A DNA stretch of 64,000 nucleotides from Streptosporangiaceae bacterium (GTDB lineage: Bacteria > Actinomycetota > Actinomycetes > Streptosporangiales > Streptosporangiaceae). Where the stretch lies: positions 15,278-79,277 of the forward strand of contig JAOPYK010000149.1 of NCBI GenBank assembly GCA_025964695.1. Reading direction: 5' to 3'. The position numbers and the translations under genes are program-made. Below, in pieces: positions 1 to 64,000 of the stretch. The notes beneath the pieces are model-generated. The model was not told where the DNA came from. It searched no databases and saw only the letters and a program-made list of their open reading frames with translations. Numbering within the stretch: the stretch's first letter is position 1; each line of letters begins with the position of its first letter.

Positions 1-7
1 TGATCGC

Positions 8-871
8 GTGGTCATCGACCTGCACACGCACAGCGACGCGTCGGACGGCACGCGGCCGCCGGCCGAGGTGATGTGGTCTGCGCAGGCCAACGGGGTGAAC
101 GTCCTGGCACTGACCGACCACGACACGGTGGACGGCTGGGATGAGGCCATCGCGGCCCTGCCGCCGGGGATGACGCTGGTGCCCGGTATGGAGCTCTCCT
201 GCCGGTCGGCCGGCCGCAGCCTGCATCTGCTGGCGTACCTCTTCGATCCGTACGAACCCGAGCTGGCGGCCGAACGTGAGCGCATCCGTGATGACAGGTT
301 CCACCGTGCGCGGGAAATGATCGACAAGCTCCAGGAGCTGGGTGTGCCGGTGAGCTGGGAACAGGTGGCCGGGATCGCCGGGCAGGGGGCGGTGGGGCGG
401 CCGCACATCGCCCGCGCGATGGTCGAGACGGGTGTCATCCGGACCGTCGACGAGGCCTTCACCGCGACTTGGATCGGGCCGGGCGGGCGTGCGCAGGTGA
501 AGCGCTACGCCCTGGACCCGGTACGGGCCGTACGCCTGGTGACGGCGGCCGGGGGAGCGGCGGTGCTGGCCCATCCCCGGGCCCGCAAACGCGGCTATGT
601 CTTCGGGGACGGCCTGATCGAGGAGCTGTCCGGCGTGGGCCTGGCCGGCGTCGAGGTGGACCATCCGGACCATGACGCGGCGGACCGGACGGCGCTGCGC
701 GGGCTGGCGAAAGGACTGGGACTGATCATCACCGGTGCCAGCGATGATCACGGAGACCTCACCGGGCATCGGCTCGGCTGCGAGACCACGTCCCGCGACG
801 CCCTGGAGGAGCTGCTCGACCTCGCTCACGGGTTCGAGCCCGTACAGGGCGAAGAAGAGGACGGGCGGTAG
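8..871 (+). CDS. PHP domain phosphoesterase (TrpH/YciV-like)
   Basis: N-terminal DLHTHSDASDG, ALTDHDT, GxELS, GRPHIA, AVLAHP and GASDDHG motifs of the PHP family. Confidence 0.9.
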   Translation: MVIDLHTHSDASDGTRPPAEVMWSAQANGVNVLALTDHDTVDGWDEAIAALPPGMTLVPGMELSCRSAGRSLHLLAYLFDPYEPELAAERERIRDDRFHRAREMIDKLQELGVPVSWEQVAGIAGQGAVGRPHIARAMVETGVIRTVDEAFTATWIGPGGRAQVKRYALDPVRAVRLVTAAGGAAVLAHPRARKRGYVFGDGLIEELSGVGLAGVEVDHPDHDAADRTALRGLAKGLGLIITGASDDHGDLTGHRLGCETTSRDALEELLDLAHGFEPVQGEEEDGR

Positions 872-1187
872 AAGGCGGGATCCACCAGGGCGGTCGCGGC
901 CGCACGGGTTGCGAGCGCGGGTCGGCGAGCGCGGGTCCGCGGTCGCGGGTCGGCGGGGACAGGCGGCGGGGACAGGCGACGGGAACGGGTTGCCGGGCGC
1001 ATCGCCGACTGCGTGTCCCGGGAAGGTGGCAGAGGGCCGGCCGCGTGAAAAGGGCGGAAGCTGCACACCGGGGTGGATCCTGACGTCAGCGTGTCGGTGG
1101 GATCGAATGAATTGTCCGTCTATCGGAATGGCGCCGCTGGATCCGCCCTTCCCTCGGCCGGCCTGATTTCGGGATAGGGTGCCTGGC

Positions 1188-1877
1188 GTGAGTGCGCGCA
1201 TCGAGCAGGTCGTGACGTCAGGGAAGTGCACCCTGGACGACGACGAGTACGACGTCGAGACCAACACCTACATCGTCGGTGACGATGACGAGGTGATCGT
1301 GATCGACCCGGCGAACGACGCCGAGGCCATCCTCAAGGCGGTCGACGGCCGTGAGGTCATGGCGGTCATCTGCACCAACGGCCGGAGCAACATTCTGAGT
1401 GCCGTGATCGAGGTGGCCGAGGCGGATGAGGACGACCCGGCGCCGATCGCGCTGCACCGGAACGACCGCCTGCTGTGGCGTCAGTACTTCCGGCAGCTCG
1501 CCAAGGAGACCGAGGACGACGAGCTCAAGGACCTCCAGCCGGACATCGACATCGAGGACGGTGGACTCTTCGAGGTCGCCGGGGCTCAGCTGGAGGTCAT
1601 GCACACCCCGGGATTCACTCCGGGCAGCATCTCCCTCTACAGCGAGCAGCTCGCCGTCCTGTTCACCGGGAACACCCTGCTGCGCGGCAAGCCCGGCGAG
1701 ATCGGCGGCGTCTACCACGACCTGCAGACTCAGCTGAACTCCATCGGCGGGCTGGTCGGCCCGCTGCCCAAGGACACTCAGGTGCTGCCTGGGCAGGGCG
1801 CGGAGACCACGATCGGCGACGAGGACGTGCGCTGGGAGAGCTGGTACTCCCTCGACCGTGAGGCCGACGGCGACTAG
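1188..1877 (+). CDS. Metallo-beta-lactamase fold (glyoxalase II-like) protein with degenerate metal site
   Basis: Overall pattern (RIEQVVTSG...NTYIVGDDDEVIVIDP...HTPG...FTGNTLL) follows actinobacterial MBL hydrolases, but HxHxDH reads TNGRSNI. GTG 1188 lies 7 nt after a TAGGGT -10-like hexamer (possibly leaderless). Confidence 0.75.
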   Translation: MSARIEQVVTSGKCTLDDDEYDVETNTYIVGDDDEVIVIDPANDAEAILKAVDGREVMAVICTNGRSNILSAVIEVAEADEDDPAPIALHRNDRLLWRQYFRQLAKETEDDELKDLQPDIDIEDGGLFEVAGAQLEVMHTPGFTPGSISLYSEQLAVLFTGNTLLRGKPGEIGGVYHDLQTQLNSIGGLVGPLPKDTQVLPGQGAETTIGDEDVRWESWYSLDREADGD

Positions 1878-2048
1878 AGACAGATGTTCGGGTGGACGGG
1901 ACCGAGGAACGTCCCGGCCGCCCGGGCCCATGACGGAGGAGGGGCGCCGAGGCAAAGGCGTCTCACCGCCACGCGAACAGCCGAGCGGAGCGGGCCGATG
2001 ACCTGTGAGCCGCCGGCGTGATCCGTCGCAGCCCTGGCAGCGTCCATC

Positions 2049-2134
2049 ATGAATCGTCCACCATGAATCGAGCGCCGATGGACCGAGCGCCGATGGACCG
2101 AGCGCGGTGAAGCGAGCGTCATGAAGCGAGCGCG
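2049..2134 (+). repeat. Six degenerate 14-15 bp tandem units each starting with ATG/GTG
   Basis: atgaatcgtccacc / atgaatcgagcgccg / atggaccgagcgccg / atggaccgagcgcg / gtgaagcgagcgtc / atgaagcgagcgcg, immediately before ATG 2135. Confidence 0.85.
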
Positions 2135-3058
2135 ATGATCAGCGAGCAGCTGGGCTTCGAAGGAATGCCGCAACGGCTGTACTCCTGCACCCCGTCGCGG
2201 CTGAACAGCTGGCTGGACTGCCCGCGTCGTTACCGGATGACCTACCTCGACCGGCCGCAGCCGCCGAAGGGGCCGCCGTGGGCGCACAACAGCCTCGGTG
2301 CGAGCGTGCACAACGCGCTGGCCGCATGGTGGCGGCTTCCCGAGCACCGGCGCACCGTGGAGATGGCCGGCACGCTGCTGCTGCGCGGCTGGCTGACCGA
2401 GGGGTTCCGGGACGCCGAGCAGTCCGCCGCCTGGCGGACCCGCGCCCGCGAGATGGTCGAGGAGTACGTCGCCGGTCTCGACCCGCACGACGAGCCGATC
2501 GGGGTCGAGCGGACGGTCGCCACCCGTACCGAGGTCATAGCGTTGTCCGGCCGGATCGATCGGCTCGACGCCCGGCCGGACGAGGCGGGGAGTGGGCCGG
2601 GCGCCGAGCTCGTGGTGGTCGACTACAAGACCGGACGCCGGGTGCTCACCGAGGACGACGCCCGTGGTTCGCTGGCACTGGCCCTCTATGCGATCGCCGC
2701 CTCCCGTGTGCTGCGGCGCCCCTGCCGGCGGGTGGAGCTGCACCACCTGCCGACTGGTGGCGTCGCCGTCTGGGAGCACAGCGACGAGTCCCTGCGCCGC
2801 CAGCTCAGCCGGGCCGAGCAGATCGCCACCGAGGCCCGGGACGCCGACGAGGCCTACCGGACCCGGCTGGACATCCCGCCGCCCAGGCGCTCTGAGCGGT
2901 CTGGGGCGACGGTCGACCACACGCCGTTCGACCAGGTCTTCCCGCCGCGCCCGGGCAGGCTGTGCGCCTGGTGCGACTTCTCCCGACACTGCCCCGAAGG
3001 CCGGCAGGTCGCCGCCCCCAAGGAGCCCTGGGCCGCCCTCGCCGAAGCACCCGCGTGA
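2135..3058 (+). CDS. PD-(D/E)XK RecB/Cas4-like nuclease with predicted Fe-S cysteines
   Basis: SGRIDRLD...VVDYKTG...LALYA nuclease motifs; WLDCPRRY plus LCAWCDFSRHCP give the 1+3 Cys arrangement. Confidence 0.85.
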   Translation: MISEQLGFEGMPQRLYSCTPSRLNSWLDCPRRYRMTYLDRPQPPKGPPWAHNSLGASVHNALAAWWRLPEHRRTVEMAGTLLLRGWLTEGFRDAEQSAAWRTRAREMVEEYVAGLDPHDEPIGVERTVATRTEVIALSGRIDRLDARPDEAGSGPGAELVVVDYKTGRRVLTEDDARGSLALALYAIAASRVLRRPCRRVELHHLPTGGVAVWEHSDESLRRQLSRAEQIATEARDADEAYRTRLDIPPPRRSERSGATVDHTPFDQVFPPRPGRLCAWCDFSRHCPEGRQVAAPKEPWAALAEAPA

Positions 3059-3267
3059 TCGTGTGGCGGTGGACACCCACGCCGAGCCCACCGCCGATCA
3101 CCTCCTGATGACTGCTCGCTCCCTGTTTGACCACGCCAGGTGCCAGGTGCGCTATTCGCCGGCGTCGCGGGCGTGCTGGCCAGCGCGCGCCTGGCGAAGC
3201 GATCCGGCCGATGTCGGCCGCCTCATATGAGGTGCCAGGTGCAGGTGCAGGGTGAATGTGGCAGTTG

Positions 3268-4176
3268 TCAGGCTCTGGCGAGTGCGCCGCGTGCGGGCCA
3301 GCGGCGCGGGTCGCGCAGGCCGTACAGGCCCCGGCTCAGGTCGTAACCCTGGGCGTGCAGGCGCTCGCGGGCCCGGCCGAGCATCTCGCGGGTGGGTTTC
3401 ATGAAGGAATAGTCATGTACGGGCTCAGGCAGCGAGTTCATCGCGAGCCGGAAGGACCTCAGCCCCGCCGTCACGGCGGGTTGTGGCACCTCGGGCAGCG
3501 CGGTGTACATCTCGCGGGCCCAGCCCGGTAGCGAGTAGTAGCAGAGTGCACCGAACGGGAAGTACGCGGGCTTGCCCGCAGCAAGGAACTTCAGGTTCTC
3601 CGGCAGCCGGGGCCAGAGCAGGAACCTCACCGTCTCCGTGGCCTCGTCGGTGGCACGCAGCCGCGGCCGCATTTCCCCGAAGTAGGCCTCCAGTTCGGCG
3701 ACGCTGCCGGGGATGTCCTCCACGTGCAGCCCGACATAGGTGCCGCTGTGCCGCTGCTCGGCGACGTAACGGTCGGCCATCGCGTCGGTCATCGGCAATC
3801 CCGAGCGGCGGGCGACCTCGAGATAGGAGGAGACCTCGGCGCAGTGCACCCACAACATGAGTTCCGGCTGGTCCAGCGGCTCCACCTTGCCGGTGTCGTG
3901 GTTGAGGATGCGCAGCCGCCGGTGGATGCCGCGGACGCGGGCACCGATCTCGTCGGCCTCCTCGGGGCTGCCGAAGGTCGAGATGCCGACGAAGTCCGCG
4001 GTCCGCTGCAGACGGCCGAAGGGGTCTTCCTGGAAGTTGGAATTCTGCCAGACGCCCCACATGGCCATCGGATGCAGCGCCTGCAGCATCAGGCCGCGCA
4101 CGCCTCCGACCCACATCGCCCGGTCGATGTGGACCCTCCAGGTCACGCTCTCAGGGGGATGAACCGTCGCCGACAT
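3268..4176 (-). CDS. DUF2236 / MpaB-like oxygenase family protein
   Basis: GVRGLMLQALHP, GRLQRTADFV, GIHRRL, LMLWVH motifs; start placed at the second Met. Confidence 0.8.
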   Translation of the reverse strand: MSATVHPPESVTWRVHIDRAMWVGGVRGLMLQALHPMAMWGVWQNSNFQEDPFGRLQRTADFVGISTFGSPEEADEIGARVRGIHRRLRILNHDTGKVEPLDQPELMLWVHCAEVSSYLEVARRSGLPMTDAMADRYVAEQRHSGTYVGLHVEDIPGSVAELEAYFGEMRPRLRATDEATETVRFLLWPRLPENLKFLAAGKPAYFPFGALCYYSLPGWAREMYTALPEVPQPAVTAGLRSFRLAMNSLPEPVHDYSFMKPTREMLGRARERLHAQGYDLSRGLYGLRDPRRWPARGALARA

Positions 4177-4302
4177 GCACATACCTCTTCAATCCGGCCC
4201 ACTGGAGGAGGCCCGCGCCCGACCGCCATGAGACAAACTCCAGTAAGTGTATCGTTACGCGCACCACCGACGGCCGGCCCCTTGGCCCCGGAAGGGCCCG
4301 CC

Positions 4303-4360
4303 GTGCCCATGATGTTGTTCTGTCCCCCGCCCGAGGGGGACAGAACAACATCATGGGCAC
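4303..4360. repeat. Perfect 26-bp inverted repeat, REP-like element copy 1
   Basis: gtgcccatgatgttgttctgtccccc-gcccga-gggggacagaacaacatcatgggcac; core architecture shared with 19931-19978. Confidence 0.9.
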
Positions 4361-4434
4361 CTCTACGAGAGGCCCGGGGAAGATCCAGCGAGGTGGGTGA
4401 GATCGAGGTCCGGTGCGGTCGAGGTCCGCTGGGG

Positions 4435-5130
4435 TCAGCGGGAGGAGGGGCGGGACCTGGTGACGGCCCGCAGGCGTACGGCGTCGGCGGGACGGTCGGT
4501 GATCAGCACCGATACCCGGTCGTCGGCGAGGAAGCGCCGCATCAGCGGCCTGTCGTTGACGGTCCAGACCATGGCCGGAATGCCCTCGCGGGCACACTGG
4601 CGCAGCACGCCGAGCCGGGCCAGCCGGTGGTGCATCGCGACCCAGTCGGCTCCGCACGCCCGGATCCGGTCCAGCGGGAACAGGTCCCGTACCGTCCCCG
4701 GCTGCGGCAGGTAGCGCCCCACGGAGAGCGCGGTGATCACCCGGGGGAAGGCCCGCTTGACCGCGGCGACCGAGGCGGCGTCGTCCGTGGTGACCACGAA
4801 GTTCTGCGGGCCCAGGAGGTCCAGCGCGAGCGAGACCACCTCGTGCTCGGTCCCGGGCTCCTTCAGGTCGAGATGCCCTTTGACGCGCCCGGCCAGGACC
4901 TCCAGGGCCTCACGGACCCGCGGCACCTGGTGGCCGGCCGCCGCGCACAGCTGACGGTAGGTGCTGCGGGCCAGCCGGGCGCCCGCCACCCGCTCGTCGT
5001 GATGGACGACCAGTTCCCCGTCGGCGGTCCGCCGGATGTCGAGTTCGGCGTACTCGGCGCCGGAGGTCACCGCGGCCTCCAGCACGCCCGGGTCAGCGGT
5101 GTCCCTGCGGTGGGCGGAGATCGCACCCAC
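4435..5130 (-). CDS. Glycerophosphodiester phosphodiesterase family protein
   Basis: ISAHR, AELDIRRTADGELVVHHD, HLDLKE, VWTVND, LITDRP; start re-picked at the GTG before AISAHR. Confidence 0.8.
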   Translation of the reverse strand: MGAISAHRRDTADPGVLEAAVTSGAEYAELDIRRTADGELVVHHDERVAGARLARSTYRQLCAAAGHQVPRVREALEVLAGRVKGHLDLKEPGTEHEVVSLALDLLGPQNFVVTTDDAASVAAVKRAFPRVITALSVGRYLPQPGTVRDLFPLDRIRACGADWVAMHHRLARLGVLRQCAREGIPAMVWTVNDRPLMRRFLADDRVSVLITDRPADAVRLRAVTRSRPSSR

Positions 5131-5299
5131 AACGGAATGTTCCACGAACAGGACGCTACGGCCCTGACCGGTGCCGGACGGGGACGCGCCACCCAAGACC
5201 CGGTGAATTCCGGTCGACCTCAGCACCATCGAAGGTCCAGCTACCAGCAAAAACCTCTCACCGGTGTCTCACGCTACACATTCGGTATGGTTGAGCCCT

Positions 5300-6193
5300 G
5301 TGAGTACGCCCCGGTTTCTCAACCTGCCCCCCGGCGTGCGCCGGACGGACCTTGTGACCTCTCGAGGAACGTTCGCCGCACTCGAAGCGCTGCCGGGTTC
5401 CGGCGTACCCGAACGCTGTCCCGCCCTTCTTGTACCGGGTTTCACCGGCAGCAAGGAGGATTACCTGGGGATCCTGCTGACCCTGGCCTGGGCGGGCCGC
5501 CGGGTGGTCGCCATCGACATGCGCGGCCAGCACCAGTCACCGGCGGCGTCGGACGACTCCGGCTACACCCGGGCGGCGCTGGGCGCCGACGTCTGTGCCC
5601 TGCTCGAGCTGCTGGGGCCTGATCAGGTGCACCTGGTCGGGCACTCTTTCGGTGGTCTGGTCACCAGGGAGGCCGTCATCGCCGATCCGTCCTGTGTCGC
5701 GTCGTTCACCCTCATGAGCTCCGGCCCGGCCGCGATCACCGGGGAGTCCGCGGTCCGGGCCAAGGGCCTGATCGAGGCGCTGCCCCAGCTCGGCATGGAG
5801 CAGATCTGGGAGCTGGCCATGGAGCCGGAGGAGCTGGCCAAGGGCACTTCCGCCGAGATCGTCGAGTTTCTGCGTACCCGTACGCTGGGAAACTGCGAGA
5901 ACGGCCTGCGCTGCATGGCACAGGAGCTGCTGACGTGCCCGGACCGGGTCGAGGAGCTCGCCAAGGTGGCGGACGACGCGGATCTGCCGCTGATGGTGCT
6001 GTACGGAGAGGACGACGACGTGTGGGACCCCCGGGTCCAGGCGGCGATGGCCGACCGCCTGGACGCCGTCATGGTGGTCATCCCGGGCGCTGCGCACTCT
6101 CCCGCCTGGGACGCCCCGGAGACCACCGCGAGCGCACTCACAGACCTGTGGAACCAGGCGGAGCGCAGCACCTTCACCGATCTTCGTCACTGA
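5300..6193 (+). CDS. Alpha/beta fold hydrolase
   Basis: LLVPGFTGSKED, GHSFGG nucleophile elbow, YGEDD, AAHSP. Confidence 0.88.
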   Translation: MSTPRFLNLPPGVRRTDLVTSRGTFAALEALPGSGVPERCPALLVPGFTGSKEDYLGILLTLAWAGRRVVAIDMRGQHQSPAASDDSGYTRAALGADVCALLELLGPDQVHLVGHSFGGLVTREAVIADPSCVASFTLMSSGPAAITGESAVRAKGLIEALPQLGMEQIWELAMEPEELAKGTSAEIVEFLRTRTLGNCENGLRCMAQELLTCPDRVEELAKVADDADLPLMVLYGEDDDVWDPRVQAAMADRLDAVMVVIPGAAHSPAWDAPETTASALTDLWNQAERSTFTDLRH

Positions 6194-6212
6194 TCTTCGT
6201 CACTGATCTTCG
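6179..6212. repeat. 13-bp tandem duplication spanning a stop codon
   Basis: gatcttcgtcact x2 plus partial gatcttcg; contains the TGA of the hydrolase. Confidence 0.85.
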
Positions 6213-6230
6213 CTCGGCCGGCCGCCGGGC

Positions 6231-7220
6231 TCACCCGGCGTCCGGTGTGCTCCCGTGTACGGCGGCGTGGGCGGCGGGAATGCTGCCCAGCCGGCCGGCC
6301 TGGTAGTCCTCGAACGCCTGCATGAGCTCGGCCTTGGTGTTCATCACGAACGGACCGTAGGCGGCGACTGGCTCACGGATCGGCTGGCCACCCAGGATGA
6401 ACACCTCCAGCCCCTCGGTGCGGGTGTCCTGGGTGGCGTCCGCGGCGACGGTGATGGTATTCCCGGCGCCGTACACGGCCAACTGCCCCATCGTCACCGG
6501 GCGCCGCTCGGCACCGGCCGAACCGTCACCGGCCAGGACGTAGACCAGGGCGTTGAAGTCGCGCCGCCACGGAAGGGTCAGGGAGGCACCCGGCGCCAGG
6601 GTGGCGTGCACCAGGGTGATCGGGGTGTAGGTGGATCCCGGTCCGGCGTGTCCGGCCAGTTCCCCGGCGATGACGCGGACCAGCGCGCCGCCGTCGGCGG
6701 AGGACAGCAGGGTGACCTTGTTGCCCGTGATGTCCTGGTAGCGCGGCGTGGCGAATTTCTGCGCCTTCGGCAGGTTCACCCACAGCTGTAGGCCGTGAAA
6801 GAGGCCGCCGCTGGCCACCAGGTGCTCCGGCGGGGTCTCGATGTGCAGGATTCCGGATCCGGCGGTCATCCACTGAGTGTCGCCACCCCCGATCAGGCCG
6901 CCGCCTCCGTGAGAGTCGGAATGGGCCATCTCGCCGTCGATCATGTAGGTGACGGTCTCGAACCCGCGGTGCGGGTGCCAGGGAGTGCCCTTGGGCGCGC
7001 CTGGGGCGTATTCGACCTCGCCCATCTGGTCCATGTGGACGAACGGGTCGAGCGTCCGCAGATCGACGCCGGCGAACGCGCGCCGGACCGGGAAGCCTTC
7101 GCCTTCCAGCCCCTGGGGGGCCGTGGTGACCGACACCACCGGGCGGTTCTCGTCCGTCGCCGGATCGGTCTCGGGGGTACGGGGCAGAGCCAGCGGGTTC
7201 TCTACGGTGACAGCGGGCAT
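6231..7220 (-). CDS. Pirin family protein
   Basis: DPFVHMD, PWHPHRGFETVTY, QWMTAGSGILHIE, HGLQLWVNLP, YGPFVMNT. Confidence 0.95.
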   Translation of the reverse strand: MPAVTVENPLALPRTPETDPATDENRPVVSVTTAPQGLEGEGFPVRRAFAGVDLRTLDPFVHMDQMGEVEYAPGAPKGTPWHPHRGFETVTYMIDGEMAHSDSHGGGGLIGGGDTQWMTAGSGILHIETPPEHLVASGGLFHGLQLWVNLPKAQKFATPRYQDITGNKVTLLSSADGGALVRVIAGELAGHAGPGSTYTPITLVHATLAPGASLTLPWRRDFNALVYVLAGDGSAGAERRPVTMGQLAVYGAGNTITVAADATQDTRTEGLEVFILGGQPIREPVAAYGPFVMNTKAELMQAFEDYQAGRLGSIPAAHAAVHGSTPDAG

Positions 7221-7426
7221 GGTGCACCTTCCCGGATGACGGTTCGACTACTGTTGAAGATTAAACCATCTTCTCGCCGACTTTGTTCCGTTGTCCGGCC
7301 GGTGGCCAGGCGGCGGGGAGAGCGGGGGAGAGCGGGGGAGAGCGGGGAAGAATGCTTCACTGGTGCGTGTCAGCCGCTCCGGAGGGTAAGTCCGGGGCCC
7401 CACCTCTCGGGCAAGGAGAACAGCTC

Positions 7427-7960
7427 ATGACCGACACCCCCTACGACAGGCTGCCCTCGGTGCCGTCGTTCACCCTCACCAGCACGGACGTCAGCGACGG
7501 CCGGCCGCTGGCGATCGCCCACTACAGCGGCTTGTTCGGCGTCCCCGATGGCACGGACACCTCCCCGCAGTTGTCGTGGAGCGGAGCCCCGGCGGGCACC
7601 AAGAGCTACGTGGTGAGCATGTACGACCCGGACGCCCCCATCCCCAGCGGATTCTGGCACTGGGCCCTGGTCGACATCCCCGCCACCACCACCGAGCTTC
7701 CCTCCGGAGCGGGCGACGGTACCGACCTGCCGGGTGGCGCCTTCCACGTGGCCAACGAGGCCCGGTCGCACCGCTTCCTGGGCGCCGCCCCGCCGCCCGG
7801 AAGCGGCAGGCACCGCTACTTCATCGCTGTCAACGCCCTCGACATCGAGTCGGTCACCGACGTAGGCGTCAGCAAGGACTCCACTCCCGCGGTGCTCTAT
7901 TTCAGCATCAGAGAGCACATCCTGGCCCGCGCGGTCATCGCTCCGTGGGGCGGCGAGTAG
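7427..7960 (+). CDS. YbhB/YbcL (PEBP / Raf kinase inhibitor-like) protein
   Basis: SPQLSW, SMYDPDAP, FWHW, GAAPPPGSGRHRY; SD aaggag upstream of ATG 7427. Confidence 0.92.
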   Translation: MTDTPYDRLPSVPSFTLTSTDVSDGRPLAIAHYSGLFGVPDGTDTSPQLSWSGAPAGTKSYVVSMYDPDAPIPSGFWHWALVDIPATTTELPSGAGDGTDLPGGAFHVANEARSHRFLGAAPPPGSGRHRYFIAVNALDIESVTDVGVSKDSTPAVLYFSIREHILARAVIAPWGGE

Positions 7961-8466
7961 CGACCGGCGTCCGGACCGAGGCCCGGAGGTGAGCATGCGC
8001 ACCGCGACCGCTCCCATCATGAGGACGATGATCTCCATCGCCGCCCCGCACCGGCACAGCGGCAGTTACTCGCAGTCGTGAACTCTTCGACGGCGCGGTC
8101 GCGACCTCAGGGATCGCCGCAGCGCGGCGCCCACGTGTGGGGTCCGCGGGCTCGGCGTCCGGCCACCCATCTGGCCCAGGTCACCGTGGGACTTCGGTCG
8201 ACCTGGGCAGATGGGTATGCGACGGCGACGCGGCGCTGGTGATGGGCCGTAGCGTCCGGCTGGCTGGCGGCCCTCGCCGGGCGGACCGGCTACCAGGCTC
8301 TCACGGTCGACCACGAAACCCGGGTCTGGTGGACCCCCCGGCATGGCCGACCTGATCCCCGAGCTCGGTTGAAGGAGATGAGACGGCTCAGCCGGAGACG
8401 CTGGGCGTGCCGTTCTCGATGTGACCGGCGTGCAGGAGCCGGACATACCGGGGCCCGGACATACAA

Positions 8467-8499
8467 ATGGGCGTCATAGGGGCTGCCTATGACGCCCAT
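8467..8499. terminator. 14-bp perfect hairpin downstream of the DEAD-box gene
   Basis: atgggcgtcatagg-ggctg-cctatgacgcccat. Confidence 0.7.
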
Positions 8500-8515
8500 G
8501 CATGGCGTGCCGCCG

Positions 8516-10090
8516 TCAGGAGTTGGCGGCGGTCCCCTCACCGCTCGGGACGGTCCCGCCCCCGGGGCCGGCGCCACCACGGGTGCGGCGGCGACGCGGA
8601 CGCCGAGGTGCGTCCCCCTCGTGAGCGTGTGCCGCGGTCACGGCGTCGGAGTCCGTCTCGGTGCCGGTCTGGCCGGCCTGGGCCGCATCCGCGGCGTCGA
8701 CCGGCTGGCCGCTCCGCGTACGGGTGCGGCTGCGGTTGCGCTGGCGAGGCTGCCGGGTCCTGTTCTCGTGTGAGCCCTCGCGCCTGCCGTCCCGGGAGCT
8801 CTCCCGGCCGTCGTTACGGCCGGCGCCACCGCCGCTCGAGCGGTTACGACCGGTCTCGCCGATGTCCTCGAGTTCCTCGGCGGCCAGCCCGGCGCGCTCC
8901 TGCATCGCCTTGGGCAAGATGCCCGTCACGCCCGCCGGGATGTCCATCGCGATGTAGAGGTTCTCCGAGGTGGAGTACATCTCCTCGGGAACCGGGAGGG
9001 ACAGGTCCAGTGCGGCGTTGATCAGCTTCCAGCGCTGGAGGTCCCGCCAGTCGACCAGGGTGACGGAGATGCCTTCCTTGCCGGCCCGGCCGGTGCGGCC
9101 GATCCGGTGGACGTAGGCCTTGTCGTCTTCCGGGCACTCGTAGTTGACGACGTGCGTGACGTCGTCGACGTCGAGGCCCCGGGCCGCCACGTCGGTGGCG
9201 ATCAGAACGTCGATCTTGCCGGACCGGAACGCTCGCAGCGCCCGCTCCCGCTGGCCCTGACCCAGGTCCCCGTGCACCGCGGCGGCGGCGAAGCCGCGCT
9301 TGATGAGATCCTCCGCGACCCGGTCACAGGCCCGCTTGGTCTGGCAGAACACCATGGTCAGCCCACGGCCACGGGCCTGCAGAATGCGGGCCAGCACCTC
9401 GGGCTTGTCCATCTGGTGGGCCTGCCACACATGCTGGACGACCTGCGGGGTGGCGTCCGACTCGGCGTGGGCCTCGGCTCGCACGTTGGTCGGCTGGGAC
9501 AGGTAGCGCCGGGACAGCGCCATGATCTCGCCCGGCATGGTCGCGGAGAACAGCATGGTCTGCCGTTTGGCGGGGACCAGCTGGATGATCCGCTCGATGT
9601 CGGGCAGGAAGCCCAGGTCGAGCATCCGGTCGGCCTCGTCGAGCACCAGCGCCTGGACCTCGGAGAGGTCGAGGTACTTCTGCTTGACCAGGTCGAGCAT
9701 CCGGCCGGGGGTACCGACGACGATGTCGACCCCCTTCTTGAGGGCGTCGATCTGTGGTTCGTAGGCTCGTCCGCCGTAGACCGACAGCACCCGGCTGCCG
9801 AGCTTGCCACCGGCCAGCACGAGGTCGTCGGTGACCTGGATCGCCAGCTCGCGGGTGGGCACGACCACCAGGGCCTGAGGGAGTTTGTTGCCCTGCCGCA
9901 CGCGCTGCAGCAGTGGGATGCCGAAGGCGAAGGTCTTGCCGGTGCCCGTTCGGGCCTGGCCGACCATGTCCTGCCCGTTGAGCGCGATGGGCAGGGCAAG
10001 CGCCTGGATGGGAAATGCGTCCACGATGCCCTCGGACTCGAGGGCGTCGACTATCTCGGGGATGACCCCGAGTTCACGAAAGGTAGTCAG
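8516..10090 (-). CDS. rhlE: DEAD-box RNA helicase
   Basis: Q motif FPIQ, ARTGTGKT, PTRELA, TPGR, DEAD, SAT, ARGLD, HRIGRTGRAG; Arg-rich C tail; start proposed at CTG 10090 (GGAGG 9 nt upstream). Confidence 0.92.
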   Translation of the reverse strand: MTTFRELGVIPEIVDALESEGIVDAFPIQALALPIALNGQDMVGQARTGTGKTFAFGIPLLQRVRQGNKLPQALVVVPTRELAIQVTDDLVLAGGKLGSRVLSVYGGRAYEPQIDALKKGVDIVVGTPGRMLDLVKQKYLDLSEVQALVLDEADRMLDLGFLPDIERIIQLVPAKRQTMLFSATMPGEIMALSRRYLSQPTNVRAEAHAESDATPQVVQHVWQAHQMDKPEVLARILQARGRGLTMVFCQTKRACDRVAEDLIKRGFAAAAVHGDLGQGQRERALRAFRSGKIDVLIATDVAARGLDVDDVTHVVNYECPEDDKAYVHRIGRTGRAGKEGISVTLVDWRDLQRWKLINAALDLSLPVPEEMYSTSENLYIAMDIPAGVTGILPKAMQERAGLAAEELEDIGETGRNRSSGGGAGRNDGRESSRDGRREGSHENRTRQPRQRNRSRTRTRSGQPVDAADAAQAGQTGTETDSDAVTAAHAHEGDAPRRPRRRRTRGGAGPGGGTVPSGEGTAANS

Positions 10091-10536
10091 GGCGTTCAGC
10101 CTCCATAGTGCGGGGTCAGACCTCCCCGGCCAGCGGCGCTGCGGCGCGCCGTGGGGCACACCATCGTTGCGGCACCTACGACCGGCCAGGCGAACATCCG
10201 CCTGTCGATCGTCACTGCGGCCGCGCGCTCGCGCGAGAGGGACCAGCCGTCGATCATTACTCGGTGACCGCCGTTAGGGGTCAACGCATCTGCCGTGAGC
10301 AACTGCGCGCGGTCACACTCCGCGACGCAGTGTACCGGTGGTTGGCCGATTACGCCATTAGCAGATCCTTCAACTGAACACCTGGCCGTTCGGCGATATT
10401 CCGGACGGTCCGCGAAGGCCTCCTGCCAGAGCCCGCCAAAGGTGTCTCGCCGGGACCGTACCAGCGCCTTCGGCCGGACCCGTGCGGCGGCCTCCCGGAC
10501 CGGGTGAAGGCCTCTGCGAGAGGGGCTTGAACAGGT

Positions 10537-10569
10537 GAAGGCCCCCGCTACGGGGGAGCGGAGGCCTTC
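10537..10569 (-). terminator. 13-bp hairpin (one G-U pair on the minus strand) after the GlsB/YeaQ gene
   Basis: minus strand gaaggcctccgct...agcgggggccttc. Confidence 0.65.
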
Positions 10570-10593
10570 AGTTCTGCGGTCGTGCGGAGTTGG

Positions 10594-10884
10594 TCAGCGT
10601 GTCCGGCTGCGGGTGCGCCAGCCGCCTCGACGGCCGCCCCAGCCGCCGCCCTGAGCGCCGGTGAGAATCGCGACACCGACGGCGGCGATGATGACCGCGA
10701 AGATGAACGCGACCGCCGTGCCGGCGCCCAACGCGTTGGCGGCCACACCACCGAGGATGGCACCGGCCACACCGACCAGGATCGTCAGCACGATGCCGAT
10801 GGGGTTACGGCCCGGAACGAGCAGCCTGGCCAGGACGCCGACGACGGCGCCAACAAGGATGAACCAGAGAATGGTCATTGCCAT
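10594..10884 (-). CDS. GlsB/YeaQ/YmgE family stress-response membrane protein
   Basis: ILVGAVVGVLARLLVPGRNPIGIVLTILVGVAGAILGG, three hydrophobic segments, basic tail. Confidence 0.88.
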   Translation of the reverse strand: MAMTILWFILVGAVVGVLARLLVPGRNPIGIVLTILVGVAGAILGGVAANALGAGTAVAFIFAVIIAAVGVAILTGAQGGGWGGRRGGWRTRSRTR

Positions 10885-10919
10885 GTGAATCCACCTCCCG
10901 AAGATTGTCGGGAGTGGGT

Positions 10920-10943
10920 ATGCCCGTCCGATATGGGCTAAAC
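10920..10943 (-). promoter_or_regulatory. Candidate SigB/SigF-type general-stress promoter
   Basis: minus strand GTTT-N14-GGGCAT upstream of the GlsB/YeaQ gene; resembles the GTTT-N14-16-GGGTAT class. Confidence 0.5.
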
Positions 10944-10985
10944 AAAGCCCAGGTCAGCGGCTCGCAAGGTCCCTCAGGGGCCGGC

Positions 10986-11213
10986 TCAGAAGGTGCTGAA
11001 GCCGACCGAACGAGACTCATCCTCGGAGATCTCCAGATAGCCCACATGTGCGGCCGGGACCACGACCCGCCCGCCGCGCTCGTCGACCAGGATGAACACT
11101 CCGTTCTCGGTCTGGAGAGCCTCCATCAGGGATTGCTCGATCTCGTCCGCCGACACCGTCGTGTCGACGACGATCTCCTTGGCGACCGATTGCACTCCGA
11201 TGCGCACCTGCAC
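10986..11213 (-). CDS. DUF3107 protein (Rv3208A-like)
   Basis: MQVRIGVQSVAKEIVV...LVDERGGRVVVPAAHVGYLEI...RSVGF; position next to TetR matches conserved synteny. Confidence 0.88.
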   Translation of the reverse strand: MQVRIGVQSVAKEIVVDTTVSADEIEQSLMEALQTENGVFILVDERGGRVVVPAAHVGYLEISEDESRSVGFSTF

Positions 11214-11258
11214 GATCGTCTCCCCCTTGGCTGCGGTTGGCAGTGGGCCGGCGTAGGG

Positions 11259-11909
11259 TCAGCCGCCCGCTGAGGTGGTTCCGGTCGGCTCGCCGATGCG
11301 CGGGAAACCGCTGATGCCACGCCAGGCGAGCCTGGCGATGAGCTTCTCGGCGGTGTCCTTGGGAATGGCCCGCTGCTGGGAGAGCCAATACCGGGCGCTG
11401 ACCTCGGCCATGCCGACCAGGCCCATACCGAGCAGATGCGCCTCGTCGCTGGAGGCGTCGGTGTCCTCCTGGATGACCAGGCTGATCATCTCGGCGCACT
11501 GCTGGAGGGCGCGTTCCACCCGCGCCCGGACGGGGGCGACGTTACGCAGGTCCGATTCGAAGACCAGCCGGAACGCCTCGCCCTCACCGGAGACGAAATC
11601 GTAGAACGCCTGCATCGTGGCCGCCACCCGGGACTTGTTCTCCGGGGTGGAGGCCAGTGCGTCGCGCACCCTGGTCACCAGCGCCTCGGCGTGTTCGTCG
11701 AGCAGGGCCAGGTAGAGCTCGAGCTTGCCCGGGAAGTGCTGATACAGCACCGGCTTACTGACCCCGGCGCGTTCGGCGATCTCGTCCATCGCGGCGGCGT
11801 GATAGCCCTGGGCGACGAACACCTCCTGGGCGGCACCGAGCAGCTGTCGACGGCGCGCCATCCGTGGCAGTCGTGTACCACGAGGGCGGGCGTCCGGGAT
11901 CGCCGTCAC
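11259..11909 (-). CDS. TetR/AcrR regulator (Rv3208-like)
   Basis: GYHAAAMDEIAERAGVSKPVLYQHFPGK HTH; C-terminal LAWRGISGFP. Confidence 0.93.
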   Translation of the reverse strand: MTAIPDARPRGTRLPRMARRRQLLGAAQEVFVAQGYHAAAMDEIAERAGVSKPVLYQHFPGKLELYLALLDEHAEALVTRVRDALASTPENKSRVAATMQAFYDFVSGEGEAFRLVFESDLRNVAPVRARVERALQQCAEMISLVIQEDTDASSDEAHLLGMGLVGMAEVSARYWLSQQRAIPKDTAEKLIARLAWRGISGFPRIGEPTGTTSAGG

Positions 11910-12006
11910 CGCACTCTCCGATCACCATGTCGTGCGACGAAGGTGACGTCGCGGGAAGTTCAATTCCATCATCCTACGTGGCGGTAACCTCGTCGGTCAC
12001 TAACAA

Positions 12007-12300
12007 TCAGCGGTAGTCGTCTTCGTCGATCTCGACAACCCGGCTCTGATCGGCGACGTCGGCCTCGTTCGCGTCCGGCGGAATATGGTCGGGCCAGATG
12101 GGATCCTCCTCGTCGCGTACCGGCGTGTGCTGTTCGGCGGCGTCCGCTTCGGGGGCCTCCAGGTCGATGTCCGGGTCGATCTCCGGATCCGATGCCAGAG
12201 TCAGGTCCCCGTGGACCGTCGTGTGCTGTTCGGCGGCGTCCGCCTCGGGCGCCTCCAGATCGATGTCCTGGCCAGGCTCCGTTCCATTCGGCTTGCTCAT
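12007..12300 (-). CDS. Small acidic conserved hypothetical protein
   Basis: [15 protein letters not shown] twice, ending [21 protein letters not shown]; SD gagggga before ATG 12300. Confidence 0.75.
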
Positions 12301-12313
12301 GGACAGTCCCCTC

Positions 12314-13723
12314 TCACAGACGCTCGGCCAGTTCGCGCAGAGGCGGCTCGATGGCTTCACCGTACGTCGGGAACGCGTGGATCACATCGGTCAGGACGTC
12401 CAGCCGGATCTCGGCACGGATGGCGAGCGCGATTTCCGCCATCCATTCCTCAGCGTAGAGACCGACCGCGGTGCCGCCGACGAGCACCCCTCGTGCGGGA
12501 TCGGCGTAGAGCTCCACCCGCCCGCCGGTGAAACCACGCTCGTCCTCCTCCACCGCGGCCCGGGCCGTCCCGGCCAGCTCCGTACCGGCGGCGATCAGGC
12601 CGATGCCCATCTCCTCGGCCCGTACGGGGGACAGGCCCACGGCATAAACCGAGGGGGTCGTGCGCACGGCCCGGGGGATCGCGCGATAGTCGGCCTCCTG
12701 GCGCTTGCCCAGCACGTTGGCGACCACCACGCGCGCCTGGTAGAGCGCGAGGTGGGTGGAGGGCGTCATGCCGGTGACGTCGCCGGCCGCCCAGACCCGG
12801 CCGCCCAGACCGTCCTCCGCGACGTGGCGCCCGGGGTTTTCGGACGGAAGGCCTTGCAGGTCATGGGGCAGGAGAGCGGGAGGGCCGGTGACGACCTGAC
12901 AGGTCACATCGACCGGTACCCCACGCACCGGGTCGGCGGCGATGCCGAGCGTCTCCAGTCCCAGCCCGCTCACCCGCGGCAGGCGGCCCGCGGAGACCAG
13001 GATGCGGTCGGCCTCGATCACCGCACCGTCGGCCAGCCTCAGCCGGGGGCCGCTCTCGGTGCGCTCGGCGACGATGACCCGCGTGCGCAGGCGCAGATCG
13101 GTGCCCAGCCGCCGGAGGGCGTCGGCCAGGTGATCCCCGGCGAAGGGCGCCTCCGTGGCCAGGAGGCGTTCGCCGGGCTCGACCACGGTGACCTGGGACC
13201 CGAACGCCGCGTAGATCTGCGCGAGCTCACAGCCGGCCGCGTCGCCGCCCAGCACCACGAGGCGGCGGGGCAGGTCCGGGGAGGTCAGCGCCTCGTCGGT
13301 GGTCCACAAGGGCAGGTCGGCGATCCCGGCTACGGCCGGCACCGCCGGTTCGCCGCCCGCGCACACCACCAGTTCGGTGAAGCCGTGCCGGTGGCCGTCC
13401 ACCTCGAGGGATCCCGGTTCGCGGATCCGGCCGTGCCCGCGCAGCACCGTCACGCCGGCATCGGCCATCCGGGCCGCCGCGGCCGAGTCGTCGAGGTGGC
13501 CGGTCACCCGGTCGCGCCGGGCGATCGCCAGCTCCCAGGTCTCCCCGCGCTGGGCGGAGTGCAGCAGGGACTTCGAGGGCAGGCACGCGAAGTACGGGCG
13601 CTCGCCCCCGACCAGCCGGGATTCCACGAGAGCCACGGCCCGTCCCGCCTGGGCCAGCTCGATCGCGACGTGCTGCCCCGCCACCCCGCCGCCGACCACC
13701 ATCACCTCGTAGTGCTCAGTCAC
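12314..13723 (-). CDS. Class I pyridine nucleotide-disulfide oxidoreductase (Lpd/MerA-like)
   Basis: [11 protein letters not shown] motif, [29 protein letters not shown]; first redox Cys is Arg. Confidence 0.85.
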
Positions 13724-13787
13724 CAGGCCTCCTTCGTCTCACCCCCATGGTGACAAGAGAGACGGCGAAGCGTAGGCGTTCGACTAC

Positions 13788-14693
13788 TTAGGGCAGTTTC
13801 TGGCGTTCTATCGTCAATGGCGCGAACAGGTCTCCCTGCTCCTGCACCCGATCCAGTACCTGGCCGGCGGTGAAGTACAGCTCTTCGGGCCGCTCACACG
13901 CCTCGACCTCGTCCCAGGAGACCGGGGTGGACACCGTCGGATCGTCGGCGGCTCGCAGGGAGTAGGGGGCTACCGTGGTCTTGGCCGGGTTGTTCTGACT
14001 CCAGTCCACGAACACCTTGTCCCTGCGCAGCCGCTTGTCCATACGGCTGATCACCTGGCCGCCGTGGTCGCGCTCCAGTCGTTGCGCGGCCTCCTTGGCG
14101 TACTCGGACGTACGGTCGGACTCGGCGATCGGCACGTACAGGTGCAGGCCCTTCCTGCCGCTGGTCTTGGGATACGACTTCAGCCCGTCGGCGTCGAGAA
14201 GCTCCCGCAGCATCAGGGCCACCCGGCAGGCGTCGACGATCGTGGCCGGCGGCCCCGGATCCAGGTCGAAGACCATCAGATCGGGCTTGTGCACACCGCC
14301 ACGGGGGCCGACCTTCCACTGCGGCACATGGAGTTCGAGGGCCGCGAGGTTCGCGGCCCACACCAGCGTGGGCAGATCGTCGATCACCACGAAGTTCAGC
14401 GACTCGTAGCCACGTGAGCTGCCGGGGGTAGGCAGCTCAACCGTGCGTACCCACTCCGGCGTGTGGGAGGGGGCGTTCTTCTCGAAGAACGAGATGCCCT
14501 CCACCCCGTCGGGAAACCGCTTGCGGGTGGCCGGGCGATCGGCGAGATGGGGCAGCAGCGCCGGAGCCACCCGGGTGTAGTAGTCGATGACCTCACCCTT
14601 GGTGAACCCGTGACGGGGGTAGAGCACCTTGTCCAGGTTGGTCAGCGTCAGCTCGCGCCCGTCCACCTTGACCTGGATCTTCTTGGGGGTCAT
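13788..14693 (-). CDS. ligD: NHEJ polymerase (LigD Pol / primase-like domain), stand-alone
   Basis: LTNLDKVLYP, KRFPDGVEG, FFEKN, FDLDPG, KTSGRKGLH, FVDWSQN, APYSLR. Confidence 0.93.
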   Translation of the reverse strand: MTPKKIQVKVDGRELTLTNLDKVLYPRHGFTKGEVIDYYTRVAPALLPHLADRPATRKRFPDGVEGISFFEKNAPSHTPEWVRTVELPTPGSSRGYESLNFVVIDDLPTLVWAANLAALELHVPQWKVGPRGGVHKPDLMVFDLDPGPPATIVDACRVALMLRELLDADGLKSYPKTSGRKGLHLYVPIAESDRTSEYAKEAAQRLERDHGGQVISRMDKRLRRDKVFVDWSQNNPAKTTVAPYSLRAADDPTVSTPVSWDEVEACERPEELYFTAGQVLDRVQEQGDLFAPLTIERQKLP

Positions 14694-15685
14694 AGGCCGG
14701 GCTCACGGGTCACGCTCGTGGGGGAGAGGTCGGAGCGCAGGCCGCGCCACGACGGCGCGCGCAGCCGGCCGTCCGCCGTCCAGGAGATGAAGGTCACCTC
14801 ACCGACCTTCCGAGGCTCCACCCAGCGGGCGCCCCGAGCGAACTCGTAGGGCACCGACCCCGGCGCGAACGGGCTCGTGGAGCGGCTCAGCGGGCGGAGC
14901 AGCTCCGCGAGATCCGCCAGCGCCCGGTCGGTGAAACCGGTGCCGACATGGCCCACGAACTGGAGTGCCCCCTTGTCGTGGACCCCGAGCAGCAGCGAGC
15001 CGATCCCACCCGCACGCCGGCCCTTGCCGGGCTTCCAACCGCCGATGACGACCTCCTGTGTATGGAAGTTCTTCACCTTGCGCCAGTAGTCGACGCGTTT
15101 CCCCGGCCGATACGGTGAGCCTAGACGCTTGGCGACGAGCCCTTCCAGCCGCTGTTCCCGGGTGTAGTCCACCAGCTCCGCGACCTGCTCGGCGTCGTCG
15201 GCGCGCAGATAGGAGGGTGCCTCGATCGGACCCGCGGTAAGCTCCAGGTCGTCCAGCAGCTCGCGCCGGTCGCTGTACGGCACGTCATACAGCGTGTGCC
15301 CGTCCAGGTAGAGCAGATCGAACACGACGTAGTGGACGGGGACCTCGCGGACCAGCCGCGGATGGGGGGCCGCGACGTGCATCCGATGCTGCAGCCGCCC
15401 GAAGTCGGGGCGTCCGGTGCTGTCGAAGGCCACGACCTCGCCGTCGAGCACCGCTCCCTGATGGGGGATGAGGTCGCCGATGACCGACAGTTCGGGATAG
15501 TGACCGGTGACCTCGGCGCCGCGCCGCGCCGTGGCTCGTACGCCGCCTTTGCCGTCGACGTAGGTGACGACCCGGACCCCGTCCCACTTGAGCTCCAGGC
15601 CCCACTCGGCGGCGTCGGTGTCGGGTAGTTCCCCGGTGGCGGCCACCATCGGCTCCACCAGTTCCGGCATCGAGAACGCGCTCAT
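14690..15685 (-). CDS. ATP-dependent DNA ligase (LigD ligase domain), stand-alone
   Basis: ELKWDGVR adenylation motif, LDGEVV, VFDLLYLDG, EGLVAKR, YRPGKR, WRKVK, LRAPSW. Confidence 0.93.
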   Translation of the reverse strand: MSAFSMPELVEPMVAATGELPDTDAAEWGLELKWDGVRVVTYVDGKGGVRATARRGAEVTGHYPELSVIGDLIPHQGAVLDGEVVAFDSTGRPDFGRLQHRMHVAAPHPRLVREVPVHYVVFDLLYLDGHTLYDVPYSDRRELLDDLELTAGPIEAPSYLRADDAEQVAELVDYTREQRLEGLVAKRLGSPYRPGKRVDYWRKVKNFHTQEVVIGGWKPGKGRRAGGIGSLLLGVHDKGALQFVGHVGTGFTDRALADLAELLRPLSRSTSPFAPGSVPYEFARGARWVEPRKVGEVTFISWTADGRLRAPSWRGLRSDLSPTSVTREPGL

Positions 15686-15821
15686 GTGGACCTTGTGCCC
15701 GGCTTGCCCCCCGGTGACGCGTCATCCGATCAGGATCACAAAAGGATCAAACGGGACTTCTGGTGCATCTCGAACAGGTTTGCGACGCTAGAGGAATGGA
15801 CCGGATGGGTAGGGAGCACGT

Positions 15822-16694
15822 ATGCGCAGCATCTGGAAGGGCGCGATCTCCTTCGGCCTGGTGACCATCCCGGTCAAGCTGTACTCGGCGACCGAGCAGC
15901 GGGACGTCTCGTTCCACCAGGTCCACCGCACCGACGCGGGCCGCATCAAGTACAAGCGCGTCTGCACCGTCTGCGGGGAGGAGGTGGCCTACGCCGACAT
16001 CGCCAAGGGCTACGAACTGCCCAGCGGTGAGATCGTCGTCCTGACCGACGAGGATTTCGCGCACCTGCCGCTGACCACCAGCCGGCGCATCGACGTCCTG
16101 CAGTTCGTGCCGCTCGAGCAGGTCGACCCGATCTACTTCGCCAAGTCGTACTACCTGGAGCCCGAGGGCCAGGGCACCAAGCCGTACGTCCTGCTCCGGG
16201 ACGCGCTGGAGAGCTCGGACAAGGTCGCCCTGGTGAAGGTGGCGCTGCGGCAGCGTGAGTCACTGGCCACGCTGCGGGTCCGCGATGGCGTGTTCGTGCT
16301 GGAGACGATGCTGTGGCCGGACGAGGTGCGCACCCCGAGGTTCTCGTTCATGGACGAAGAGGTGGAGGTCCGGCCGCAGGAGCTCACCATGGCGTCGTCG
16401 CTGATCGAGTCGATGGCGGGCGACCTCGACCTGTCCCAGTACAAGGACGCCTACCGCGAGGCCCTCGAGGCGGTCATCGAGGCCAAGATCGAGGGCAAGG
16501 AGATCGTCCAGCCCGAGGAGGCCGAGGCCGAGACGGGAGCCACCGACCTGCTCAGCGCACTGCGCGCCAGCGTCGAGGCGGCCAAGAAGAGCCGTGCCGA
16601 AGGTGAGAAGGCCACCAAGCCGGCCGCCCGCAAGACCGCCACCAAGAAGCCGGCCGCCAAGAAGCCCGCGGCGAAGTCACGCAAGTCCGCCTGA
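15822..16694 (+). CDS. ku: Ku DNA end-binding protein
   Basis: MRSIWKGAISFGLVTIPVKLYSATE, YKDAYREAL; Lys/Ala-rich C tail. Confidence 0.97.
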   Translation: MRSIWKGAISFGLVTIPVKLYSATEQRDVSFHQVHRTDAGRIKYKRVCTVCGEEVAYADIAKGYELPSGEIVVLTDEDFAHLPLTTSRRIDVLQFVPLEQVDPIYFAKSYYLEPEGQGTKPYVLLRDALESSDKVALVKVALRQRESLATLRVRDGVFVLETMLWPDEVRTPRFSFMDEEVEVRPQELTMASSLIESMAGDLDLSQYKDAYREALEAVIEAKIEGKEIVQPEEAEAETGATDLLSALRASVEAAKKSRAEGEKATKPAARKTATKKPAAKKPAAKSRKSA

Positions 16695-16747
16695 ACGGCG
16701 GGTGGGGAACCGGCCGGCCGGTCGGGGCCGGTATCTTTCCGCTCATA

Positions 16748-17647
16748 ATGAGCACGCCGATTCCACATTGGCCCGGTGACCTGGTCTCCCTGGGCGATAA
16801 CGAGGTGTACGTACGGGAAGCGCCCGGCGACGGGGAGCCCGCACTCTACGTGCACGGGCTGGCCGGGGCGGCCACCAACTGGACCGATCTGATGGGTGAG
16901 CTGTCGGACGTCGTCGACGGAGCGGCGATCGATCTGCCCGGGTTCGGATACTCGCCGCCCCCGCCGGACCAGGACTACTCGCTCCGCGCCCATGCCCGCG
17001 TCGTCGTACGGCTGATCGAGGCGCGGGGCGGCGGCCCGGTGCACTTGTTCGGCAACTCGCTGGGCGGCGCGGTCGCGACCCGGGTGGCGGGCCGCCGTCC
17101 CGACCTGGTCCGGACGCTGACGCTGGTCTCGCCTGCGCTGCCCGACCTGCGGCCGAGGTACGGGGCGACGCGCATCCTCGCCGCCGCCCTGCCGGGCCTG
17201 GGGCCGTGGGCGATGCGGCGGCTGGCCACGCTGGCGCCCGAACGCCGGGTGCAGTCCTCCCTCGACATGACCTTCGCGGACCCGACGAGGGTGGCGCCGG
17301 AGCGCCTGATGGAGCTGGTCGCCGAGGTCCGGCGCCGTGACGTCCTCGACCACGCGATGGCCGCCATCATCGGCTCCGCCCGCGGGGTCATCTCCGAGTT
17401 CGTGTTCCGCGGGCCCGGCTCCCTCTGGCGGGACGCGGCCCGGGTCACGGCCCCCACCCTGCTGTTGTACGGCAGGGAGGACCGGATCGTCGATCCCCGG
17501 ATGGCGGCCCGCGCGGGGAGGGCCTTCCGCAACGCCCGGGTGGTGACCCTGCCCAACGTCGGGCACGTCGCCCAGATGGAGAAGCCCGAGGTCGTCGCTC
17601 GCGAGTTCCGGACCCTGCTGGCCGACCTGCCGGCCCGTACGTCCTGA
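16748..17647 (+). CDS. Alpha/beta fold hydrolase
   Basis: VHGLAG, IDLPGFG, GNSLGG, YGREDRIV, VGHVAQME. Confidence 0.9.
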   Translation: MSTPIPHWPGDLVSLGDNEVYVREAPGDGEPALYVHGLAGAATNWTDLMGELSDVVDGAAIDLPGFGYSPPPPDQDYSLRAHARVVVRLIEARGGGPVHLFGNSLGGAVATRVAGRRPDLVRTLTLVSPALPDLRPRYGATRILAAALPGLGPWAMRRLATLAPERRVQSSLDMTFADPTRVAPERLMELVAEVRRRDVLDHAMAAIIGSARGVISEFVFRGPGSLWRDAARVTAPTLLLYGREDRIVDPRMAARAGRAFRNARVVTLPNVGHVAQMEKPEVVAREFRTLLADLPARTS

Positions 17648-17675
17648 CACGCCCGCCGTACGTGGGGTCACGTCA

Positions 17676-17801
17676 GCACGGGGTTACGTGAGCACCGGCT
17701 TACGTAAGCACGGGGTTACGCGAGCACCCGGTTACGTCAGCAAGGGGTTACGCGAGCACCGGGTTACGTAAGCACGGGTTACGCGAGCACGGGTCGCGTC
17801 A
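17676..17801. repeat. Intergenic minisatellite, 8 clear copies of a 15-16 bp unit
   Basis: consensus gcacggggttacgNNa, e.g. gcacggggttacgtga, gcaccggcttacgtaa, gcacggggttacgcga. Confidence 0.9.
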
Positions 17802-17971
17802 GCGCTGGTGTCACATCAGCGCGGGGTCAGGTGGCGGCGGAGTCGCGTGGCGGTGAAGCCGTCGCCCGGCCCGCCGCAGCCGGCTCACAGGTGTCCCCGG
17901 CGGGCGCGTCCCCCGGGGACACGGGAGTGCCCCGGCCCCGAGGCCGGGGCACTCACTTGCCGCAACGGGAG

Positions 17972-18166
17972 TTACTTGTCGAACGTCCTGCGGACGTCCT
18001 TGGCCGCGTCCTTCGCGCGCTCTCCCACCTGCTTCGCGCCGCCCTCGATGCGATCGGCCTTGCCTTCGCCCTCGAGGTACGGGTCGCCGGCCTGACGTCC
18101 GGCCTCTTCCTTGCCGCGGCCCTTGGTCTGCTGAGCCTTGTTCTTCAGCTTGTCCAGGAAGCTCAT
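17972..18166 (-). CDS. CsbD family stress protein
   Basis: DKLKNKAQQTKGRGKEEAG...LEGEGKADRIEGGAKQVGERAKD. Confidence 0.88.
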   Translation of the reverse strand: MSFLDKLKNKAQQTKGRGKEEAGRQAGDPYLEGEGKADRIEGGAKQVGERAKDAAKDVRRTFDK

Positions 18167-18223
18167 GGTTCCTCGTCTCCGTACGGTTGTCGTACTCCAC
18201 CCCGGTGCCCGCTATCGCATGGC

Positions 18224-18397
18224 CTATGCAGATCGTTTGATGTCACTCCGGACCTGGTCGGCGATGTCGTGGATCCGCTGCTCGGTATCGCGTAGCTTGA
18301 CCTCGGCCCTCTCGGTGCGCTGGGCGGCCCGGCGTTCTCGCCAGGTCGGCTTCAGATTCGTGCGGCCCGATCGCTTCGATCGCTTGAAAAGCCCCAT
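18224..18397 (-). CDS. Putative 57-aa basic small protein
   Basis: MGLFKRSKRSG...RDTEQRIHDIADQVRSDIKRSA with GAGGGAG 8 nt upstream of the ATG; no family recognised. Confidence 0.4.
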   Translation of the reverse strand: MGLFKRSKRSGRTNLKPTWRERRAAQRTERAEVKLRDTEQRIHDIADQVRSDIKRSA

Positions 18398-18653
18398 ATC
18401 GCCAACTCCCTCGGCACCTCTTCGCTTCGTCCGGTGTTGCGGTCGGAGAGTCCCCGGATATGTCGACTTCATGCCGGTACCCCTGCTGACCTCGGTGGAA
18501 CACGGGCCGACCAGGGGCTCTGCCGCGGGGGAACGGAGGGGTTCTCCGGGACGTGCGGAGTTCGGGGAATGCCGAGCGACATGGCAGGGTTGTGCCGTAC
18601 GGGACCACGGCGTCCCCCCTCAGAACGACCCGACCCAGCGCAGGAGAACCACC

Positions 18654-19835
18654 GTGTCGTTGCCACCTCTGGTCGAGCCCGCAGCGGAGCTGACCGTCGA
18701 TGAGGTACGCCGCTACTCGCGGCACCTGATCATTCCCGATGTCGGGATGGCCGGGCAGAAACGCCTCAAGAACGCCCGGGTGCTCTGCGTGGGAGCAGGC
18801 GGGCTGGGCTCGCCCGCCCTCATGTACTTGGCCGCGGCCGGCGTCGGGACCCTCGGGGTGATCGACTTCGACACCGTCGACGAGTCCAACCTGCAGCGTC
18901 AGATCATCCACGGCCAGTCCGACGTCGGCCGCTCCAAGGCCGAGTCGGCCGCCTCCACCGTGCGGGAGATCAACCCGCTGGTCAACGTGGTCGTGCACAA
19001 TGAGGCGCTGACCAACGACAACGTCATGGAGCTCTTCGCTCAGTACGACCTGATCGTCGACGGCACGGACAACTTCGCCACCCGGTACATGGTCAACGAC
19101 GCGGCGGTGCTGCTGGGCAAGCCGTACGTCTGGGGTTCGATCTACCGGTTCGATGGCCAGGCCAGCGTCTTCTGGGCCGAGCACGGACCGTGCTACCGCT
19201 GCCTCTACCCCGAGCCGCCGCCTCCTGGCATGGTGCCCTCGTGCGCCGAGGGCGGAGTGCTCGGTGTGCTGTGCGCGTCGATCGGCTCCATCCAGGTCAA
19301 CGAGGCCATCAAGCTGCTGACGGGCATCGGCGAGCCGCTGGTCGGCCGGCTGATGATCTACGACGCCCTGGAAATGACCTACCGTCAGGTCAAGGTCCGC
19401 AAGGACCCCGAATGCCCCCTCTGCGGCAAGAACCCGACGATCACAGAACTGCTCGAGGACTACGAGGCCTTCTGCGGCGCGGTCTCGGAGGAGGCCTCCG
19501 AGGCGGCCGCCGGGTCCACCATCACGGCCCGTGAGCTCAAGGACATGCAGGACCGTGGGGAGGACATCTTCCTGGTCGACGTCCGGGAGATCAACGAGTA
19601 CGAGATCGTCTCCATCCCGGGTGCGACGCTGATCCCCAAGGGCGAGTTCCTCAACGGCTCGGCACTGGAACTGCTGCCCCACGACAAAAAGATCGTTTTG
19701 CACTGCAAGTCGGGGGTGCGCAGTGCGGAGGCGCTGGCCGTGGTGAAGAACGCGGGCTTCTCCGACGCCGTGCACGTGGGCGGCGGCGTACTGGCCTGGG
19801 TCAGCCAGATCGACCCCTCGCTGCCGAGTTACTGA
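18654..19835 (+). CDS. moeZ: Adenylyltransferase/sulfurtransferase (ThiF + rhodanese)
   Basis: RYSRHLIIP, GAGGLGS, SNLQRQ, CYRC, CPLC, rhodanese HCKSGVRS; SD aggaga before GTG 18654. Confidence 0.96.
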   Translation: MSLPPLVEPAAELTVDEVRRYSRHLIIPDVGMAGQKRLKNARVLCVGAGGLGSPALMYLAAAGVGTLGVIDFDTVDESNLQRQIIHGQSDVGRSKAESAASTVREINPLVNVVVHNEALTNDNVMELFAQYDLIVDGTDNFATRYMVNDAAVLLGKPYVWGSIYRFDGQASVFWAEHGPCYRCLYPEPPPPGMVPSCAEGGVLGVLCASIGSIQVNEAIKLLTGIGEPLVGRLMIYDALEMTYRQVKVRKDPECPLCGKNPTITELLEDYEAFCGAVSEEASEAAAGSTITARELKDMQDRGEDIFLVDVREINEYEIVSIPGATLIPKGEFLNGSALELLPHDKKIVLHCKSGVRSAEALAVVKNAGFSDAVHVGGGVLAWVSQIDPSLPSY

Positions 19836-19844
19836 TCCGTACCC

Positions 19845-19884
19845 ACGACGACGCCCCGGGACCGGCGCCCCGGGGCGTCGTCGT
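19845..19884 (+). terminator. 16-bp perfect hairpin after moeZ
   Basis: acgacgacgccccggg...cccggggcgtcgtcgt. Confidence 0.75.
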
Positions 19885-19930
19885 ATGTCGTGACATGCCC
19901 GTGCCCCGTTCCCCCGTGCCTAGGCACCCG

Positions 19931-19978
19931 CATGATGTTGCGTGGTCCCCCTTCTGAGGGGGACGCCCCAACATCATG
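19931..19978. repeat. REP-like element copy 2
   Basis: catgatgttg-cgtg-gtccccc-ttctga-gggggac-gccc-caacatcatg, same 10-4-7-6-7-4-10 layout as 4308-4355. Confidence 0.8.
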
Positions 19979-19995
19979 TGCAGGCCACCCGGGGG

Positions 19996-20294
19996 GCCTC
20001 GCCACGCACTGGCAACTCGCCACACCCGGGGGCTCGCCACACCCGGGGACTCGCCGAGCCCGGGACTCGTCACGCCTGAGAACTTGCCACAGCCGGGAAC
20101 CCGCTACGCCCGGGAGCCGCCATGCCAGGGACTCGCCATGCCCGGGAGCCGCAACGCCTGGGAGCCGCAACGCCTGGGACTCGCCGTGCCGGGGAACCGT
20201 AACGCCTGAGAACCCGCCACGGTTCCGGCACGCCACGGTTCGGGCACGCCACGGTCAGGCCGGGCCACGACCACGACCACGACCACGACCACGA
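19996..20294. repeat. Composite minisatellite tract
   Basis: About 14 degenerate 16-17 bp units (gactcgccatgcccgg-like), then about 3 gccacggtt..ggcac units, then ccacga x5. Confidence 0.8.
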
Positions 20295-20314
20295 GCGTTG
20301 GCGTGGGACGGGAC

Positions 20315-21034
20315 CTATGTGAGGTCGTGGGTGAGGCCGAGGCGCTCGGCGAGATCGTGCATCATGAGGTCGAACATCGGGCCCGACTCGTCCAGGGCGA
20401 AGCTCATGTGCCCGAAGACCTCCAGCGTGACGAATCCCTGCAGCCGGATCCAGCAGCTGAGGAACACCACGATGACCCCGCTGGGCAGGTCGGGGACGCC
20501 TAGATGGCCGCGGTAGCGCTCGATCTGCGTCCGCAGTGCCGGATCGATCTCGTCGTCGGCGGGCACCGGGAACGGCTTGACACGCCACAGCTCCAGAAAG
20601 AGAGCGACGAAGGTGCGGCCGAAGCGACGCCCGCACTCGGCCGTCCAGTCCTCCTCGGCACCGGCCTCCCCGCTGGGCAGGGGCGTGCCGAAGAGCAGTG
20701 CGTACTCGCGCCGGTGGTCGAGCGCCCAGCGCCGGAACTCGACGGACGCGGCGAGGAACTTGCCCTTGAGAAAATCCTCGGGCACCCCGCGGATCGCGCC
20801 CTCGATGTCGTCGGTGAGTTCGGTGAACAGATCGCCGGCGATGTGGCGCAGCAGTTCCTGATGGCTGTCGAAGTAGCGGTAGAGAGCCGGCGCCGTCATC
20901 CCCATCTCGCGGGCGATCGCACGGAGCGTCACCGCGTCCGGGCCCTCCCGGACGAGGATGCGCCGCGCGGTCTGGGTGATCTCGCGCACGGTCGCCGCGC
21001 GCAGCCGGTCGCGTCGTGTCCCGGTTTGGTGCAT
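20315..21034 (-). CDS. TetR family regulator with WHG-type C-terminal domain
   Basis: VTLRAIAREMGMTAPALYRYF HTH; WALDHRREYALLFG; WIRLQGFVTLE. Confidence 0.9.
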   Translation of the reverse strand: MHQTGTRRDRLRAATVREITQTARRILVREGPDAVTLRAIAREMGMTAPALYRYFDSHQELLRHIAGDLFTELTDDIEGAIRGVPEDFLKGKFLAASVEFRRWALDHRREYALLFGTPLPSGEAGAEEDWTAECGRRFGRTFVALFLELWRVKPFPVPADDEIDPALRTQIERYRGHLGVPDLPSGVIVVFLSCWIRLQGFVTLEVFGHMSFALDESGPMFDLMMHDLAERLGLTHDLT

Positions 21035-21095
21035 CACGTCACCTCCTTCCCGGGATCGGCTCGGTGGTGTCACCGATGTTCCCGCATCATGCCCG

Positions 21096-21164
21096 ACGAA
21101 CACTATTGACGGAAGTGAACGCCGTATGCGAGGTTAACACTGTTCGTGAGTTAACAGTGTTCAT
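21096..21164. promoter_or_regulatory. Array of 3-4 imperfect palindromic operator-like sites between divergent TetR and MMPL
   Basis: acgaacactattgac, gtgaacgccgtatgc, gttaacactgttcgt, gttaacagtgttcat (AAC-N3-GTT core) at 17-19 bp spacing. Confidence 0.6.
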
Positions 21165-21202
21165 TTCGGTAACGGTGAGTAGCGACTTTTTGGGAGGAAG
21201 CG

Positions 21203-23380
21203 ATGTTCGAGGCATGGGGCCGGTTCGTGCACAGACGAAGGTGGCCGATCCTCGCGCTGGCGTTCGCGGCCATCGCGTTCATGGCCATCTGGGGTACGGG
21301 GGTGTTCGGCGCGCTCACCTCGACCGGCGGATTCGACGTTCCGGGCAGTGGCAGTGTCAAGGCCTCCGAGACCGCCCAGCGCCAGCTCGGGCGCTCCGAA
21401 GCCGACGTGGTGGTGCTCTACCGCGACCCGGCGGGCCGCACGATCGACGACCCCGCCTACAAGGCGGCCGTCACCGGCTCCCTCGGCGCGCTGCCGAAGG
21501 ACAAGGTGGCCGCCACGACGACGTACTGGTCGGCCGGCGCACCCGCTCTGGTGAGCAAGGACCGCAAGGCGACCTACGCGGTACTGCAGCTGACCGGCGC
21601 CGACGACAAGGCACGCCAGGACGACTACGACGCCATCAAGGACAGGCTGGGCGCGCCCGGGCTCACCACCCGGATCGGCGGGACCGTGCCGACCGCGGAA
21701 AAGATCAACACTCAGGTGAGCAGTGACATCGGCAAGGCCGACGCGATCTCGTTCCCGGTGCTTTTGATTCTGCTGGTGGTCATCCTCGGTGGCCTGGCCG
21801 CGGCGAGCCTTCCGCTGGCCATCGGCGCCACGGCGATCCTGGGTTCCTTCACTGCGCTGCGCCTGCTCACCTACGGGACCGATGTCTCGATCTTCGCCAT
21901 CAACATCACGATCTTCCTCGGGCTGGGGCTGGCCATCGACTACGGCCTGTTCATGGTGGCCAGATTCCGGGAGGAGCTGCGCCGGTCGAACGACACCGAG
22001 GAGGCACTGGCGCGCACGATGGCCACCGCCGGACGTACCGTCGCGGTCTCCGGAATCACGGTCGCGGTGTCCATGTCCGGGCTGCTGCTCTTTCCCATGC
22101 TGTTCCTGCGGTCGATGGGGTTCGGCGGGATCGCCACCGTGGCCGTGGACATGCTGGCGGCGCTCACGATCATGCCCGCCCTGCTGGCGGTGCTCGGCCC
22201 GCGGGTCGACTCGCTGCGGGTGCCCTTCCTCCGGCGCTCGGCGCCGAAGGAGCAGGGCGCGTGGTTCAGGCTCGCGCAGGGCGTCATGCGGCGCCCGATC
22301 CTGGCCATCGTGGGTACGGTCGCGCTCCTGCTCGCTCTGGGCCTGCCCTTCCTGCGCATCACCTGGGGCGGGGTGGACTCGCGGGTGCTTCCCTCCGGCG
22401 CCGAGTCGCGGGTGGTCGCCGAGGCGCTCGACCAGGACTTCACCCGCAACGCCACCAGCCCCATCCAGGTCGTGCTGACCGGACGGCCGGATCAGGCCGG
22501 GCCGTACGCCGACCGGCTCAGGAAGGTACCGGGCGTGACCGGTGCCCAGCTGACCGGTGCCCGCGGCGACACCTCGCGGATCTCCCTGTCGTACCAGGGC
22601 GAGACCCTGTCCGACCAGGCCCGCGGCATCGTGGCGAAGGTGCGGGACGTGCCGCCGCCCGCCGGTACGCAGGCGTACGTCGGCGGTCAGAGCGCGGAGA
22701 TGGCCGACCAGCTCGACAGTCTCGGTGCCAACCTGCCCTGGCTGGGTCTCGTGGTGGGAGCGGGCACGTTCCTGCTGCTCTTCCTGGCCTTCGGCTCGGT
22801 GGTGCTGCCGATCAAGGCAATGATCATGAACATGCTGTCGTTGTCGGCGATGTACGGCGTACTGGTGTGGATCTTCCAGGACGGCCACTTGTCCGGTCTG
22901 CTGGACTTCACCGCGACCGGGAGCATCGCCCCGGCCATGCCGATCGTCCTGCTGGCCCTGGTGTTCGGCCTGTCCATGGACTACGAGGTGTTCCTGCTGT
23001 CCCGGGTCCGGGAACGGTACGACGCGACCGGCGACAACACCAGAGCGGTCGCGGAGGGCCTGCAGCGGACCGGCGGGATCATCAGCAGCGCCGCGTTGCT
23101 GCTGCTCGTGGTGATCGGAGCATTCTCCGGCTCCGGCATCTCATTCATCAAGCTCACCGGCGTCGGAATGATCATCGCGCTGGTCGTCGATGTGACGATC
23201 GTCCGGGCCGTGCTGGTGCCCGCCACGATGCGCGTGCTCGGCCGTGTCAATTGGTGGGCGCCCGGCCCGCTGGGCAGGCTCTACACCCGCTATGGGATCG
23301 GAGAAGGTGCCTCAGAGGTCGTCGTCGCCGACAGGCCGAAGGGCGACACGCCGCCCAGGCTCGAGTCGGCCTCCGCCTGA
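21203..23380 (+). CDS. MMPL family transporter
   Basis: GLGLAIDYGLF, ATAGRTVAVSG, FGLSMDYEVFLLSR, TGGIISSAA; two TM repeats. Confidence 0.95.
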   Translation: MFEAWGRFVHRRRWPILALAFAAIAFMAIWGTGVFGALTSTGGFDVPGSGSVKASETAQRQLGRSEADVVVLYRDPAGRTIDDPAYKAAVTGSLGALPKDKVAATTTYWSAGAPALVSKDRKATYAVLQLTGADDKARQDDYDAIKDRLGAPGLTTRIGGTVPTAEKINTQVSSDIGKADAISFPVLLILLVVILGGLAAASLPLAIGATAILGSFTALRLLTYGTDVSIFAINITIFLGLGLAIDYGLFMVARFREELRRSNDTEEALARTMATAGRTVAVSGITVAVSMSGLLLFPMLFLRSMGFGGIATVAVDMLAALTIMPALLAVLGPRVDSLRVPFLRRSAPKEQGAWFRLAQGVMRRPILAIVGTVALLLALGLPFLRITWGGVDSRVLPSGAESRVVAEALDQDFTRNATSPIQVVLTGRPDQAGPYADRLRKVPGVTGAQLTGARGDTSRISLSYQGETLSDQARGIVAKVRDVPPPAGTQAYVGGQSAEMADQLDSLGANLPWLGLVVGAGTFLLLFLAFGSVVLPIKAMIMNMLSLSAMYGVLVWIFQDGHLSGLLDFTATGSIAPAMPIVLLALVFGLSMDYEVFLLSRVRERYDATGDNTRAVAEGLQRTGGIISSAALLLLVVIGAFSGSGISFIKLTGVGMIIALVVDVTIVRAVLVPATMRVLGRVNWWAPGPLGRLYTRYGIGEGASEVVVADRPKGDTPPRLESASA

Positions 23381-23390
23381 CCTCCCGCCC

Positions 23391-23424
23391 GCCGTGATCA
23401 TGCGTTCGATCCCGTGATCACGGC
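23391..23424. repeat. GTGATCA-armed palindrome
   Basis: gccgtgatca...tgatcacggc directly after the MMPL stop. Confidence 0.7.
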
Positions 23425-23433
23425 GGGTGGGCG

Positions 23434-24192
23434 GTGGAGCGGGAAAGCGCAGTTGGCGGCTACGCTCCAACTGTGGCGGATCGTGTTCTGGGTCTCGGGG
23501 GCAGACAGTGGCTGGTCGTCGCCGCGTGCGTCGCCGCCGGTTATCTGTTGCTGAGCACCGTCGCCCTCGCCGGTCTCTGGACGAACCTGCACCGCGCGCC
23601 CACCAACGCCGAACTCCAGCAGGCGGCGAACGTCGAGGTGGCGGGTCGCTGGGAGTCCTGGACGGCCGGCCAGATCTTCCCCGACCGGCTGCCCTACGAG
23701 GTCGTCGGGGAGGGCGAGTACGCCCGCCGGGTCGGAATGGACTCCCGCACGGACTGCACCGGCACAGTCGACCAGGCGATCGTCCCGATCCTGGCCCGGC
23801 ACGGTTGCCGGGCCGTGCTGCGCGCCACCTACCTGGACCAGCTTGAGGGCATCGTGGTCACGGTCGGTGTGGTGGCCTTCCCGGACGAGCAGTCGGCCTA
23901 TCAGGCCCGCAAGGAACTGGCCGGCGATCCGACGTCCCTGCGCGCGCTGCCGCTGCCGGGCACCGCGGCCGCCCGGTTCACCGACCCCGCGCGGCAGGAC
24001 GGGTCGGCGGAGCGGGCCGGACCGTACATCGTCCTCACCACGGCCGGTCAGACCGACGGGCGCCCGGCCACCACCGTCCGCAAGGGCCGTGAGGGGATCT
24101 TCGACGTGGCGCCGCAGCTCGCGCACGCGATCGGCGTACCGCTGGCGCAGCGAGCACTGCCGGACTGCAAGGCCAAGGAGTGGACATGCTGA
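23434..24192 (+). CDS. Membrane-anchored 4-Cys hypothetical protein (subtilase partner 1); start uncertain
   Basis: N-terminal TM; RW...AGQIFP, GCRAVLRATYLDQ, TVGVVAFPDE, DGRP, CKAKEWTC-stop; paralog of 25480 and 27594. Confidence 0.8.
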   Translation: MERESAVGGYAPTVADRVLGLGGRQWLVVAACVAAGYLLLSTVALAGLWTNLHRAPTNAELQQAANVEVAGRWESWTAGQIFPDRLPYEVVGEGEYARRVGMDSRTDCTGTVDQAIVPILARHGCRAVLRATYLDQLEGIVVTVGVVAFPDEQSAYQARKELAGDPTSLRALPLPGTAAARFTDPARQDGSAERAGPYIVLTTAGQTDGRPATTVRKGREGIFDVAPQLAHAIGVPLAQRALPDCKAKEWTC

Positions 24193-25439
24193 GACGCTCG
24201 CTGTCCGTCCTGGTCGCCGCGGTGCTCGTCGTGGCCCCTGGCCTGCCGTCCCGTCCGGCGTCCGCCGACGTCGTCCGTGACAGGCAGCAGGCGATGCTCA
24301 CGACTCTCGATCTGGCCACGGCCTGGCGGACGACGCGAGGCACCGGCGTCACGGTCGGGGTCGTGGACACCGGGGTGGACGCCGGGAATCTCGACTTCAA
24401 GGGTGCGGTGACCACGGGACCGAACTTCCTTCAGAACATCGACAGAGGCACGGCGCCCAAGCGGTTGCACGGAACGGCGATGGCCTCGCTGATCGCGGGG
24501 CGCGGGCACGGCACGGGGAACCGCGACGGAGTCGTCGGGGTCGCCCCGGAGGCCCGGGTCGTAGCCGTACGGGCCCTCGGCGAGAAGGAGGACGCCAGCT
24601 TCAAGTCCTACCAGGCCGACCTGGAGGCGGAGTCCACCGCGATCGCCGGGGGGATCAGGTATGTCGTAGACCATGGCGCCGACGTGATCAACCTGTCGCT
24701 TGGCTCGTACGGCCGGGGCACGGACATCCGCCGGGCGGTGGCCTACGCCATCGACCACAACGTGGTCGTCGTCGCGGCCGTGGGCAATGACGGCGACAGC
24801 CGCCGCAAGGTCGACGACAACGGCTTCGCGCCGTACAGCTACCCGGCGGCGTACCCGGGGGTCATCGGAGTGGCGGCCACCGACCCCAGGCATGAGCGGG
24901 CCTTCTTCTCCAACCGGAACTACTCGGCGCTGGTGGCGGCTCCGGGTGCGGAACTGCCCGCGGGCCTGCCCGGGAACGGCTACGAGCTCGTCTCAGGGAC
25001 CAGCCCGGCCACCGCACTGGTCTCCGGGACCGCGGCCCTGATCCGCGCCCGCTATCACAAGCTGGCACCGCCCCTGGTCGCCCAGGCACTGCTGACCGGC
25101 ACCACGCACCGGCCGGGAAGCGGCTACGACGCGGACGTCGGATACGGCGAAATCAATGCGGCCCGGGCACTGGAGGCGGCGGCGAAGCTCGCCGGTTACA
25201 CGGCCGCCGGCCCGACGGGCATCCCGGCCGGGAGCAGGTTCGTCGAGAAGAAACCGGGCCCGGTACACGTCATCCCGCGCCCCGCCTGGTTCACCGGCGG
25301 GGTCTTCACCGTCGGCCTGGTCAGCCTGATCGGCCTCTTCGTCGCGCTGCTGACCGGGTGGCTGCTTTTCCGCCGTATCTCCGGCGGCCCTGACGCCGGG
25401 TCGCCGCCATCGGAAGCGTCGCGCGCGGCCATTCCCTGA
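24186..25439 (+). CDS. S8 subtilase, mycosin-like, intact catalytic triad
   Basis: Signal peptide (ASA-D), VDTG, HGT, GND, GTSPA, C-terminal TM + RR. Confidence 0.92.
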   Translation: MLRRSLSVLVAAVLVVAPGLPSRPASADVVRDRQQAMLTTLDLATAWRTTRGTGVTVGVVDTGVDAGNLDFKGAVTTGPNFLQNIDRGTAPKRLHGTAMASLIAGRGHGTGNRDGVVGVAPEARVVAVRALGEKEDASFKSYQADLEAESTAIAGGIRYVVDHGADVINLSLGSYGRGTDIRRAVAYAIDHNVVVVAAVGNDGDSRRKVDDNGFAPYSYPAAYPGVIGVAATDPRHERAFFSNRNYSALVAAPGAELPAGLPGNGYELVSGTSPATALVSGTAALIRARYHKLAPPLVAQALLTGTTHRPGSGYDADVGYGEINAARALEAAAKLAGYTAAGPTGIPAGSRFVEKKPGPVHVIPRPAWFTGGVFTVGLVSLIGLFVALLTGWLLFRRISGGPDAGSPPSEASRAAIP

Positions 25440-25479
25440 TCCCGCAGGAACTGGCTTTATCCGGCGCGCTCGTGGCCTG

Positions 25480-26376
25480 GTGGCTGCTGCCCTGGCGTAT
25501 GTGCGGCCGGCGTCCACCGATGTCCATGCCGGCTGGCCGTCGGCGCGTCTCCGGTACGCCGGCCGGTCATGGGCCGGGGGCGTCTCGGTGCACGGAGGTC
25601 GGCTACCCTTCGCATTCGTGCCAGAAGTCGACATCGTGGATGAGTGGCCAGCGCCGGTTCCCGGCACTTCGAGGTGGCGGAGCCAGGTGCTGCCGGCCGG
25701 ACTGGTGGCCGCGATCTGCCTGACCGCCGTGGTGGTCGCGGGCGTTCGCATCACCGGGGAACTGACCCGTGCTCCGCACCCGGCCGAGCTTCGGCAGGCA
25801 AGCGTCCTCGAGGTCGCCCGGCGGTGGCAGACCTGGTCCGCGGGCAAGATCTTCCCGGCCACGGTCGGCTACACCCTGGAGGAGGGTGGCCCGGAGACCG
25901 CCCGGCTCGTGGGCATCGGCACCGCCGCCTCCTGCGATACCGGTCTGGATCCCGCCGCTGCCGGCGCGGTACGGCCGTACGGCTGCCGCGCGGTGCTGCG
26001 GGCCACCTACCTCGACCAGAGCCAGGGTTCGGCGATGACCGTCGGGGTGGCTGCGTTCCCCGACGAGCGATCGGCGGCGCAGGCGAAGAATGGTCTGCGG
26101 TCGGTGAAGGGCCCGGCGCGCCTCAGGGCGCTGGCGTTCCCCGACTCCGCCGTGGCCAGGTTCGCCGACTCCGCCGTACAGCGGTCGGCCGCCGCCGCGC
26201 AGAGCGGACCGTACGTCGCATTCGCGGTGATCGGCTATGCCGACGGACGGCCGCCTCCCCCGAACCGGCAGGGCGGACTGCTGCCTGATGTGGCCGATGA
26301 CCTGGCCAAGGCCGTGCTAACCCCGCTGGCCACCCCCGCCCGGGTCGACTGCGTCCAGCCGGGCTGGTCATGCTGA
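25480..26376 (+). CDS. Membrane-anchored 4-Cys hypothetical protein (subtilase partner 2); start uncertain
   Basis: TM (LVAAICLTAVVVAGV); AGKIFP, GCRAVLRATYLDQ, DGRP, CVQPGWSC-stop. Confidence 0.8.
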   Translation: MAAALAYVRPASTDVHAGWPSARLRYAGRSWAGGVSVHGGRLPFAFVPEVDIVDEWPAPVPGTSRWRSQVLPAGLVAAICLTAVVVAGVRITGELTRAPHPAELRQASVLEVARRWQTWSAGKIFPATVGYTLEEGGPETARLVGIGTAASCDTGLDPAAAGAVRPYGCRAVLRATYLDQSQGSAMTVGVAAFPDERSAAQAKNGLRSVKGPARLRALAFPDSAVARFADSAVQRSAAAAQSGPYVAFAVIGYADGRPPPPNRQGGLLPDVADDLAKAVLTPLATPARVDCVQPGWSC

Positions 26377-27551
26377 GGCGGCCGATGGCGGTCCTGGCCA
26401 CCGGTCTGCTGCTCGCTGCGAGCACCGTGGGTACGGCCCGGGCCGACCAGGTGCGCGACGACGAGGAGTCTTCTCTCAGCGCCGTAAAGGCCCGGCAGGC
26501 CTGGGACGTCAGCCGGGGCAGGGGCGTCACCGTCGCGGTGCTCGACTCCGGGGTCGACTCGGCCCAGCAGGACCTGGTGGGCTCGGTCACCACCGGCCCC
26601 GACTACACCCAGGGTGCCAACCCGCCGGGCGTGGCCCCCAAGCGTCTGCACGGCACCAACATGGCGTCGATCATCGCGGGTCACGGCCATGGACCTGGCG
26701 GCGGTGACGGGATCATCGGCGTCGCCCCCGAGGCGAGGGTCCTGTCGATCCGGGTGATCCTGGAGAACGATGAGCCGGGGTTCCAGATCTTCAACGGCAA
26801 CGAACGCTTCGACGGCTCGATCGCCAAGGGGATCCGCTACGCGGTCGACCATGGTGCGAACGTGATCAACATGTCGCTCGGCAAGGCGGACTCCACCAAG
26901 GAGGACCGGCAGGCAGTCGACTACGCGCTCTCGAAGGGCGTGGTGGTGGTCGCCGCCGCGGGCAACCAGGGCGCCACCCCGACGGCTCGCCGGGACGGTC
27001 ACGCTCCGTACTCGTATCCGGCCTCCTACCCCGGCGTCATCGCGGTGGCCGCGGTCGACGCCGCCCATCGGCACGCCGGATTCTCCAACCGCAACTCGGC
27101 CGTCGTGGTGTCCGCGCCCGGGGTCAAGGTGATCGGCGCCGGCCCGAACGACACCTACTGGGTCGGGGACGGGACCAGTCCCGCCACGGCGTTCGTCTCA
27201 GGTGTGGTGGCGCTGATCCGGTCCAGGTATCCCGGCCTCCAACCGGCGTTGGTCACCCAGGCGATCGTGGCGAGTACAGCGGCCCGGCCCTCGAGCGGTT
27301 ACGACCCCGGCGTCGGCTTCGGCGAGGTGGACGCGGTCGCAGCCCTCGCCGCCGCCCACCGGCTCACCGGTGCCAAGATGTCCGGAGTCGGACAGAGCGG
27401 CGATCGGCGTTTCGGCGGCGGTGGCGCGCTGCCGCCGATTCAGGTCATCCATCGCGACGGCGGTGCGCTGGTGACCTGGAGCGTCATCGGCACGTTCGGT
27501 CTGGTGGGGCTGATCGTGGCAGTGGGCTTCCTGGTCACCCGGCGTTCATGA
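26370..27551 (+). CDS. S8 subtilase, mycosin-like, intact catalytic triad
   Basis: Signal peptide (ARA-D), LDSG, HGT, GNQ, GTSPA, C-terminal TM + RR. Confidence 0.92.
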   Translation: MLRRPMAVLATGLLLAASTVGTARADQVRDDEESSLSAVKARQAWDVSRGRGVTVAVLDSGVDSAQQDLVGSVTTGPDYTQGANPPGVAPKRLHGTNMASIIAGHGHGPGGGDGIIGVAPEARVLSIRVILENDEPGFQIFNGNERFDGSIAKGIRYAVDHGANVINMSLGKADSTKEDRQAVDYALSKGVVVVAAAGNQGATPTARRDGHAPYSYPASYPGVIAVAAVDAAHRHAGFSNRNSAVVVSAPGVKVIGAGPNDTYWVGDGTSPATAFVSGVVALIRSRYPGLQPALVTQAIVASTAARPSSGYDPGVGFGEVDAVAALAAAHRLTGAKMSGVGQSGDRRFGGGGALPPIQVIHRDGGALVTWSVIGTFGLVGLIVAVGFLVTRRS

Positions 27552-27593
27552 GGTTGTGGATCTTCCCTCGAACGACACTTCCTGTCCGATACC

Positions 27594-28514
27594 TTGCAAT
27601 CCGTGTCAAATAGTGATGAGACGGTCGAGGGTGGACAGGAGCCCCCTCCGCCACAGGTGAACCCGGATCCTCCAGCGGTCCAGGAATCGGTCAGGGAACC
27701 CGTGACAGAGTTGCCGGTTGCAGATCAGCCGGTCACGGAGCCCGTGACCGCGGTGCCAGGGCCCCTTCCGGTAGGGATCCCCGGCCAGGGGCAGCCGCCG
27801 CGCTCGCGGCGCCGCCGGATCCGCACCACCGCGCTCATCGCACTGGGAGTCCTGGGGCTGGGCGCGCTCGGGGGTGGCGGTTTCGCCGTCGTCCGGGAGA
27901 TGACCCGGCCGCCGACCACCGCCGAGGTCGATGCGGCGGGCACCGCCGAGAGCCGGTTGAGATGGCGGCTCCGGTCGGCGGGCGAGATCTTCCCGGCCAC
28001 CGTCCCGTACATGAACGGCTGGGTCGGCGACAAGCGGCAAGCCCACCGGATCGGCGTCGCCTCGGCGGCGGGCTGCGCGCAGGCCTTGGATCGGGAGGTC
28101 GCCGAGGCGGTGGCCAAGCAGGGCTGTCTCACGGTCCTGCGGGCCACCTACGCGGACCAGTCGGGCGCCTTGCTGATGACGCTGGGCGTCGCCGTGATGC
28201 CGGATGAGGACAAGGCGGATGCGGCCGAATCCGCGCTGCAAGCGGTACGCGAGAGCCGGGGCGTTCGCCCGGCGGCCTTCCCGAACACCGTGGCCGAGCG
28301 ATTCGGCGACTCTCAGCGCCAGGTGCTGAGCATGCAGTCGAACCACACCTCCTACCTCTTCCTGTCCGCCGAGGGCTGGGCCGATGGCCGTCCGAAGGTC
28401 AAGGCGAGTGATCGGGTGGAGGACTTCAGCTTCTCCGGCGAGATCCTGACGGCCGTGATCGGCAAGTTCGCGCGCAGCGGGGCGCCCTGCGGAGCCAAGG
28501 AGGTCCAGTGCTGA
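27594..28514 (+). CDS. Membrane-anchored 4-Cys hypothetical protein (subtilase partner 3); start uncertain
   Basis: Pro-rich N-terminus, RRRR + TM; AGEIFP, GCLTVLRATYADQ, DGRP, CGAKEVQC-stop. Confidence 0.8.
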   Translation: MQSVSNSDETVEGGQEPPPPQVNPDPPAVQESVREPVTELPVADQPVTEPVTAVPGPLPVGIPGQGQPPRSRRRRIRTTALIALGVLGLGALGGGGFAVVREMTRPPTTAEVDAAGTAESRLRWRLRSAGEIFPATVPYMNGWVGDKRQAHRIGVASAAGCAQALDREVAEAVAKQGCLTVLRATYADQSGALLMTLGVAVMPDEDKADAAESALQAVRESRGVRPAAFPNTVAERFGDSQRQVLSMQSNHTSYLFLSAEGWADGRPKVKASDRVEDFSFSGEILTAVIGKFARSGAPCGAKEVQC

Positions 28515-29899
28515 AGCGCATCACCGTGGGTGCGGGGCTGCTCACGCTCCTGCTGCCGGGCACCGTCGTCGTCCCGTCCGCAGCCCAGGCCGATGATCTC
28601 GCCGTGGTCAAGCAGCTCGTCCGCGATCTGAACGCGGCCCGGCGCATCACCAAGGGCAGGGGCATCACGGTCGCGATCGTCAGCACCGGAGTGGACGGGT
28701 CGGTCGGCTCGCTGCGCGGCAAGGTCAAACCCGGCAGGGATTTCGTGAACAACGGCCATCCCAAGAAGATCACAGGCACCTTGCTGGCCTCGTTGATCGC
28801 AGGGGCCGGCCTCACCCACTATTCGCCGGTCGGCATGCGGGGTCTCGCCTCCGGTACGGACATCCTGCCGGTCCGGATCGCTCCTGATCAGGAGGAGCCG
28901 GGCAGCAAGGCGTTCTACGGACGCTCGGACTTCACGGAGATCGAGGCGAAGGGGATTCGCTACGCGGCCGACCAGGGTGCCCAGATCATCTGCATCGATT
29001 TCTACTCGTGGGGAGACGACGTGGCACCTATTCGGGCCGCTGTCTCCTATGCGCTGTCGAAGAACGCGACGGTCGTCGCCGGCGCTGCCCGTGGCAGCGA
29101 CGACGAGACCGTCCCGATCTTCCCTGCCGCTGAGCCGGGCGTCATCGGGGTGGGCGCTCTCGACACCAAAGGTCATCGGATCGCCAAGCTGTCCGCCAGG
29201 AACAGTTCGGTCATCGTCGGGGCACCGGGGTTCACGTTCCCCTCCATCGGGCCCGGCGACTCGCTCTGGACCGTCAAGGGCCCCCTCCCCGCCGTGGCCT
29301 GGGTGGCCTCGACCGCGGCACTGGTCCGGGCGGAGCATCCCAAACTGACCCAGGCTCAGGTCGCGCAGGTGATCACCTCTTCGGCCCACCATCCCACCTC
29401 GGGTTATGACACCGAGGTCGGATTCGGGGTCATCAACCCCGTGGGCGCGCTCAAAGCGGCGGAGGCACTGGAGAAGAGCCCTTCCGCCGTCGCCGGCCGG
29501 GGCGCGGTCGGGGACAAGGCGCGCTTCGGAGGGCACCCGCCCGCGAAGATCCAGGCCGTACGTCACAGCAAGGGCCTGCTGGCCGGCTTCGGCGGACTCG
29601 CCGCGGCCGGACTCCTCGCCATCGTGCTGGCGGCAATCCTGGCGATCCGAGGGCGACGCCGCTCCACCGCCCTCGCCACGACCCCGGGCATGTCTCCGGC
29701 CGCAGCGGAGGGCCCGGCCCCGGCCGCGCCGCCAGGCATGTCTCCGGGCACAACACCGGCCGTGTCGCCACTCGGATCCCCGGGGACGCCACCGGCCGGC
29801 CCACGGTCCGCCGCGACCAGTGACGAAAGCGGTCCGGACGGCGCTCTCCCCGAGAGGGATCCGACCGGCGAGCCGGGAGTGGCGGAGGAGACCGGGTGA
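28508..29899 (+). CDS. S8 subtilase homolog lacking catalytic residues (pseudoprotease)
   Basis: Collinear with the two paralogs but D->S (IVSTG), H->T (ITGT), N->R (AARG), S->L (GPLPA); signal peptide, TM and Pro/Ala tail retained. Confidence 0.8.
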   Translation: MLKRITVGAGLLTLLLPGTVVVPSAAQADDLAVVKQLVRDLNAARRITKGRGITVAIVSTGVDGSVGSLRGKVKPGRDFVNNGHPKKITGTLLASLIAGAGLTHYSPVGMRGLASGTDILPVRIAPDQEEPGSKAFYGRSDFTEIEAKGIRYAADQGAQIICIDFYSWGDDVAPIRAAVSYALSKNATVVAGAARGSDDETVPIFPAAEPGVIGVGALDTKGHRIAKLSARNSSVIVGAPGFTFPSIGPGDSLWTVKGPLPAVAWVASTAALVRAEHPKLTQAQVAQVITSSAHHPTSGYDTEVGFGVINPVGALKAAEALEKSPSAVAGRGAVGDKARFGGHPPAKIQAVRHSKGLLAGFGGLAAAGLLAIVLAAILAIRGRRRSTALATTPGMSPAAAEGPAPAAPPGMSPGTTPAVSPLGSPGTPPAGPRSAATSDESGPDGALPERDPTGEPGVAEETG

Positions 29900-29914
29900 C
29901 GCGAGAATCGGCCG

Positions 29915-30220
29915 ATGCCGGCAGATCCCGATGACTACGCCGAGTTCGTACTCGAGGTGGTCGAGCGCATCCCGCGTGGACGAGTCATGTCGTACGGAGA
30001 CGTCGCGGAGTTCCTCGGGCTCGGTGGTCCTCGCCAGGTCGGCAGGGTGATGTCGATGAGCGGTGGCGGGGTCCCGTGGTGGCGGGTGATCCGGGCCGAC
30101 GGCAGTCCTCCGCCCGGCCACGAGCAGCGGGCTCTGGATCACTATCGCGAAGAGGGCACGCCGATGCGCCCGGGCGGCATCAGGGTCGATATGCGGCGGG
30201 CCCGCTGGGACGGTACGTGA
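29915..30220 (+). CDS. Alkyltransferase-like (ATL/MGMT family) protein
   Basis: IPRGRVMSYGDVA, PRQVG, VPWWRV (Trp in place of the MGMT active Cys). Confidence 0.9.
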   Translation: MPADPDDYAEFVLEVVERIPRGRVMSYGDVAEFLGLGGPRQVGRVMSMSGGGVPWWRVIRADGSPPPGHEQRALDHYREEGTPMRPGGIRVDMRRARWDGT

Positions 30221-30221
30221 C

Positions 30222-31163
30222 GTGGCTGGACGTCCCCCCAGATGGCTCGCCGCCGCCACGCTGCTCACAGTCGGAACCCTGCTCGCCGGCTGCTCGACCC
30301 ACGATGAGTCGGCGGCGGCGACTCCCACCCGGGGCTCCCCGACCGTGACACCGTCCGGCACGCCCGGCCCCACCGCCCGCCCGGCCGTCCCGCACAAGCC
30401 CAAACGGCTGGACCGTAAGAAGCTGACCAGGGTGATCGACGGCTACCTGGCCGACCGGGCGAGCGGTGTGACGGTCGAGATGGTGGACCGTACGACGGGG
30501 GCCTCTTTCCGTTACCACCCCGGCGGCGAGTACATCACGGCCAGTGCCGTCAAGGTGGACATCCTCATGACACTCCTGCTCCAGCGACAGCGCAAGCACC
30601 GCGCGCTCACCGCCGCCGAACGCGCGGACGCCGCCCTCATGATCCGCTACAGCGACAACCACGCCGCCGACCGGCTGTATGTGAAGGTCGGCGGCGCGAG
30701 CGGCGTCGCCGCCGCCAACCGCAAATTCCACCTGACTGAGACCGACCCCGTCGACGGCAAATGCAAGGACCTGCTCTGCTGGAGTCTCACCCAGACCACG
30801 GCGAGGGACCAGCGCCGGCTGCTGGAGGCGCTGCTCAGCCCCAAGAGCGCACTGAACGCCAGGAACCGGACGTACGTCCTCGGCCTGATGAGCAAGGTCA
30901 TCAAGGCGGAGTCGTGGGGCATAAGCGCGGCAGCCCGCAAGGGTGACAAGGTCGCTCTGAAGAACGGCTGGATGACCCTGCAACGCGACGGCGAGCACTG
31001 GGTCATCGACAGCATCGGCCGGGTCCAGGGGCATGGTCATGACTTCCTCATCGCGGTCCTCACCTGGCACAACCCCACCGACGGCTATGGCGTCACGACC
31101 GTCCAGCACGTCGTGGAACTGGCGGCCAGGGAGTTCCGCAAGACCACTCCCTGGCTCGGATAA
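30222..31163 (+). CDS. Class A beta-lactamase-like serine hydrolase, lipoprotein
   Basis: Lipobox LAGC; SAVK (SxxK), SDN, KNG. Confidence 0.85.
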   Translation: MAGRPPRWLAAATLLTVGTLLAGCSTHDESAAATPTRGSPTVTPSGTPGPTARPAVPHKPKRLDRKKLTRVIDGYLADRASGVTVEMVDRTTGASFRYHPGGEYITASAVKVDILMTLLLQRQRKHRALTAAERADAALMIRYSDNHAADRLYVKVGGASGVAAANRKFHLTETDPVDGKCKDLLCWSLTQTTARDQRRLLEALLSPKSALNARNRTYVLGLMSKVIKAESWGISAAARKGDKVALKNGWMTLQRDGEHWVIDSIGRVQGHGHDFLIAVLTWHNPTDGYGVTTVQHVVELAAREFRKTTPWLG

Positions 31164-31359
31164 TTCGAGTGACCTTTCCCGGGCGACCCTTTATCGTCTT
31201 TTATGAGTCGCCCCGGCAGGCTCAGGAGCGAGCGGCCTTACGGAAGCCGTGCATTCGGAACAGTCATCCTGTGATAACTGGTTTCCCATCCGAAAGCTCG
31301 TCCTTCATATCGGGACCTGATTCGGGGCGGCTCCCCTTTGCGAAAGACGGGAGAACGTC

Positions 31360-32211
31360 ATGACCCAGACCAGCGATGTCATCATCAAGTCCACCCACCG
31401 TGGCCTCCGTTACGAGGACGGCAGGCTGACCGGCGTGCTCGAGGCCGGCCGCTACGAGCTGCCGCAGGCCCCGACCTGGCGCAAGCGCGTCCCCGTCACC
31501 GAGATCGTGCTGGTCGACATGCGTGAGCGCGAGTTGACCCTCAAGGGCCAGGAGATCCTCACCTCGGACAAGGTCGCGGTCCGGGTCAGCATCATCACGC
31601 TGTTCCGGGTCGTCGATCCGGTCGCGGCGCTGGAGAAGGTGGCCTCCTACGAGGACCGGCTTTACAGCGACGTTCAGCTTGCCGCGCGCCGGTCGCTGGC
31701 GTCCATGACGCTGGAGGCCATTCTCACCAATCGCAATCAGCTCAGCGAGGATATTCTCAGCGATGTCACGGATGCCGCCGCCGGTTATGGAGTCGCCATT
31801 CTCCGGGCCGATGTCAAGGATCTGGTGTTCCCCGGTAATCTTCAGGAGATCATGAACCGGGTGCTCACCGCCGAGCGGCTCAGCGAGGCCCACCTCGTCG
31901 AGGCGCGCACGAAGGCCGAGCGGGAGGCCATCGAGGCCAGGTCGCGGGCCGAGACCGAGCGGGTCGTGGCGCAGACGCGGCGCGAGGCGGAGCGGATGGC
32001 CGCCGAGGGCGAGGCGGAGGCCTACCGGATCCGGGCCGAGGCGGAGGCCGAGGCGCTGCGGATGCACGCCGACGCGGCGGCGGCCTACTCCGAGCACCCG
32101 GTGCTGCTGCGGGTTCGTGAGCTGGAGACCCTCTCCCGGCTGGCCACCAACGCCTCCGCCCGGATCTACGTCGGTTTCGACAAGCACGCGGACCTGGAGC
32201 CGCTCCCGTGA
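31360..32211 (+). CDS. SPFH / band 7 (slipin-like) protein
   Basis: VDMRERELT..GQEILTSDKV, GVAILRADVKDL, Ala/Glu-rich coiled coil, LRVRELETL; no TM seen. Confidence 0.85.
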   Translation: MTQTSDVIIKSTHRGLRYEDGRLTGVLEAGRYELPQAPTWRKRVPVTEIVLVDMRERELTLKGQEILTSDKVAVRVSIITLFRVVDPVAALEKVASYEDRLYSDVQLAARRSLASMTLEAILTNRNQLSEDILSDVTDAAAGYGVAILRADVKDLVFPGNLQEIMNRVLTAERLSEAHLVEARTKAEREAIEARSRAETERVVAQTRREAERMAAEGEAEAYRIRAEAEAEALRMHADAAAAYSEHPVLLRVRELETLSRLATNASARIYVGFDKHADLEPLP

Positions 32212-32281
32212 CCAGGTGATCTGGACCGGGGGCCGTGGTCCCGCGTTCCCGATCGGAAGCGCGAGATCACCTCCACTCCTT

Positions 32282-32322
32282 CGTGATCATGCAATCGATG
32301 GACGGTCGGTTGCATGATCACG
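32282..32322. repeat. GTGATCATG-armed palindrome (17-bp stem) between convergent genes
   Basis: cgtgatcatgcaatcga...tcggttgcatgatcacg; tcgtgatcatgcaatc (32281-32296) is identical to 62358-62373. Confidence 0.75.
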
Positions 32323-32374
32323 GCGGGAGCGGGTCGTCGTCCACCAGGTCAGAGTCTGGGAGACCGCGTCTCTA

Positions 32375-33148
32375 TCAGCGGCCGGAGACGCGGCCTCGCA
32401 GGCCGTCGTCCAGTCCCGGGCCGCGCAGGAGTTCGGCGAAGGCGGCGTCCTCCTGTTGCCGGGCACGCAGGATCCGGTCGCGGTGAGCGTCGCCGACCAG
32501 ACGCTTGGTGGCCAGCAGCGACGCCAGCGGCTTGGCCGCGATCTCCCGGGCCAGCTCATGCGTGGTCTCCAGCAAGGTCTCGGCCGGGCAGGTACGCAGG
32601 GCCAGACCGGATGCCACGGCCTGGTCCGCGGTGATCCACCGTGAGGCGTACAGGGCCAGGGCGGCCTGCTGGTGCCCCATCCGCAGCGGCAGGAGGTAGC
32701 TGCTGGCCGCCTCCGGGGCGACCCCCATCGAGGTGAAGGGCGCGAGCAGCCGGGCATGCTCTGCGACCAGTACCAAGTCGCAGTGTGCCAGCATCGTGAG
32801 GCCGAGACCCACCCCGGAACCGTTGACCGCGGCCAGCAGCGGTTTGGGAAATTCGATCAGCACGTCCAGCAGGGTTCCGAAACCCTTGCCCGTGTCCGCC
32901 GAGCTCTCACCGGCGGCGTGGGCTTGGGCGATGACGGCCATCTCGTTCAGGTCGGTGCCCGAGGAGAAGGACGTCCCGGCACCGGTGAGCAGCACGACCG
33001 ACACGCCATCGTCGCGGCCCGACGCGTCCAGCGCGCCGGCGAGCGCGAGATAGAGGTCCTCGTTGAAGGCGTTGGCCGCCTCCGGCCGCTGGAAGGTCAG
33101 CGTCCGGACCTTCTCCCGATCGTCGACTCCGAGAACCTCGGTCGGCAT
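32375..33148 (-). CDS. Enoyl-CoA hydratase/isomerase family
   Basis: FSSGTDL, KPLLAAVNG..VGLG, GVAPEAASS. Confidence 0.9.
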   Translation of the reverse strand: MPTEVLGVDDREKVRTLTFQRPEAANAFNEDLYLALAGALDASGRDDGVSVVLLTGAGTSFSSGTDLNEMAVIAQAHAAGESSADTGKGFGTLLDVLIEFPKPLLAAVNGSGVGLGLTMLAHCDLVLVAEHARLLAPFTSMGVAPEAASSYLLPLRMGHQQAALALYASRWITADQAVASGLALRTCPAETLLETTHELAREIAAKPLASLLATKRLVGDAHRDRILRARQQEDAAFAELLRGPGLDDGLRGRVSGR

Positions 33149-33370
33149 GTCGGTCCCTCCTCGTTCCGTGATCTGACGAGCGTGATCGAGTATCCATATG
33201 TTGTACCAACGCCCGTCACCGGGGTCCTTCTGTGCCTAGCCGGCCCGGCCCAGGCCCGCTGAACCGGCGCTGGCGGTAAGGCTCAGGGATCCCCCCGGGC
33301 GGAATGTCGGCTGCCGGCCGAGCGTAGTGTTTGCCATGGTTTGGGCCACGTCGGCGCGGAGCTGGGTGGG

Positions 33371-34369
33371 GTGATGGCGGCCGAAGATCCAGCGGCGTAT
33401 GAGCTGGAGAACCTGCTCTTGCAGCATCGCCGCCGGTACACCAGCAGGGAGGTGGCCGGTCTCGCCGGTGTGCCCGTCTACCGGGCGCGCCGGTTCTGGC
33501 GTGCGCTGGGTTTCGCGAACGTCGGCGATGAGGCGGTGGAGTTCACCAACGCGGATGTGGACGCACTGGTGGTGCTGCTCCGGCTGGTCACCGAAGGGGT
33601 GTTCGACGAGCAGCATGCGCTGCTGCTGGCCAGGTCACTGGGGCGTGCGGCGGCGAGGCTGGCCGAGTCGCAGGCGGAGCTCAGCCGGGAACTGCTCGAC
33701 CAGGTCGGCGTGGCGGCCGACGAACGGGCTCAGGTCCTGAGCCGTACGGTGCCGGACCTGCTGCCCGACCTCGAGCGATTGCTGACCTATACCTGGCGTA
33801 GGCAGCTCGCCGCCTCGGTGGGACGGGTCCTGCAGACCGATCAGGAGGCTCGCGCCACCCGGTTGGCCGTGGGGTTCGCGGACCTGGTCGGGTTCACCCG
33901 GTTGAGCCGGCACCTGGAGGAACTGGACCTCGCCCGGCTGGTCGACCGATTCGAGGGCCGGTCCGCTGACCTGGTGACCGCCGGGCGCGGCCGGGTGGTC
34001 AAGACCCTGGGTGATTCGGTGATGTTCGTGGCCGACTCGGCTCCGGAGGCCGCGGAGATCGCGCTTCAGCTGGTGGAGGTGCACGCGGGGGAGCGGACCG
34101 TTCCGCCGGTACGGGTCGGCGTCGCGCTCGGCCCGGTGCTCGCGCGAATGGGGGACGTGTTCGGGAGCACCGTGAACCTGGCGAGCAGGCTCACCGCGCT
34201 GGCGGCGCCGGATCAGGTGCTGGTGGACGCGCGCATGAGCGCCGGCCTGACCGGTCGCCGCCGGTTCAAGCTCAGCCAGGTCGGGCCCCTTGTCGCCCGC
34301 GGCTTCGACGAGGTGACCGCCTTCACGCTGGAGAGGCGCCCGCGGGAGCCCGGTTCCGGTTCGGCCTGA
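33371..34369 (+). CDS. Class III adenylate/guanylate cyclase with N-terminal regulatory domain
   Basis: VGFADLVGFT, VKTLGDSVMF, GDVFGSTVNLASRL. Confidence 0.92.
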   Translation: MMAAEDPAAYELENLLLQHRRRYTSREVAGLAGVPVYRARRFWRALGFANVGDEAVEFTNADVDALVVLLRLVTEGVFDEQHALLLARSLGRAAARLAESQAELSRELLDQVGVAADERAQVLSRTVPDLLPDLERLLTYTWRRQLAASVGRVLQTDQEARATRLAVGFADLVGFTRLSRHLEELDLARLVDRFEGRSADLVTAGRGRVVKTLGDSVMFVADSAPEAAEIALQLVEVHAGERTVPPVRVGVALGPVLARMGDVFGSTVNLASRLTALAAPDQVLVDARMSAGLTGRRRFKLSQVGPLVARGFDEVTAFTLERRPREPGSGSA

Positions 34370-34464
34370 CTTTGGTGGATGGTCGTCACGTCCTTTGGGG
34401 GCTCGAGGAGGTGACCTGATCTGACGGTGCCTTCACCAACGACACGGCAGGCGGGTGGAGGACG

Positions 34465-34950
34465 TCACATTACCCGGTGGCCGTACATCTCCCCGAGGGG
34501 GTCGGCGAGCAGTTCCAGCCGCGCTCCGTCGGGATCGCGGAAGTAGATCGAGGCGTCGCTCTCGAGGTGGTACTCCACCCCGGCGGCGTCCAGCTTGCCG
34601 CGCAGCCGCTCCCAGTTCGCCCGCTCCACCGAGATGGCGACATGGTGCAGGCCGCCCAGCACCTCCTGGTACGGGCCCAGATCCAAGCCCGGGAAGTCGA
34701 AGAACGCCAGCAGGTTGCCGTTGCCGATGTCGAAGAAGAAGTGGTTGGAGCCCTTGTAGTCCCTGTTCTCGAAGATCTCGGTGAGCGGGAACTCCAGCAG
34801 GTCCTGGTAGAAGCGCACCGTACGCTCGACGTCCGAGGAGAGCATCGCGAAATGGTGCAGTCCCTGGGCAGAGCTGGCCGGGCGGTCCTCGCGGAGGTAC
34901 GTCTCCCGGATCCGGGACCGCTCGGCCTCGATCGCGGCCAGATCGATCAT
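34465..34950 (-). CDS. VOC / glyoxalase family protein
   Basis: GLHHFAM, FYQDLL, HFFFDIGNG, LHHVAI, IYFRDPDGARLEL. Confidence 0.88.
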   Translation of the reverse strand: MIDLAAIEAERSRIRETYLREDRPASSAQGLHHFAMLSSDVERTVRFYQDLLEFPLTEIFENRDYKGSNHFFFDIGNGNLLAFFDFPGLDLGPYQEVLGGLHHVAISVERANWERLRGKLDAAGVEYHLESDASIYFRDPDGARLELLADPLGEMYGHRVM

Positions 34951-35181
34951 GATCACACCTCGCTGTGTCCGATGGTTGAAATCGAGACTACATACCGGGT
35001 GTGTCCAGGGACATCCCTGCGGGTCCAGCCCGTCCAGGACGAGCGCCACCCAGACGCCGTGCCTTGTGGCCACGGCACAGCGCATCGGGTGGTGGCCGAG
35101 GGGTGATCGTTTAAAGCGGCATTTGCGACATGCCGCCAACCTGGTCGGACATGGGCCGATCTTCTGCTGGAATCAACAGTT

Positions 35182-38100
35182 GTGCCAGTAGCCCCCTACC
35201 GTCTCGTGCGCCGCGGCAGTTACGCCAAGGCGCAGCCACCCCTGCTCGACGAACAGCAGCGGCGGGTGGTCGAGCACGAGAAGGGGCCAATGCTGGTGCT
35301 CGCCGGTCCCGGTACCGGCAAGACCACCACGATCGTCGAGGCGGTCGTGGACCGGATCGAGAACCGGGGGATGGATCCCGAGAAGATCCTGGTCCTCACC
35401 TTCAGCCGCAAGGCCGCCGTCGAGCTCAGGGAGCGCATCACCGGCAGACTCCATCGGACCACGCGAACGCCTCTCGCGCTCACCTTTCACAGCTATGCCT
35501 ACGCGCTGCTGCGGAGAGACGCCGTGCTCGCCGACGACCTTCCGCCACGGCTGCTGTCCGGACCCGAGCAGCTTCTCGAGGTGCGCAGGCTGCTCGAGGG
35601 TGAGCGAGAGGACGGCGCCCGTGGCTGGCCCGGCAACCTGCACGAGACCCTGGGCACCAGGGGCTTCGCGGACGAGCTCAGGGACTTCTGTCTCAGGGCC
35701 GCCGAGCGCGGCTACGGTCCGGACGACCTGCGCGACCTGGCCAGACTGCACGGACGACCGGACTGGGCCGCGATCGGCCACTTCATGGACCGCTACGCCG
35801 AGCGCTTCGACCTCGACCCGGTGCCCTCGTTCGACTATGCCGAGCTGATCAGGGCGGCGGCCGGTCTGCTGTCGGAGGAGGAGGTGCGGCTCCGCGAGCG
35901 CGAGTCGTACGACATCGTCTTCGTCGACGAATACCAGGACACGGACCCGGCCCAGGAATATCTGCTGCAACAGCTCGCGGGGGAGGGCCGGGACCTGATC
36001 GCGGTCGGTGACCCGGACCAGTCGATCTATGGGTTCCGGGGAGCCGATGTCCGGGGCATTCTCGAATTCCGGCGCCGGTTTCCGACGATCGACGGCGATC
36101 CGGCGCCGGTCGTCGCCCTGCAGACCTGCCGAAGAATGGGCCCGACGATCCTGGAGGCCTCCCGGCGGATCGCCAGGAGGCTCCCGGGGATGGTGGCGCA
36201 CCGCGACCTACGGTCGCCGGACGCCGCCGAGGAGGGCGAGGTCCACGTCATCATCGCGGACAGCCCCAGCCAGGAGTCGGCGCTGGTCGCCGACGAGCTG
36301 CGCCGCGCCCACCTGCTCGACGGCGTGCCGTGGTCCAAGATGGCCGTGCTGGTGAGAAGTGCCGTACGGCAGGTGCCGGTGCTTCGCCGGGCGCTGAGCC
36401 AGGCCGGAGTGCCCGTGGTCGTGGCCGGCGACGAGGTCCCGCTCCAGCAGGAACCCGCCGTACGGCCGTTGCTGCTCCTGCTGCGCTGCGCGCTCAAGAA
36501 GGGCCATCTCAACGAGGAGACCGCCGAGGAGCTGCTCGCCGGTCCGCTCGGCGGCGCCGACGCGCTCGCCCTCCGGCGCCTCAAGAGGGCGCTCAGGGAT
36601 CTGGACACGCTGGTCCCCCGCGAGAACGGCGCCGAACAGCGCACGCCGAATCAACTGCTCGTCGCCGCGCTGAACGACGCGCGCGAGCTGCTCCTGGTGC
36701 ATCCGAGGGTCAGGGAGCCCGCCGAACGGGTCGCGCACCTGATCGAGACGGCACGGGAGAGCGCGCGGCAGGGCGGTACGGCCGAGGACGTGCTCTGGGC
36801 CGTCTGGCAGGAGAGCGGGCAGGCCGACCTGCTGGTGGAACAGATAGGCAAGGGCGGGCGGGGCGCGGCCGCGGACCGGGACCTCGACGCCGTCGTCGCA
36901 CTGTTCGATCACGCCGCGAGGTTCGTCGACCGGTTGCCCCAGGCGGGGCCCGAGCTGTTCGTCGACGACCTGGCCGCGCAGGAGATCGCCGGCGATTCGC
37001 TGGCCGAGCGGGCACCCGATGGCGATGCCGTACGGATCCTGACCGCGCATCGGTCCAAGGGCCTGGAATGGGACGTCGTGATCGTCGCCGGCGTCCAGGA
37101 GGGCGTCTGGCCGGACCTGCGGATGCGCGGTTCCCTGCTCGGTATCGAGGACCTCGTCGAGCTGGCCGGCGGTGGGGATCCACTGACCGGCGAGGTCTTC
37201 GGCGCGTCGGTGAGCGCCAAGCTGCTGGACGAGGAACGACGGTTGTTCTACGTCGCCGCCACCCGGGCCCGCAAGCGGCTCATCGCCACCGCCGTCGGCG
37301 GCGCGGACAGCGAGGACCGTCCGTCGCGGTTCCTCAACGAACTGCTGCCCGGCGCGTTCGAGCAGTCCACCCTGGACGAGAAGACCCGCTGGCTGTCGCT
37401 GTCCGCGCTCGTCGCAGACCTGCGTTCGGTGGTCGCCGACCCGGTGCGGCCGATGCCGATGCGCCGCGCCGCCGCCGACCACTTGGCAAGGCTCGCGCGC
37501 GCGGGTGTACGCGGCGCCAAGCCGTCCGCCTGGTACGCCATCACCTCGCTGTCCGATGAGGGCCCGGCGTTCGGCGAGGACGAACAGATCACCATCTCGC
37601 CGTCACAGGTGGAGACGTTCGAGAAGTGCGGTCTGCGGTGGCTGCTGTCCATGGCGGTCGGCGCCCAGGACGCCGGGAACAACGAGTACAGCCAGATGGG
37701 CAAGGTCATCCACGCGGTGGCCGAGCTCGCCGGCGAGGATCAGGTGGTCACCGAGGTCGACGTGGCCAAGCGGCTGGACGAGATCTGGGACGAACTGGAC
37801 TTCCGGAGCGCCTGGTACGCCAAGAAGCAGCGCCAGACGGCCGAGAAGATGGTGGACCGGTTCCTGGCCTGGCACCGGGAGAACCCCCGCGAGATCATGG
37901 CCATCGAGGAGTCCTTCAAGGTCGATCTGGGCCGGGTCGTCATCAAGGGCCGCATCGACCGGGCGGAGCGCGACAGCGACGGCCGCGCCGTGATCATCGA
38001 TATCAAGACCACGGGCACGGCGGTGCCGGACAAGGACCTGCCACGCCATCCCCAGCTCGGCGTCTATCAGTACGCCGTGATGCTCGGCGCCTTCCAGCGG

Positions 38101-38355
38101 CACGGGCTGATCGAGCCCGGCGGCGCGGAGCTGGTCCAGGTCGGCAACGGGTTCCGCATCAAGACCAAGGGAGTGCAGCGCCAGGACGAGCCCGCGGCCG
38201 ACGAGGATCCGGAGTGGACGAAGAAGCTCGTCGACCGGGTGGCCGAGGGCATGGGCAACCCCATCTTCGAGGCGAGGGCCAACGACGGCTGCCGGACCTG
38301 CCCGGTGAGGTCCTGCTGTCCGATCCACGACGAGGGCGGCCAGGTCGGGGAATGA
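35182..38355 (+). CDS. adnA: ATP-dependent helicase-nuclease subunit A (Rv3202c-like)
   Basis: LAGPGTGKT, VDEYQD, GDPDQSIYGFRGA, SKGLEW, YVAATRA; C-terminal GRID..IIDIK..QLGVY nuclease with EKC and CRTCPVRSCC. Confidence 0.92.
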   Translation: MPVAPYRLVRRGSYAKAQPPLLDEQQRRVVEHEKGPMLVLAGPGTGKTTTIVEAVVDRIENRGMDPEKILVLTFSRKAAVELRERITGRLHRTTRTPLALTFHSYAYALLRRDAVLADDLPPRLLSGPEQLLEVRRLLEGEREDGARGWPGNLHETLGTRGFADELRDFCLRAAERGYGPDDLRDLARLHGRPDWAAIGHFMDRYAERFDLDPVPSFDYAELIRAAAGLLSEEEVRLRERESYDIVFVDEYQDTDPAQEYLLQQLAGEGRDLIAVGDPDQSIYGFRGADVRGILEFRRRFPTIDGDPAPVVALQTCRRMGPTILEASRRIARRLPGMVAHRDLRSPDAAEEGEVHVIIADSPSQESALVADELRRAHLLDGVPWSKMAVLVRSAVRQVPVLRRALSQAGVPVVVAGDEVPLQQEPAVRPLLLLLRCALKKGHLNEETAEELLAGPLGGADALALRRLKRALRDLDTLVPRENGAEQRTPNQLLVAALNDARELLLVHPRVREPAERVAHLIETARESARQGGTAEDVLWAVWQESGQADLLVEQIGKGGRGAAADRDLDAVVALFDHAARFVDRLPQAGPELFVDDLAAQEIAGDSLAERAPDGDAVRILTAHRSKGLEWDVVIVAGVQEGVWPDLRMRGSLLGIEDLVELAGGGDPLTGEVFGASVSAKLLDEERRLFYVAATRARKRLIATAVGGADSEDRPSRFLNELLPGAFEQSTLDEKTRWLSLSALVADLRSVVADPVRPMPMRRAAADHLARLARAGVRGAKPSAWYAITSLSDEGPAFGEDEQITISPSQVETFEKCGLRWLLSMAVGAQDAGNNEYSQMGKVIHAVAELAGEDQVVTEVDVAKRLDEIWDELDFRSAWYAKKQRQTAEKMVDRFLAWHRENPREIMAIEESFKVDLGRVVIKGRIDRAERDSDGRAVIIDIKTTGTAVPDKDLPRHPQLGVYQYAVMLGAFQRHGLIEPGGAELVQVGNGFRIKTKGVQRQDEPAADEDPEWTKKLVDRVAEGMGNPIFEARANDGCRTCPVRSCCPIHDEGGQVGE

Positions 38356-38547
38356 CGCCTGCTGCGGGACCGGTCCGCCCCGGTCCCCGTCTGCCCGGAC
38401 CGGTCCGCCCCCGCCCCGGCCCCCGTCCGCACGTGATCACGTGATCGTAGGGCGGTTGCGTGATCGCGGAGCGGCGGGGGTGCGGGGCGAGCGGGGGTGC
38501 GGGGTATAGGCGGACGGCCAGTGGCTCACCTCCAGGTATCACTCACG

Positions 38548-38587
38548 GTGTATCCGGTGGAGGATCCGTGTATCCGGTGGAGGATCC
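38548..38587. repeat. Perfect 20-bp tandem duplication in the adnA-adnB spacer
   Basis: gtgtatccggtggaggatcc x2. Confidence 0.85.
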
Positions 38588-38740
38588 GTCTGCAACTTGC
38601 TGGCACGAACGTTCTCCGTTTCCGCAAATACGTCAATATTCCTTGCGAAATTCCGCAACCCGGTATCGATGCGTGCTCGGTGAACGGGCGTCTGGCCAGG
38701 GCGCAGGGGAAGTACGCTCGTATCTCCGAGCTAGAAGGCG

Positions 38741-41700
38741 GTGGAGATGGCCCTGGTCAGCCCCGGTGAGCTGGCGCGGTTGCTGGAGATACCGGAGCCG
38801 ACCGCCGAGCAGGCGCGGGTCACCGAGGCACCGCTGGCGCCGATGGCCGTGGTCGCCGGTGCCGGTTCGGGCAAGAGCGAGACCATGGCCGCGCGGGTGG
38901 TGTGGCTGGTCGCCAACGGCTTCGTCCGGCCGGAGCGGGTGCTGGGGCTGACGTTCACCCGGAAGGCCGCCGCCGAGCTGGGTGTACGGGTCCGCAGGCG
39001 GCTGGATCAGCTTCGGGACAAACTGCCCGAGGACGAGCTGGAACGGCTGGGCGGCTCCTCGGTGTTCGACGGTGAGCCCACCGTGTCGACCTACCACTCG
39101 TACGCCGCCCGGCTCTTCGGCGACCACGCGTTGAGGGAGGCGCTGGAACCGACGATGCGGCTCATCAGCCCGGCGGTCTCCTGGCAGATCGCCTCCCGGG
39201 TGGTGGATTCCTACGACGGGCCGATGGACAAGGTCGAGTGGACCCCGGACTCGGTCACCAAGGCGATGATGGATCTGGCCGGGGATCTCTCCGAGCACCT
39301 GCGGACACCGGACGACGTACGCCGTGTGGGTGCGTGGCTGTCCGAGCGCTTCGCGGGACTGCCCAAGCCACTGAAGGCCCAGCGGGACATCCTGGCCGGG
39401 CAAGGAGTACGCGAGCAGCTGCTGCCGCTGGTGGAGGCCTACCGGCGGGCCAAGGTACGGCGCGAGGTCGTCGACCATGGAGATCAGATGGCGTTGGCCG
39501 CCCGGATCGCGGCCAACCATCCCGAGGTCGGGATGATCGAGCGCTCGCGTTACGCCGTCGTACTCCTCGATGAGTACCAGGACACCAGCCAGGCGCAGCT
39601 CGTCCTGCTCACGTCGCTGTTCGGCGGCGGCCACCCGGTGACCGCGGTGGGCGACCCCTGCCAGTCGATCTACGGGTGGCGGGGGGCCAGCGCCGGAAAC
39701 CTGCTGCGCTTCCCGCAGGACTTCCCGATCCGGGAGCAGACTCCCGCGCGGATGGCGGAGCTGGCCATGAGCTTCCGCAACGGTGAGCACATCCTCGAGG
39801 CGGCGGCCCGGGTGCAGCTGGAACTGCGCGCCGACATGAAATCCGTACCGCCGCTCGGGCCGGGGGAGAACCGGCGGGGGCGCGGGCGGGTCGAGTGCGG
39901 GCTCTTCGAGACCGTCGAGCAGGAGGCCGAACGCATCGCCACCCGGATCGGCCATCTGCTCGCCGCCCCGCCTGGGATCGCGCCGGACGGTGGACCCGCC
40001 GAGCAGTGGAGCTCCGGCGAGGAGGCCGAGCTGCAGTGTTCGGACATAGCGGTGCTGGCTCGCAAACGGTCCCAGTTCCCGTTGATCCGCCGGGCCCTGG
40101 AGGCGCGCGGCATCCCGGTGGAAGTGGTCGGGCTGGGCGGATTGCTGACCGTACCCGAGGTACAGGACGTTGTGGCCACCCTGCGGGTCGTGCACGATCC
40201 GACGGCCGGTGCGGCGTTGGCGCGGCTGCTCACCGGACCTCGCTGGCGGATGGGGCCAAGGGACCTGGTGGTGCTCGGCCGCCGTGCCCGCGAGCTGGCC
40301 CGCGAGTCCTCCCGTGACGTGATGGTTCACGAGGCCCCCACCGGGCGGGACCGTACGGTCGATCACTCCGGCGACCATCCGGGAGGGCTCCGGCAGGACG
40401 CGAAGGCCACGGCGGAAGGGGCGCGTGGTATCGCGGAGGTCGATCCGCTGCGGGCGATGGTGAACGAGCTGTCCCAGGAGACGGGCAGCCTGGTGGACGC
40501 GCTCGACGATCTGGGCTCGCCGGACGCCTACTCGCCGGAGGGGTTCGGGCGGCTCGCCCGGCTCCGCGACGAGCTGCGCAACCTTCGCAGGCAGGTCGGG
40601 CTGCCGTTGCCCGACCTGGTCACCGAGGTGGAACGGACACTCGGCCTGGACATCGAGGTGGCGGCCCGGACCGGGCTCGATCCCGTGACCGCCCGCGCCG
40701 ACCTCGACGCGTTCGTCGACGCCGCCGCCCGGTTCGCCGGCGACGCCGAGGACCCCACGCTGGGGGCGTTCCTGGCCTACCTCAAGGCCGCCGAGGCCGA
40801 GGAGTTCGGGCTGGAGGCCGGCCGGGTCGGCGAGACCAACAGCGTCAAGCTGCTGACCGTGCACGCCTCCAAGGGCCTGGAATGGCAGGTCGTCGTGGTG
40901 CCGGGGCTGGCGTACGCCCCGCTGAAGAACGGCTCCCCGGGCAAGGGGTCGATCTTCCCGTCACCGCCGCAGAGATCTTCCAAGTGGACCACCAACCCGC
41001 GGATGCTGCCGTTCCCGTTGCGCGGGGACGCGGGTGACCTGCCACGGCTGGGCGGGCTCGACAAGGACCAGCTGGCCGCCTTCGACGAGGCTTGCGCGGA
41101 GCGGGACCTGCGGGAGGAGCGGCGGCTGGCCTATGTCGCGGTGACCCGGGCGCGCTCGCTGCTCATCGCGACCGGCTACCGATGGGGATCGGCCACCCGG
41201 GCGCTCGAACCGTCCCCGTTCCTAGAGGAGATCAGGGAGGTCTGCCTGGCCGGAGCGGGGCCGGTCGCGGCCTGGGCCGACCCACCCGAGGACGGGGCGG
41301 CCAACCCGCTGCTCGCCGAACCCGAGCAACGCTCCTGGCCGGCGAGCCCGGACGGCGAACGTTATGCGGCGATCAACGAGGGCGCCCGAATGGTCGAGGC
41401 CGCCATGACCGGCCGTACCCGCGGCTGGGCGGGTGACGAGGGGCTGACCGAGGCGGACCGGGGCCGGATGTCGGCCTGGGCGCGCGACGTGGAACTGCTG
41501 CTGGCCGAGCGGGACCGCGGCCGTTCCGGCGACGGCCTGCAGGTGGAACTCCCCGGCAACCTGTCGGTCTCGTCGCTGGTGTCACTGGCCCGCGATCCGG
41601 AGGCGCTGGCCCGGCAGATCCGCCGTCCGATGCCCCGGCCGCCCGCTCCGTACGCCCGGCGCGGCACCGCCTTCCACCGCTGGCTGGAGTCACGGTGGGG

Positions 41701-42142
41701 CCAGCAACGGCTGCTCGACCCCGACGACCTTCCCGGCGCCGCCGACGAGGGCGCGGCCGACGACGTGTTCCTGGCGTCGTTGCAGCAGAAGTTCGAGGCC
41801 TCGGAATGGGCCTCGCGGGAGCCTCTCGACGTCGAGGTCCCGTTCGAGATGGTGATCGGTGATCGCCTGGTCAGAGGCCGGATGGACGCGGTCTTCCGGA
41901 CCGCCGGTGGTCACGAGGTCGTGGACTGGAAGACCGGTGCGCCACCGTCGGGCGCCGAGGCGGAGTTCGTCGCGGTGCAGCTGGCGGCCTATCGGCTGGC
42001 GTGGGCGGCCCTCCAGGAGGTCCCGCTGGAGACGGTCAGCGCCGCCTTCCACTATGTGTCCGCCGGCGTCACCATCCGCCCCGCAGACCTGCTCGACGCC
42101 GACGGTCTCGCCGCCCTCCTCGATCAGGTCCCGTCCGTCTGA
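38741..42142 (+). CDS. adnB: ATP-dependent helicase-nuclease subunit B (Rv3201c-like)
   Basis: AGAGSGKS, LDEYQD, GDPCQSIYGWRGA, HASKGLEW, YVAVTRA; GRMDAVF..VDWKTG..QLAAY. Confidence 0.92.
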   Translation: MEMALVSPGELARLLEIPEPTAEQARVTEAPLAPMAVVAGAGSGKSETMAARVVWLVANGFVRPERVLGLTFTRKAAAELGVRVRRRLDQLRDKLPEDELERLGGSSVFDGEPTVSTYHSYAARLFGDHALREALEPTMRLISPAVSWQIASRVVDSYDGPMDKVEWTPDSVTKAMMDLAGDLSEHLRTPDDVRRVGAWLSERFAGLPKPLKAQRDILAGQGVREQLLPLVEAYRRAKVRREVVDHGDQMALAARIAANHPEVGMIERSRYAVVLLDEYQDTSQAQLVLLTSLFGGGHPVTAVGDPCQSIYGWRGASAGNLLRFPQDFPIREQTPARMAELAMSFRNGEHILEAAARVQLELRADMKSVPPLGPGENRRGRGRVECGLFETVEQEAERIATRIGHLLAAPPGIAPDGGPAEQWSSGEEAELQCSDIAVLARKRSQFPLIRRALEARGIPVEVVGLGGLLTVPEVQDVVATLRVVHDPTAGAALARLLTGPRWRMGPRDLVVLGRRARELARESSRDVMVHEAPTGRDRTVDHSGDHPGGLRQDAKATAEGARGIAEVDPLRAMVNELSQETGSLVDALDDLGSPDAYSPEGFGRLARLRDELRNLRRQVGLPLPDLVTEVERTLGLDIEVAARTGLDPVTARADLDAFVDAAARFAGDAEDPTLGAFLAYLKAAEAEEFGLEAGRVGETNSVKLLTVHASKGLEWQVVVVPGLAYAPLKNGSPGKGSIFPSPPQRSSKWTTNPRMLPFPLRGDAGDLPRLGGLDKDQLAAFDEACAERDLREERRLAYVAVTRARSLLIATGYRWGSATRALEPSPFLEEIREVCLAGAGPVAAWADPPEDGAANPLLAEPEQRSWPASPDGERYAAINEGARMVEAAMTGRTRGWAGDEGLTEADRGRMSAWARDVELLLAERDRGRSGDGLQVELPGNLSVSSLVSLARDPEALARQIRRPMPRPPAPYARRGTAFHRWLESRWGQQRLLDPDDLPGAADEGAADDVFLASLQQKFEASEWASREPLDVEVPFEMVIGDRLVRGRMDAVFRTAGGHEVVDWKTGAPPSGAEAEFVAVQLAAYRLAWAALQEVPLETVSAAFHYVSAGVTIRPADLLDADGLAALLDQVPSV

Positions 42143-42190
42143 TCCGGACCGTCTGATCCGGACCGTCTGATCCGGACCGTCTGATCCGGG
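42135..42190. repeat. 14-bp tandem x4 spanning the adnB stop
   Basis: ccgtctgatccgga repeated four times, the last with one mismatch. Confidence 0.9.
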
Positions 42191-42325
42191 CCGCCTCGGC
42201 CGGCACCTCCCGGACGACATGACCGGGCCGGCCCGGCCGACCCGGACAGTGTCATCTGGCTCACTGTTCCTGGTCTATGCGCGTCGTTACGGAGATGATC
42301 CTGGGAACGACGCAGGGAGGTCGGT

Positions 42326-43054
42326 GTGACGGTGATGCACCAGGACAAGGTCGCTTGGGAGGTCACGGAGGCGCTCGGCCGCCTGATGGACTTCGCCGAA
42401 CCGGAGCTCGACCAGGAGGACATCGTCCTGGAGGTCGCCTGCTGGACCGGCCTGGTGGCCAGGGCGATCGGCCGGCGAGTCCGGCATGTGACCGCGATCG
42501 ACGCGTCGACCGCCATGCTGGAAGAGGGAAAACGGCGGGCCGACCGCGACGGGATCACCAATGTCACCTTCGCCAGGGGTGATGCCTCCGACCTGCCGTA
42601 CCTCGCTCGCTCCTTCAGCCTCGTGGTGACACGGTTCTCGTTGCACCACTTCGGGGATCCGCTGGGAGCGTTGCGGGAGATGGTCCGCGTGAGCCGGCCG
42701 GGTGCCGGCCTTATTCTGGTGGATATCGTCCGCCCAGAGGGGCCCGGTGATCCGGATGAGATCGAGCGGCTGCGTGATCCCTCGCATGCCGCGCTGCTGA
42801 CCGCAGACCAGATCGGCGAGCTGCTCGCCGAGGCGGGGGCCGAGGAGAAGCGGCGGGAGTCGTTCGAGGTCGTACGTCCCGTCGGCCAGTGGCTGGAGCA
42901 GTCGCGGACACCACCGGACGCGGCCGAACGGATCCGGGCCGAGCTCACGGCCGAGCTGGCGGGCGGCCCGCCCACCGGGCTGCGCCCGGAACTTGTCGGC
43001 GGGGAGCTCTCCTTCACCCACTCCCATGTGTTCCTGGCGGCCACCGCCTCCTGA
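42326..43054 (+). CDS. Class I SAM-dependent methyltransferase
   Basis: VLEVACWTG, AIDAS..ML, GDASDLPY...FSLV..RFSLHH, LREMVRV.RPG. Confidence 0.85.
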   Translation: MTVMHQDKVAWEVTEALGRLMDFAEPELDQEDIVLEVACWTGLVARAIGRRVRHVTAIDASTAMLEEGKRRADRDGITNVTFARGDASDLPYLARSFSLVVTRFSLHHFGDPLGALREMVRVSRPGAGLILVDIVRPEGPGDPDEIERLRDPSHAALLTADQIGELLAEAGAEEKRRESFEVVRPVGQWLEQSRTPPDAAERIRAELTAELAGGPPTGLRPELVGGELSFTHSHVFLAATAS

Positions 43055-43063
43055 CCAGGCTTT

Positions 43064-43079
43064 TCGAGCAAACGTTCGA
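43064..43079. promoter_or_regulatory. LexA (SOS) box 1
   Basis: TCGAGC-AAAC-GTTCGA, 1 mismatch to actinobacterial TCGAAC-N4-GTTCGA. Confidence 0.7.
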
Positions 43080-43105
43080 CACGTCGCGGTGATGGACGCT
43101 AGGCT

Positions 43106-43121
43106 TCGAACATGGGTTCTA
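43106..43121. promoter_or_regulatory. LexA (SOS) box 2 covering the start codon
   Basis: TCGAAC-ATGG-GTTCTA, 1 mismatch; TAGGCT -10 hexamer at 43100-43105, ATG at 43112. Confidence 0.7.
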
Positions 43122-43444
43122 TGATCGGTGTACGGCCCTCGCCCGGTCAGGCCGCTGACCGGCAGGAGGCCTCTCCCTCGGTTCTGGCGATGCGGATCGG
43201 GGTCGTCGCGGCCGAGGCCGCGTTCGCCACGTTCGCCCGCAATATCGACATCGAGGAGGCCGCGGAGGGCGGGTTCGACGTGGAGGGCTACATCGGCCCC
43301 GCCGAGTGGCCGGTGTTCTCGCTCGTGCTCGACACGCTCAGTGCCGCGGAGCCGGGTGACACGCGCAGCCTCGACGAACGCAGGGCCGACGCGCTGCGCG
43401 ACCTCGCGCGCATCTGCCTGGCGGTCAAGGACTCCGGGACGTGA
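43112..43444 (+). CDS. Small DUF222-like protein without HNH domain
   Basis: VEGYIGP...LDTLSAAEPGDTRSLDERRADALRDLAR resembles the DUF222 core motif R(S/T)xxQRRADAL. Confidence 0.6.
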   Translation: MGSMIGVRPSPGQAADRQEASPSVLAMRIGVVAAEAAFATFARNIDIEEAAEGGFDVEGYIGPAEWPVFSLVLDTLSAAEPGDTRSLDERRADALRDLARICLAVKDSGT

Positions 43445-43544
43445 CCTCACCGTCTCCCTGACGGCGGACCGCGTGGTGGTGGCTGGCACCGTCCTTCGCC
43501 CGGTCACGGGAGTGAACCGGTTCCGGAAGGAAAGAGCCGCCGCT

Positions 43545-45233
43545 TCAGCCGCGCAGGGCGCGATGCTTGATCTTGCCGGTGGTGGTACGGGGAAGCTCGT
43601 CCACGAAGAAGAACTCACGTGGCACCTTGTAACGCGCCAGGTGCCGGCGGACGTAGTCCTTGAGTTCGTCCTCGGTGACCTCGCCGTCTCCTGGGCCGTC
43701 TCCTGGGCCGTCTCCCGGGCCGTCTCCGGAGCCGCCGCCGGACCGGACGACATGGGCGACCAGGCGCTGGCCGAACTTCTCGTCGTCCACACCGACCACC
43801 GCGACCTCGGCGACGCCGTCGTGTCCTTCCAGCAGGTCCTCGACCTCACTGGGGAAGACGTTCTCGCCACCCGAAACGATCATGTCGTCGGCGCGGCCGT
43901 CGATGAACAGCCGTCCCTCCTCGTCGAGATGCCCGAGGTCACCGGTGCTGGTGAGCCCGTCGCGGACCTCCTTGCCGCCGCCCCCGGTGTAGCCGGCGAA
44001 CTTAAGTCCGCCGCCGACGAAGATCTCACCCGTCTCCCCGGCGGCCGCCTCACCCCCGCCCGGCTTCAGTATGCGCAGTGTGAGACAAAGGGACGGTCGG
44101 CCGACCGTGCCCGGGGCGGCCCGTAGATCTCCGGGGGTAGAGATGGTGGCCCACCCGGTCTCGGTCGCGCCGTACACGTTGTGCAGCACGTCGCCGAACG
44201 CGTCCATGAAGGCCAGGGACAACTCGGTGTGCAGTGCCGCTCCGCCGCAGACCACCACCCGCAGCGAGGGCGTGCCGGGCCGGGCGGACGGCGGCACTTC
44301 GAGGATCCGGCGCAGCATTACCGGGACCACGACCAGCGCGCCCGCCCGGTGCCGGGCGATGGCGTCCAGTGCCTGCTTCGCCTCGAACTTCCGGCGCAGG
44401 ACCACCGGAAGACCCAGGGCTAGGCCGCTCATCAGATAGGCGAAACCGAGCACGTGGAACAGCGGCGGTCCGATGACGATCGGCTCCCCGGAACGGAGCG
44501 GCACCCGCACCAGATGGGTGAGCACCGCGGGGATGATGGCTCCGATCGACAGATCATGCTGGGCGCCCTTCGGCGTCCCGGTGGTCCCGGACGTCAGGAT
44601 GATCATGCGTGTGGTCCGCTCGGCCACCAGCGGTTCCGGCTCGGTGGCCGCTACCAGTTCGTCGATCGTGGGGTTGCGGGACGGGCCATCGTGCCAGGCG
44701 GTCACCATTGCGCCCGCGAAGGACGCGTCGTCGAGCAGCGCGTCGAACTCCTCGTCCAGCACGAGCGCACCGATGCTCTCCCGATCGAGGACGTCGCTCA
44801 GCTGCTTGGCCGAGAAGTCGGTGTTGAGGAGAACGACGTCGTGGCCGAGCCGTGAGGCGGCCAGCGCCGCCTCGATGAAACCTCGGTGGTTACGGCACAG
44901 GATGCCGATCCGCCGTCCTTCGGCGACGCGTGCGCGCAGTGCGGTCGCCAGAGCCGCCGCGCGGTGCTCGAGTTCGGCGAAGGTCAGCTCGCCGCGCTCG
45001 TCGATCACGGCGATGCGGTCGGGATGGCGCAGCGCCGCCACCGCGCCCGCTGTGGCCGGGGTCATCCCGAACCGGGCGACCGGGAAGAGCAGGCGTGCGG
45101 CCCGATCCGGCCGCATGGGCTGCAGCACCCTGGAGTTCCAGGCGCCTCGCACGACGTCCGCTCCGAACCCCGCATACCGCTGCGGCCGCTCCGTGATCGT
45201 CCGTCCCAGTCTGCGAACCTGGTCGACCAGCAC
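43545..45233 (-). CDS. AMP-binding acyl-CoA synthetase
   Basis: ILTSGTTGTPKG, YGATETG, TGDLG, GRADDMIVSGGENVFP, LPRTTTGK; SD agaggag before GTG 45233; (GDGP)n insert near the C-terminus. Confidence 0.88.
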   Translation of the reverse strand: MLVDQVRRLGRTITERPQRYAGFGADVVRGAWNSRVLQPMRPDRAARLLFPVARFGMTPATAGAVAALRHPDRIAVIDERGELTFAELEHRAAALATALRARVAEGRRIGILCRNHRGFIEAALAASRLGHDVVLLNTDFSAKQLSDVLDRESIGALVLDEEFDALLDDASFAGAMVTAWHDGPSRNPTIDELVAATEPEPLVAERTTRMIILTSGTTGTPKGAQHDLSIGAIIPAVLTHLVRVPLRSGEPIVIGPPLFHVLGFAYLMSGLALGLPVVLRRKFEAKQALDAIARHRAGALVVVPVMLRRILEVPPSARPGTPSLRVVVCGGAALHTELSLAFMDAFGDVLHNVYGATETGWATISTPGDLRAAPGTVGRPSLCLTLRILKPGGGEAAAGETGEIFVGGGLKFAGYTGGGGKEVRDGLTSTGDLGHLDEEGRLFIDGRADDMIVSGGENVFPSEVEDLLEGHDGVAEVAVVGVDDEKFGQRLVAHVVRSGGGSGDGPGDGPGDGPGDGEVTEDELKDYVRRHLARYKVPREFFFVDELPRTTTGKIKHRALRG

Positions 45234-45438
45234 TGAGGGTCTCCTCTTCCGGCCGGCCCGGCCATGCTCGGCCCGCCGGCCACTCCCGCCCGTGGCACGG
45301 CGGCTGCCATACCCGCCGACCTCTGGAATGGTGCCTGCATACCCGGAATTCATCCTGACATGTTCCGCGAAACGGCGTCAGAAGACCTGCCTCGGTGATC
45401 ATGAACCTCGTCGGCTGACCGCGTGATCACCGGATCGT

Positions 45439-45513
45439 GAGTTCATGGTTCGTGAGTTCATGGTTCGGGAGTTCATGGTTCGGGAGTTCATGGATCGAGA
45501 GTTCATGGAGTGA
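45439..45513. repeat. 15-bp tandem x5 overlapping the IucA/IucC stop
   Basis: gagttcatggttcg(t/g)-type units; minus strand reads MNSR(S/T) x5. Confidence 0.9.
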
Positions 45514-47233
45514 CGCTTCGCAGATAGTTGGGTGCGGGCGGCCCGTAGTGCTTGTTGATGTCGGCGGCGCCGGTGCGGGTCTTGTCGACCAGGGTTCCGG
45601 CGGTGAGCATCGCCTTGACCGGCAGCGTCTCGGCGTCCAGCGTCCGTTTCCGGAGGAACGCCGACTGCGCTCCGAAGGCTTCCAGCGCCTCGTCCAGCCG
45701 GGTACGGATCAGGGCCAGCCCAGTGCGGAGCGGCAGCAGCCCGCGGTCGGCGAGCCCGAAGGCGATCGCGCCGGCGCACAGATGCAGGGTGATCGTGACG
45801 AAGACCTTGGCGAGCGCCTCGGGGCCGGTGGTGAGCAGACGTTCGTCGGCGGGCTCGAAGGTGATGCCCAGCGACTCGCCGAGGCGGACGGGATCGACCA
45901 GCGGGCTGTCGTTGTCCTTGAGCAGCAGCTCCAGAGAACCGGGGCGGAGCACGACCGAGACGTTCTGCTGATGGGCCTCCAGCGCGATGCCGTACCCGAC
46001 GAACAGGGTGACGTTCCATGCGAACAGTGCCCGCAGGTAGCGGCTGAAGAACCCGCCGACGTCGTCGGTCAGCTCCTCGATGACATACCGGCCGGCGGGC
46101 GCCCGTGCGAGCAAGGCCGCGACCGGTATCACCCGGGCGCCGGCGGTCTCGGCGGGGAATCGCCGGACCAGGTAGCCGAGGTAGGGATCGGCCGCGTGCC
46201 CGTAGGTCTGCTCGTCGGCGAGCAGCACCGGCAGGCCGGGTTCGCGGTCGAGTACCCGTCGCAACACGCGTTCCACCAGCGCCCCGTCCCGCAGGCTCCG
46301 TGGCACGATCGTGCGCCGGTTGCGCACCCCGAGCGTGCTGGTCGGCAAGGGCACCTTGAGATGGGTCAGCGGGTCCGCCACCGCGCAGACGGTCCGCATC
46401 GACAGGGTCGGCCTGACCTCGAGGTACGGCTTGGGCGCGAGCACGATCCCGGTCGTGATGTCACGGTCGGTGCCGGTGGGCGGGGAGTCGCGGCGCGCCT
46501 CGGGCACGACGTAGAGGTCCCTCGCCGGCGAAGCGGAGTGCGGACCGGGCCGGCCTGCCATGGACACGGTACGGAACTCGCGCCGGCCGGTCTCCCGCGC
46601 GAAGCGAGGTCCCTGCGCGGTGAGGGGATGCACGGGAAACAGCACGCGGGAAGGGTCGGGGGAGAGCCCCACGTCCTCGGGGTCGGGCCACCAGGCCGGC
46701 CGCTCTCCGGCCGAGGTGACGCGTGCCCGGGGGACGGAGGCCCAGCGCAGCGAGAAGATCGGGTGGAACTCGGGCGCGTAGCGTCGCAGATCCTGCTCGC
46801 TCAGTCCCAGCCGGCAGCGGCCCGCCGGATGTACGGGATGGTCGGTGTAGGCGGCCAGGGTGTCATGGAGGACCCCCGGTCCCGGCTCGGCGGATCGATC
46901 GCCGCGCCGCAGCGCCGCCAGGACCCCGGCATGAACCCCATCGTGCAGCAGTTCCGTGGCGAGGGACTCCCTGCACTCCCGCTCGAAGGCCGCGACGTCG
47001 TCGCGCGGGTCGGCCACGAGCCGTACCAAGGTCAGAACCTCCTCGAGCCGCAGGCCGGGAGTCACCGGTGGTGCCGACAGGAAGGCGGCGGGCCGCAGGA
47101 ACGACCCGGCCACGTCCGGGCGAGGCGAGCCGGACGGCAGCGGAGCGCCCGACGCGACGAGACGTCGCAGGCCGCCGTAGTCCTCACGGAGGAGTGCGTC
47201 GAGCAGCCGTGCGGCAAGGCGGGCCTCGATCAC
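45503..47233 (-). CDS. IucA/IucC NRPS-independent siderophore (NIS) synthetase
   Basis: HPVHPAGRCRLG, FPVHPL, PTLSMRTV, HLKVPL, IALEAHQQN, LLKDND; GTG overlaps the upstream stop. Confidence 0.88.
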   Translation of the reverse strand: MIEARLAARLLDALLREDYGGLRRLVASGAPLPSGSPRPDVAGSFLRPAAFLSAPPVTPGLRLEEVLTLVRLVADPRDDVAAFERECRESLATELLHDGVHAGVLAALRRGDRSAEPGPGVLHDTLAAYTDHPVHPAGRCRLGLSEQDLRRYAPEFHPIFSLRWASVPRARVTSAGERPAWWPDPEDVGLSPDPSRVLFPVHPLTAQGPRFARETGRREFRTVSMAGRPGPHSASPARDLYVVPEARRDSPPTGTDRDITTGIVLAPKPYLEVRPTLSMRTVCAVADPLTHLKVPLPTSTLGVRNRRTIVPRSLRDGALVERVLRRVLDREPGLPVLLADEQTYGHAADPYLGYLVRRFPAETAGARVIPVAALLARAPAGRYVIEELTDDVGGFFSRYLRALFAWNVTLFVGYGIALEAHQQNVSVVLRPGSLELLLKDNDSPLVDPVRLGESLGITFEPADERLLTTGPEALAKVFVTITLHLCAGAIAFGLADRGLLPLRTGLALIRTRLDEALEAFGAQSAFLRKRTLDAETLPVKAMLTAGTLVDKTRTGAADINKHYGPPAPNYLRSVTP

Positions 47234-48618
47234 GTGATCTCCCAGGTGTGCTCGGCGCGGAAGTCCCGAAGGGCGGCCTCGACGGCGGCCGGGCTGGGGG
47301 CGATGACCTGGATGATGCCGAGATAGTCGCGGTTGGTGCGGGTCAGTGTGATCTGGTCGCCAGGGACCCGCAGCGGCCGGTAGGTGAGCCGTACGCCGTC
47401 GGCCCGGCGATCCAGCGGGCCGGGAGCGGCGGTGAGCGTCCCGGAGCGTTCGGCCAGCACGTTGTCCACGGCCGCATGCCATCCGGCGTCCGCAGCGCCA
47501 CGCCAGAGATCTTCCCGTGAGCCCGTGAGGTCTTCCTGGGATGAGGCCGGTGCGCTGTACCGGGGGCCGGCCACCAGACGTCGGACGCCGCCGGCCCCCG
47601 CCGCCGCGATCTCGGCCACGCGCGGATCGGATGGCACCGCCCCCGCATCCGCGCCGGGGGCGCACACGCTGCCCGAGCCGGCGTGAACCACCGGGTCGCG
47701 GCGGACGAGGTCATCGAGAGGATCGCCCAGATGGACGCGGAGGACGTACTCGAAGATCGGCGAACCGAGGAGATCGGCGAGCAGGAAGTCCACGTGGTCA
47801 CCGATGATCCGATAGTTGACCTCGATCAGCCGGGCCCGGCCCTCGTGTACGACGAACTCGGTGTGACAGGCCCCGAATCCGACCCCCAGGGCGGCGAGCT
47901 GGGTCAGGACCTGGCCGGTCTCCGGTGGCGGCGGGGCCCAGTCGAGCCGTTCCTCCACGAAGAACGGCGGCGGCGACAGAGCCGTACGGAAGGAACCGAG
48001 AACGGCGAGGCTCCGCCCGTCACCGAGGGTCTCCAAAGTGTGCAGCGGGCCGGGCAGGTACTCCTCCAGCACCAGCGGATCGGCCCGGTGCCGGCGGATC
48101 TCCGCCACCCGCCCGGACAGTTCGGTGGCGCCGCTGACCAGGAAGACGTCCTCGCTGGCCACGCCCTCCCGGGGCTTGAGCACGGCGGGGAAGGGCACGG
48201 CGTCGGCGGGGTCCCCGATGGCGACCCTGTCCAGGCCCAGGTCCGCCAGATGCCGCCGCATGAGCGCCTTGTTCTTGGTCCTGGTCGCCGCCCGCCAGTC
48301 CTTGGCGGGCAGCCCGAAGTAGGCCGCGGCGAGGGCGGTGGGCGCCTGCAGGTGGTCGCTGTTGGAAAAGATCGCGTCCGGCGTGCGCGCGTGCTCGATG
48401 ATCTCCCGGAAGTCCGTGACCTCACATCCGGTCACGGAGACGCGGCGGAGGTCCCCGGACGCTTGTGGCCCGAGGCCGGAGGCGTACGCCCGCTCGTGGT
48501 CGGACGGCCGATCGGTCAGCACGATTACCTCGAGATCCAGCCGGACGGCGGCGGGCAGGAACCCCTGCGTCACTGAGTCGGTCACCTTGCCCGCGACGAG
48601 ATAGAGCCGCACACGCAT
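47230..48618 (-). CDS. ATP-grasp ligase associated with siderophore synthesis (PvsA-like)
   Basis: VLKPREGVAS, LEEYLPG, ACHTEF, LIEVNYR. Confidence 0.82.
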   Translation of the reverse strand: MRVRLYLVAGKVTDSVTQGFLPAAVRLDLEVIVLTDRPSDHERAYASGLGPQASGDLRRVSVTGCEVTDFREIIEHARTPDAIFSNSDHLQAPTALAAAYFGLPAKDWRAATRTKNKALMRRHLADLGLDRVAIGDPADAVPFPAVLKPREGVASEDVFLVSGATELSGRVAEIRRHRADPLVLEEYLPGPLHTLETLGDGRSLAVLGSFRTALSPPPFFVEERLDWAPPPPETGQVLTQLAALGVGFGACHTEFVVHEGRARLIEVNYRIIGDHVDFLLADLLGSPIFEYVLRVHLGDPLDDLVRRDPVVHAGSGSVCAPGADAGAVPSDPRVAEIAAAGAGGVRRLVAGPRYSAPASSQEDLTGSREDLWRGAADAGWHAAVDNVLAERSGTLTAAPGPLDRRADGVRLTYRPLRVPGDQITLTRTNRDYLGIIQVIAPSPAAVEAALRDFRAEHTWEIT

Positions 48619-48709
48619 ACCCTTCCTGAAGGACCTGAAGGAGATGGCTTTCCTGGACGAGACGTGCCTCCCGAGCGAGATGAGCCGCTGAAACGGGACG
48701 AGCGTCGAG

Positions 48710-48728
48710 TGAGGTAAGCCTTGCCTAA
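48710..48728. promoter_or_regulatory. IdeR/DmdR iron box
   Basis: TGAGGTAAGCCTTGCCTAA, 17/19 match to TWAGGTWAGSCTWACCTWA, upstream of the ATP-grasp/NIS pair. Confidence 0.85.
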
Positions 48729-48864
48729 CTCACGTCACCTTAACGGGCAGGCGGGCGCCGCGTCCGGAAACCGGTCGACACGCGTGCTTCCCGGATGCGC
48801 TTCCCGGGTGCCGGGTGCCGGGTGCCGGGTGCGAGGCCGGGACGAGTCGGCGAAGATGGCGGGC

Positions 48865-49485
48865 ATGGACCTTGTGCAGCGGTGGGACGCCCTGGTGGGC
48901 CCGGAGGCGCGGCGGCTGGGAGACGATCTCGTCGGGCGCTACCGCGAGGAGCACCGGTGTTATCACACCACCGAGCACCTCACCGTGGTGCTGGACCTCG
49001 TCGAGGAACTCGCCGGGCACGCCGCCGACGCCGGCGCGGTACGGCTGGCGGCGTGGTTCCACGACGCCGTCTACGACCCGGAACGCGGCGACAACGAGGA
49101 ACGCAGCGCCCGGCTGGCCGAGCGGATGCTGGCCGACACCGACCTGCCGCCGGAGACGATCGCCGAAGTGGCCCGGCTGGTACGGCTGACGGCCACCCAC
49201 GCTCCCGAGCCGGGGGACTCCAACGGGCAGGTGCTCTGCGACGCGGACCTGGCCATCCTCGCGGCCGCGCCCGCCGACTACGCGGCTTACGCCTCGGCGG
49301 TACGCGAGGAGTACGCCTTCGTACCGGAGGATCTCTTCGCCGCGGGCCGAGCCCAGGTGCTGACGGATCTTCTCGCGCTGCCCGCACTCTTCCACACACC
49401 GGCGGCCCGGGAACGCTTCGAGGGGAAGGCCCGCCACAACGTGGAGACCGAGCTCACCCTCCTGGGCGCCCGGCCCATTCCATGA
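48865..49485 (+). CDS. HD-superfamily metal-dependent phosphohydrolase
   Basis: YHTTEHL, AAWFHDAVYDP, DNEERSA, LCDADLAIL, AVREEY. Confidence 0.85.
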   Translation: MDLVQRWDALVGPEARRLGDDLVGRYREEHRCYHTTEHLTVVLDLVEELAGHAADAGAVRLAAWFHDAVYDPERGDNEERSARLAERMLADTDLPPETIAEVARLVRLTATHAPEPGDSNGQVLCDADLAILAAAPADYAAYASAVREEYAFVPEDLFAAGRAQVLTDLLALPALFHTPAARERFEGKARHNVETELTLLGARPIP

Positions 49486-49514
49486 TCATGCCGCGATCGA
49501 CGAACCGTGAATGA

Positions 49515-49787
49515 TCACGGAGTGGGGGCGGGACGGTGTTTCGGCCGGCGCAGACCGGATGCCGTGAGGCGGCGCAGCAGTTCCTGGCAGCCGACCGGCG
49601 CGGCACCCAGCTCGACCGCCGCGTCGTACAGCTCGGCCGGCACGTCATAGTGGTCGCGTTCGAAGGCCCGGGGCGGCATACCGAGCCGGGCCGCGAACAG
49701 GTGCAGCTCGTCGAAGGACTCGTCGCTGACCAGGTGAGACCACACCCGCCCGCGCGTCGGCCACAACGGCGGGTCGATGAAGATCAC
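49515..49787 (-). CDS. DUF4031 protein
   Basis: IFIDPPLWP..GRVWSHLVSD...ELHLFA..LG...RAFERDHYDVP. Confidence 0.85.
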   Translation of the reverse strand: MIFIDPPLWPTRGRVWSHLVSDESFDELHLFAARLGMPPRAFERDHYDVPAELYDAAVELGAAPVGCQELLRRLTASGLRRPKHRPAPTP

Positions 49788-49858
49788 TGCAATCCCTCCC
49801 TTCGAGCCCCGTATGGGCCCCGAACTAGAGTGACACGCCTGACGACATGCAAAGGGGC

Positions 49859-51262
49859 ATGGGAGTGAATGTTCGTGACTTCGTCGAAGCCAACGCGAGC
49901 GGGTTCTTCGCGGACCTCAAGGAATGGCTGACCATTCCCTCGGTCTCCGGGGACCCCGAGCACCACGGCGATGTGCGCGACTCCGCGCAGTGGCTGGCCC
50001 GGTATCTGCGGGAGGTCGGCTTCCCGACCGTAGAGGTCTGGGAGACGCCGGGTCTGCCGGCGGTCTTCGCCGAGTGGCCGGCCGAGGATCCCGCCGCGCC
50101 CGCCGTGCTGGTCTACGGCCACCATGACGTACAGCCGGGAGAACCGGCCGAGGAGTGGCTGACCGCGCCGTTCGAGCCCGTCGAGCGCGGCGACCAGCTC
50201 ATCGGCAGAGGCGCCTCCGACGACAAGGGCCAGGTTCTCTTCCACACCCTGGGGCTGAAGGCCAACCTGACGGCTCGCGACGCCACCGCCCCGCCGGTGC
50301 ACCTCAAGCTCCTCATCGAGGGCGAGGAGGAGTCCGGTTCGATCCACTTCGCCGACCTGCTCACCAGGGAGCGTGACCGGCTCGGCTGCGACGTGATCGT
50401 GATCAGCGACACGTCCATGTGGGCGAGCGACGTCCCGTCCATGTGCGTCGGCATGCGCGGGCTGACCGAGGCCGAGATCGACCTGTACGGCCCGGAGGTG
50501 GATCTGCACTCCGGCTCGTTCGGCGGTGGGGTGCCCAACCCGTTGCACGCGATGGCCGCGCTGCTCGCCGGGCTGCATGACGCGGACGGGCGGGTCACGC
50601 TGCCCGGCTTCTATGACGGCATCATCGAGCTCACCGACGAGGAACGCGAGCTGCTGGCCCGGCTGCCCTTCGACGAGGCCGCCTGGCTGAAGACCGCGGG
50701 CAACAGCCGAGCCGCGTACGGGGAGCAGGGCTTCACCACCCTGGAACGCATCTGGGCCCGGCCCACCGCCGAGGTCAACGGGATGTGGGGCGGCCACACC
50801 GGCCCGGGCGGCAAGACGATCATCGGTCGGGAAGCTCATGCCAAGGTCTCCTTCCGGCTGGTCGCGGGTCAGGACCCTGTGAAGGTGCAGGAGGCCCTGC
50901 AGTCGTACGTCGCCGTGCACATTCCGCCGGGCATCAAGGCCAAGGTCACCATTTCCGGCCCCGGCGTGCGGCCCTGTTTCTCGCCGATCGGCTCTCCCGC
51001 CGTGCAGGCCGCCAAGCGGGCCATGGAGAAGGCCTTCGGCACGGAGGTCCTGTTCACCCGGGAGGGCGGCAGCGGCCCCGAGGCCGATCTGGCCGACATC
51101 CTGCAGGCCCCGCTGGTGTTCTTGGCGGTCGGCCTGGACGACGACCGAATCCACGCGCCCAATGAGAAGGTCGAGATGCCGATGCTGCTCAAAGGCGCGG
51201 AGTCGGCCGCGTACTTCTGGGACGAGCTCGCCACGAGCCTGCCCCGCCGGGCGCTCGGCTGA
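49859..51262 (+). CDS. M20/M25/M40 dipeptidase; start +/- a few codons
   Basis: YGHHDVQP, GRGASDDKGQ, EGEEESGS, DLHSG, IHAPNE. Confidence 0.92.
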   Translation: MGVNVRDFVEANASGFFADLKEWLTIPSVSGDPEHHGDVRDSAQWLARYLREVGFPTVEVWETPGLPAVFAEWPAEDPAAPAVLVYGHHDVQPGEPAEEWLTAPFEPVERGDQLIGRGASDDKGQVLFHTLGLKANLTARDATAPPVHLKLLIEGEEESGSIHFADLLTRERDRLGCDVIVISDTSMWASDVPSMCVGMRGLTEAEIDLYGPEVDLHSGSFGGGVPNPLHAMAALLAGLHDADGRVTLPGFYDGIIELTDEERELLARLPFDEAAWLKTAGNSRAAYGEQGFTTLERIWARPTAEVNGMWGGHTGPGGKTIIGREAHAKVSFRLVAGQDPVKVQEALQSYVAVHIPPGIKAKVTISGPGVRPCFSPIGSPAVQAAKRAMEKAFGTEVLFTREGGSGPEADLADILQAPLVFLAVGLDDDRIHAPNEKVEMPMLLKGAESAAYFWDELATSLPRRALG

Positions 51263-51312
51263 CCCGCGATGACCGGGACCGGAAGACACCGCGACCAGAT
51301 GGAAGGACCTTC

Positions 51313-52242
51313 GTGACCGAACTGGGCTGGCTGGCACTGGCACGCGGCACTCTCGACCGGATGGCCGAGCGGCGCAGGGACGACGCGTGGGTGGCCGAGA
51401 TCTGGGCAGACCCGCGCACCCGGGTCTTCGCGATAGAGCAAGGGCAGGCGCTCGTCCAGGTCCGGGACATCCCTTCCCTGGTGTTCGTCTCGGCCGCGGA
51501 GCTGACCGAGACAGACGAGCGATACCTGATGGGCGTCGACACCGACGGGGTCGCCTACTTCGCGGTCTCCGGTCCGCTGCCGGTCATCGAGGGAGCCGAG
51601 CAGTCCGACCTGCGGCGGATCGGAGCGCTCCTGAGCGACCGTGACTCCGGGCTGCTCACCCACGCGGTCGCCCTGCAGCACTGGCACGCGACCCACCGGC
51701 ACTGCCCGCGCTGCGGCGCGCGTACGGAACCGGCGGCGGCAGGCCATGTACGGGTCTGCCCCGCCGACGGATCCGAGCACTTCCCCCGCCTGGACCCCGC
51801 CGTCATCATGCTGATCGCCGACGCGGCCGACCGGGTCCTGCTGGCCCGTGGCCCCGCCTGGCCCGAGGCCATGCGGTCGGTGCTGGCCGGCTTCGTCGAA
51901 CCGGGGGAGTCCCTCGAGCAGGCGGTCGCCCGTGAGGTGCGCGAAGAGGTGGGGTTGGTGGTGCGCGACATCCGCTATGTCGGCAGCCAGCCGTGGCCGC
52001 TGCCGCAGAGCCTCATGCTCGGCTTCTTCTGCCGGGTCGACGAGGGCGCGACCCCGCCCGAGGACCTGCGGCCGGACCCGACGGAGATCCTCGACGCCGC
52101 CTGGTATACCCGTGAGGAGTTCCGGGCGGCGGTCGAGGCGGGCGAGATCATGGCCCCCGGCAAGCTCTCCATCGCCAGCCGGATGATCAGCCACTGGTAC
52201 GGCGGCGAGGTTTCCCGGTTCCGCGGCTCCCGCCTTCCCTGA
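51313..52242 (+). CDS. nudC: NADH pyrophosphatase
   Basis: HCPRCG, FPRLDPAVI, AGFVEPGESLEQAVAREVREEVG, SQPWP. Confidence 0.95.
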   Translation: MTELGWLALARGTLDRMAERRRDDAWVAEIWADPRTRVFAIEQGQALVQVRDIPSLVFVSAAELTETDERYLMGVDTDGVAYFAVSGPLPVIEGAEQSDLRRIGALLSDRDSGLLTHAVALQHWHATHRHCPRCGARTEPAAAGHVRVCPADGSEHFPRLDPAVIMLIADAADRVLLARGPAWPEAMRSVLAGFVEPGESLEQAVAREVREEVGLVVRDIRYVGSQPWPLPQSLMLGFFCRVDEGATPPEDLRPDPTEILDAAWYTREEFRAAVEAGEIMAPGKLSIASRMISHWYGGEVSRFRGSRLP

Positions 52243-52332
52243 CCACCCTCCGGCTCCGTTGATCACACCCGGCTTCCCGGGTGACCGCCGGTCCCGGAAC
52301 CGCGCGGGCCGGAGGGAGGTCCGGGGCGGGAG

Positions 52333-52593
52333 TCAGGCCAGGGAGGCCAGGCGGGCCTTGACGTCCTTGGCGCTGGGATTGGTCACGGCGCTGCCGTCCG
52401 GGAAGACCACCGTGGGGACGGTCATGTTGCCGCCGTTGACGCTCATCACGTACTCCGCGGCAGAGGTGTCGTGCTCGATGTCGATCTCGACCATGTGAAT
52501 GCCCTCGCGGGCCAGCTGGCTCTTGAGCCGTCGGCAGAATCCACACCAGGTCGTGGTGTACATCGTCAGCCGGCCGGTGGGGGCAGTGGACAT
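52333..52593 (-). CDS. mrx1: Mycoredoxin (Rv3198A-like)
   Basis: MYTTTWCGFC, NGGNMTVPTV, TNPS; position between nudC and uvrD2. Confidence 0.88.
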   Translation of the reverse strand: MSTAPTGRLTMYTTTWCGFCRRLKSQLAREGIHMVEIDIEHDTSAAEYVMSVNGGNMTVPTVVFPDGSAVTNPSAKDVKARLASLA

Positions 52594-52825
52594 GTGAGCC
52601 GCTCCTCGAGGTGGTCCGTACCATTCCGCAGTCGATCGGGGGATCGCACACAGCGCAACGCTCTGCTCTGGAACTACATTCCAGCAGGCGCCCGATGGCC
52701 CGCAGGCGAGCTCCGGGTGCCGGGGATGCGTGGCCGGAGGGTGACGAGCGCGTCATCCAAGCGCGTCATCCACAGGTTGCCGGGTAGCGACCAATCCGTC
52801 TGTGGCTCCTGCAAGGATGTGTGAC

Positions 52826-54934
52826 ATGGATGCCGAGGCGGTGCTGGAGGGACTCGATCCGGAGCAGCGCGCGGTCGCCGAGGCCGTACGCGGGCCGGTG
52901 TGCGTGCTCGCCGGGGCCGGCACGGGCAAGACCCGCGCGATCACCCACCGGATCGCCTACGCCACGCTGACCGGGGTCATGGCCCCGCAGCGGGTGCTGG
53001 CAGTGACGTTCACCACCCGCGCGGCGGGCGAGCTGCGCGGACGGCTCCGCGCGCTCGGCGCTCCGGCGGTGCAGGCCCGCACCTTCCACGCGGCGGCGCT
53101 GCGCCAGCTCACCTACTTCTGGCCGAGGATCATCGGCGGTGAGCCGCCCAAGATCCTAGAATCCAAGATCGGCCTGGTCGCCGACGCCGCCCGCGGCTGC
53201 CGCCTGTCCTTCGGCCGTACGGAGCTGCGCGACATCGCGGGCGAGATCGAATGGGCCAAGGTCACCCAGCTCCGGCCCGAGGACTACCCGGGGGCGATGG
53301 TCCGCGCAGCCCGGAAGGCCCCGGTGGACCCGGTCGACGTGGCCCGCGTCTACACGATGTACGAAACGCTCCGGCGCGAGCGCAACCTGCTCGACTTCGA
53401 GGGGATGCTGGAGCTCACCGCCGCGGTGCTCACCGAGCACCGGGAGGTCGCCGAACAGGTGCGGGACCAGTATCGCCACTTCGTGGTGGACGAGTTCCAG
53501 GACGTCAACCCGCTGCAGAAACTGCTCCTCGACACCTGGCTGGGCGGTCGCGACGAGCTCTGCGTGGTCGGTGACCCCAGTCAGACGATCTACTCCTTCA
53601 CCGGTGCCAGCCCGTCCTATCTGCTCGACTTCACCAAGGACCACCCGCGGGCGACGGTGGTCAAGTTGGTCCGCGACTACCGGTCGACCCCCCAGGTGGT
53701 CCGGCTGGCCAACGGGGTGCTGGAGGCGGCCAGGGCAGCGGGCCGCCAGCACCGGCTGGAGCTGATAGCGCAGCGCGAGGACGGACCCGAGCCGGCCTTC
53801 GCCGAATACGACGACGAGGTGGCCGAGGCCGATGACGTGGCCCGGAAGGCGCGCAAGCTCATCGAGAACGGCGTGCCCGCCCGTGACATCGCGGTGCTGT
53901 TCCGGATCAACGCCCAGTCGGAGGCGTACGAGCAGGCCTTCACCGACGCGGGCATCCCCTACGTCCTGCGCGGCGCCGAGCGGTTCTTCGAGCGGCCAGC
54001 CGTGCGCGAGGCCGTCGTCCGGCTGCGCGGCGCGGCCCGGGCCGGTGCGGACGCGGAGACCGACGGCACCGGGCTGATCGCGACCGTACGCCACGTGCTG
54101 TCGGGCAGCGGCTTCACCGACAAGGCGCCCGGGGGCACCGGGGCGGCACGGGAGAAGTGGGAGTCCCTCGCCGCGCTGGCACAGCTCGCCGAGGACATGG
54201 CGGCGGACGATCCGAAGGCCGGTCTGGCGGAGTTCGTCGCCGAGTTGGAGGAGCGCGCACAGGTCCAGCACGCGCCGCCACTGGAGGGGGTGACGCTCGC
54301 CTCGCTGCACGCGGCCAAGGGCCTGGAGTGGGACGCGGTCTTCCTCATCGGCCTGGTCGACGGCACCCTGCCGATCATCTATGCGGAGACGACCGCGCAG
54401 ATCGAGGAAGAGCGGCGGCTGCTCTACGTCGGGATCACCCGGGCCAAGGAGCACCTCTCGCTGTCCTGGGCGCTGGCGCGAGCGCCGGGGGGCAGGAAGA
54501 TCCGCCGGCCGTCCCGTTTCCTGGACGGTCTCGCCCCGCGGACCTCGACCCCGACACCGGCCCGCGTCGAGCGCGCCAAGCGCGGCGGCGGACGCAGCGG
54601 CCCCCAGCCGTGCCGGGTGTGCGGCCGGCCGCTGATGGCCGCGCTGGAGCGCAAGCTGGCGCGCTGCCAGTCCTGCCCCGCCGATCTGGACGAGGCGCTG
54701 TTCACCCGGCTCAAGGAGTGGCGGGTGGAGGTGTCCAAGGCTCTGAAGGTGCCGGCCTACGTCGTGTTCACCGACGCGACCCTGCAGGCCATCGCCGAAC
54801 GCAAGCCCGTCGTCGAGCAGGACCTTTCCGGTATCCCCGGCGTGGGCTCGGTGAAGCTGGACCGTTATGGTGCCGCCATACTTGCGTTGGGCCGGGGTGA
54901 GACACCGCCCACACTGGTCGATTTGGGAGACTGA
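52826..54934 (+). CDS. uvrD2: ATP-dependent DNA helicase UvrD2
   Basis: AGAGTGKT, VDEFQD, AAKGLEW, YVGITRA, CRVC...CQSC, C-terminal HRDC (PAYVVFTDATL). Confidence 0.95.
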   Translation: MDAEAVLEGLDPEQRAVAEAVRGPVCVLAGAGTGKTRAITHRIAYATLTGVMAPQRVLAVTFTTRAAGELRGRLRALGAPAVQARTFHAAALRQLTYFWPRIIGGEPPKILESKIGLVADAARGCRLSFGRTELRDIAGEIEWAKVTQLRPEDYPGAMVRAARKAPVDPVDVARVYTMYETLRRERNLLDFEGMLELTAAVLTEHREVAEQVRDQYRHFVVDEFQDVNPLQKLLLDTWLGGRDELCVVGDPSQTIYSFTGASPSYLLDFTKDHPRATVVKLVRDYRSTPQVVRLANGVLEAARAAGRQHRLELIAQREDGPEPAFAEYDDEVAEADDVARKARKLIENGVPARDIAVLFRINAQSEAYEQAFTDAGIPYVLRGAERFFERPAVREAVVRLRGAARAGADAETDGTGLIATVRHVLSGSGFTDKAPGGTGAAREKWESLAALAQLAEDMAADDPKAGLAEFVAELEERAQVQHAPPLEGVTLASLHAAKGLEWDAVFLIGLVDGTLPIIYAETTAQIEEERRLLYVGITRAKEHLSLSWALARAPGGRKIRRPSRFLDGLAPRTSTPTPARVERAKRGGGRSGPQPCRVCGRPLMAALERKLARCQSCPADLDEALFTRLKEWRVEVSKALKVPAYVVFTDATLQAIAERKPVVEQDLSGIPGVGSVKLDRYGAAILALGRGETPPTLVDLGD

Positions 54935-54992
54935 CCGGCGTGAAACACGTCGTGTCGCGAGCGCGCCGGACGGCGCAAGGTGAGCGGAGCGA

Positions 54993-55874
54993 ATGATGAG
55001 CGCTGCGCTCAAGGAGCTGCTAGAGATCCTCGATCTCGAGCAGATCGAGAACGACATCTTCCGTGGCCGGAGCCCGGAGGACCGCCAGCAACGGGTCTTC
55101 GGCGGGCAGGTGGCCGGGCAGGCGCTGGTGGCGGCAGGTCGTACGGTCCCCGTCAACCGGCCCGTGCACTCGCTGCATGCGTACTTCATCCGGCCCGGAG
55201 ACCCGCTGGTGCCGATCGTCTACACCGTGGACCGGCTCCGGGACGGGCGTTCGTTCACCACCCGGCGGGTGGCCGCCATCCAGCACGGCAAGGCGATCTT
55301 CACACTGTCGGCCTCCTTCCAGGTGGCCGAGGACGGGCCGGAGCATCATGCGACGATGCCGGACGCACCCGACCCGGAGACGCTGCCCACCAACCGGGAC
55401 CGGCTCGTACCGCTGTTCGGTGAACGCTTCGCCGAGGAGTTCAGCCGCCGCCGTCCCTTCGACCTCCGGCATGCCACCCCGCTCACCTGGGAGGCGGCTA
55501 AGGATCCGTCGCTGATCACGCCCGAGTCCAAGGTATGGCTGAAGATCGACGGAGATCTGCCCGACGATCCGCTGCTGCACGTCTGCCTGATGACGTACGC
55601 CTCGGACATGACCCTGCTCGACACGGTGCTGCTCAACCACGGGCTGGCCTGGGGCGACCGGCGCACCATGGGGGCCAGCCTGGACCATGCCATGTGGTTC
55701 CACCGGCCCTTCCGCGCCGACCAGTGGCTGCTCTACGCCCAGGACACCCCGTTCGCCGGCGGCGCCCGGGGCCTGGCGCACGGCCAGGTCTTCACCCAGG
55801 ACGGGCAGCTCGTCGTCTCGGTGATGCAGGAGGGCCTCGTACGGGTCACCGATCCGGAGGAAACCGGCGAGTGA
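54993..55874 (+). CDS. tesB: Acyl-CoA thioesterase II
   Basis: RVFGGQVAGQAL, HSLHAYF, RDGRSFTTR, YASDMTLL, SLDHAMWFH, QEGLVR. Confidence 0.95.
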   Translation: MMSAALKELLEILDLEQIENDIFRGRSPEDRQQRVFGGQVAGQALVAAGRTVPVNRPVHSLHAYFIRPGDPLVPIVYTVDRLRDGRSFTTRRVAAIQHGKAIFTLSASFQVAEDGPEHHATMPDAPDPETLPTNRDRLVPLFGERFAEEFSRRRPFDLRHATPLTWEAAKDPSLITPESKVWLKIDGDLPDDPLLHVCLMTYASDMTLLDTVLLNHGLAWGDRRTMGASLDHAMWFHRPFRADQWLLYAQDTPFAGGARGLAHGQVFTQDGQLVVSVMQEGLVRVTDPEETGE

Positions 55875-55940
55875 CAGCGGGGCCGCCGACGCTGGAGAGG
55901 GCCTGCTGGTTCCGTGGAATCGTCCACAAAATCGCAGGTC

Positions 55941-55979
55941 AAAAATACCTTGATTGATTTCGTGTAATCCTCGTACGCT
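55941..55979 (+). promoter_or_regulatory. WhiB7/WblC-activated promoter
   Basis: AAAAATA-cc-TTGATT-N18-TACGCT: A-tract abutting the -35, as established for whiB7 promoters. Confidence 0.8.
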
Positions 55980-56036
55980 CTACTCGAGCACTTAGACAGC
56001 CAAGCGCCCGGTGCGTGAGGCCCGAGAGCCAGGAAG

Positions 56037-56378
56037 GTGGTGTCCGATCCGGTGAGAATCTCAATGCGTATAGAGCCGACCTGGGCCGACACCTGCCCTG
56101 GCTCCTATGCCTCCGCGCCCAAAGCCTTCATGCCCGAGTTGGCGTTCATGACGTCGTGGGACGTCCAGAACCAGCTCGCGGCCGTCGGCGAACCGCTCTC
56201 CGTCAATGGGGAGCGACTGCGCGATGAGCAGCAGTCTGCTCTGAACAGGCAAAGCCAGGACGAGCAGGGGCGGAGTGTCTTCACCGGCACTGCCACCGGC
56301 CCGATCGCTCTGACGGCCCACATGGGCGCCACCAAGCGTGGCGTGTCGGGTCCGTACCCCTGGAGGCCACCGGTCTAA
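56037..56378 (+). CDS. wblC/whiB7 leader peptide (uORF)
   Basis: SD aggaagg; ends GPYPWRPPV just before the attenuator hairpin; lies between the promoter and whiB7. Confidence 0.7.
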   Translation: MVSDPVRISMRIEPTWADTCPGSYASAPKAFMPELAFMTSWDVQNQLAAVGEPLSVNGERLRDEQQSALNRQSQDEQGRSVFTGTATGPIALTAHMGATKRGVSGPYPWRPPV

Positions 56379-56398
56379 CAAAGCACCGGTTAGCCCCC

Positions 56399-56442
56399 AG
56401 GCCGCGGATCCAGCACATCGGATCCGCGGCCTTCTTTTATTT
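56399..56442 (+). terminator. Attenuator intrinsic terminator in the whiB7 leader
   Basis: aggccgcggatcc-agcacatc-ggatccgcggcct followed by tcttttattt. Confidence 0.88.
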
Positions 56443-56497
56443 GGCCGGACGACCAACACCGACTGAACCCGTTGAGATCCAACGAGAGGAAAATGGG

Positions 56498-56791
56498 GTG
56501 ACACCGATGCAGGAGCTGGCCCTTACCGCGAACGCGGAGGACCTGCTGCTCCCGTGCCGGACCGACTCGGACCTGTTCTTCGCCGAGGCGCCCGCCGACG
56601 TCGAGCTGGCCAAGGCACTCTGCCTGGACTGCCCGATCCGCAAGGCCTGCCTGGCCGGTGCGCTCGAGCGGCAGGAGCCGTGGGGCGTCTGGGGTGGCGA
56701 GCTGTTCGTACGCGGCGAGATCGTGGCGCGCAAGCGGCCGCGTGGCCGGCCGCGCAAGGACGCTCGCGAGGCCAACGAGGTCACTGTATGA
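56498..56791 (+). CDS. whiB7: WhiB7/WblC transcriptional regulator
   Basis: PC..DSDLFFAE, AKALCLDCP..KAC, GVWGGE, AT-hook RKRPRGRPRK. Confidence 0.93.
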   Translation: MTPMQELALTANAEDLLLPCRTDSDLFFAEAPADVELAKALCLDCPIRKACLAGALERQEPWGVWGGELFVRGEIVARKRPRGRPRKDAREANEVTV

Positions 56792-57048
56792 GCACCGTCT
56801 CCGCGGTCGACATCACGCCGATCGCCGTCCCCGCCATCAGCCGACCGGAGGGCCTCAGCCCCTCCGCGATCAAGGAGCGCAAGGTGAGCTTGCTCAGCGT
56901 AGAACTGTCCAGGGAGCGAATACGCGTCCTGGACCGGGAGATCAACCAGAACGTCCATGCGGCCGCCAGGGTCCGCGCCGTCAGGCGCGCCCGCCGCGAC
57001 GCCCGGGTACGGGCGCTGCGAGTGCGCCGCCTCCTGCTCGCCCGGTAA
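56788..57048 (+). CDS. Small Arg-rich protein coupled to whiB7
   Basis: ATGA overlap with the whiB7 stop; alternative GTG 56884 with SD aaggag; ends ARVRAVRRARRDARVRALRVRRLLLAR. Confidence 0.6.
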   Translation: MSTVSAVDITPIAVPAISRPEGLSPSAIKERKVSLLSVELSRERIRVLDREINQNVHAAARVRAVRRARRDARVRALRVRRLLLAR

Positions 57049-57132
57049 GCCCGGTCGTGAACCGGTAGCCGAACCGCCGCCCGGCCTTCTTGGATGGTTT
57101 GCCGGCCGGCGGTTCCCGGGACGAGCACAGAA

Positions 57133-57167
57133 AAGCGGGGCCCCTGCCAAAAGCAGGGGCCCCGCTT
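57133..57167. terminator. 15-bp perfect hairpin between convergent genes
   Basis: aagcggggcccctgc-caaaa-gcaggggccccgctt. Confidence 0.85.
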
Positions 57168-57213
57168 CCGTCAATCCATGACCTGCGGCCGACCTCATGA
57201 GCGAGGTGGCGGG

Positions 57214-58560
57214 TCACCCGGTGAGCTCTTCGTCGGCAGCGGTGTCGTCCTCGTCGTCGGCGAAGCCGGGCACCCACTGGAGTGCCTCGCCGCGGAACGG
57301 ACCCTCGGCCTCGAGCTGGCACAGCACGCCGGTGCCCGCCGACACCACCCGGTGGATGATCACGTACGACGGCGGCAGGTTGAGCTGCCGGACGACGTTG
57401 GTCGGGCGCAGGTCGGTGACCCGGGCGGCCTGTTCGCGCAGCCATTCCCGGCTGAACTTGAAGGTGTCCTCGATGAGCGGCTCGGCGATCGGTGCGATGA
57501 AGGCACGCAGTCCCTCGGGGTCGACGGTGACGCCCTCGCGGAGGAAGTCCTCCTCGCGCAGCGTCCGTTCGATCTCATCGATGTCCAGGATCGTGCCGAT
57601 CCGCATCAGCCGGCCGATGCGGCGGTGGAAACCGCCGGGCAGCCGGTCGATCGCGCCGAAGTCCAGGACTCCCAGCCGGCCGTCGTCGAGCAACCGGAAG
57701 TTGCCCGGGTGCGGGTCACCGTGCAGCAGGCCGCTGCGGGCCGGCCCGGAGAACAGAAACCGGCAGTACAGCAGCCCGGCATGGTCGCGCTGCTCCTGCG
57801 TGCCCTCGTTGATGATCTTGGAGAGCGGGAGGCCGCTCTCCATCCACTCGGTGACGAGCACGTTTCCCGACTGTGAGACGACCTCGGGAACGAAGAAGTC
57901 GGGGTCATCGAGGTAGGCCTTGTGGAAGATGGCCTGCGACTCGGCCTCGATGGAGTAGTCGAGCTCCTCGACCACACGTTCCTTGAGCTCGGCGAGCATG
58001 GTCTTGATGTCCAGCCCGGGCATCAGCGCCCCGAACAGCTTGCCGATCCGGGCCAGCTGGTTGAAGTCGCTGATCAGGGCCTTTCCCGCACCGGGATACT
58101 GCACCTTGACGGCGACGGTACGGCCGTCGCGCCAGATGGCCTTGTGCACCTGGCCGATCGAGGCGGACGCGGCGGGCCTGTCGTCGAACTCGGTGAACTG
58201 CCCGCGCCAGTCCGGTCCCAGGCTCTGCGCGAGCACCTCGTGCACGGTCCGCGCGGGCATTGGAGGGGCGGAGTCCTGCAGCTTGGTCAGCATGCTGCGG
58301 TACGGGCCCGCGATCTCCGGAGGCAACGCCGCCTCGAAGATCGACAGCATCTGGCCGACCTTCATCGCCCCGCCTTTGAGCTCGCCCAGAACCCTGAACA
58401 GCTGCTCGGCGGTGCGGGTCTGAATCTCCTGGGCGACGAGCTCGGCAGGCCTGCCGATGGTCCGCTTGCCGAAGCCGAGAGCGCTACGCCCGGCGAATCC
58501 GATGGGCAGGGTCGCTAGCTTTGCCGTCCGCGTCACCGCGCGGCGAGGGAGATCGGTCAC
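57214..58560 (-). CDS. ABC1/UbiB family atypical kinase (Rv3197-like)
   Basis: LKGGAMKVGQ, AASASIGQVH, VAVKVQYPG, ELDY, HGDPHPGN, LDFG; start at GTG (TDLPRRAV). Confidence 0.92.
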   Translation of the reverse strand: MTDLPRRAVTRTAKLATLPIGFAGRSALGFGKRTIGRPAELVAQEIQTRTAEQLFRVLGELKGGAMKVGQMLSIFEAALPPEIAGPYRSMLTKLQDSAPPMPARTVHEVLAQSLGPDWRGQFTEFDDRPAASASIGQVHKAIWRDGRTVAVKVQYPGAGKALISDFNQLARIGKLFGALMPGLDIKTMLAELKERVVEELDYSIEAESQAIFHKAYLDDPDFFVPEVVSQSGNVLVTEWMESGLPLSKIINEGTQEQRDHAGLLYCRFLFSGPARSGLLHGDPHPGNFRLLDDGRLGVLDFGAIDRLPGGFHRRIGRLMRIGTILDIDEIERTLREEDFLREGVTVDPEGLRAFIAPIAEPLIEDTFKFSREWLREQAARVTDLRPTNVVRQLNLPPSYVIIHRVVSAGTGVLCQLEAEGPFRGEALQWVPGFADDEDDTAADEELTG

Positions 58561-58766
58561 CGGCCCATTGTCCGCGATAAGTGGTCGTTTACGCCACAAC
58601 GACCTTGACGAATCCTGGCCAGAGCTTTGTAGCTTACGGTGGCTAGCTGGCGAAACATCGGCCGCGTGGCCTTTCTCACGCATCCGGCCAGCTCTTGACA
58701 CCATGGCAACGAGGGCGGCGAACGGGCCGGCCCACGCGTCCATTCCGGCACGGATAGCCTCCTGGC

Positions 58767-59555
58767 ATGTTCGAAGAGCTGACCGTGGACCGCCGTCCCG
58801 ACGGGATCGTCGTCCTCACGCTGAACGACCCCGCGCGCCGCAACGCCATGTCCGACGAGATGACCGCGGCCTGGAAACAGACGATGAGCGAGCTGCGGGC
58901 CGACCCGGCGCTGCGGTGCGTCGTGGTCACCGGCGCCGGCAGCGCCTTCTCCTCCGGTGGCAACCTGTCCTGGCTCGCGGAGCGTAACGACATCGAGCTC
59001 CCGGCACTGCGTGATCACATGCTGGAGTTCTACCGGAGCTGGCTGACGATCCGGCAGCTGGAAGTGCCCACGATCGCGGCGATCAACGGGCCCGCGGTCG
59101 GCGCGGGACTGTGCCTCGCCCTCGCCTGTGACCTGCGCTACGTGGCCGACGATGCCAAACTCCTGGCGCCCTTCACCGCGCTGGGCCTGCACCCGGGCAT
59201 GGCGGCGACCTTTCTGTTCCCGGAGACCGTTGGACTGCCGCGCGCCCGTGAGCTGCTGTTCACCGGCCGTACCGTGACCGGCGCGCAGGCGGAGGCCATC
59301 GGCCTGGTCAACCGGGCGGTGCCACGATCCCAGGTGCTCCAGGAAGCGCTCGAGATCGCCGGAGAGATCGCGGCGCAGGCTCCGGTGGCCACCCGGCTCG
59401 CCAAGGTGGCGCTCTCCGACGGGGGACCGCCCAGCCTGGAGGCCGCGCTGCGCTGGGAGTCGCTCGCCCAGCCGGTGACCATGACCTCGCAGGACCTGCT
59501 GGAGGGACTGGCCGCCCAGCGCGACAGACGCCGTCCGAACTTCAGCGGCCGTTGA
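58767..59555 (+). CDS. Enoyl-CoA hydratase/isomerase family
   Basis: LNDPARRNAM, AFSSGGNL, PTIAAINGPAVGAG, GLHPGMA. Confidence 0.92.
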   Translation: MFEELTVDRRPDGIVVLTLNDPARRNAMSDEMTAAWKQTMSELRADPALRCVVVTGAGSAFSSGGNLSWLAERNDIELPALRDHMLEFYRSWLTIRQLEVPTIAAINGPAVGAGLCLALACDLRYVADDAKLLAPFTALGLHPGMAATFLFPETVGLPRARELLFTGRTVTGAQAEAIGLVNRAVPRSQVLQEALEIAGEIAAQAPVATRLAKVALSDGGPPSLEAALRWESLAQPVTMTSQDLLEGLAAQRDRRRPNFSGR

Positions 59556-59651
59556 TGGCGGCGTGCACAGCGGGTGTTCAGGAACGTCCAAGGCGTGAGA
59601 CAACTCCTGTCGAGGATGGGACACAGGTCGTGGAAACCGTGGTGGGTTTCC

Positions 59652-59746
59652 TGTGGAAAACAAGACCCCAGCCTGTGGACAGTTCTGGGGAGAACCTAAA
59701 AAATCCGAGCTGACCTGGTCAAATACGATCTACCCCCTGTGGAGAA
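59652..59746. other. Cluster of co-oriented DnaA-box-like 9-mers
   Basis: tgtggaaaa 59652, tgtggacag 59674, tggggagaa 59686, tgtggagaa 59738 versus TGTGGA(C/T)AA. Confidence 0.4.
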
Positions 59747-59773
59747 AGCAAAATTTTCGGTACGGTTCTTGCC

Positions 59774-60343
59774 GTGCCCCCTAACGTCGAGGTCCGCCGC
59801 AGCGCCCGACGCAGACGGACCGTCTCCGCCTACCGCGACGGTGACAAAACCGTCGTGCTGCTGCCCTCCCGCCTGACCCAAGCCGAAGAAGAACAATGGG
59901 TCGCCACGATCCTGGAACGGCTCGCCGAACGGGAGCGCCGTAGGCGCCCCAGCGACGAGGCACTCCTGGAGCGGGCTCGTGACCTGTCGTGCCGTTATCT
60001 GCCCGGGCCTCCAGAGCCGGCGAGTGTTCGCTGGGTCGACAACCAGCGCAGCCGCTGGGGCTCGTGCACGCCGGACGACGGGACGATCAGGCTCTCCACC
60101 CGGCTGCGCGGCATGCCGAGCTGGGTGATCGACTACGTCCTCGTCCATGAGCTGGCGCATCTGCTCGTGCCCGGACACGGTCCCCGGTTCTGGGAGCTCG
60201 TAGCCGGTTATCCCAAGTCCGAGCGGGCCCGCGGCTACCTCGAGGGGGTCGCCGCCGCGATGCACATGCCCGCCGAGGACGAACCTCAGGCCGAGGACGA
60301 ACCGCACGCCGATGGCGAGCTACGGCACGAGGTCGCCGGGTGA
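59774..60343 (+). CDS. M48/YgjP-like zinc metallopeptidase
   Basis: VEVRRSARRRRTVSA, RWGSCTP, IRLSTRL, VHELAH, HGPRFW. Confidence 0.88.
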   Translation: MPPNVEVRRSARRRRTVSAYRDGDKTVVLLPSRLTQAEEEQWVATILERLAERERRRRPSDEALLERARDLSCRYLPGPPEPASVRWVDNQRSRWGSCTPDDGTIRLSTRLRGMPSWVIDYVLVHELAHLLVPGHGPRFWELVAGYPKSERARGYLEGVAAAMHMPAEDEPQAEDEPHADGELRHEVAG

Positions 60344-60942
60344 CGAGCCGCTTTGTGGCGGTGCTGGCCGACCTGACCGGGCGCGCGAGCCCGCCGGGCA
60401 TCGATCCGGCCGAGTTCGGGCTCGCCCTCCTGGAGGACACCTACGAGGTGGCCGCGGGTCTGGATCTGGTGACCCCCGCCATGGTCGCCGCCCCTCCCAT
60501 ACCACCGGAGATCGAGTCGATCACCTGGCCGGGGACACCGATCGTGCCGGCCGTGGGGCTGGCGGAGGCATTCACCCGGCTGCACGGGCTGGGGGCCGAT
60601 CAGGCGGCGATCATCGCGGCGGACGCCCCCGACCTGCCGCCGTTGCTCATCGGCAAGCTGTTCCGCGCGCTGAGTCACGCTCCGGTGGCCGCCTGCCCTG
60701 CCGACAGCGGTCTGGTCGCCCTGGCCGCCTGGCTGCCGCTCCCGGACTGGCTGCGCACCGCACTGGCGACCGTGGATCTCGATACACCCGACGCCTTCAC
60801 ACGGCTCCGAGCAGCCGCTCCCCGCCCCGGTCTGGTCCAGTCGGGCCCCGGCTGGCACCGTCTCCGCGGGCCCGCCGACATCGCCCGCCTCGATCCCGGC
60901 CTGGAGGGATGGGACAACACCCGGGTGCTGCTCGGCGGCTGA
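60340..60942 (+). CDS. Hypothetical protein, possible DUF2064/CofC-like fold
   Basis: ALLEDT, AIIAADAPDLP, VAACPA, DLDTPD; GTGA-coupled to the upstream gene. Confidence 0.5.
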   Translation: MTSRFVAVLADLTGRASPPGIDPAEFGLALLEDTYEVAAGLDLVTPAMVAAPPIPPEIESITWPGTPIVPAVGLAEAFTRLHGLGADQAAIIAADAPDLPPLLIGKLFRALSHAPVAACPADSGLVALAAWLPLPDWLRTALATVDLDTPDAFTRLRAAAPRPGLVQSGPGWHRLRGPADIARLDPGLEGWDNTRVLLGG

Positions 60943-61024
60943 GCCAGGGGGCCCCGTGGAGGCCTGTCCTGACGCCGGTTCTGTGGAAGCGGGCGCCTTC
61001 GGTTACCGCTCGCCGGCCGGGCGG

Positions 61025-61819
61025 TCAGGTCTCGATGTGGCGCAGGGTGAACTCCCGGCTCGCGAACGCACCACCCTGCGGTCCGCCGGCGGCGAAGAAC
61101 TCGTCGGCGCCGGGGATCCGGTCAGCGTACGCCTCGGCGTCATCGAGGGGGCGGTACCCGAGGGTCTCGTCCAGGCTCCAGAACCGCCTGGTGTTGTCGG
61201 AGATCGCGTAGACCGCGTTGAAGCCGGTGAGCGGGGCGGTGAGAGCGGCCCGTACGAAACCGGCGCAGTCACGCGGGCTCAACCAGGTGGCGAGATGCCG
61301 GGGCTGTGTGGGTTCGACCTCGAAGCTGCCGATGCGCAGGCAGACCACTTCCACGCCGAATTTGTCGGCGTACAGCCGGCCGAGGGCCTCCACCGCCACC
61401 TTGCTCACCCCGTACAGGCCGTCCGGCCGCGGTGGCATCTCCGGCGACACACGCTGCGTGACGGGATAACAGCCGGTCAGCCTGTTGCTGCTGGCCAGGA
61501 CGACGCGCCGAACACCGGTGCGGCGGGCGGCCTCCAGCACATGGTGGGTGCCCAGGACGTTGCCTTCGAGCAGTTCGGAGAGCGGCGCCTCGTCGGAGAC
61601 CCCGGCCAGGTGCACGATGCCGTCGGCGCCCCCGATGAGTGCCGCGATCTCCGCAGGTCCGGCGAGTTCGGAGCGCCGGACGTCCTCGGCCGGCGTCTCG
61701 GCGGTCAGCGGCACCCGGTCGACGAGCACCAGCCGGGCCGTGTCCGTCCGCAGCAGGGGACGGAGCAGCGTGCCGATGCGGCCGGCCGCCCCGGTCAGCA
61801 CCACCGTGCCCAGCGTCAT
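61025..61819 (-). CDS. NAD-dependent epimerase/dehydratase, uronate dehydrogenase-like
   Basis: TGAAGRIG, VHLAG, ASSN, YGVSK, LRIGS, WLSPRD, AISDN. Confidence 0.85.
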   Translation of the reverse strand: MTLGTVVLTGAAGRIGTLLRPLLRTDTARLVLVDRVPLTAETPAEDVRRSELAGPAEIAALIGGADGIVHLAGVSDEAPLSELLEGNVLGTHHVLEAARRTGVRRVVLASSNRLTGCYPVTQRVSPEMPPRPDGLYGVSKVAVEALGRLYADKFGVEVVCLRIGSFEVEPTQPRHLATWLSPRDCAGFVRAALTAPLTGFNAVYAISDNTRRFWSLDETLGYRPLDDAEAYADRIPGADEFFAAGGPQGGAFASREFTLRHIET

Positions 61820-62367
61820 CGGACTGTGGCCCTGCCGACGAGGCGGCGCAGGGCCTCGTCCGTCGGCTCCGGCAGTGCGCCGACCTCGAACCAGCGCAGG
61901 TCCTCGGACTCGTCGCTGATGTGATGACGGGCTCCGGCAGGGGCGATCGCCGCGTACTGCACATCCAGATGGTAGGAGCCCTCCGGATGACAGCGCACGA
62001 AATGCCGGTCGATCTGAACCGGGTCGGGCAGCAACCGCAGCCCGGCGATGCCGGACTCCTCGGTCGCCTCGCGCAGCGCCGCCTCGGACAGGGTCAGATC
62101 GGCGGGCTCACAGTGGCCGCCGAGCTGCAGCCACGCCTTCACCTTGCTGTGCAGGGTCAGGAGCACCCGTGATCTGGACTCGTCGAGCACCGCCGTGCTG
62201 GCGGTGATGTGCCCGGCGGCGCACCTGCGCCACATGCCGTCGGGATACGCGGCGAGATGCTCCAGGAACTCCCGCCGTCTGCGGTCCTGTTCGGCGTCGG
62301 GGGCCCGCCACCGGGTGAGCACCCGTACCGCGTCCGCGTGCAACGTGTCGTGCGCGTTCGTGATCAT
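61816..62367 (-). CDS. NUDIX hydrolase
   Basis: GHITAS, WLQLGGHCEPAD...AALREATEESG, HLDVQY. Confidence 0.9.
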   Translation of the reverse strand: MITNAHDTLHADAVRVLTRWRAPDAEQDRRRREFLEHLAAYPDGMWRRCAAGHITASTAVLDESRSRVLLTLHSKVKAWLQLGGHCEPADLTLSEAALREATEESGIAGLRLLPDPVQIDRHFVRCHPEGSYHLDVQYAAIAPAGARHHISDESEDLRWFEVGALPEPTDEALRRLVGRATVR

Positions 62368-62409
62368 GCAATCCGTCGGCGGATCACGCGATCACGGCTG
62401 AAGCGGGGG

Positions 62410-63738
62410 TCATGCGGGGTCGTCCTTGTCACCGGGGCCGTCCTCGGGAGGGGCGTCCGGAGCGTCGTTGAGCTGGGAGAGATCCAGATCGGACTGCTTG
62501 TCATGGACGAAGGAGTCCGGATCGCCGAGATCATCGGCGGTGGGCATTAGATCGGGGTGCTCCCAGACCGCGTCGCGGCCATCCTGGCCACGGACCTCGG
62601 TCAGCGCCCGCCAGAGGGCACCGGCCTCGCGCAACCGGCGTGGCCGTAGCTCCAATCCCACCAGAGTGGCGAAGGTGTGCTCCGCGGGCCCCCCGGTGGC
62701 GCGGCGCCGCCGTACGGCTTCGGCCAGTCTGGCGGCCTCGGGCAGCCGGCCCTCGGCGACCGAGTTGACCACGGTGTCGACCCACCCCTCGACCAGGGCG
62801 AGCGCGGTCTCCAGCCGGGCCAGCGCCGCCTTCTGCTGCGGGGTCTCCTCGGGCTGGAGCTGCAGTTCCCCGCCGAGCGCCTGCTGCAGGGCCTCCGGGT
62901 CGTTGAGGTCCAGGCCGGCGACGGCCTGCTCGATTCCGCTCAGATCGACGGTGATGCCACGCGCGTAGTCCTCGACCGCCCCCAGCAGGTGGGACCGCAG
63001 CCACGGCACATGGGCGAACAGCCGCTGGTGCGCGGCCTCCCGCAACGCGAGATACAGCCGTACCTCGTCCTCCTCGATCTCCAGGCCCTTGCCGAACGCG
63101 GTGACCCCGGCCGGTAGGAGGGCGCCGACGCCCTCGGGAGCCAGCGGCAGGCCCACGTCGGTGGAGCCGACGACGTCCCGGGCCAGGGTGCCCAGCGCCT
63201 GGCCGGCCTGGCCGCCCACCATCGCGCCCGCCATCTGCCGGATCATGCCGACCAGCGGGCCGGTCATGGCCTGCATCTCCTGGGGCAGGTCACCGCCGCC
63301 CAGCGCGCCCCCCATGGAGTCGACCATGCGGGCCGCGATCGGGTCGCAGACCTTCGACCAGACCGGCAGCGTGTTCTCGATCCACTCCGACCGGCTCCAC
63401 GCCTGGGGCGTCCGGATGCCCGCGGGCAGTGTGGTGCCCTCGTCCAGCCACAGATCGGCCAGGCGCAGTGCGTCCTCGACCTGCCGGCGTTCGGTGCTGA
63501 CGATCGACGGATCGCCCTGTTCGGTGACCGTGTGCCGTGCGATGTTCTTGGCGAGGTCCCAGTTGAGCGGGCCCTCGCCGCCACTGCCCTGGCTGCCGAG
63601 CATGTCGGCGAAACGATGGAGCATGTCGGCGAACTGCCCCATATCGCCGCCCATGGCGCCGAAGGGGTCGTTGGGCTGACCGGGTTTGTCGTCGCCCTCG
63701 TCGCTGGGGCGCCCGAAGCCGAAAGGTGTGTTACTCAT
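62410..63738 (-). CDS. DUF2342 zinc-dependent metalloprotease (Rv3195-like)
   Basis: NWDLA, AWSRSEW, GSTDVGLP, YLALREAAHQRLF, LVEGWV, VGLELRPR. Confidence 0.88.
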   Translation of the reverse strand: MSNTPFGFGRPSDEGDDKPGQPNDPFGAMGGDMGQFADMLHRFADMLGSQGSGGEGPLNWDLAKNIARHTVTEQGDPSIVSTERRQVEDALRLADLWLDEGTTLPAGIRTPQAWSRSEWIENTLPVWSKVCDPIAARMVDSMGGALGGGDLPQEMQAMTGPLVGMIRQMAGAMVGGQAGQALGTLARDVVGSTDVGLPLAPEGVGALLPAGVTAFGKGLEIEEDEVRLYLALREAAHQRLFAHVPWLRSHLLGAVEDYARGITVDLSGIEQAVAGLDLNDPEALQQALGGELQLQPEETPQQKAALARLETALALVEGWVDTVVNSVAEGRLPEAARLAEAVRRRRATGGPAEHTFATLVGLELRPRRLREAGALWRALTEVRGQDGRDAVWEHPDLMPTADDLGDPDSFVHDKQSDLDLSQLNDAPDAPPEDGPGDKDDPA

Positions 63739-63813
63739 GGTGGTGACCACAGGCCGGAAGATGGGTCATACGCTCACGTTAGTCGGTCCTGCCAAAGGGG
63801 GGATGACTCGGCT

Positions 63814-64000
63814 GTGAGTATTCGCGCTCGGCGTAGCACGGGTCCCGTCGTCGCCATCACCGGCGCCGCGACGGGGGCCGGACGTGGCTTGGCCACCAGG
63901 CTCGCCCAGTCAGGGCAGATTCGCAAGGTCGTCGCGCTCGACGACCACCGCGGGGACGTGCCAGGGGTGACCTGGCGCGTCGTCGACGTACGAGATCCGC
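63814..64000 (+). CDS. SDR / NAD-dependent epimerase, 5' part (runs off the window)
   Basis: GTG 63814: SIRARRSTGPVVAITGAATGAG...VVALDDHRGDV...WRVVDVRDP. Confidence 0.7.
   Translation, partial: MSIRARRSTGPVVAITGAATGAGRGLATRLAQSGQIRKVVALDDHRGDVPGVTWRVVDVRDP

Follow-up and report, generated by a model that had tools for sequence, protein, structure and literature searches.

We find that the genes for a four-cysteine membrane protein (the partner) and for a tail-anchored subtilase of the S8 family form an ancient and conserved actinobacterial unit, three copies of which lie in tandem in the window, i.e. the whole 64-kb stretch of DNA that was analysed. Our literature searches found no publication describing this gene pair, which is apparently undescribed. 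ORF calling gave six co-oriented plus-strand reading frames (23434-29899) that alternate between partner and S8, which bears out the order P1-S8a-P2-S8b-P3-S8c on a single strand given in a preliminary description of this DNA. Of 77 loci in other genomes, 76 show the same order, with a same-strand S8 gene directly after the partner gene (148 pairs), so that chance is ruled far out as an explanation for the arrangement.

In module 1, P1 (23434..24192, plus strand), a predicted type II single-pass membrane protein with a four-Cys PknH_C-like ectodomain, is followed by S8a (24180..25439, plus strand), a putatively active, tail-anchored subtilase with a signal peptide and a C-terminal transmembrane (TM) segment. 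Module 2 combines P2 (25480..26376, plus strand, coordinates of the longest ORF) with S8b (26370..27551, plus strand), a second tail-anchored subtilase predicted to be active, and module 3 joins P3 (27594..28514, plus strand), whose ectodomain keeps all family motifs, to S8c (28508..29899, plus strand), a tail-anchored pseudoprotease with a changed catalytic set. The true starts of P1, S8a, P2 and P3 likely fall downstream of the longest-ORF starts: GTG 23473 for P1, giving 239 aa and matching the Actinomadura scrupuli orthologue; ATG 24186 for S8a; GTG 25636 or GTG 25687 for P2, the latter yielding the 229-aa database form P0002; and GTG 27702 for P3, corresponding to the 270-aa form P0003. 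Within each module the two frames overlap by a plus-strand heptamer, ATGCTGA at P1/S8a (24186..24192) and P2/S8b (26370-26376) and GTGCTGA at P3/S8c (28508-28514), in which the last partner codon (TGC, Cys) and the TGA stop run into the S8 start codon. This NTGCTGA overlap is kept in 136 of the 148 pairs, Cys is the last partner residue in 145, and sharing of the partner Cys codon and stop with the S8 start suggests translational coupling. Directly 3' of the stop codon of an upstream MMPL gene, a very stable stem-loop (23380..23436, plus strand; -45.9 kcal/mol, z = -7.3) probably sets the array apart from that gene. Matches to promoter and terminator consensus sequences within the array are no more frequent than expected by chance.

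That the pair is the duplicated unit, as the preliminary description held, is upheld by how partner and S8 have diverged. Distances among partners correlate with those among their cognate S8 proteins at r = 0.917, as opposed to 0.266 +/- 0.055 for within-locus shuffles (0 of 1000 reach 0.917), and in 118 of 122 pairs both genes have their orthologues at the same array position (1, 2 or 3), across genera. Retrieval of the 77 loci by conserved peptide patterns biases this sample towards close relatives; the two genes are also adjacent in a distant subfamily from uncultured actinobacteria, with the synteny moeZ, partner, S8, alkyltransferase-like gene and helicase. The array position is conserved likewise, between moeZ on one side and an alkyltransferase-like gene plus AdnAB-type helicases on the other. 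A moeZ-type gene (ThiF + rhodanese; 18654..19835, plus strand in the window) is the upstream neighbour in 67 of the 77 loci and is separated from the array here by a TetR/MMPL pair (20315-23380). The alkyltransferase-like gene (29915..30220, plus strand; 101 aa), which encodes an MGMT DNA_binding_1 domain with PWWRV at the position of the reactive-Cys motif, lies next to the array on its downstream side in 39 loci, with a start that runs into the S8 stop in L080 and L082. Given that the array sits within a strongly syntenic, vertically inherited region, partner and S8 might be neighbours through inherited synteny alone and otherwise be functionally unlinked. This we find hardly conceivable, as synteny fails to explain the conserved 7-nt overlap, the pair-wise duplication, the cognate-specific co-evolution and the repeated fusion of the two genes.

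Such fusions, in which partner and S8 form a single chain, make up at least 13 clusters and are ordered TM, partner domain, Pro-rich linker, S8 domain devoid of a signal peptide, and TM; in 12 of the fusion clusters found, the triad is intact. AlphaFold2 modelling of a natural fusion gave a pTM of 0.54 and a disordered linker, so how the two domains pack is not confidently predicted. A fusion of another kind occurs in Rhizohabitans arisaemae, where a Hanks kinase-TM-partner protein is encoded within an array and is overlap-coupled to a dead S8; this kinase-fused module is closest to P3 and S8c of the window. The protein (P0266) consists of a Pkinase domain (residues 15-263, 157.5 bits), a Pro-rich linker, a TM segment and the partner domain (residues 405-635, 222 bits against the family profile), and it is the one kinase fusion among 150 family representatives.

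P1, P2 and P3 (33-46% mutual identity) are clear paralogs, as first described, and all of the motifs then listed (RxPxxAE, RW..AGxIFP, C..D, GCxxVLRATYxDQ, TxGVxxxPDE, RFxD, DGRP and the terminal Cx6C) are invariant among them. Each has one N-terminal hydrophobic span in hydropathy scans (about residues 27-45 in P1), and in P3 a Pro- and Arg-rich cytoplasmic tail precedes the TM and the ectodomain. Four Cys residues (C108, C125, C245 and C252 of P1), all of them beyond the TM helix, are invariant across 56 partner sequences. The window partners themselves score below the gathering thresholds of PF14032 (PknH_C) and PF24088 (DUF7373_N): against DUF7373_N, with its cutoff of 27 bits, P1 reaches 21.5 and P2 13.9 bits and P3 has no match, and PknH_C matches none of the three. 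PknH_C recognises 25 of the 56 partner homologues at E <= 0.01, with a best value of 7.1e-7, and DUF7373_N recognises 20, with a best value of 3.1e-9. Foldseek searches with an AlphaFold2 model of the partner (pLDDT 90) ranked PknH (4esq) second, albeit as a weak match (E = 0.064, TM-score 0.27-0.33), and gave a probability of 0.77 for TiME (7cu9); no match reached E <= 1e-3 with this model, whose long TM helix depresses Foldseek scores, and PDB sequence searches with partner profiles found nothing useful. This indicates that the partner may be regarded as a divergent extracytoplasmic sensor domain of the PknH_C/DUF7373 type, with a remote, superfamily-level kinship that lies below the threshold for Pfam membership. 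Rather than an orphan fold, it would be a divergent member of a known sensor-domain group.

Like the PknH sensor domain (PDB 4esq; Pfam PknH_C), the partner forms an alpha/beta domain of ~200 aa outside the cytoplasm and conserves four Cys residues. PknH_C relatives are found in lipoproteins (LppH, LpqQ, LprH, LpqA, Rv3705c); the domain may be free, anchored by a lipid or in the membrane, or attached to the C-terminal side of a Hanks kinase, the last being the form that P0266 represents in the partner family. Unlike PknH_C proteins, members of the partner subfamily have as their last residue the second Cys of a Cx6C (or Cx5C) loop and are coupled to a subtilase gene, a pairing undescribed for PknH_C. 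No ligand is known for any PknH_C domain (PMC4118811). Out of the four roles that had been suggested for the partner (chaperone, inhibitor, substrate or sensor), the PknH_C/DUF7373 matches and the kinase fusion best support that of a sensor.

The S8 proteins (35-48% mutual identity) score 154.4 (S8a), 156.8 (S8b) and 59.4 bits (S8c) against Peptidase_S8 (PF00082), all above the gathering threshold of 21.8, and this is their sole Pfam domain, starting at about residue 50 and lacking an I9 propeptide. Hydropathy scans show a C-terminal hydrophobic span in all three and a hydrophobic N-terminal leader in S8a and S8c, whereas the S8b leader (MLRRPMAVLATGLLLAAS) falls below the hydropathy threshold and resembles a signal peptide by eye. 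Hence, the topology ascribed to these proteins earlier (signal peptide, no propeptide, C-terminal TM) stands except that the S8b leader is recognised by eye only. The catalytic Asp/His/Asn/Ser set is intact in S8a (D61, H95, N201 and S273, numbered from the Met at ATG 24186) and in S8b, while S8c has lost all four residues (Asp to Ser, His to Thr, oxyanion Asn to Arg and Ser to Leu), which makes it a pseudoprotease. It also lacks the SLG substrate-strand motif and carries a cytoplasmic Pro-rich tail of ~83 aa. What had been described as three protease modules therefore amounts to two active modules and a dead one. To judge from dN/dS values of 0.48 for S8c (against A. scrupuli) and 0.37 for P3, S8c is under purifying selection. 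Across the genome loci, third and fourth modules are all dead (12/12, with one artefact set aside), of the 120 database proteins nearest to a dead S8, 108 are dead too, and 59 core columns are conserved in active and dead groups alike. Export via Tat, considered for the S8 proteins (S8a and S8b begin with MLRR), was set aside because a twin-arginine is not consistently present in the n-regions of their orthologues; according to PMC10924467, mycosins as a rule do not use Tat either. A role in defence was dismissed too, since PADLOC anti-phage models match neither the partners nor S8c and give generic subtilase-domain matches only for S8a and S8b.

Mycosins (MycP1-5; TIGR03921) share with the S8 proteins the S8 domain, an N-terminal signal peptide, the lack of an I9 propeptide and a C-terminal anchor, and they are documented to have a structural role apart from catalysis (PMC5082899), which is matched by the conserved dead module found here. 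So one may ask whether S8a-c are true mycosin paralogues that serve a type VII secretion system (T7SS) encoded elsewhere, with the partner as an unrecognised T7SS accessory or substrate. In favour of this, TIGR03921 is their best NCBIfam match and aligns end-to-end including the C-terminal anchor, the topology equals that of mycosins (PMC10924467) and some fusions bear a mycosin name at JGI. Their scores, however, remain below the TIGR03921 cutoff of 278.75 bits (S8a 235.8, S8b 257.7, S8c 199.2), and the solved structures nearest to them by sequence and fold are ordinary subtilisins (36-38% identity, TM-score 0.86) to which the compact catalytic core is closest, mycobacterial MycP chains being absent from the best 60 sequence and the best 50 fold matches. 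Thus 'mycosin-like', as the S8 proteins were first called, holds for topology but not for family. Moreover, all ORFs above 1000 aa in the 64-kb window encode UvrD/PD-(D/E)XK helicase-nucleases, which leaves no EccC-like gene, and recognised T7SS components are found neither among the neighbour families conserved around the 77 loci nor in the Pfam-annotated contexts of L078-L084. The location away from ESX loci that had been noted is thereby supported, the array occupying a fixed housekeeping position (moeZ to the AdnAB-type helicases), and the S8 proteins, unlike mycosins, lie outside ecc/esx loci and always come with a PknH_C-like protein, be it paired or fused, of a kind not known as a T7SS component. 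In sum, the partner-S8 system is most likely independent of type VII secretion, and service to a distant T7SS strikes us as very improbable. The JGI pipeline names some partner-S8 fusions 'type VII secretion-associated mycosin', and this automated label on family members unlinked to T7SS is an annotation trap.

Does the partner serve its S8 in folding or inhibition, or is it cut by it? With no propeptide in the S8 proteins, the partner might be an in-trans prodomain that replaces I9 as foldase and/or temporary inhibitor, its PknH-like fold being incidental. Its gene lies directly upstream, the fusions place it N-terminal to the catalytic domain where a propeptide would be, and 1:1 coupling with tight cognate co-evolution would suit a dedicated chaperone or inhibitor; indeed, the domain order of the fusions mirrors that of classical pre-pro-subtilisins (export signal or anchor, N-terminal accessory, catalytic domain). 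Yet the same domain is also the ectodomain of a Ser/Thr kinase, which weakens the earlier reasoning from the missing propeptide to a chaperone, and mycosins need no cleaved propeptide for folding or activity. Since purifying selection also maintains the partner of a dead S8, inhibition of catalysis cannot be the conserved role, and the loss of the SLG substrate strand from dead S8 proteins would speak against the partner occupying the cleft in the canonical way. In contrast to I9 (~77 aa, an intramolecular chaperone and inhibitor), the partner is a sensor-like domain of ~200 aa that is mostly encoded as a membrane protein of its own, accompanies dead proteases too and is present on a kinase. 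An in-trans prodomain therefore appears unlikely to us, though it keeps some weight.

We give less credit still to the partner as a substrate whose ectodomain is cut by S8 in a site-1 step of regulated proteolysis, which would release a signal or shed the domain. Partner and S8 are tethered on the same membrane face, P3-type partners have long cytoplasmic tails and one partner homologue is named 'anti-sigma factor RsiW' by JGI, all of which would fit cleavage. Against this, Pfam recognises no cytoplasmic output domain in the window partners, the extensions of eight long homologues hold neither anti-sigma (no zf-HC2) nor other output domains, and an anti-sigma/regulated-proteolysis role was rejected for want of any such domain. 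Nor could a dead module cleave, although it is conserved with its partner, and fusions with an intact triad persist as single reading frames. A substrate role is, in our opinion, rather improbable.

Instead, we prefer a model in which partner and S8 are 1:1 surface heterodimers of sensor and protease, with the dead module as a receptor; for this reading as a whole, in which binding, ligand and direction of regulation are inferred, we see about even chances. Each pair would supply both subunits of a complex located at the outer surface of the cytoplasmic membrane, its partner being a type II single-pass protein with a PknH_C-type sensor ectodomain and probably two disulfides, and its S8 an exported, propeptide-less subtilase held in the membrane by a C-terminal anchor, as hydropathy predicts. 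Made from overlapping frames by what is probably coupled translation, each partner may assemble 1:1 with its own cognate S8, and the sensor subunit may recognise a ligand or envelope cue and thereby control or target its protease. Modules 1 and 2, in which the D/H/N/S set is present, would be catalytically competent; module 3, the conserved dead version, would act by binding as a receptor or co-receptor rather than by cleavage, and in a related genus the same type of module may signal through its fused cytoplasmic Ser/Thr kinase.

More speculative, and to our minds rather doubtful, is an extension in which partner-S8 modules are an unrecognised class of actinobacterial surface receptors, with the subtilase fold, active or dead, as obligate co-receptor of a PknH-type sensor. 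Active modules would then be ligand-gated proteases for envelope or secreted proteins, and dead ones would serve transmembrane signalling via cytoplasmic tails or, in certain lineages, a fused Ser/Thr kinase. If true, this would give the PknH_C family its first functional partner. PknH-type sensor domains are found widely among actinobacteria, Mycobacterium tuberculosis being one of them; new here is a conserved genetic partner, a membrane-tethered subtilase that evolves in step with the sensor and in some cases forms one chain with it. The subtilase partner, the natural series of active and dead forms and the kinase-fused variant make the question of what PknH-type sensors do testable by binding, protease and phosphorylation assays.

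Non-catalytic subtilases have precedents in MycP (PMC5082899) and in CspC and CspA of Clostridioides difficile (PMC7200643, PMC12880746). As in the window, active (CspB) and dead (CspA, CspC) subtilase paralogues are encoded together there, and the dead Csp members are conserved as signal receptors or transducers rather than enzymes (PMC7200643, PMC12880746). S8c fits this pattern in that it has kept the S8 fold, lost its catalytic residues and been selected beside active paralogues. Unlike the window modules, the Csp proteins carry prodomains, are soluble, reside in spores and have no PknH-like partner; they belong to another lineage and cellular location, so the likeness is one of working logic, with homology limited to the S8 fold. 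With the array described here, a second lineage joins the clostridial Csp proteins in having active subtilases accompanied by conserved dead ones.

The array at 23434-29899 consists of six ORFs that share one orientation and are arranged as P1, S8a, P2, S8b, P3, S8c, each 4-Cys membrane partner (P) followed by its subtilase (S8), just as the preliminary description had it. The window has a G+C content of ~70%, and its closest relative among the genomes searched, Actinomadura scrupuli (87% identity over the partner ectodomain), has an identical gene order. The three partners are 33-46% identical to one another, share four invariant Cys residues and a terminal Cx6C and carry every motif first listed for them, which makes them clear paralogs indeed; S8a, S8b and S8c are 35-48% identical. 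By hydropathy, the sole basis of our signal-peptide and TM calls, each partner has one N-terminal TM span and all three S8 proteins have a C-terminal one, so both proteins are predicted to be membrane-tethered and extracytoplasmic. Of the S8 topology proposed earlier, the C-terminal TM stands throughout, as does the lack of a propeptide domain in a Pfam search (Peptidase_S8, beginning near residue 50, is the only Pfam domain); an N-terminal hydrophobic leader was detected by the scan in S8a and S8c, while that of S8b (MLRRPMAVLATGLLLAAS) lies below threshold and is visible by eye only.

All three partner-S8 junctions are alike in that the S8 start codon overlaps the TGC (Cys) and TGA of the partner, (A/G)TGCTGA. 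True starts are probably later than those of the longest ORFs, likely positions being 23473 for P1, ATG 24186 for S8a, 25636 or 25687 for P2 and 27702 for P3. Position 23473 agrees with the A. scrupuli protein and falls 3' of a near-perfect hairpin of ~20 bp (23380-23436, -45.9 kcal/mol, z = -7.3). This hairpin, which follows the MMPL stop codon and precedes the array, lacks a T-run and is probably an actinobacterial-type terminator or regulatory stem. S8a (24186-24200) and S8b (26370-26384) start with MLRR, placing a twin arginine in the signal-peptide n-region, and S8c starts with MLKR; since the overlap with the partner Cys-stop constrains how these proteins can begin and RR is not consistent among orthologues, Tat export appears doubtful.

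Our locus scan, seeded with conserved peptide patterns on one genome per GTDB species, retrieved 77 loci, nearly all from Streptosporangiales (Actinomadura, Spirillospora, Thermomonospora, Nonomuraea, Sphaerisporangium, Microbispora, Planobispora, Streptosporangium, Rhizohabitans, Bailinhaonella) and some from MAGs, one of Nocardiopsaceae; the most divergent family members are covered through three contigs and the fusions. Within this pattern-seeded sample, co-occurrence of partner and S8 genes is borne out by a same-strand S8 gene directly 3' of the partner in 76 of 77 loci. Arrays hold one (19 loci), two (46), three (11) or four (1) pairs, 148 in total with the window included, and the NTGCTGA overlap is kept in 136 of these and the C-terminal Cys of the partner in 145. 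The sole fetched locus with a partner-like ORF but no adjacent S8 gene (L077, Actinomadura scrupuli contig 3, ~7911-8300) contains a match that is both partial and distant (90 residues at 33% identity) and may be an ordinary PknH_C-type protein. In a co-evolution test that kept species signal constant, partner distances between loci tracked those of the cognate S8 proteins with r = 0.917, compared to 0.266 ± 0.055 (maximum 0.484) when S8 proteins are shuffled among partners within a locus, and 0 of 1000 shuffles reached the observed value. Moreover, the nearest other-genome relative of both partner and S8 sits at the same position (1, 2 or 3) in 118 of 122 cases; therefore, duplications copied whole pairs before these genera diverged, and the pair is the duplicated unit it had been taken for.

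Partner and S8 also occur as natural fusions. A MAG gene (locus L074, protein P0121) encodes a partner and a dead S8, i.e. one that lost its catalytic Asp/His/Asn/Ser set, in one frame, and a protein search with P0121 returned at least 12 further clusters of fusions (617-801 aa), whose S8 domain is without signal peptide and keeps the D/H/N/S set intact. These fusions run from an N-terminal TM through the partner domain, its four Cys included, and a Pro-rich linker to S8, a C-terminal TM and a Pro-rich cytoplasmic tail. One of them was found on a contig of 407 kb, where its neighbourhood includes purC, NAD kinase and recN-type genes and is free of T7SS genes. Judged by their architecture, the fusions show that both ectodomains would belong to a single entity and act on one and the same membrane face. 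An AF2 model of one fusion has good domain confidence (pLDDT 85) with a disordered linker and a pTM of 0.54, so that packing of the domains is predicted with little confidence. At the extreme C-termini of the cytoplasmic tails, six fusions (P0216, P0224, P0226, P0228, P0230, P0231) share a motif (...DYPNSWFDPQ/R, RWFDPP) that hints at a conserved docking site.

While the array was first described as encoding three proteases, this applies to S8a and S8b and not to S8c, where Ser, Thr, Arg and Leu occupy the positions of the catalytic Asp, His, oxyanion Asn and Ser and which, by these residues, is predicted not to be a protease. Its Pfam Peptidase_S8 score is 59 bits versus 154 (S8a) and 157 (S8b). 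Third and fourth modules of arrays are all catalytically dead, and because residues at the four positions vary by genus (STRL, AMLA, ALKQ, GYDG, AEHP, SNDR and others), an old catalytic loss followed by drift is suggested. When a dead S8 is compared to the database, 108 of its 120 closest relatives are dead as well, and the remaining 12, whose set is intact, coincide exactly with the fusions. Selection on P3 and S8c is relaxed, still purifying: dN/dS against A. scrupuli is 0.37 and 0.48, respectively, compared to 0.17-0.40 for modules 1 and 2. Conservation of 59 alignment columns is common to active and dead S8 proteins, and 22 columns are conserved in active ones only; among the latter are the four catalytic positions and Ser171, part of the SLG strand that binds substrate. 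P3 retains every partner motif. With the dead module kept under purifying selection alongside a partner of intact motifs, the conserved role of the partner therefore cannot depend on catalysis by its S8.

What this role may be is best indicated by the array of Rhizohabitans arisaemae (BLRH01000029.1, locus coordinates 2659-11908; L084, same as L067), in which the partner domain of one family representative (P0266) is preceded by a TM span, a Pro-rich linker and, at the N-terminal end, a Ser/Thr kinase domain of Hanks type (157 bits). The gene order is moeZ, P, active S8, kinase-P fusion, dead S8 (GLPS), two further dead S8 genes, P and S8, with the GLPS-type S8 joined to the kinase-P fusion by a GTGCTGA overlap. 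Since the fusion ectodomain is closest to P3 (153 bits versus 127 for P1 and 115 for P2) and the dead S8 proteins are closest to S8c, a P3/S8c-type module appears to be wired to a cytoplasmic kinase here, an arrangement also known from PknH, and this link, more than any other result, indicates that the partner is a sensor with the dead subtilase as its extracellular companion. With at least five S8 genes, this array is an expanded one, and two of its dead S8 genes lack a partner of their own.

Profile matches point in a similar direction. PknH_C is matched by 25 of 56 partner-family members (best E = 7e-7) and DUF7373_N by 20 of 56 (best E = 3e-9), with the window partners themselves below Pfam thresholds (P1 scores 21.5 bits against DUF7373_N, cutoff 27). 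No NCBIfam model matched the partners, PDB sequence searches with them found nothing, and all named database entries that match them are called 'hypothetical protein'. The AF2 model of P1 is confident (pLDDT 90.2, pTM 0.81) and places an alpha/beta domain, with about six strands and flanking helices, after a long TM helix; its Foldseek matches in the PDB are weak only, with the PknH ectodomain (4esq) at rank 2 (E = 0.064) and mycobacterial TiME also near the top. From profile matches and domain architecture rather than fold statistics, we conclude that the partner is probably a remote member of the PknH sensor-domain group. The PknH sensor domain itself is described as a domain of unknown ligand with two intramolecular disulfides and a large cleft, and it recurs in several M. 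tuberculosis lipoproteins (PMC4118811).

All that we say on binding, ligands and substrates we infer. Partner and cognate S8 may assemble as a 1:1 heterodimer in which the PknH_C-like subunit would recognise an envelope cue or a ligand; this sensor subunit would gate or target the protease of modules 1 and 2, and module 3 would act by binding, as receptor or co-receptor, and may signal via the tails of P3 and S8c, which are long, Pro-rich and cytoplasmic. We give this composite model about an even chance of being right. Non-catalytic roles of subtilases have precedent in the CspC/CspA pseudoproteases (PMC7200643, PMC12880746) and in MycP, whose protease activity is dispensable and which stabilises the ESX complex (PMC5082899). 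A partner that serves as trans-acting prodomain or inhibitor, as the missing propeptide might invite, is rather unlikely to our minds given the dead module, and that the partner is a cleaved substrate of its S8 neighbour, which would again leave P3 with a catalytically lost S8, we regard as improbable. That partner and S8 are adjacent by mere synteny hardly deserves consideration in light of cognate co-evolution and recurrent fusion.

As for the S8 proteins being satellite T7SS mycosins, they do have the tail-anchored, signal-peptide topology of mycosins (PMC10924467), their best NCBIfam match is TIGR03921 (T7SS mycosin), aligned end to end, and some annotation pipelines call relatives 'mycosin'. 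However, they fail both defining tests, the TIGR03921 cutoff and T7SS gene context: scores of 236, 258 and 199 bits (S8a, S8b, S8c) all fall below the curated 278.75, and no T7SS components are among the neighbour families conserved around the 77 loci, nor is there an EccC-sized gene in the window, in keeping with the proposed independence from ESX loci. Nearest solved structures by sequence are intracellular and classical subtilisins, and the fold of the S8 domain from a fusion homologue is closest to subtilisin BPN', subtilisin E and savinase (TM 0.86, 36-38% identity), with mycobacterial MycP chains in neither top list. 'Mycosin-like' thus holds for topology and not for family membership, and the satellite scenario seems very improbable. 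Our literature search found no paper on the pair or the partner family, and neither Pfam nor NCBIfam has a curated model naming the partner; because both domains come from known superfamilies and the dead-subtilase-as-receptor logic has precedent, the system is not categorically new.

Clustered at 50% identity, the partner family extends to 905 clusters with an E-value cutoff of 1e-3 and to 164 with one of 1e-30. It includes a distant subfamily that has a CPGAPGC terminus and shares 35-45% identity with the window partners. The subfamily comes from uncultured high-GC actinobacteria; their MoeZ has 81-84% identity to that of the window, versus 91% in Nonomuraea. The gene order around this subfamily in three of three long contigs is SecA, DUF6459, moeZ, P, S8 with intact triad, an alkyltransferase-like gene and a UvrD/PD-(D/E)XK helicase, with a 7-nt overlap kept in two of three. 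Streptosporangiales arrays sit at the same position: moeZ lies 5' in 67 of 77 loci (median distance 442 bp) and an alkyltransferase-like gene 3' in 39 (median 53 bp), followed by AdnAB-type helicases. The array site is a vertically inherited housekeeping neighbourhood. In the window, a TetR/MMPL pair separates moeZ from the array.

The longest ORF of the moeZ-type gene (18138-19835) has 565 aa; because orthologues have ~393 aa and the ThiF domain begins at residue 193, its real start is probably near 18654, and the 170 codons 5' of it are probably non-coding. The 101-aa gene at 29915-30220 is predicted to encode an alkyltransferase-like (ATL) protein, as it has only the MGMT DNA-binding domain and PWWRV in place of the reactive-Cys motif; this conserved 3' neighbour overlaps the S8 stop codon with its start in two loci (L080, L082) and may be co-transcribed with the array. 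An NHEJ gene set at 13788-16694, syntenic with the array in many loci, pairs a + strand Ku gene recognised by Pfam (Ku, 194 bits) with two - strand ORFs that look LigD-like by eye. Further downstream, AMP-dependent ligase-like, IucA/IucC-like and ATP-grasp-like ORFs in a row on the - strand (43545-48618; by eye from translations) look like a small NRPS-independent siderophore-type cluster, and a 15-nt tandem repeat (TCGGGAGTTCATGGT; 45435-45508, 4.9 copies, 94% matches) lies in the short gap between its ligase-like and IucA/IucC-like ORFs.

Follow-up and report, generated by a model that had tools for sequence, protein, structure and literature searches.

Why would a bacterium keep, behind two intact proteases, a third copy from which every catalytic residue has gone? 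The question is raised by sub3, the third of three tandem genes for membrane-anchored subtilisin-type (S8) proteases in an Actinomadura genome, which we analysed within a 64,000-nucleotide stretch of DNA (the window, meaning that whole stretch). Each of the three subtilase genes lies directly behind a gene for a partner protein, the pairs forming modules 1 to 3 (Table 1). Pseudoproteases are well known in eukaryotes. To our knowledge few have been worked out in bacteria, and the S8 examples among these are essentially CspC and CspA. Here we describe sub3 as a member of a large natural group of dead, membrane-anchored, mycosin-like subtilases, and weigh what such a protein may do.

A preliminary description of the locus had read Asp to Ser, His to Thr, Ser to Leu and oxyanion Asn to Arg replacements in the third subtilase, and alignment of sub3 against both neighbours (24180/24186-25439 and 26370-27551) places all four, at S59, T89, L260 and R195. 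The Asp motif, VDTGVD or LDSGVD in the neighbours, reads VS59TGVD in sub3; LHGT around the catalytic His becomes IT89GT, the oxyanion motif GNDG or GNQG becomes AR195G, and GTSPA around the catalytic Ser becomes GPL260PA. The Asp-His-Ser triad and the oxyanion Asn of an active S8 peptidase are all absent, and in the 'SLG' strand, which binds substrate, D164 stands in place of the Ser. The remainder of the protein is preserved, as had also been described: the stop-free frame matches Pfam Peptidase_S8 (PF00082) at 59.4 bits (cut-off 21.8) across the whole profile (positions 1-288 of 288), retains FPAAEPGVIGVGA and GYDTEVGFGVINP, shows a coding signature (GC3 of 0.84 vs GC2 of 0.57) and has kept its membrane anchor together with a signal-like N-terminus, whose arrangement recurs in sub1 and sub2. 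In the AF2 model the S8 core has a pLDDT above 90, and the best folds in the PDB are MycP1 (4m1z, 4kb5, 4hvl) and MycP5 in the ESX-5 complex (7np7); Foldseek comparisons with subtilisin BPN', thermitase and MycP1 give E-values of about 1e-20, with TMt up to 0.86. sub3 is an intact S8 subtilase homologue with the subtilisin alpha/beta fold. The extra Pro/Ala-rich cytoplasmic tail of the preliminary description is present as well, longer than the tails of 23 and 3 residues in the neighbours, with a Pro+Ala content of 37% and just 46% identity with the A. scrupuli ortholog.

Table 1. Features of the three-module locus and its flanks, in window coordinates.
Feature	Position	Strand	Basis or remark
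MMPL transporter gene	21203..23380	+	Pfam PF03176, 257.8 bits; directly upstream, co-directional
par0, module 1	23434-24192	+	
sub1, module 1	24186-25439	+	D/H/N/S intact
par1, module 2	25480-26376	+	
sub2, module 2	26370-27551	+	D/H/N/S intact
par2, single-pass 4-Cys partner of sub3	27594..28514	+	ectodomain ~residues 102-306
Shine-Dalgarno AAGGAGG for sub3, within par2 end	28497..28503	+	4 nt ahead of GTG
7-nt overlap GTGCTGA	28508..28514	+	par2 end ...Cys-stop / sub3 start Met(GTG)-Leu
sub3, triad-less mycosin-like S8 subtilase, 463 aa	28508..29899	+	ORF and translation, no internal stop
Signal-peptide-like N-terminus, residues 1-28	28508..28591	+	KR, hydrophobic run, AQA|DD; read from sequence
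S59, replaces catalytic Asp	28682..28684	+	alignments; end of model strand 54-59
T89, replaces catalytic His	28772..28774	+	alignments; start of model helix 88-98
R195, replaces oxyanion-hole Asn	29090..29092	+	alignments
L260, replaces catalytic Ser	29285..29287	+	alignments; start of model helix 259-276
C-terminal TM helix, ~residues 357-380, then RGRRR	29576..29647	+	hydropathy scan; model helix 355-385
Cytoplasmic low-complexity Pro/Ala/Gly-rich tail, 83 aa	29648..29896	+	after TM core; pLDDT <50
ATL-like (DNA_binding_1) gene, downstream	29915-30220	+	conserved neighbour
Beta-lactamase-like gene, downstream	30222-31163	+	conserved neighbour

Among described proteins, sub3 shares its S8 branch with the mycosins MycP1 to MycP5, and the type VII secretion (T7SS) mycosin model TIGR03921 is its best NCBIfam model. 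It has in common with them a signal peptide, a subtilisin domain that lacks the classical cleaved propeptide domain, a stalk and a C-terminal TM anchor, but is paired with a four-cysteine single-pass protein and has no adjoining ecc gene. All mycosins described to date retain, as far as we know, the catalytic residues that sub3 lacks. Identification of the three subtilases as T7SS mycosins was rejected: with 199.2 bits for sub3, 235.8 for sub1 and 257.7 for sub2 they fall below the TIGR03921 cut-off of 278.75 bits, compared with 282.4 bits for a genuine mycosin from this genome, and they are without adjacent ecc genes. EccC (TIGR03924, 893.7 bits) and two mycosins were located on a separate contig (C259), with no EccC match on the contig of the window (C138). 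The three proteins are mycosin-like, not T7SS mycosins. The relationship nevertheless bears on function, in that ESX systems depend on MycP1 and MycP5 to function and to keep their complex stable, but not on the protease activity of these mycosins (PMC5082899); a non-catalytic structural role of this kind is what a dead relative such as sub3 would retain, and the dead family represents a natural experiment on the puzzle of mycosins that are needed beyond proteolysis. Literature searches for 'mycosin-like', 'MycP-like' and 'orphan mycosin' found no paper, and those for inactive subtilases returned mainly Csp work and a few eukaryotic papers, none of them on dead mycosin-like proteins.

The loss of the triad is shared by an entire clade. 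In the subtilase tree sub3 falls in a group of 30 rows with 100% support, 29 of which have an incomplete triad; P0017 is the exception. This protein forms with P0012 and P0015 a subclade in which the His is kept and the Asp and Ser are kept in part, so that loss of the triad at the origin of the dead clade is not certain. All nine genomic clade members added from other genera are also dead. When a dead-clade profile was compared with 1.84 billion representatives, 70 of 136 complete rows proved to be triad-less, including every one of the best 40 matches, and Asp, His and Ser were jointly absent in 54 rows. The 70 triad-less representatives have mutual identities below 50%, and a reading frame of the sub3 type is intact across dozens of lineages at that distance from one another. 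A bit-score count of dead copies in the 151 family genomes leaves about 10 genomes clear of the plateau; because divergent dead copies, at about 300 bits, score in the range of active first-module proteins, prevalence is stated here for inspected loci only. Public databases name these dead proteins 'S8 family serine peptidase', an annotation that therefore needs correction.

sub3 is under purifying selection, approximately two-fold relaxed in comparison with its active paralogs. Between the window and an A. scrupuli-like genome (G001), NG86, a crude estimator for genes of 70% G+C, gives an omega of 0.45 (0.33-0.58) for full-length sub3 and 0.38 (0.25-0.55) for its S8 domain, against 0.16 and 0.18 for the S8 domains of the active neighbours sub1 and sub2. 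Six pairs among four orthologs yield S8-domain values of 0.30-0.39, with every interval far below 1, and in 2000 bootstraps P(omega>=1) was 0 for sub3 and P(omega_sub3<=omega_sub2) was 0.006. The preliminary description had called sub3 an intact pseudoprotease, and had named as the contrary case active orthologs with relaxed selection on this copy. Because the orthologs are likewise inactive by sequence, in a triad-degenerate clade, and sub3 is under purifying selection (omega of about 0.3-0.45, never 1 in 2000 bootstraps), the contrary case falls away in spite of the partial relaxation, and the original designation is supported, on stronger grounds than the sequence alone could give. By alignment column, constraint is lost in the dead clade at the His, G-T-S, G-N, the SLG Ser and a few neighbours, and is retained in the core; 53 conserved columns are common to both clades and about 10 are conserved in the dead clade alone. 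For the stalk, TM helix and RGRRR, conservation among the dead-clade proteins exceeds that among active relatives.

Constraint extends to the pairing with a partner. Single-pass proteins of this four-cysteine type were found in this kind of operon only, and 49 of 50 partner/subtilase junctions, from more than 25 genomes, carry the overlap RTGYTGA, in active modules and in all dead modules. Along with the Shine-Dalgarno sequence ahead of sub3 and its GC3 pattern, this overlap is a sign, though an indirect one, that sub3 is expressed. In the partner tree, the proteins paired with dead-clade subtilases group together, which takes a single change (a number as low in 0 of 500 shuffles); the partner and subtilase trees agree, and the two families have co-diverged. 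par2 and sub3 are also fast-evolving as a pair, at 66% and 70% identity to G001 compared with 85-88% for the genes of the other two modules. The extra Pro-rich N-terminus previously attributed to the partner of sub3 depends on where translation begins. It has about 78 residues and is Pro-rich if par2 starts at TTG 27594; the public gene call starts at GTG 27702 (270 aa, P0125). The start codon is uncertain, the G+C of 27552-27700 is lower, and the A. scrupuli ortholog as called has a short stretch of about 10 residues ahead of RRRR/TM.

In outline Par2 resembles the sensor domains of PknH and TiME: it too is an actinobacterial membrane protein whose extracytoplasmic part is an alpha/beta domain of some 200 residues containing two pairs of Cys. 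It is, however, without a kinase domain. The best fold match of its AF2 model (pLDDT 80.6), a weak one, is the PknH extracellular domain 4esq (Foldseek E=0.045, prob 0.69), followed by further weak matches to TiME (7cu8/7cu9), with TM values of 0.26-0.38 for the PknH/TiME matches. A relative, P0141, reaches 16.8 bits (E=0.006) with Pfam PknH_C, under the gathering score of 27, and par0 reaches 21.5 bits with DUF7373, under the cut-off of 27. All matches to PknH_C-like domains are below significance and do not establish a relationship. For the partners no significant name came from Pfam, NCBIfam or PADLOC, and a partner sequence profile returned only noise from the PDB (E >0.3).

Since the catalytic residues are lost and yet the family is old, large and selected, each member being made with a four-cysteine partner, Sub3 very probably works by binding, not cutting. 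We think it reasonably probable, going by these sequence patterns, that it is a maintained pseudoprotease serving as the non-catalytic subunit of a complex with its own partner Par2. Sub3 would be a Sec-exported subtilisin-fold protein of the mycosin-like S8 branch, anchored in the membrane by its C-terminus and predicted to be no longer able to hydrolyse peptide bonds. Par2 and Sub3 would be translated from one mRNA, on which their genes are joined by the fixed 7-nt stop/start overlap, and would assemble into a physical complex at the external surface of the membrane. The two may touch through conserved core surfaces, the juxtamembrane stalk and the TM helix, not the old active-site cleft, such that Sub3 would hold, stabilise or gate Par2 instead of cutting it. 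The earlier proposal of a receptor, decoy or scaffold is narrowed to this extent: within the dead clade, the columns that line the cleft (SLG strand, G-N, G-T-S) vary freely, which argues against a canonical-cleft substrate trap or inhibitor decoy and favours a scaffold or subunit acting via the stalk, the TM helix and surfaces away from the cleft.

Sub3 could instead be a receptor or signalling subunit, its dead domain binding an extracellular ligand or peptide and its disordered tail signalling inward, perhaps together with the Par2 N-terminus, although we consider this unlikely. The dead clade has the longer post-TM tails (median of 52 vs 23 residues, Mann-Whitney p=4e-4 with phylogeny ignored), Pro-rich N-termini occur on many partners (P0127, P0132, P0148), and the pseudo-subtilases CspC and CspA of C. 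difficile are signal-transducing receptors (PMC12880746). However, the dead-clade tails range from 7 to 131 residues, are of low complexity and unalignable between orthologs, and show neither a conserved motif nor any domain that could be recognised; the cleft columns have no new conservation marking a ligand site; no kinase, sigma factor or other transducer was found conserved beside the modules at the inspected loci; and the length of the partner N-terminus hangs on the uncertain start codon. With tails of this nature, the earlier hint that two cytoplasmic tails speak for signalling does not carry, and a signalling role for them is neither supported nor excluded.

CspC and CspA, from the C. 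difficile cspBA-cspC genes, are the nearest bacterial parallel in kind, being triad-less subtilisin folds beside an active paralog (CspB) that are retained for binding and signalling, not cutting (PMC7200643, PMC6636752, PMC12880746). Unlike sub3, they are soluble spore proteins with a prodomain and without a membrane anchor or co-translated partner, and they belong to another S8 branch, which makes the likeness a functional analogy only. The CspC (NF040808) and CspBA (NF040809) models gave no match to sub3 (P0001) and short sub-threshold matches to sub1 and sub2. Among eukaryotic pseudoproteases, iRhoms (see PMC6451368) are dead membrane protease homologues with extra cytoplasmic extensions that act as partner-binding regulators; their fold (rhomboid, intramembrane) and their lineage are both unrelated to those of sub3, and the parallel is conceptual only. 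The dead modules in general might be the receptor or adaptor form of an undescribed actinobacterial surface device, the tail relaying partner or ligand binding inward, an idea that we judge improbable. This dead, non-proteolytic form would cover Par2-Sub3 and more than 60 divergent relatives, its old protease domain having turned into a module that binds the PknH-like partner or a ligand, as a bacterial membrane counterpart of iRhom or CspC/CspA.

It is similarly doubtful that Sub3 regulates its active paralogs, pairing with Sub1 or Sub2, much as CspC:CspA control CspB, to tune or localise proteolysis, for example by presenting Par2 for cleavage in trans. The tandem arrangement with two active copies in one operon is consistent with such a role, as are the position of the dead module after an active one in most genomes and the partners' juxtamembrane LTRxPTxAE motif, which Par2 retains despite being paired with a subtilase unable to cleave. 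Two genomes argue otherwise. In one (G162), dead modules stand alone, distant from any active module, so the partner-subtilase pair appears to be a self-contained unit; the stand-alone modules inspected (L050, L051, L053, L054) have heterogeneous neighbours, with no gene shared among them. In a congener (G002), par2 and sub3 have been removed almost exactly and modules 1 and 2 retained, which makes module 3 dispensable in at least one lineage. With matched active and dead modules in one operon and this natural deletion of the dead module, the non-catalytic function and the role of the four-cysteine partner become directly testable.

The same deletion would suit a decaying gene, a relic without function in which no stop codon has arisen so far, as would the faster change of sub3 than of its neighbours (identity of 70% compared with 87-88%, and a two-fold higher omega). 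This is very unlikely in view of an omega well below 1 in all six ortholog pairs, a frame intact in dozens of lineages less than 50% identical to one another, columns conserved specifically in the dead clade, and conservation of the coupling overlap and Shine-Dalgarno sequence; moreover, dN to P0009 is 0.125 for the window lineage vs 0.168 for G001, so sub3 is not accelerated in the window lineage. That sub3 remains catalytic, using another nucleophile or another chemistry in its former cleft, is scarcely credible, for despite a weak preference across the 70 triad-less rows for Ser at the Asp position (42/70) and Asp at the SLG-Ser position (30/70), the His, Asn and Ser positions hold essentially random residues, and column analysis of these rows found no conserved alternative triad or other catalytic residues.

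A scan of 19800-32600 for promoters and terminators gave matches no more numerous than in shuffled sequence, and is thus uninformative on the limits of the operon. An anti-phage defence context was considered and rejected, PADLOC being blank for sub3 and the partners and returning generic subtilase matches for sub1 and sub2. The ATL-like and beta-lactamase-like genes downstream are conserved neighbours for which a functional link to the modules is not shown, and an SPFH gene is also among the neighbours at this locus. The MMPL gene upstream is syntenic in G001, G002 and G003, and is missing from most other genera.

We describe the third subtilase of the window, Sub3 (463 amino acids), as an old, selected pseudoprotease, a well-supported reading in keeping with the 'intact pseudoprotease' of the preliminary description and resting on a clade of relatives without a complete Asp-His-Ser triad ('dead' relatives) and on purifying selection. 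Sub3 aligns over its full length with its active neighbours Sub1 and Sub2 (35-37% identity) and matches the Pfam S8 model from end to end, and the alignments display the Asp to Ser, His to Thr, Ser to Leu and oxyanion Asn to Arg changes relative to both neighbours, at S59, T89, L260 and R195, respectively; in addition, the SLG strand, which binds substrate, has D164 in place of its Ser. The signal-like N-terminus, the transmembrane (TM) helix and the motifs quoted earlier are all present, as is the extra C-terminal tail, with 83 residues after the TM core where Sub1 and Sub2 have 23 and 3, respectively. Tails are also longer in the dead clade generally (median 52 versus 23 residues), a comparison whose statistics ignore phylogeny. 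The AlphaFold model predicts a retained subtilisin fold with an S8 core at pLDDT >90, in which the replaced catalytic positions terminate the strand and helices that carry them in subtilisin itself, and its best matches among solved structures are MycP1 (4m1z, 4kb5, 4hvl), MycP5 in the ESX-5 complex (7np7), thermitase and subtilisin BPN'. Signs of translation include a strong AAGGAGG ahead of the GTG start and a GC3 far above GC2. Sub3 carries a membrane anchor, and its ectodomain is non-catalytic with a subtilisin fold.

The orthologs are dead as well. Every protein retrieved by the homologue search down to about 40% identity lacks the complete triad, the replacing residues differ between lineages, and a maximum-likelihood tree places Sub3 and its dead homologues in one clade (30 rows, 100% SH-aLRT), separate from true mycosins, from Sub1 and Sub2 and from the other active subtilases of second modules. 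A profile of this clade recovered nine further members, all dead, in genomes of additional genera within the family; in a search of 1.84 billion representative sequences (50% identity clusters), its first 40 matches were all triad-less. Among the best 150 matches, 136 rows were complete, 70 of which were triad-less (54 without Asp, His and Ser together), and the active rows were uniformly D-H-S-N-S. The result is a sizeable unannotated family, whose proteins are named 'S8 family serine peptidase' or 'hypothetical' at source. Three metagenome proteins forming a subclade inside the dead clade (P0012, P0015 and P0017) all keep the catalytic His, with Asp also kept in P0012 and P0017 and Ser also in P0017, so that the triad may have been lost more than once and at different times; late independent losses, or gene conversion by an adjacent active paralog, are possible sources of this pattern. 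Independent inactivation of a second-module subtilase within a mostly active clade is seen in two genomes, at loci L036 and L040, with Asp replaced by Gly, His by Thr or Ala, Asn by Asp and Ser by Gly. What is new is a bacterial S8 pseudoprotease in a mycosin-like lineage, bacterial S8 pseudoproteases as a kind being already known.

Identity as a mycosin of the type VII secretion system (T7SS) was considered and rejected. While TIGR03921 is the best NCBIfam model for Sub3, Sub1 and Sub2, their scores (199, 236 and 258 bits) all fall below its cut-off of 278.75, no EccC match was found on the window's own contig, and the T7SS locus, with an EccC of 894 bits and two flanking mycosins, lies elsewhere in the genome, on contig C259. 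Another mycosin above the cut-off is encoded on contig C110, and no partner-family gene is found near the mycosins of either contig.

Selection on sub3 is purifying but relaxed. Between the window and G001, a same-genus genome resembling Actinomadura scrupuli, Nei-Gojobori (NG86) omega with bootstrapping, a crude estimate at 70% G+C, was 0.45 (0.33-0.58) for sub3 and 0.38 (0.25-0.55) for its S8 domain, compared with 0.16 and 0.18 for the S8 domains of sub1 and sub2; six pairs among four orthologs gave 0.30-0.39 for the sub3 domain. The sub3 value fell below that of sub2 in just 0.6% of bootstraps, and the window lineage shows no acceleration. Simple decay is a less probable reading of these relaxed values, omega having reached 1 in none of 2000 bootstraps. 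In a comparison of 29 active with 29 dead relatives, a limited group of columns is invariant in the former and free in the latter: those of the His, of G-T-S and G-N and of the SLG Ser, plus a few close by; 53 columns are conserved in both sets and about 10 in the dead clade only, in which conservation of the stalk, TM and RGRRR is higher. The loss of constraint is therefore site-specific, and selection acts on the core, stalk and TM, not on the cleft.

The window (69-72% G+C) has Actinomadura species as its nearest named relatives, and the best named homologue of Sub3, an A. scrupuli 'S8 family peptidase' (70% identity), is identical to the G001 copy. Gene order in the co-directional row defines a module as partner, then subtilase. 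The likelier start of sub1 is ATG 24186, where an ATGCTGA overlap (24186-24192) follows the pattern of the remaining modules, rather than the upstream GTG at 24180 called by the ORF finder. The ATL-like gene lies 15 nt 3' of sub3 and 1 nt 5' of the beta-lactamase-like gene, and two metagenome loci (L045 and L047) have the same subtilase-then-ATL order.

Coordinates of features in the window and at related loci
Feature	Position	Strand	Remark
MMPL transporter	21203-23380	+	co-directional row
par0	23434-24192	+	row; partner, module 1
sub1	24186-25439	+	row; module 1
par1	25480-26376	+	row; partner, module 2
sub2	26370-27551	+	row; module 2
par2	27594 or 27702 to 28514	+	row; partner, module 3; two candidate starts
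sub3	28508-29899	+	row; module 3
ATL-like gene	29915-30220	+	row; PF01035 DNA_binding_1, 101 aa
beta-lactamase-like gene	30222-31163	+	row
SPFH gene	31360-32211	+	row
RTGYTGA overlaps	24186-24192, 26370-26376, 28508-28514	+	plus 47 junctions in loci L031-L057
T7SS locus, contig C259	57430-74898		same genome as window
mycosin, contig C110	8002-9027		same genome as window
P0015 gene, L047	9001-10335		metagenome
inactivated subtilase, L036	8647-10383
inactivated subtilase, L040	5850-7277
dead module, L050	7156-8978		genome G162
dead module, L051	2618-4575		genome G162
par2-like partner and triple dead subtilases, L056	5393-9762		G108:C29
module 3 scar, L033	11300-12000		G002:C127; compared with window 27475-27692 and 29852-30267

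Several lines of evidence identify the module, partner plus subtilase, as the unit. The stop of every partner gene in the window overlaps the start of its subtilase. This 7-nt overlap (RTG-YTG-A), in which a partner ending in ...Cys-stop meets a subtilase opening with Met-Leu, recurs at 49 of the 50 junctions compared, which come from more than 25 genomes and include dead as well as active modules; the terminal Cys of the partner and Leu2 of the subtilase are both invariant. Partner and subtilase phylogenies correspond, the dead-clade partners grouping by a single change, which was matched in none of 500 label shuffles. Par2 and Sub3 form a joint fast pair: they are 66% and 70% identical to their G001 counterparts, compared with 85-88% for the proteins of modules 1 and 2. 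The three partners, the only copies in the genome, are single-pass proteins with 29-34% mutual identity and four invariant Cys, the fourth being the C-terminal residue; production of Sub3 is coupled to that of a four-Cys, single-pass partner. The Pro-rich N-terminus proposed for Par2 holds if TTG 27594 is used (306 aa), and is less certain given that the public call (P0125) starts 36 codons later at GTG 27702 (270 aa). G+C drops in the stretch between sub2 and par2 (27552-27702), and the gene call for the A. scrupuli ortholog leaves it a very short N-terminus; codons 1-19 of the TTG frame are nevertheless conserved in G002, a same-genus genome without module 3.

From the anchored fold, the coupling and the pattern of selection, we infer that Sub3 is the non-proteolytic member of a putative surface complex with Par2, in which it would hold or stabilise Par2 through surfaces outside the cleft. 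The mycosins MycP1 and MycP5, which have a catalysis-independent role in stabilising their complex (PMC5082899), offer a parallel. The closest resemblance of the partner ectodomain, below significance, is to the PknH and TiME sensor domains. That Sub3 regulates its active paralogs, by analogy with CspC:CspA and CspB (PMC12880746), has a lower probability; G162 carries two stand-alone dead modules at separate loci with mutually unrelated neighbours, and its active module lies elsewhere, beside an MMPL gene (L057). Signalling through the disordered tail is likewise a less probable role. The cleft columns are free to vary, which argues against a substrate trap and against an inhibitor decoy.

In most genera of the family two modules sit between moeZ and adnAB, a chromosomal position that is conserved. 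The first module is active, and the second falls in the dead clade or in a different clade whose members are mostly active; the genus of the window has one extra active module, and the MMPL link is confined to a few genera. In G108, three tandem triad-less subtilases follow one par2-like partner and are flanked on both sides by active modules, which indicates that the dead copy itself was amplified. G002 keeps the MMPL gene, modules 1 and 2, and the ATL, beta-lactamase-like and SPFH genes, whereas a clean short scar replaces module 3: the match of G002 to the window ends at 27692 and resumes at 29852, in the last sub3 codons, a deletion of about 2.16 kb running from par2 (after some 19-33 codons) through nearly all of sub3. 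The remnants of both genes in this scar place module 3 in the ancestor of the genus and demonstrate that it can be lost. G002 is a naturally occurring module 3 knock-out whose modules 1 and 2 are intact.
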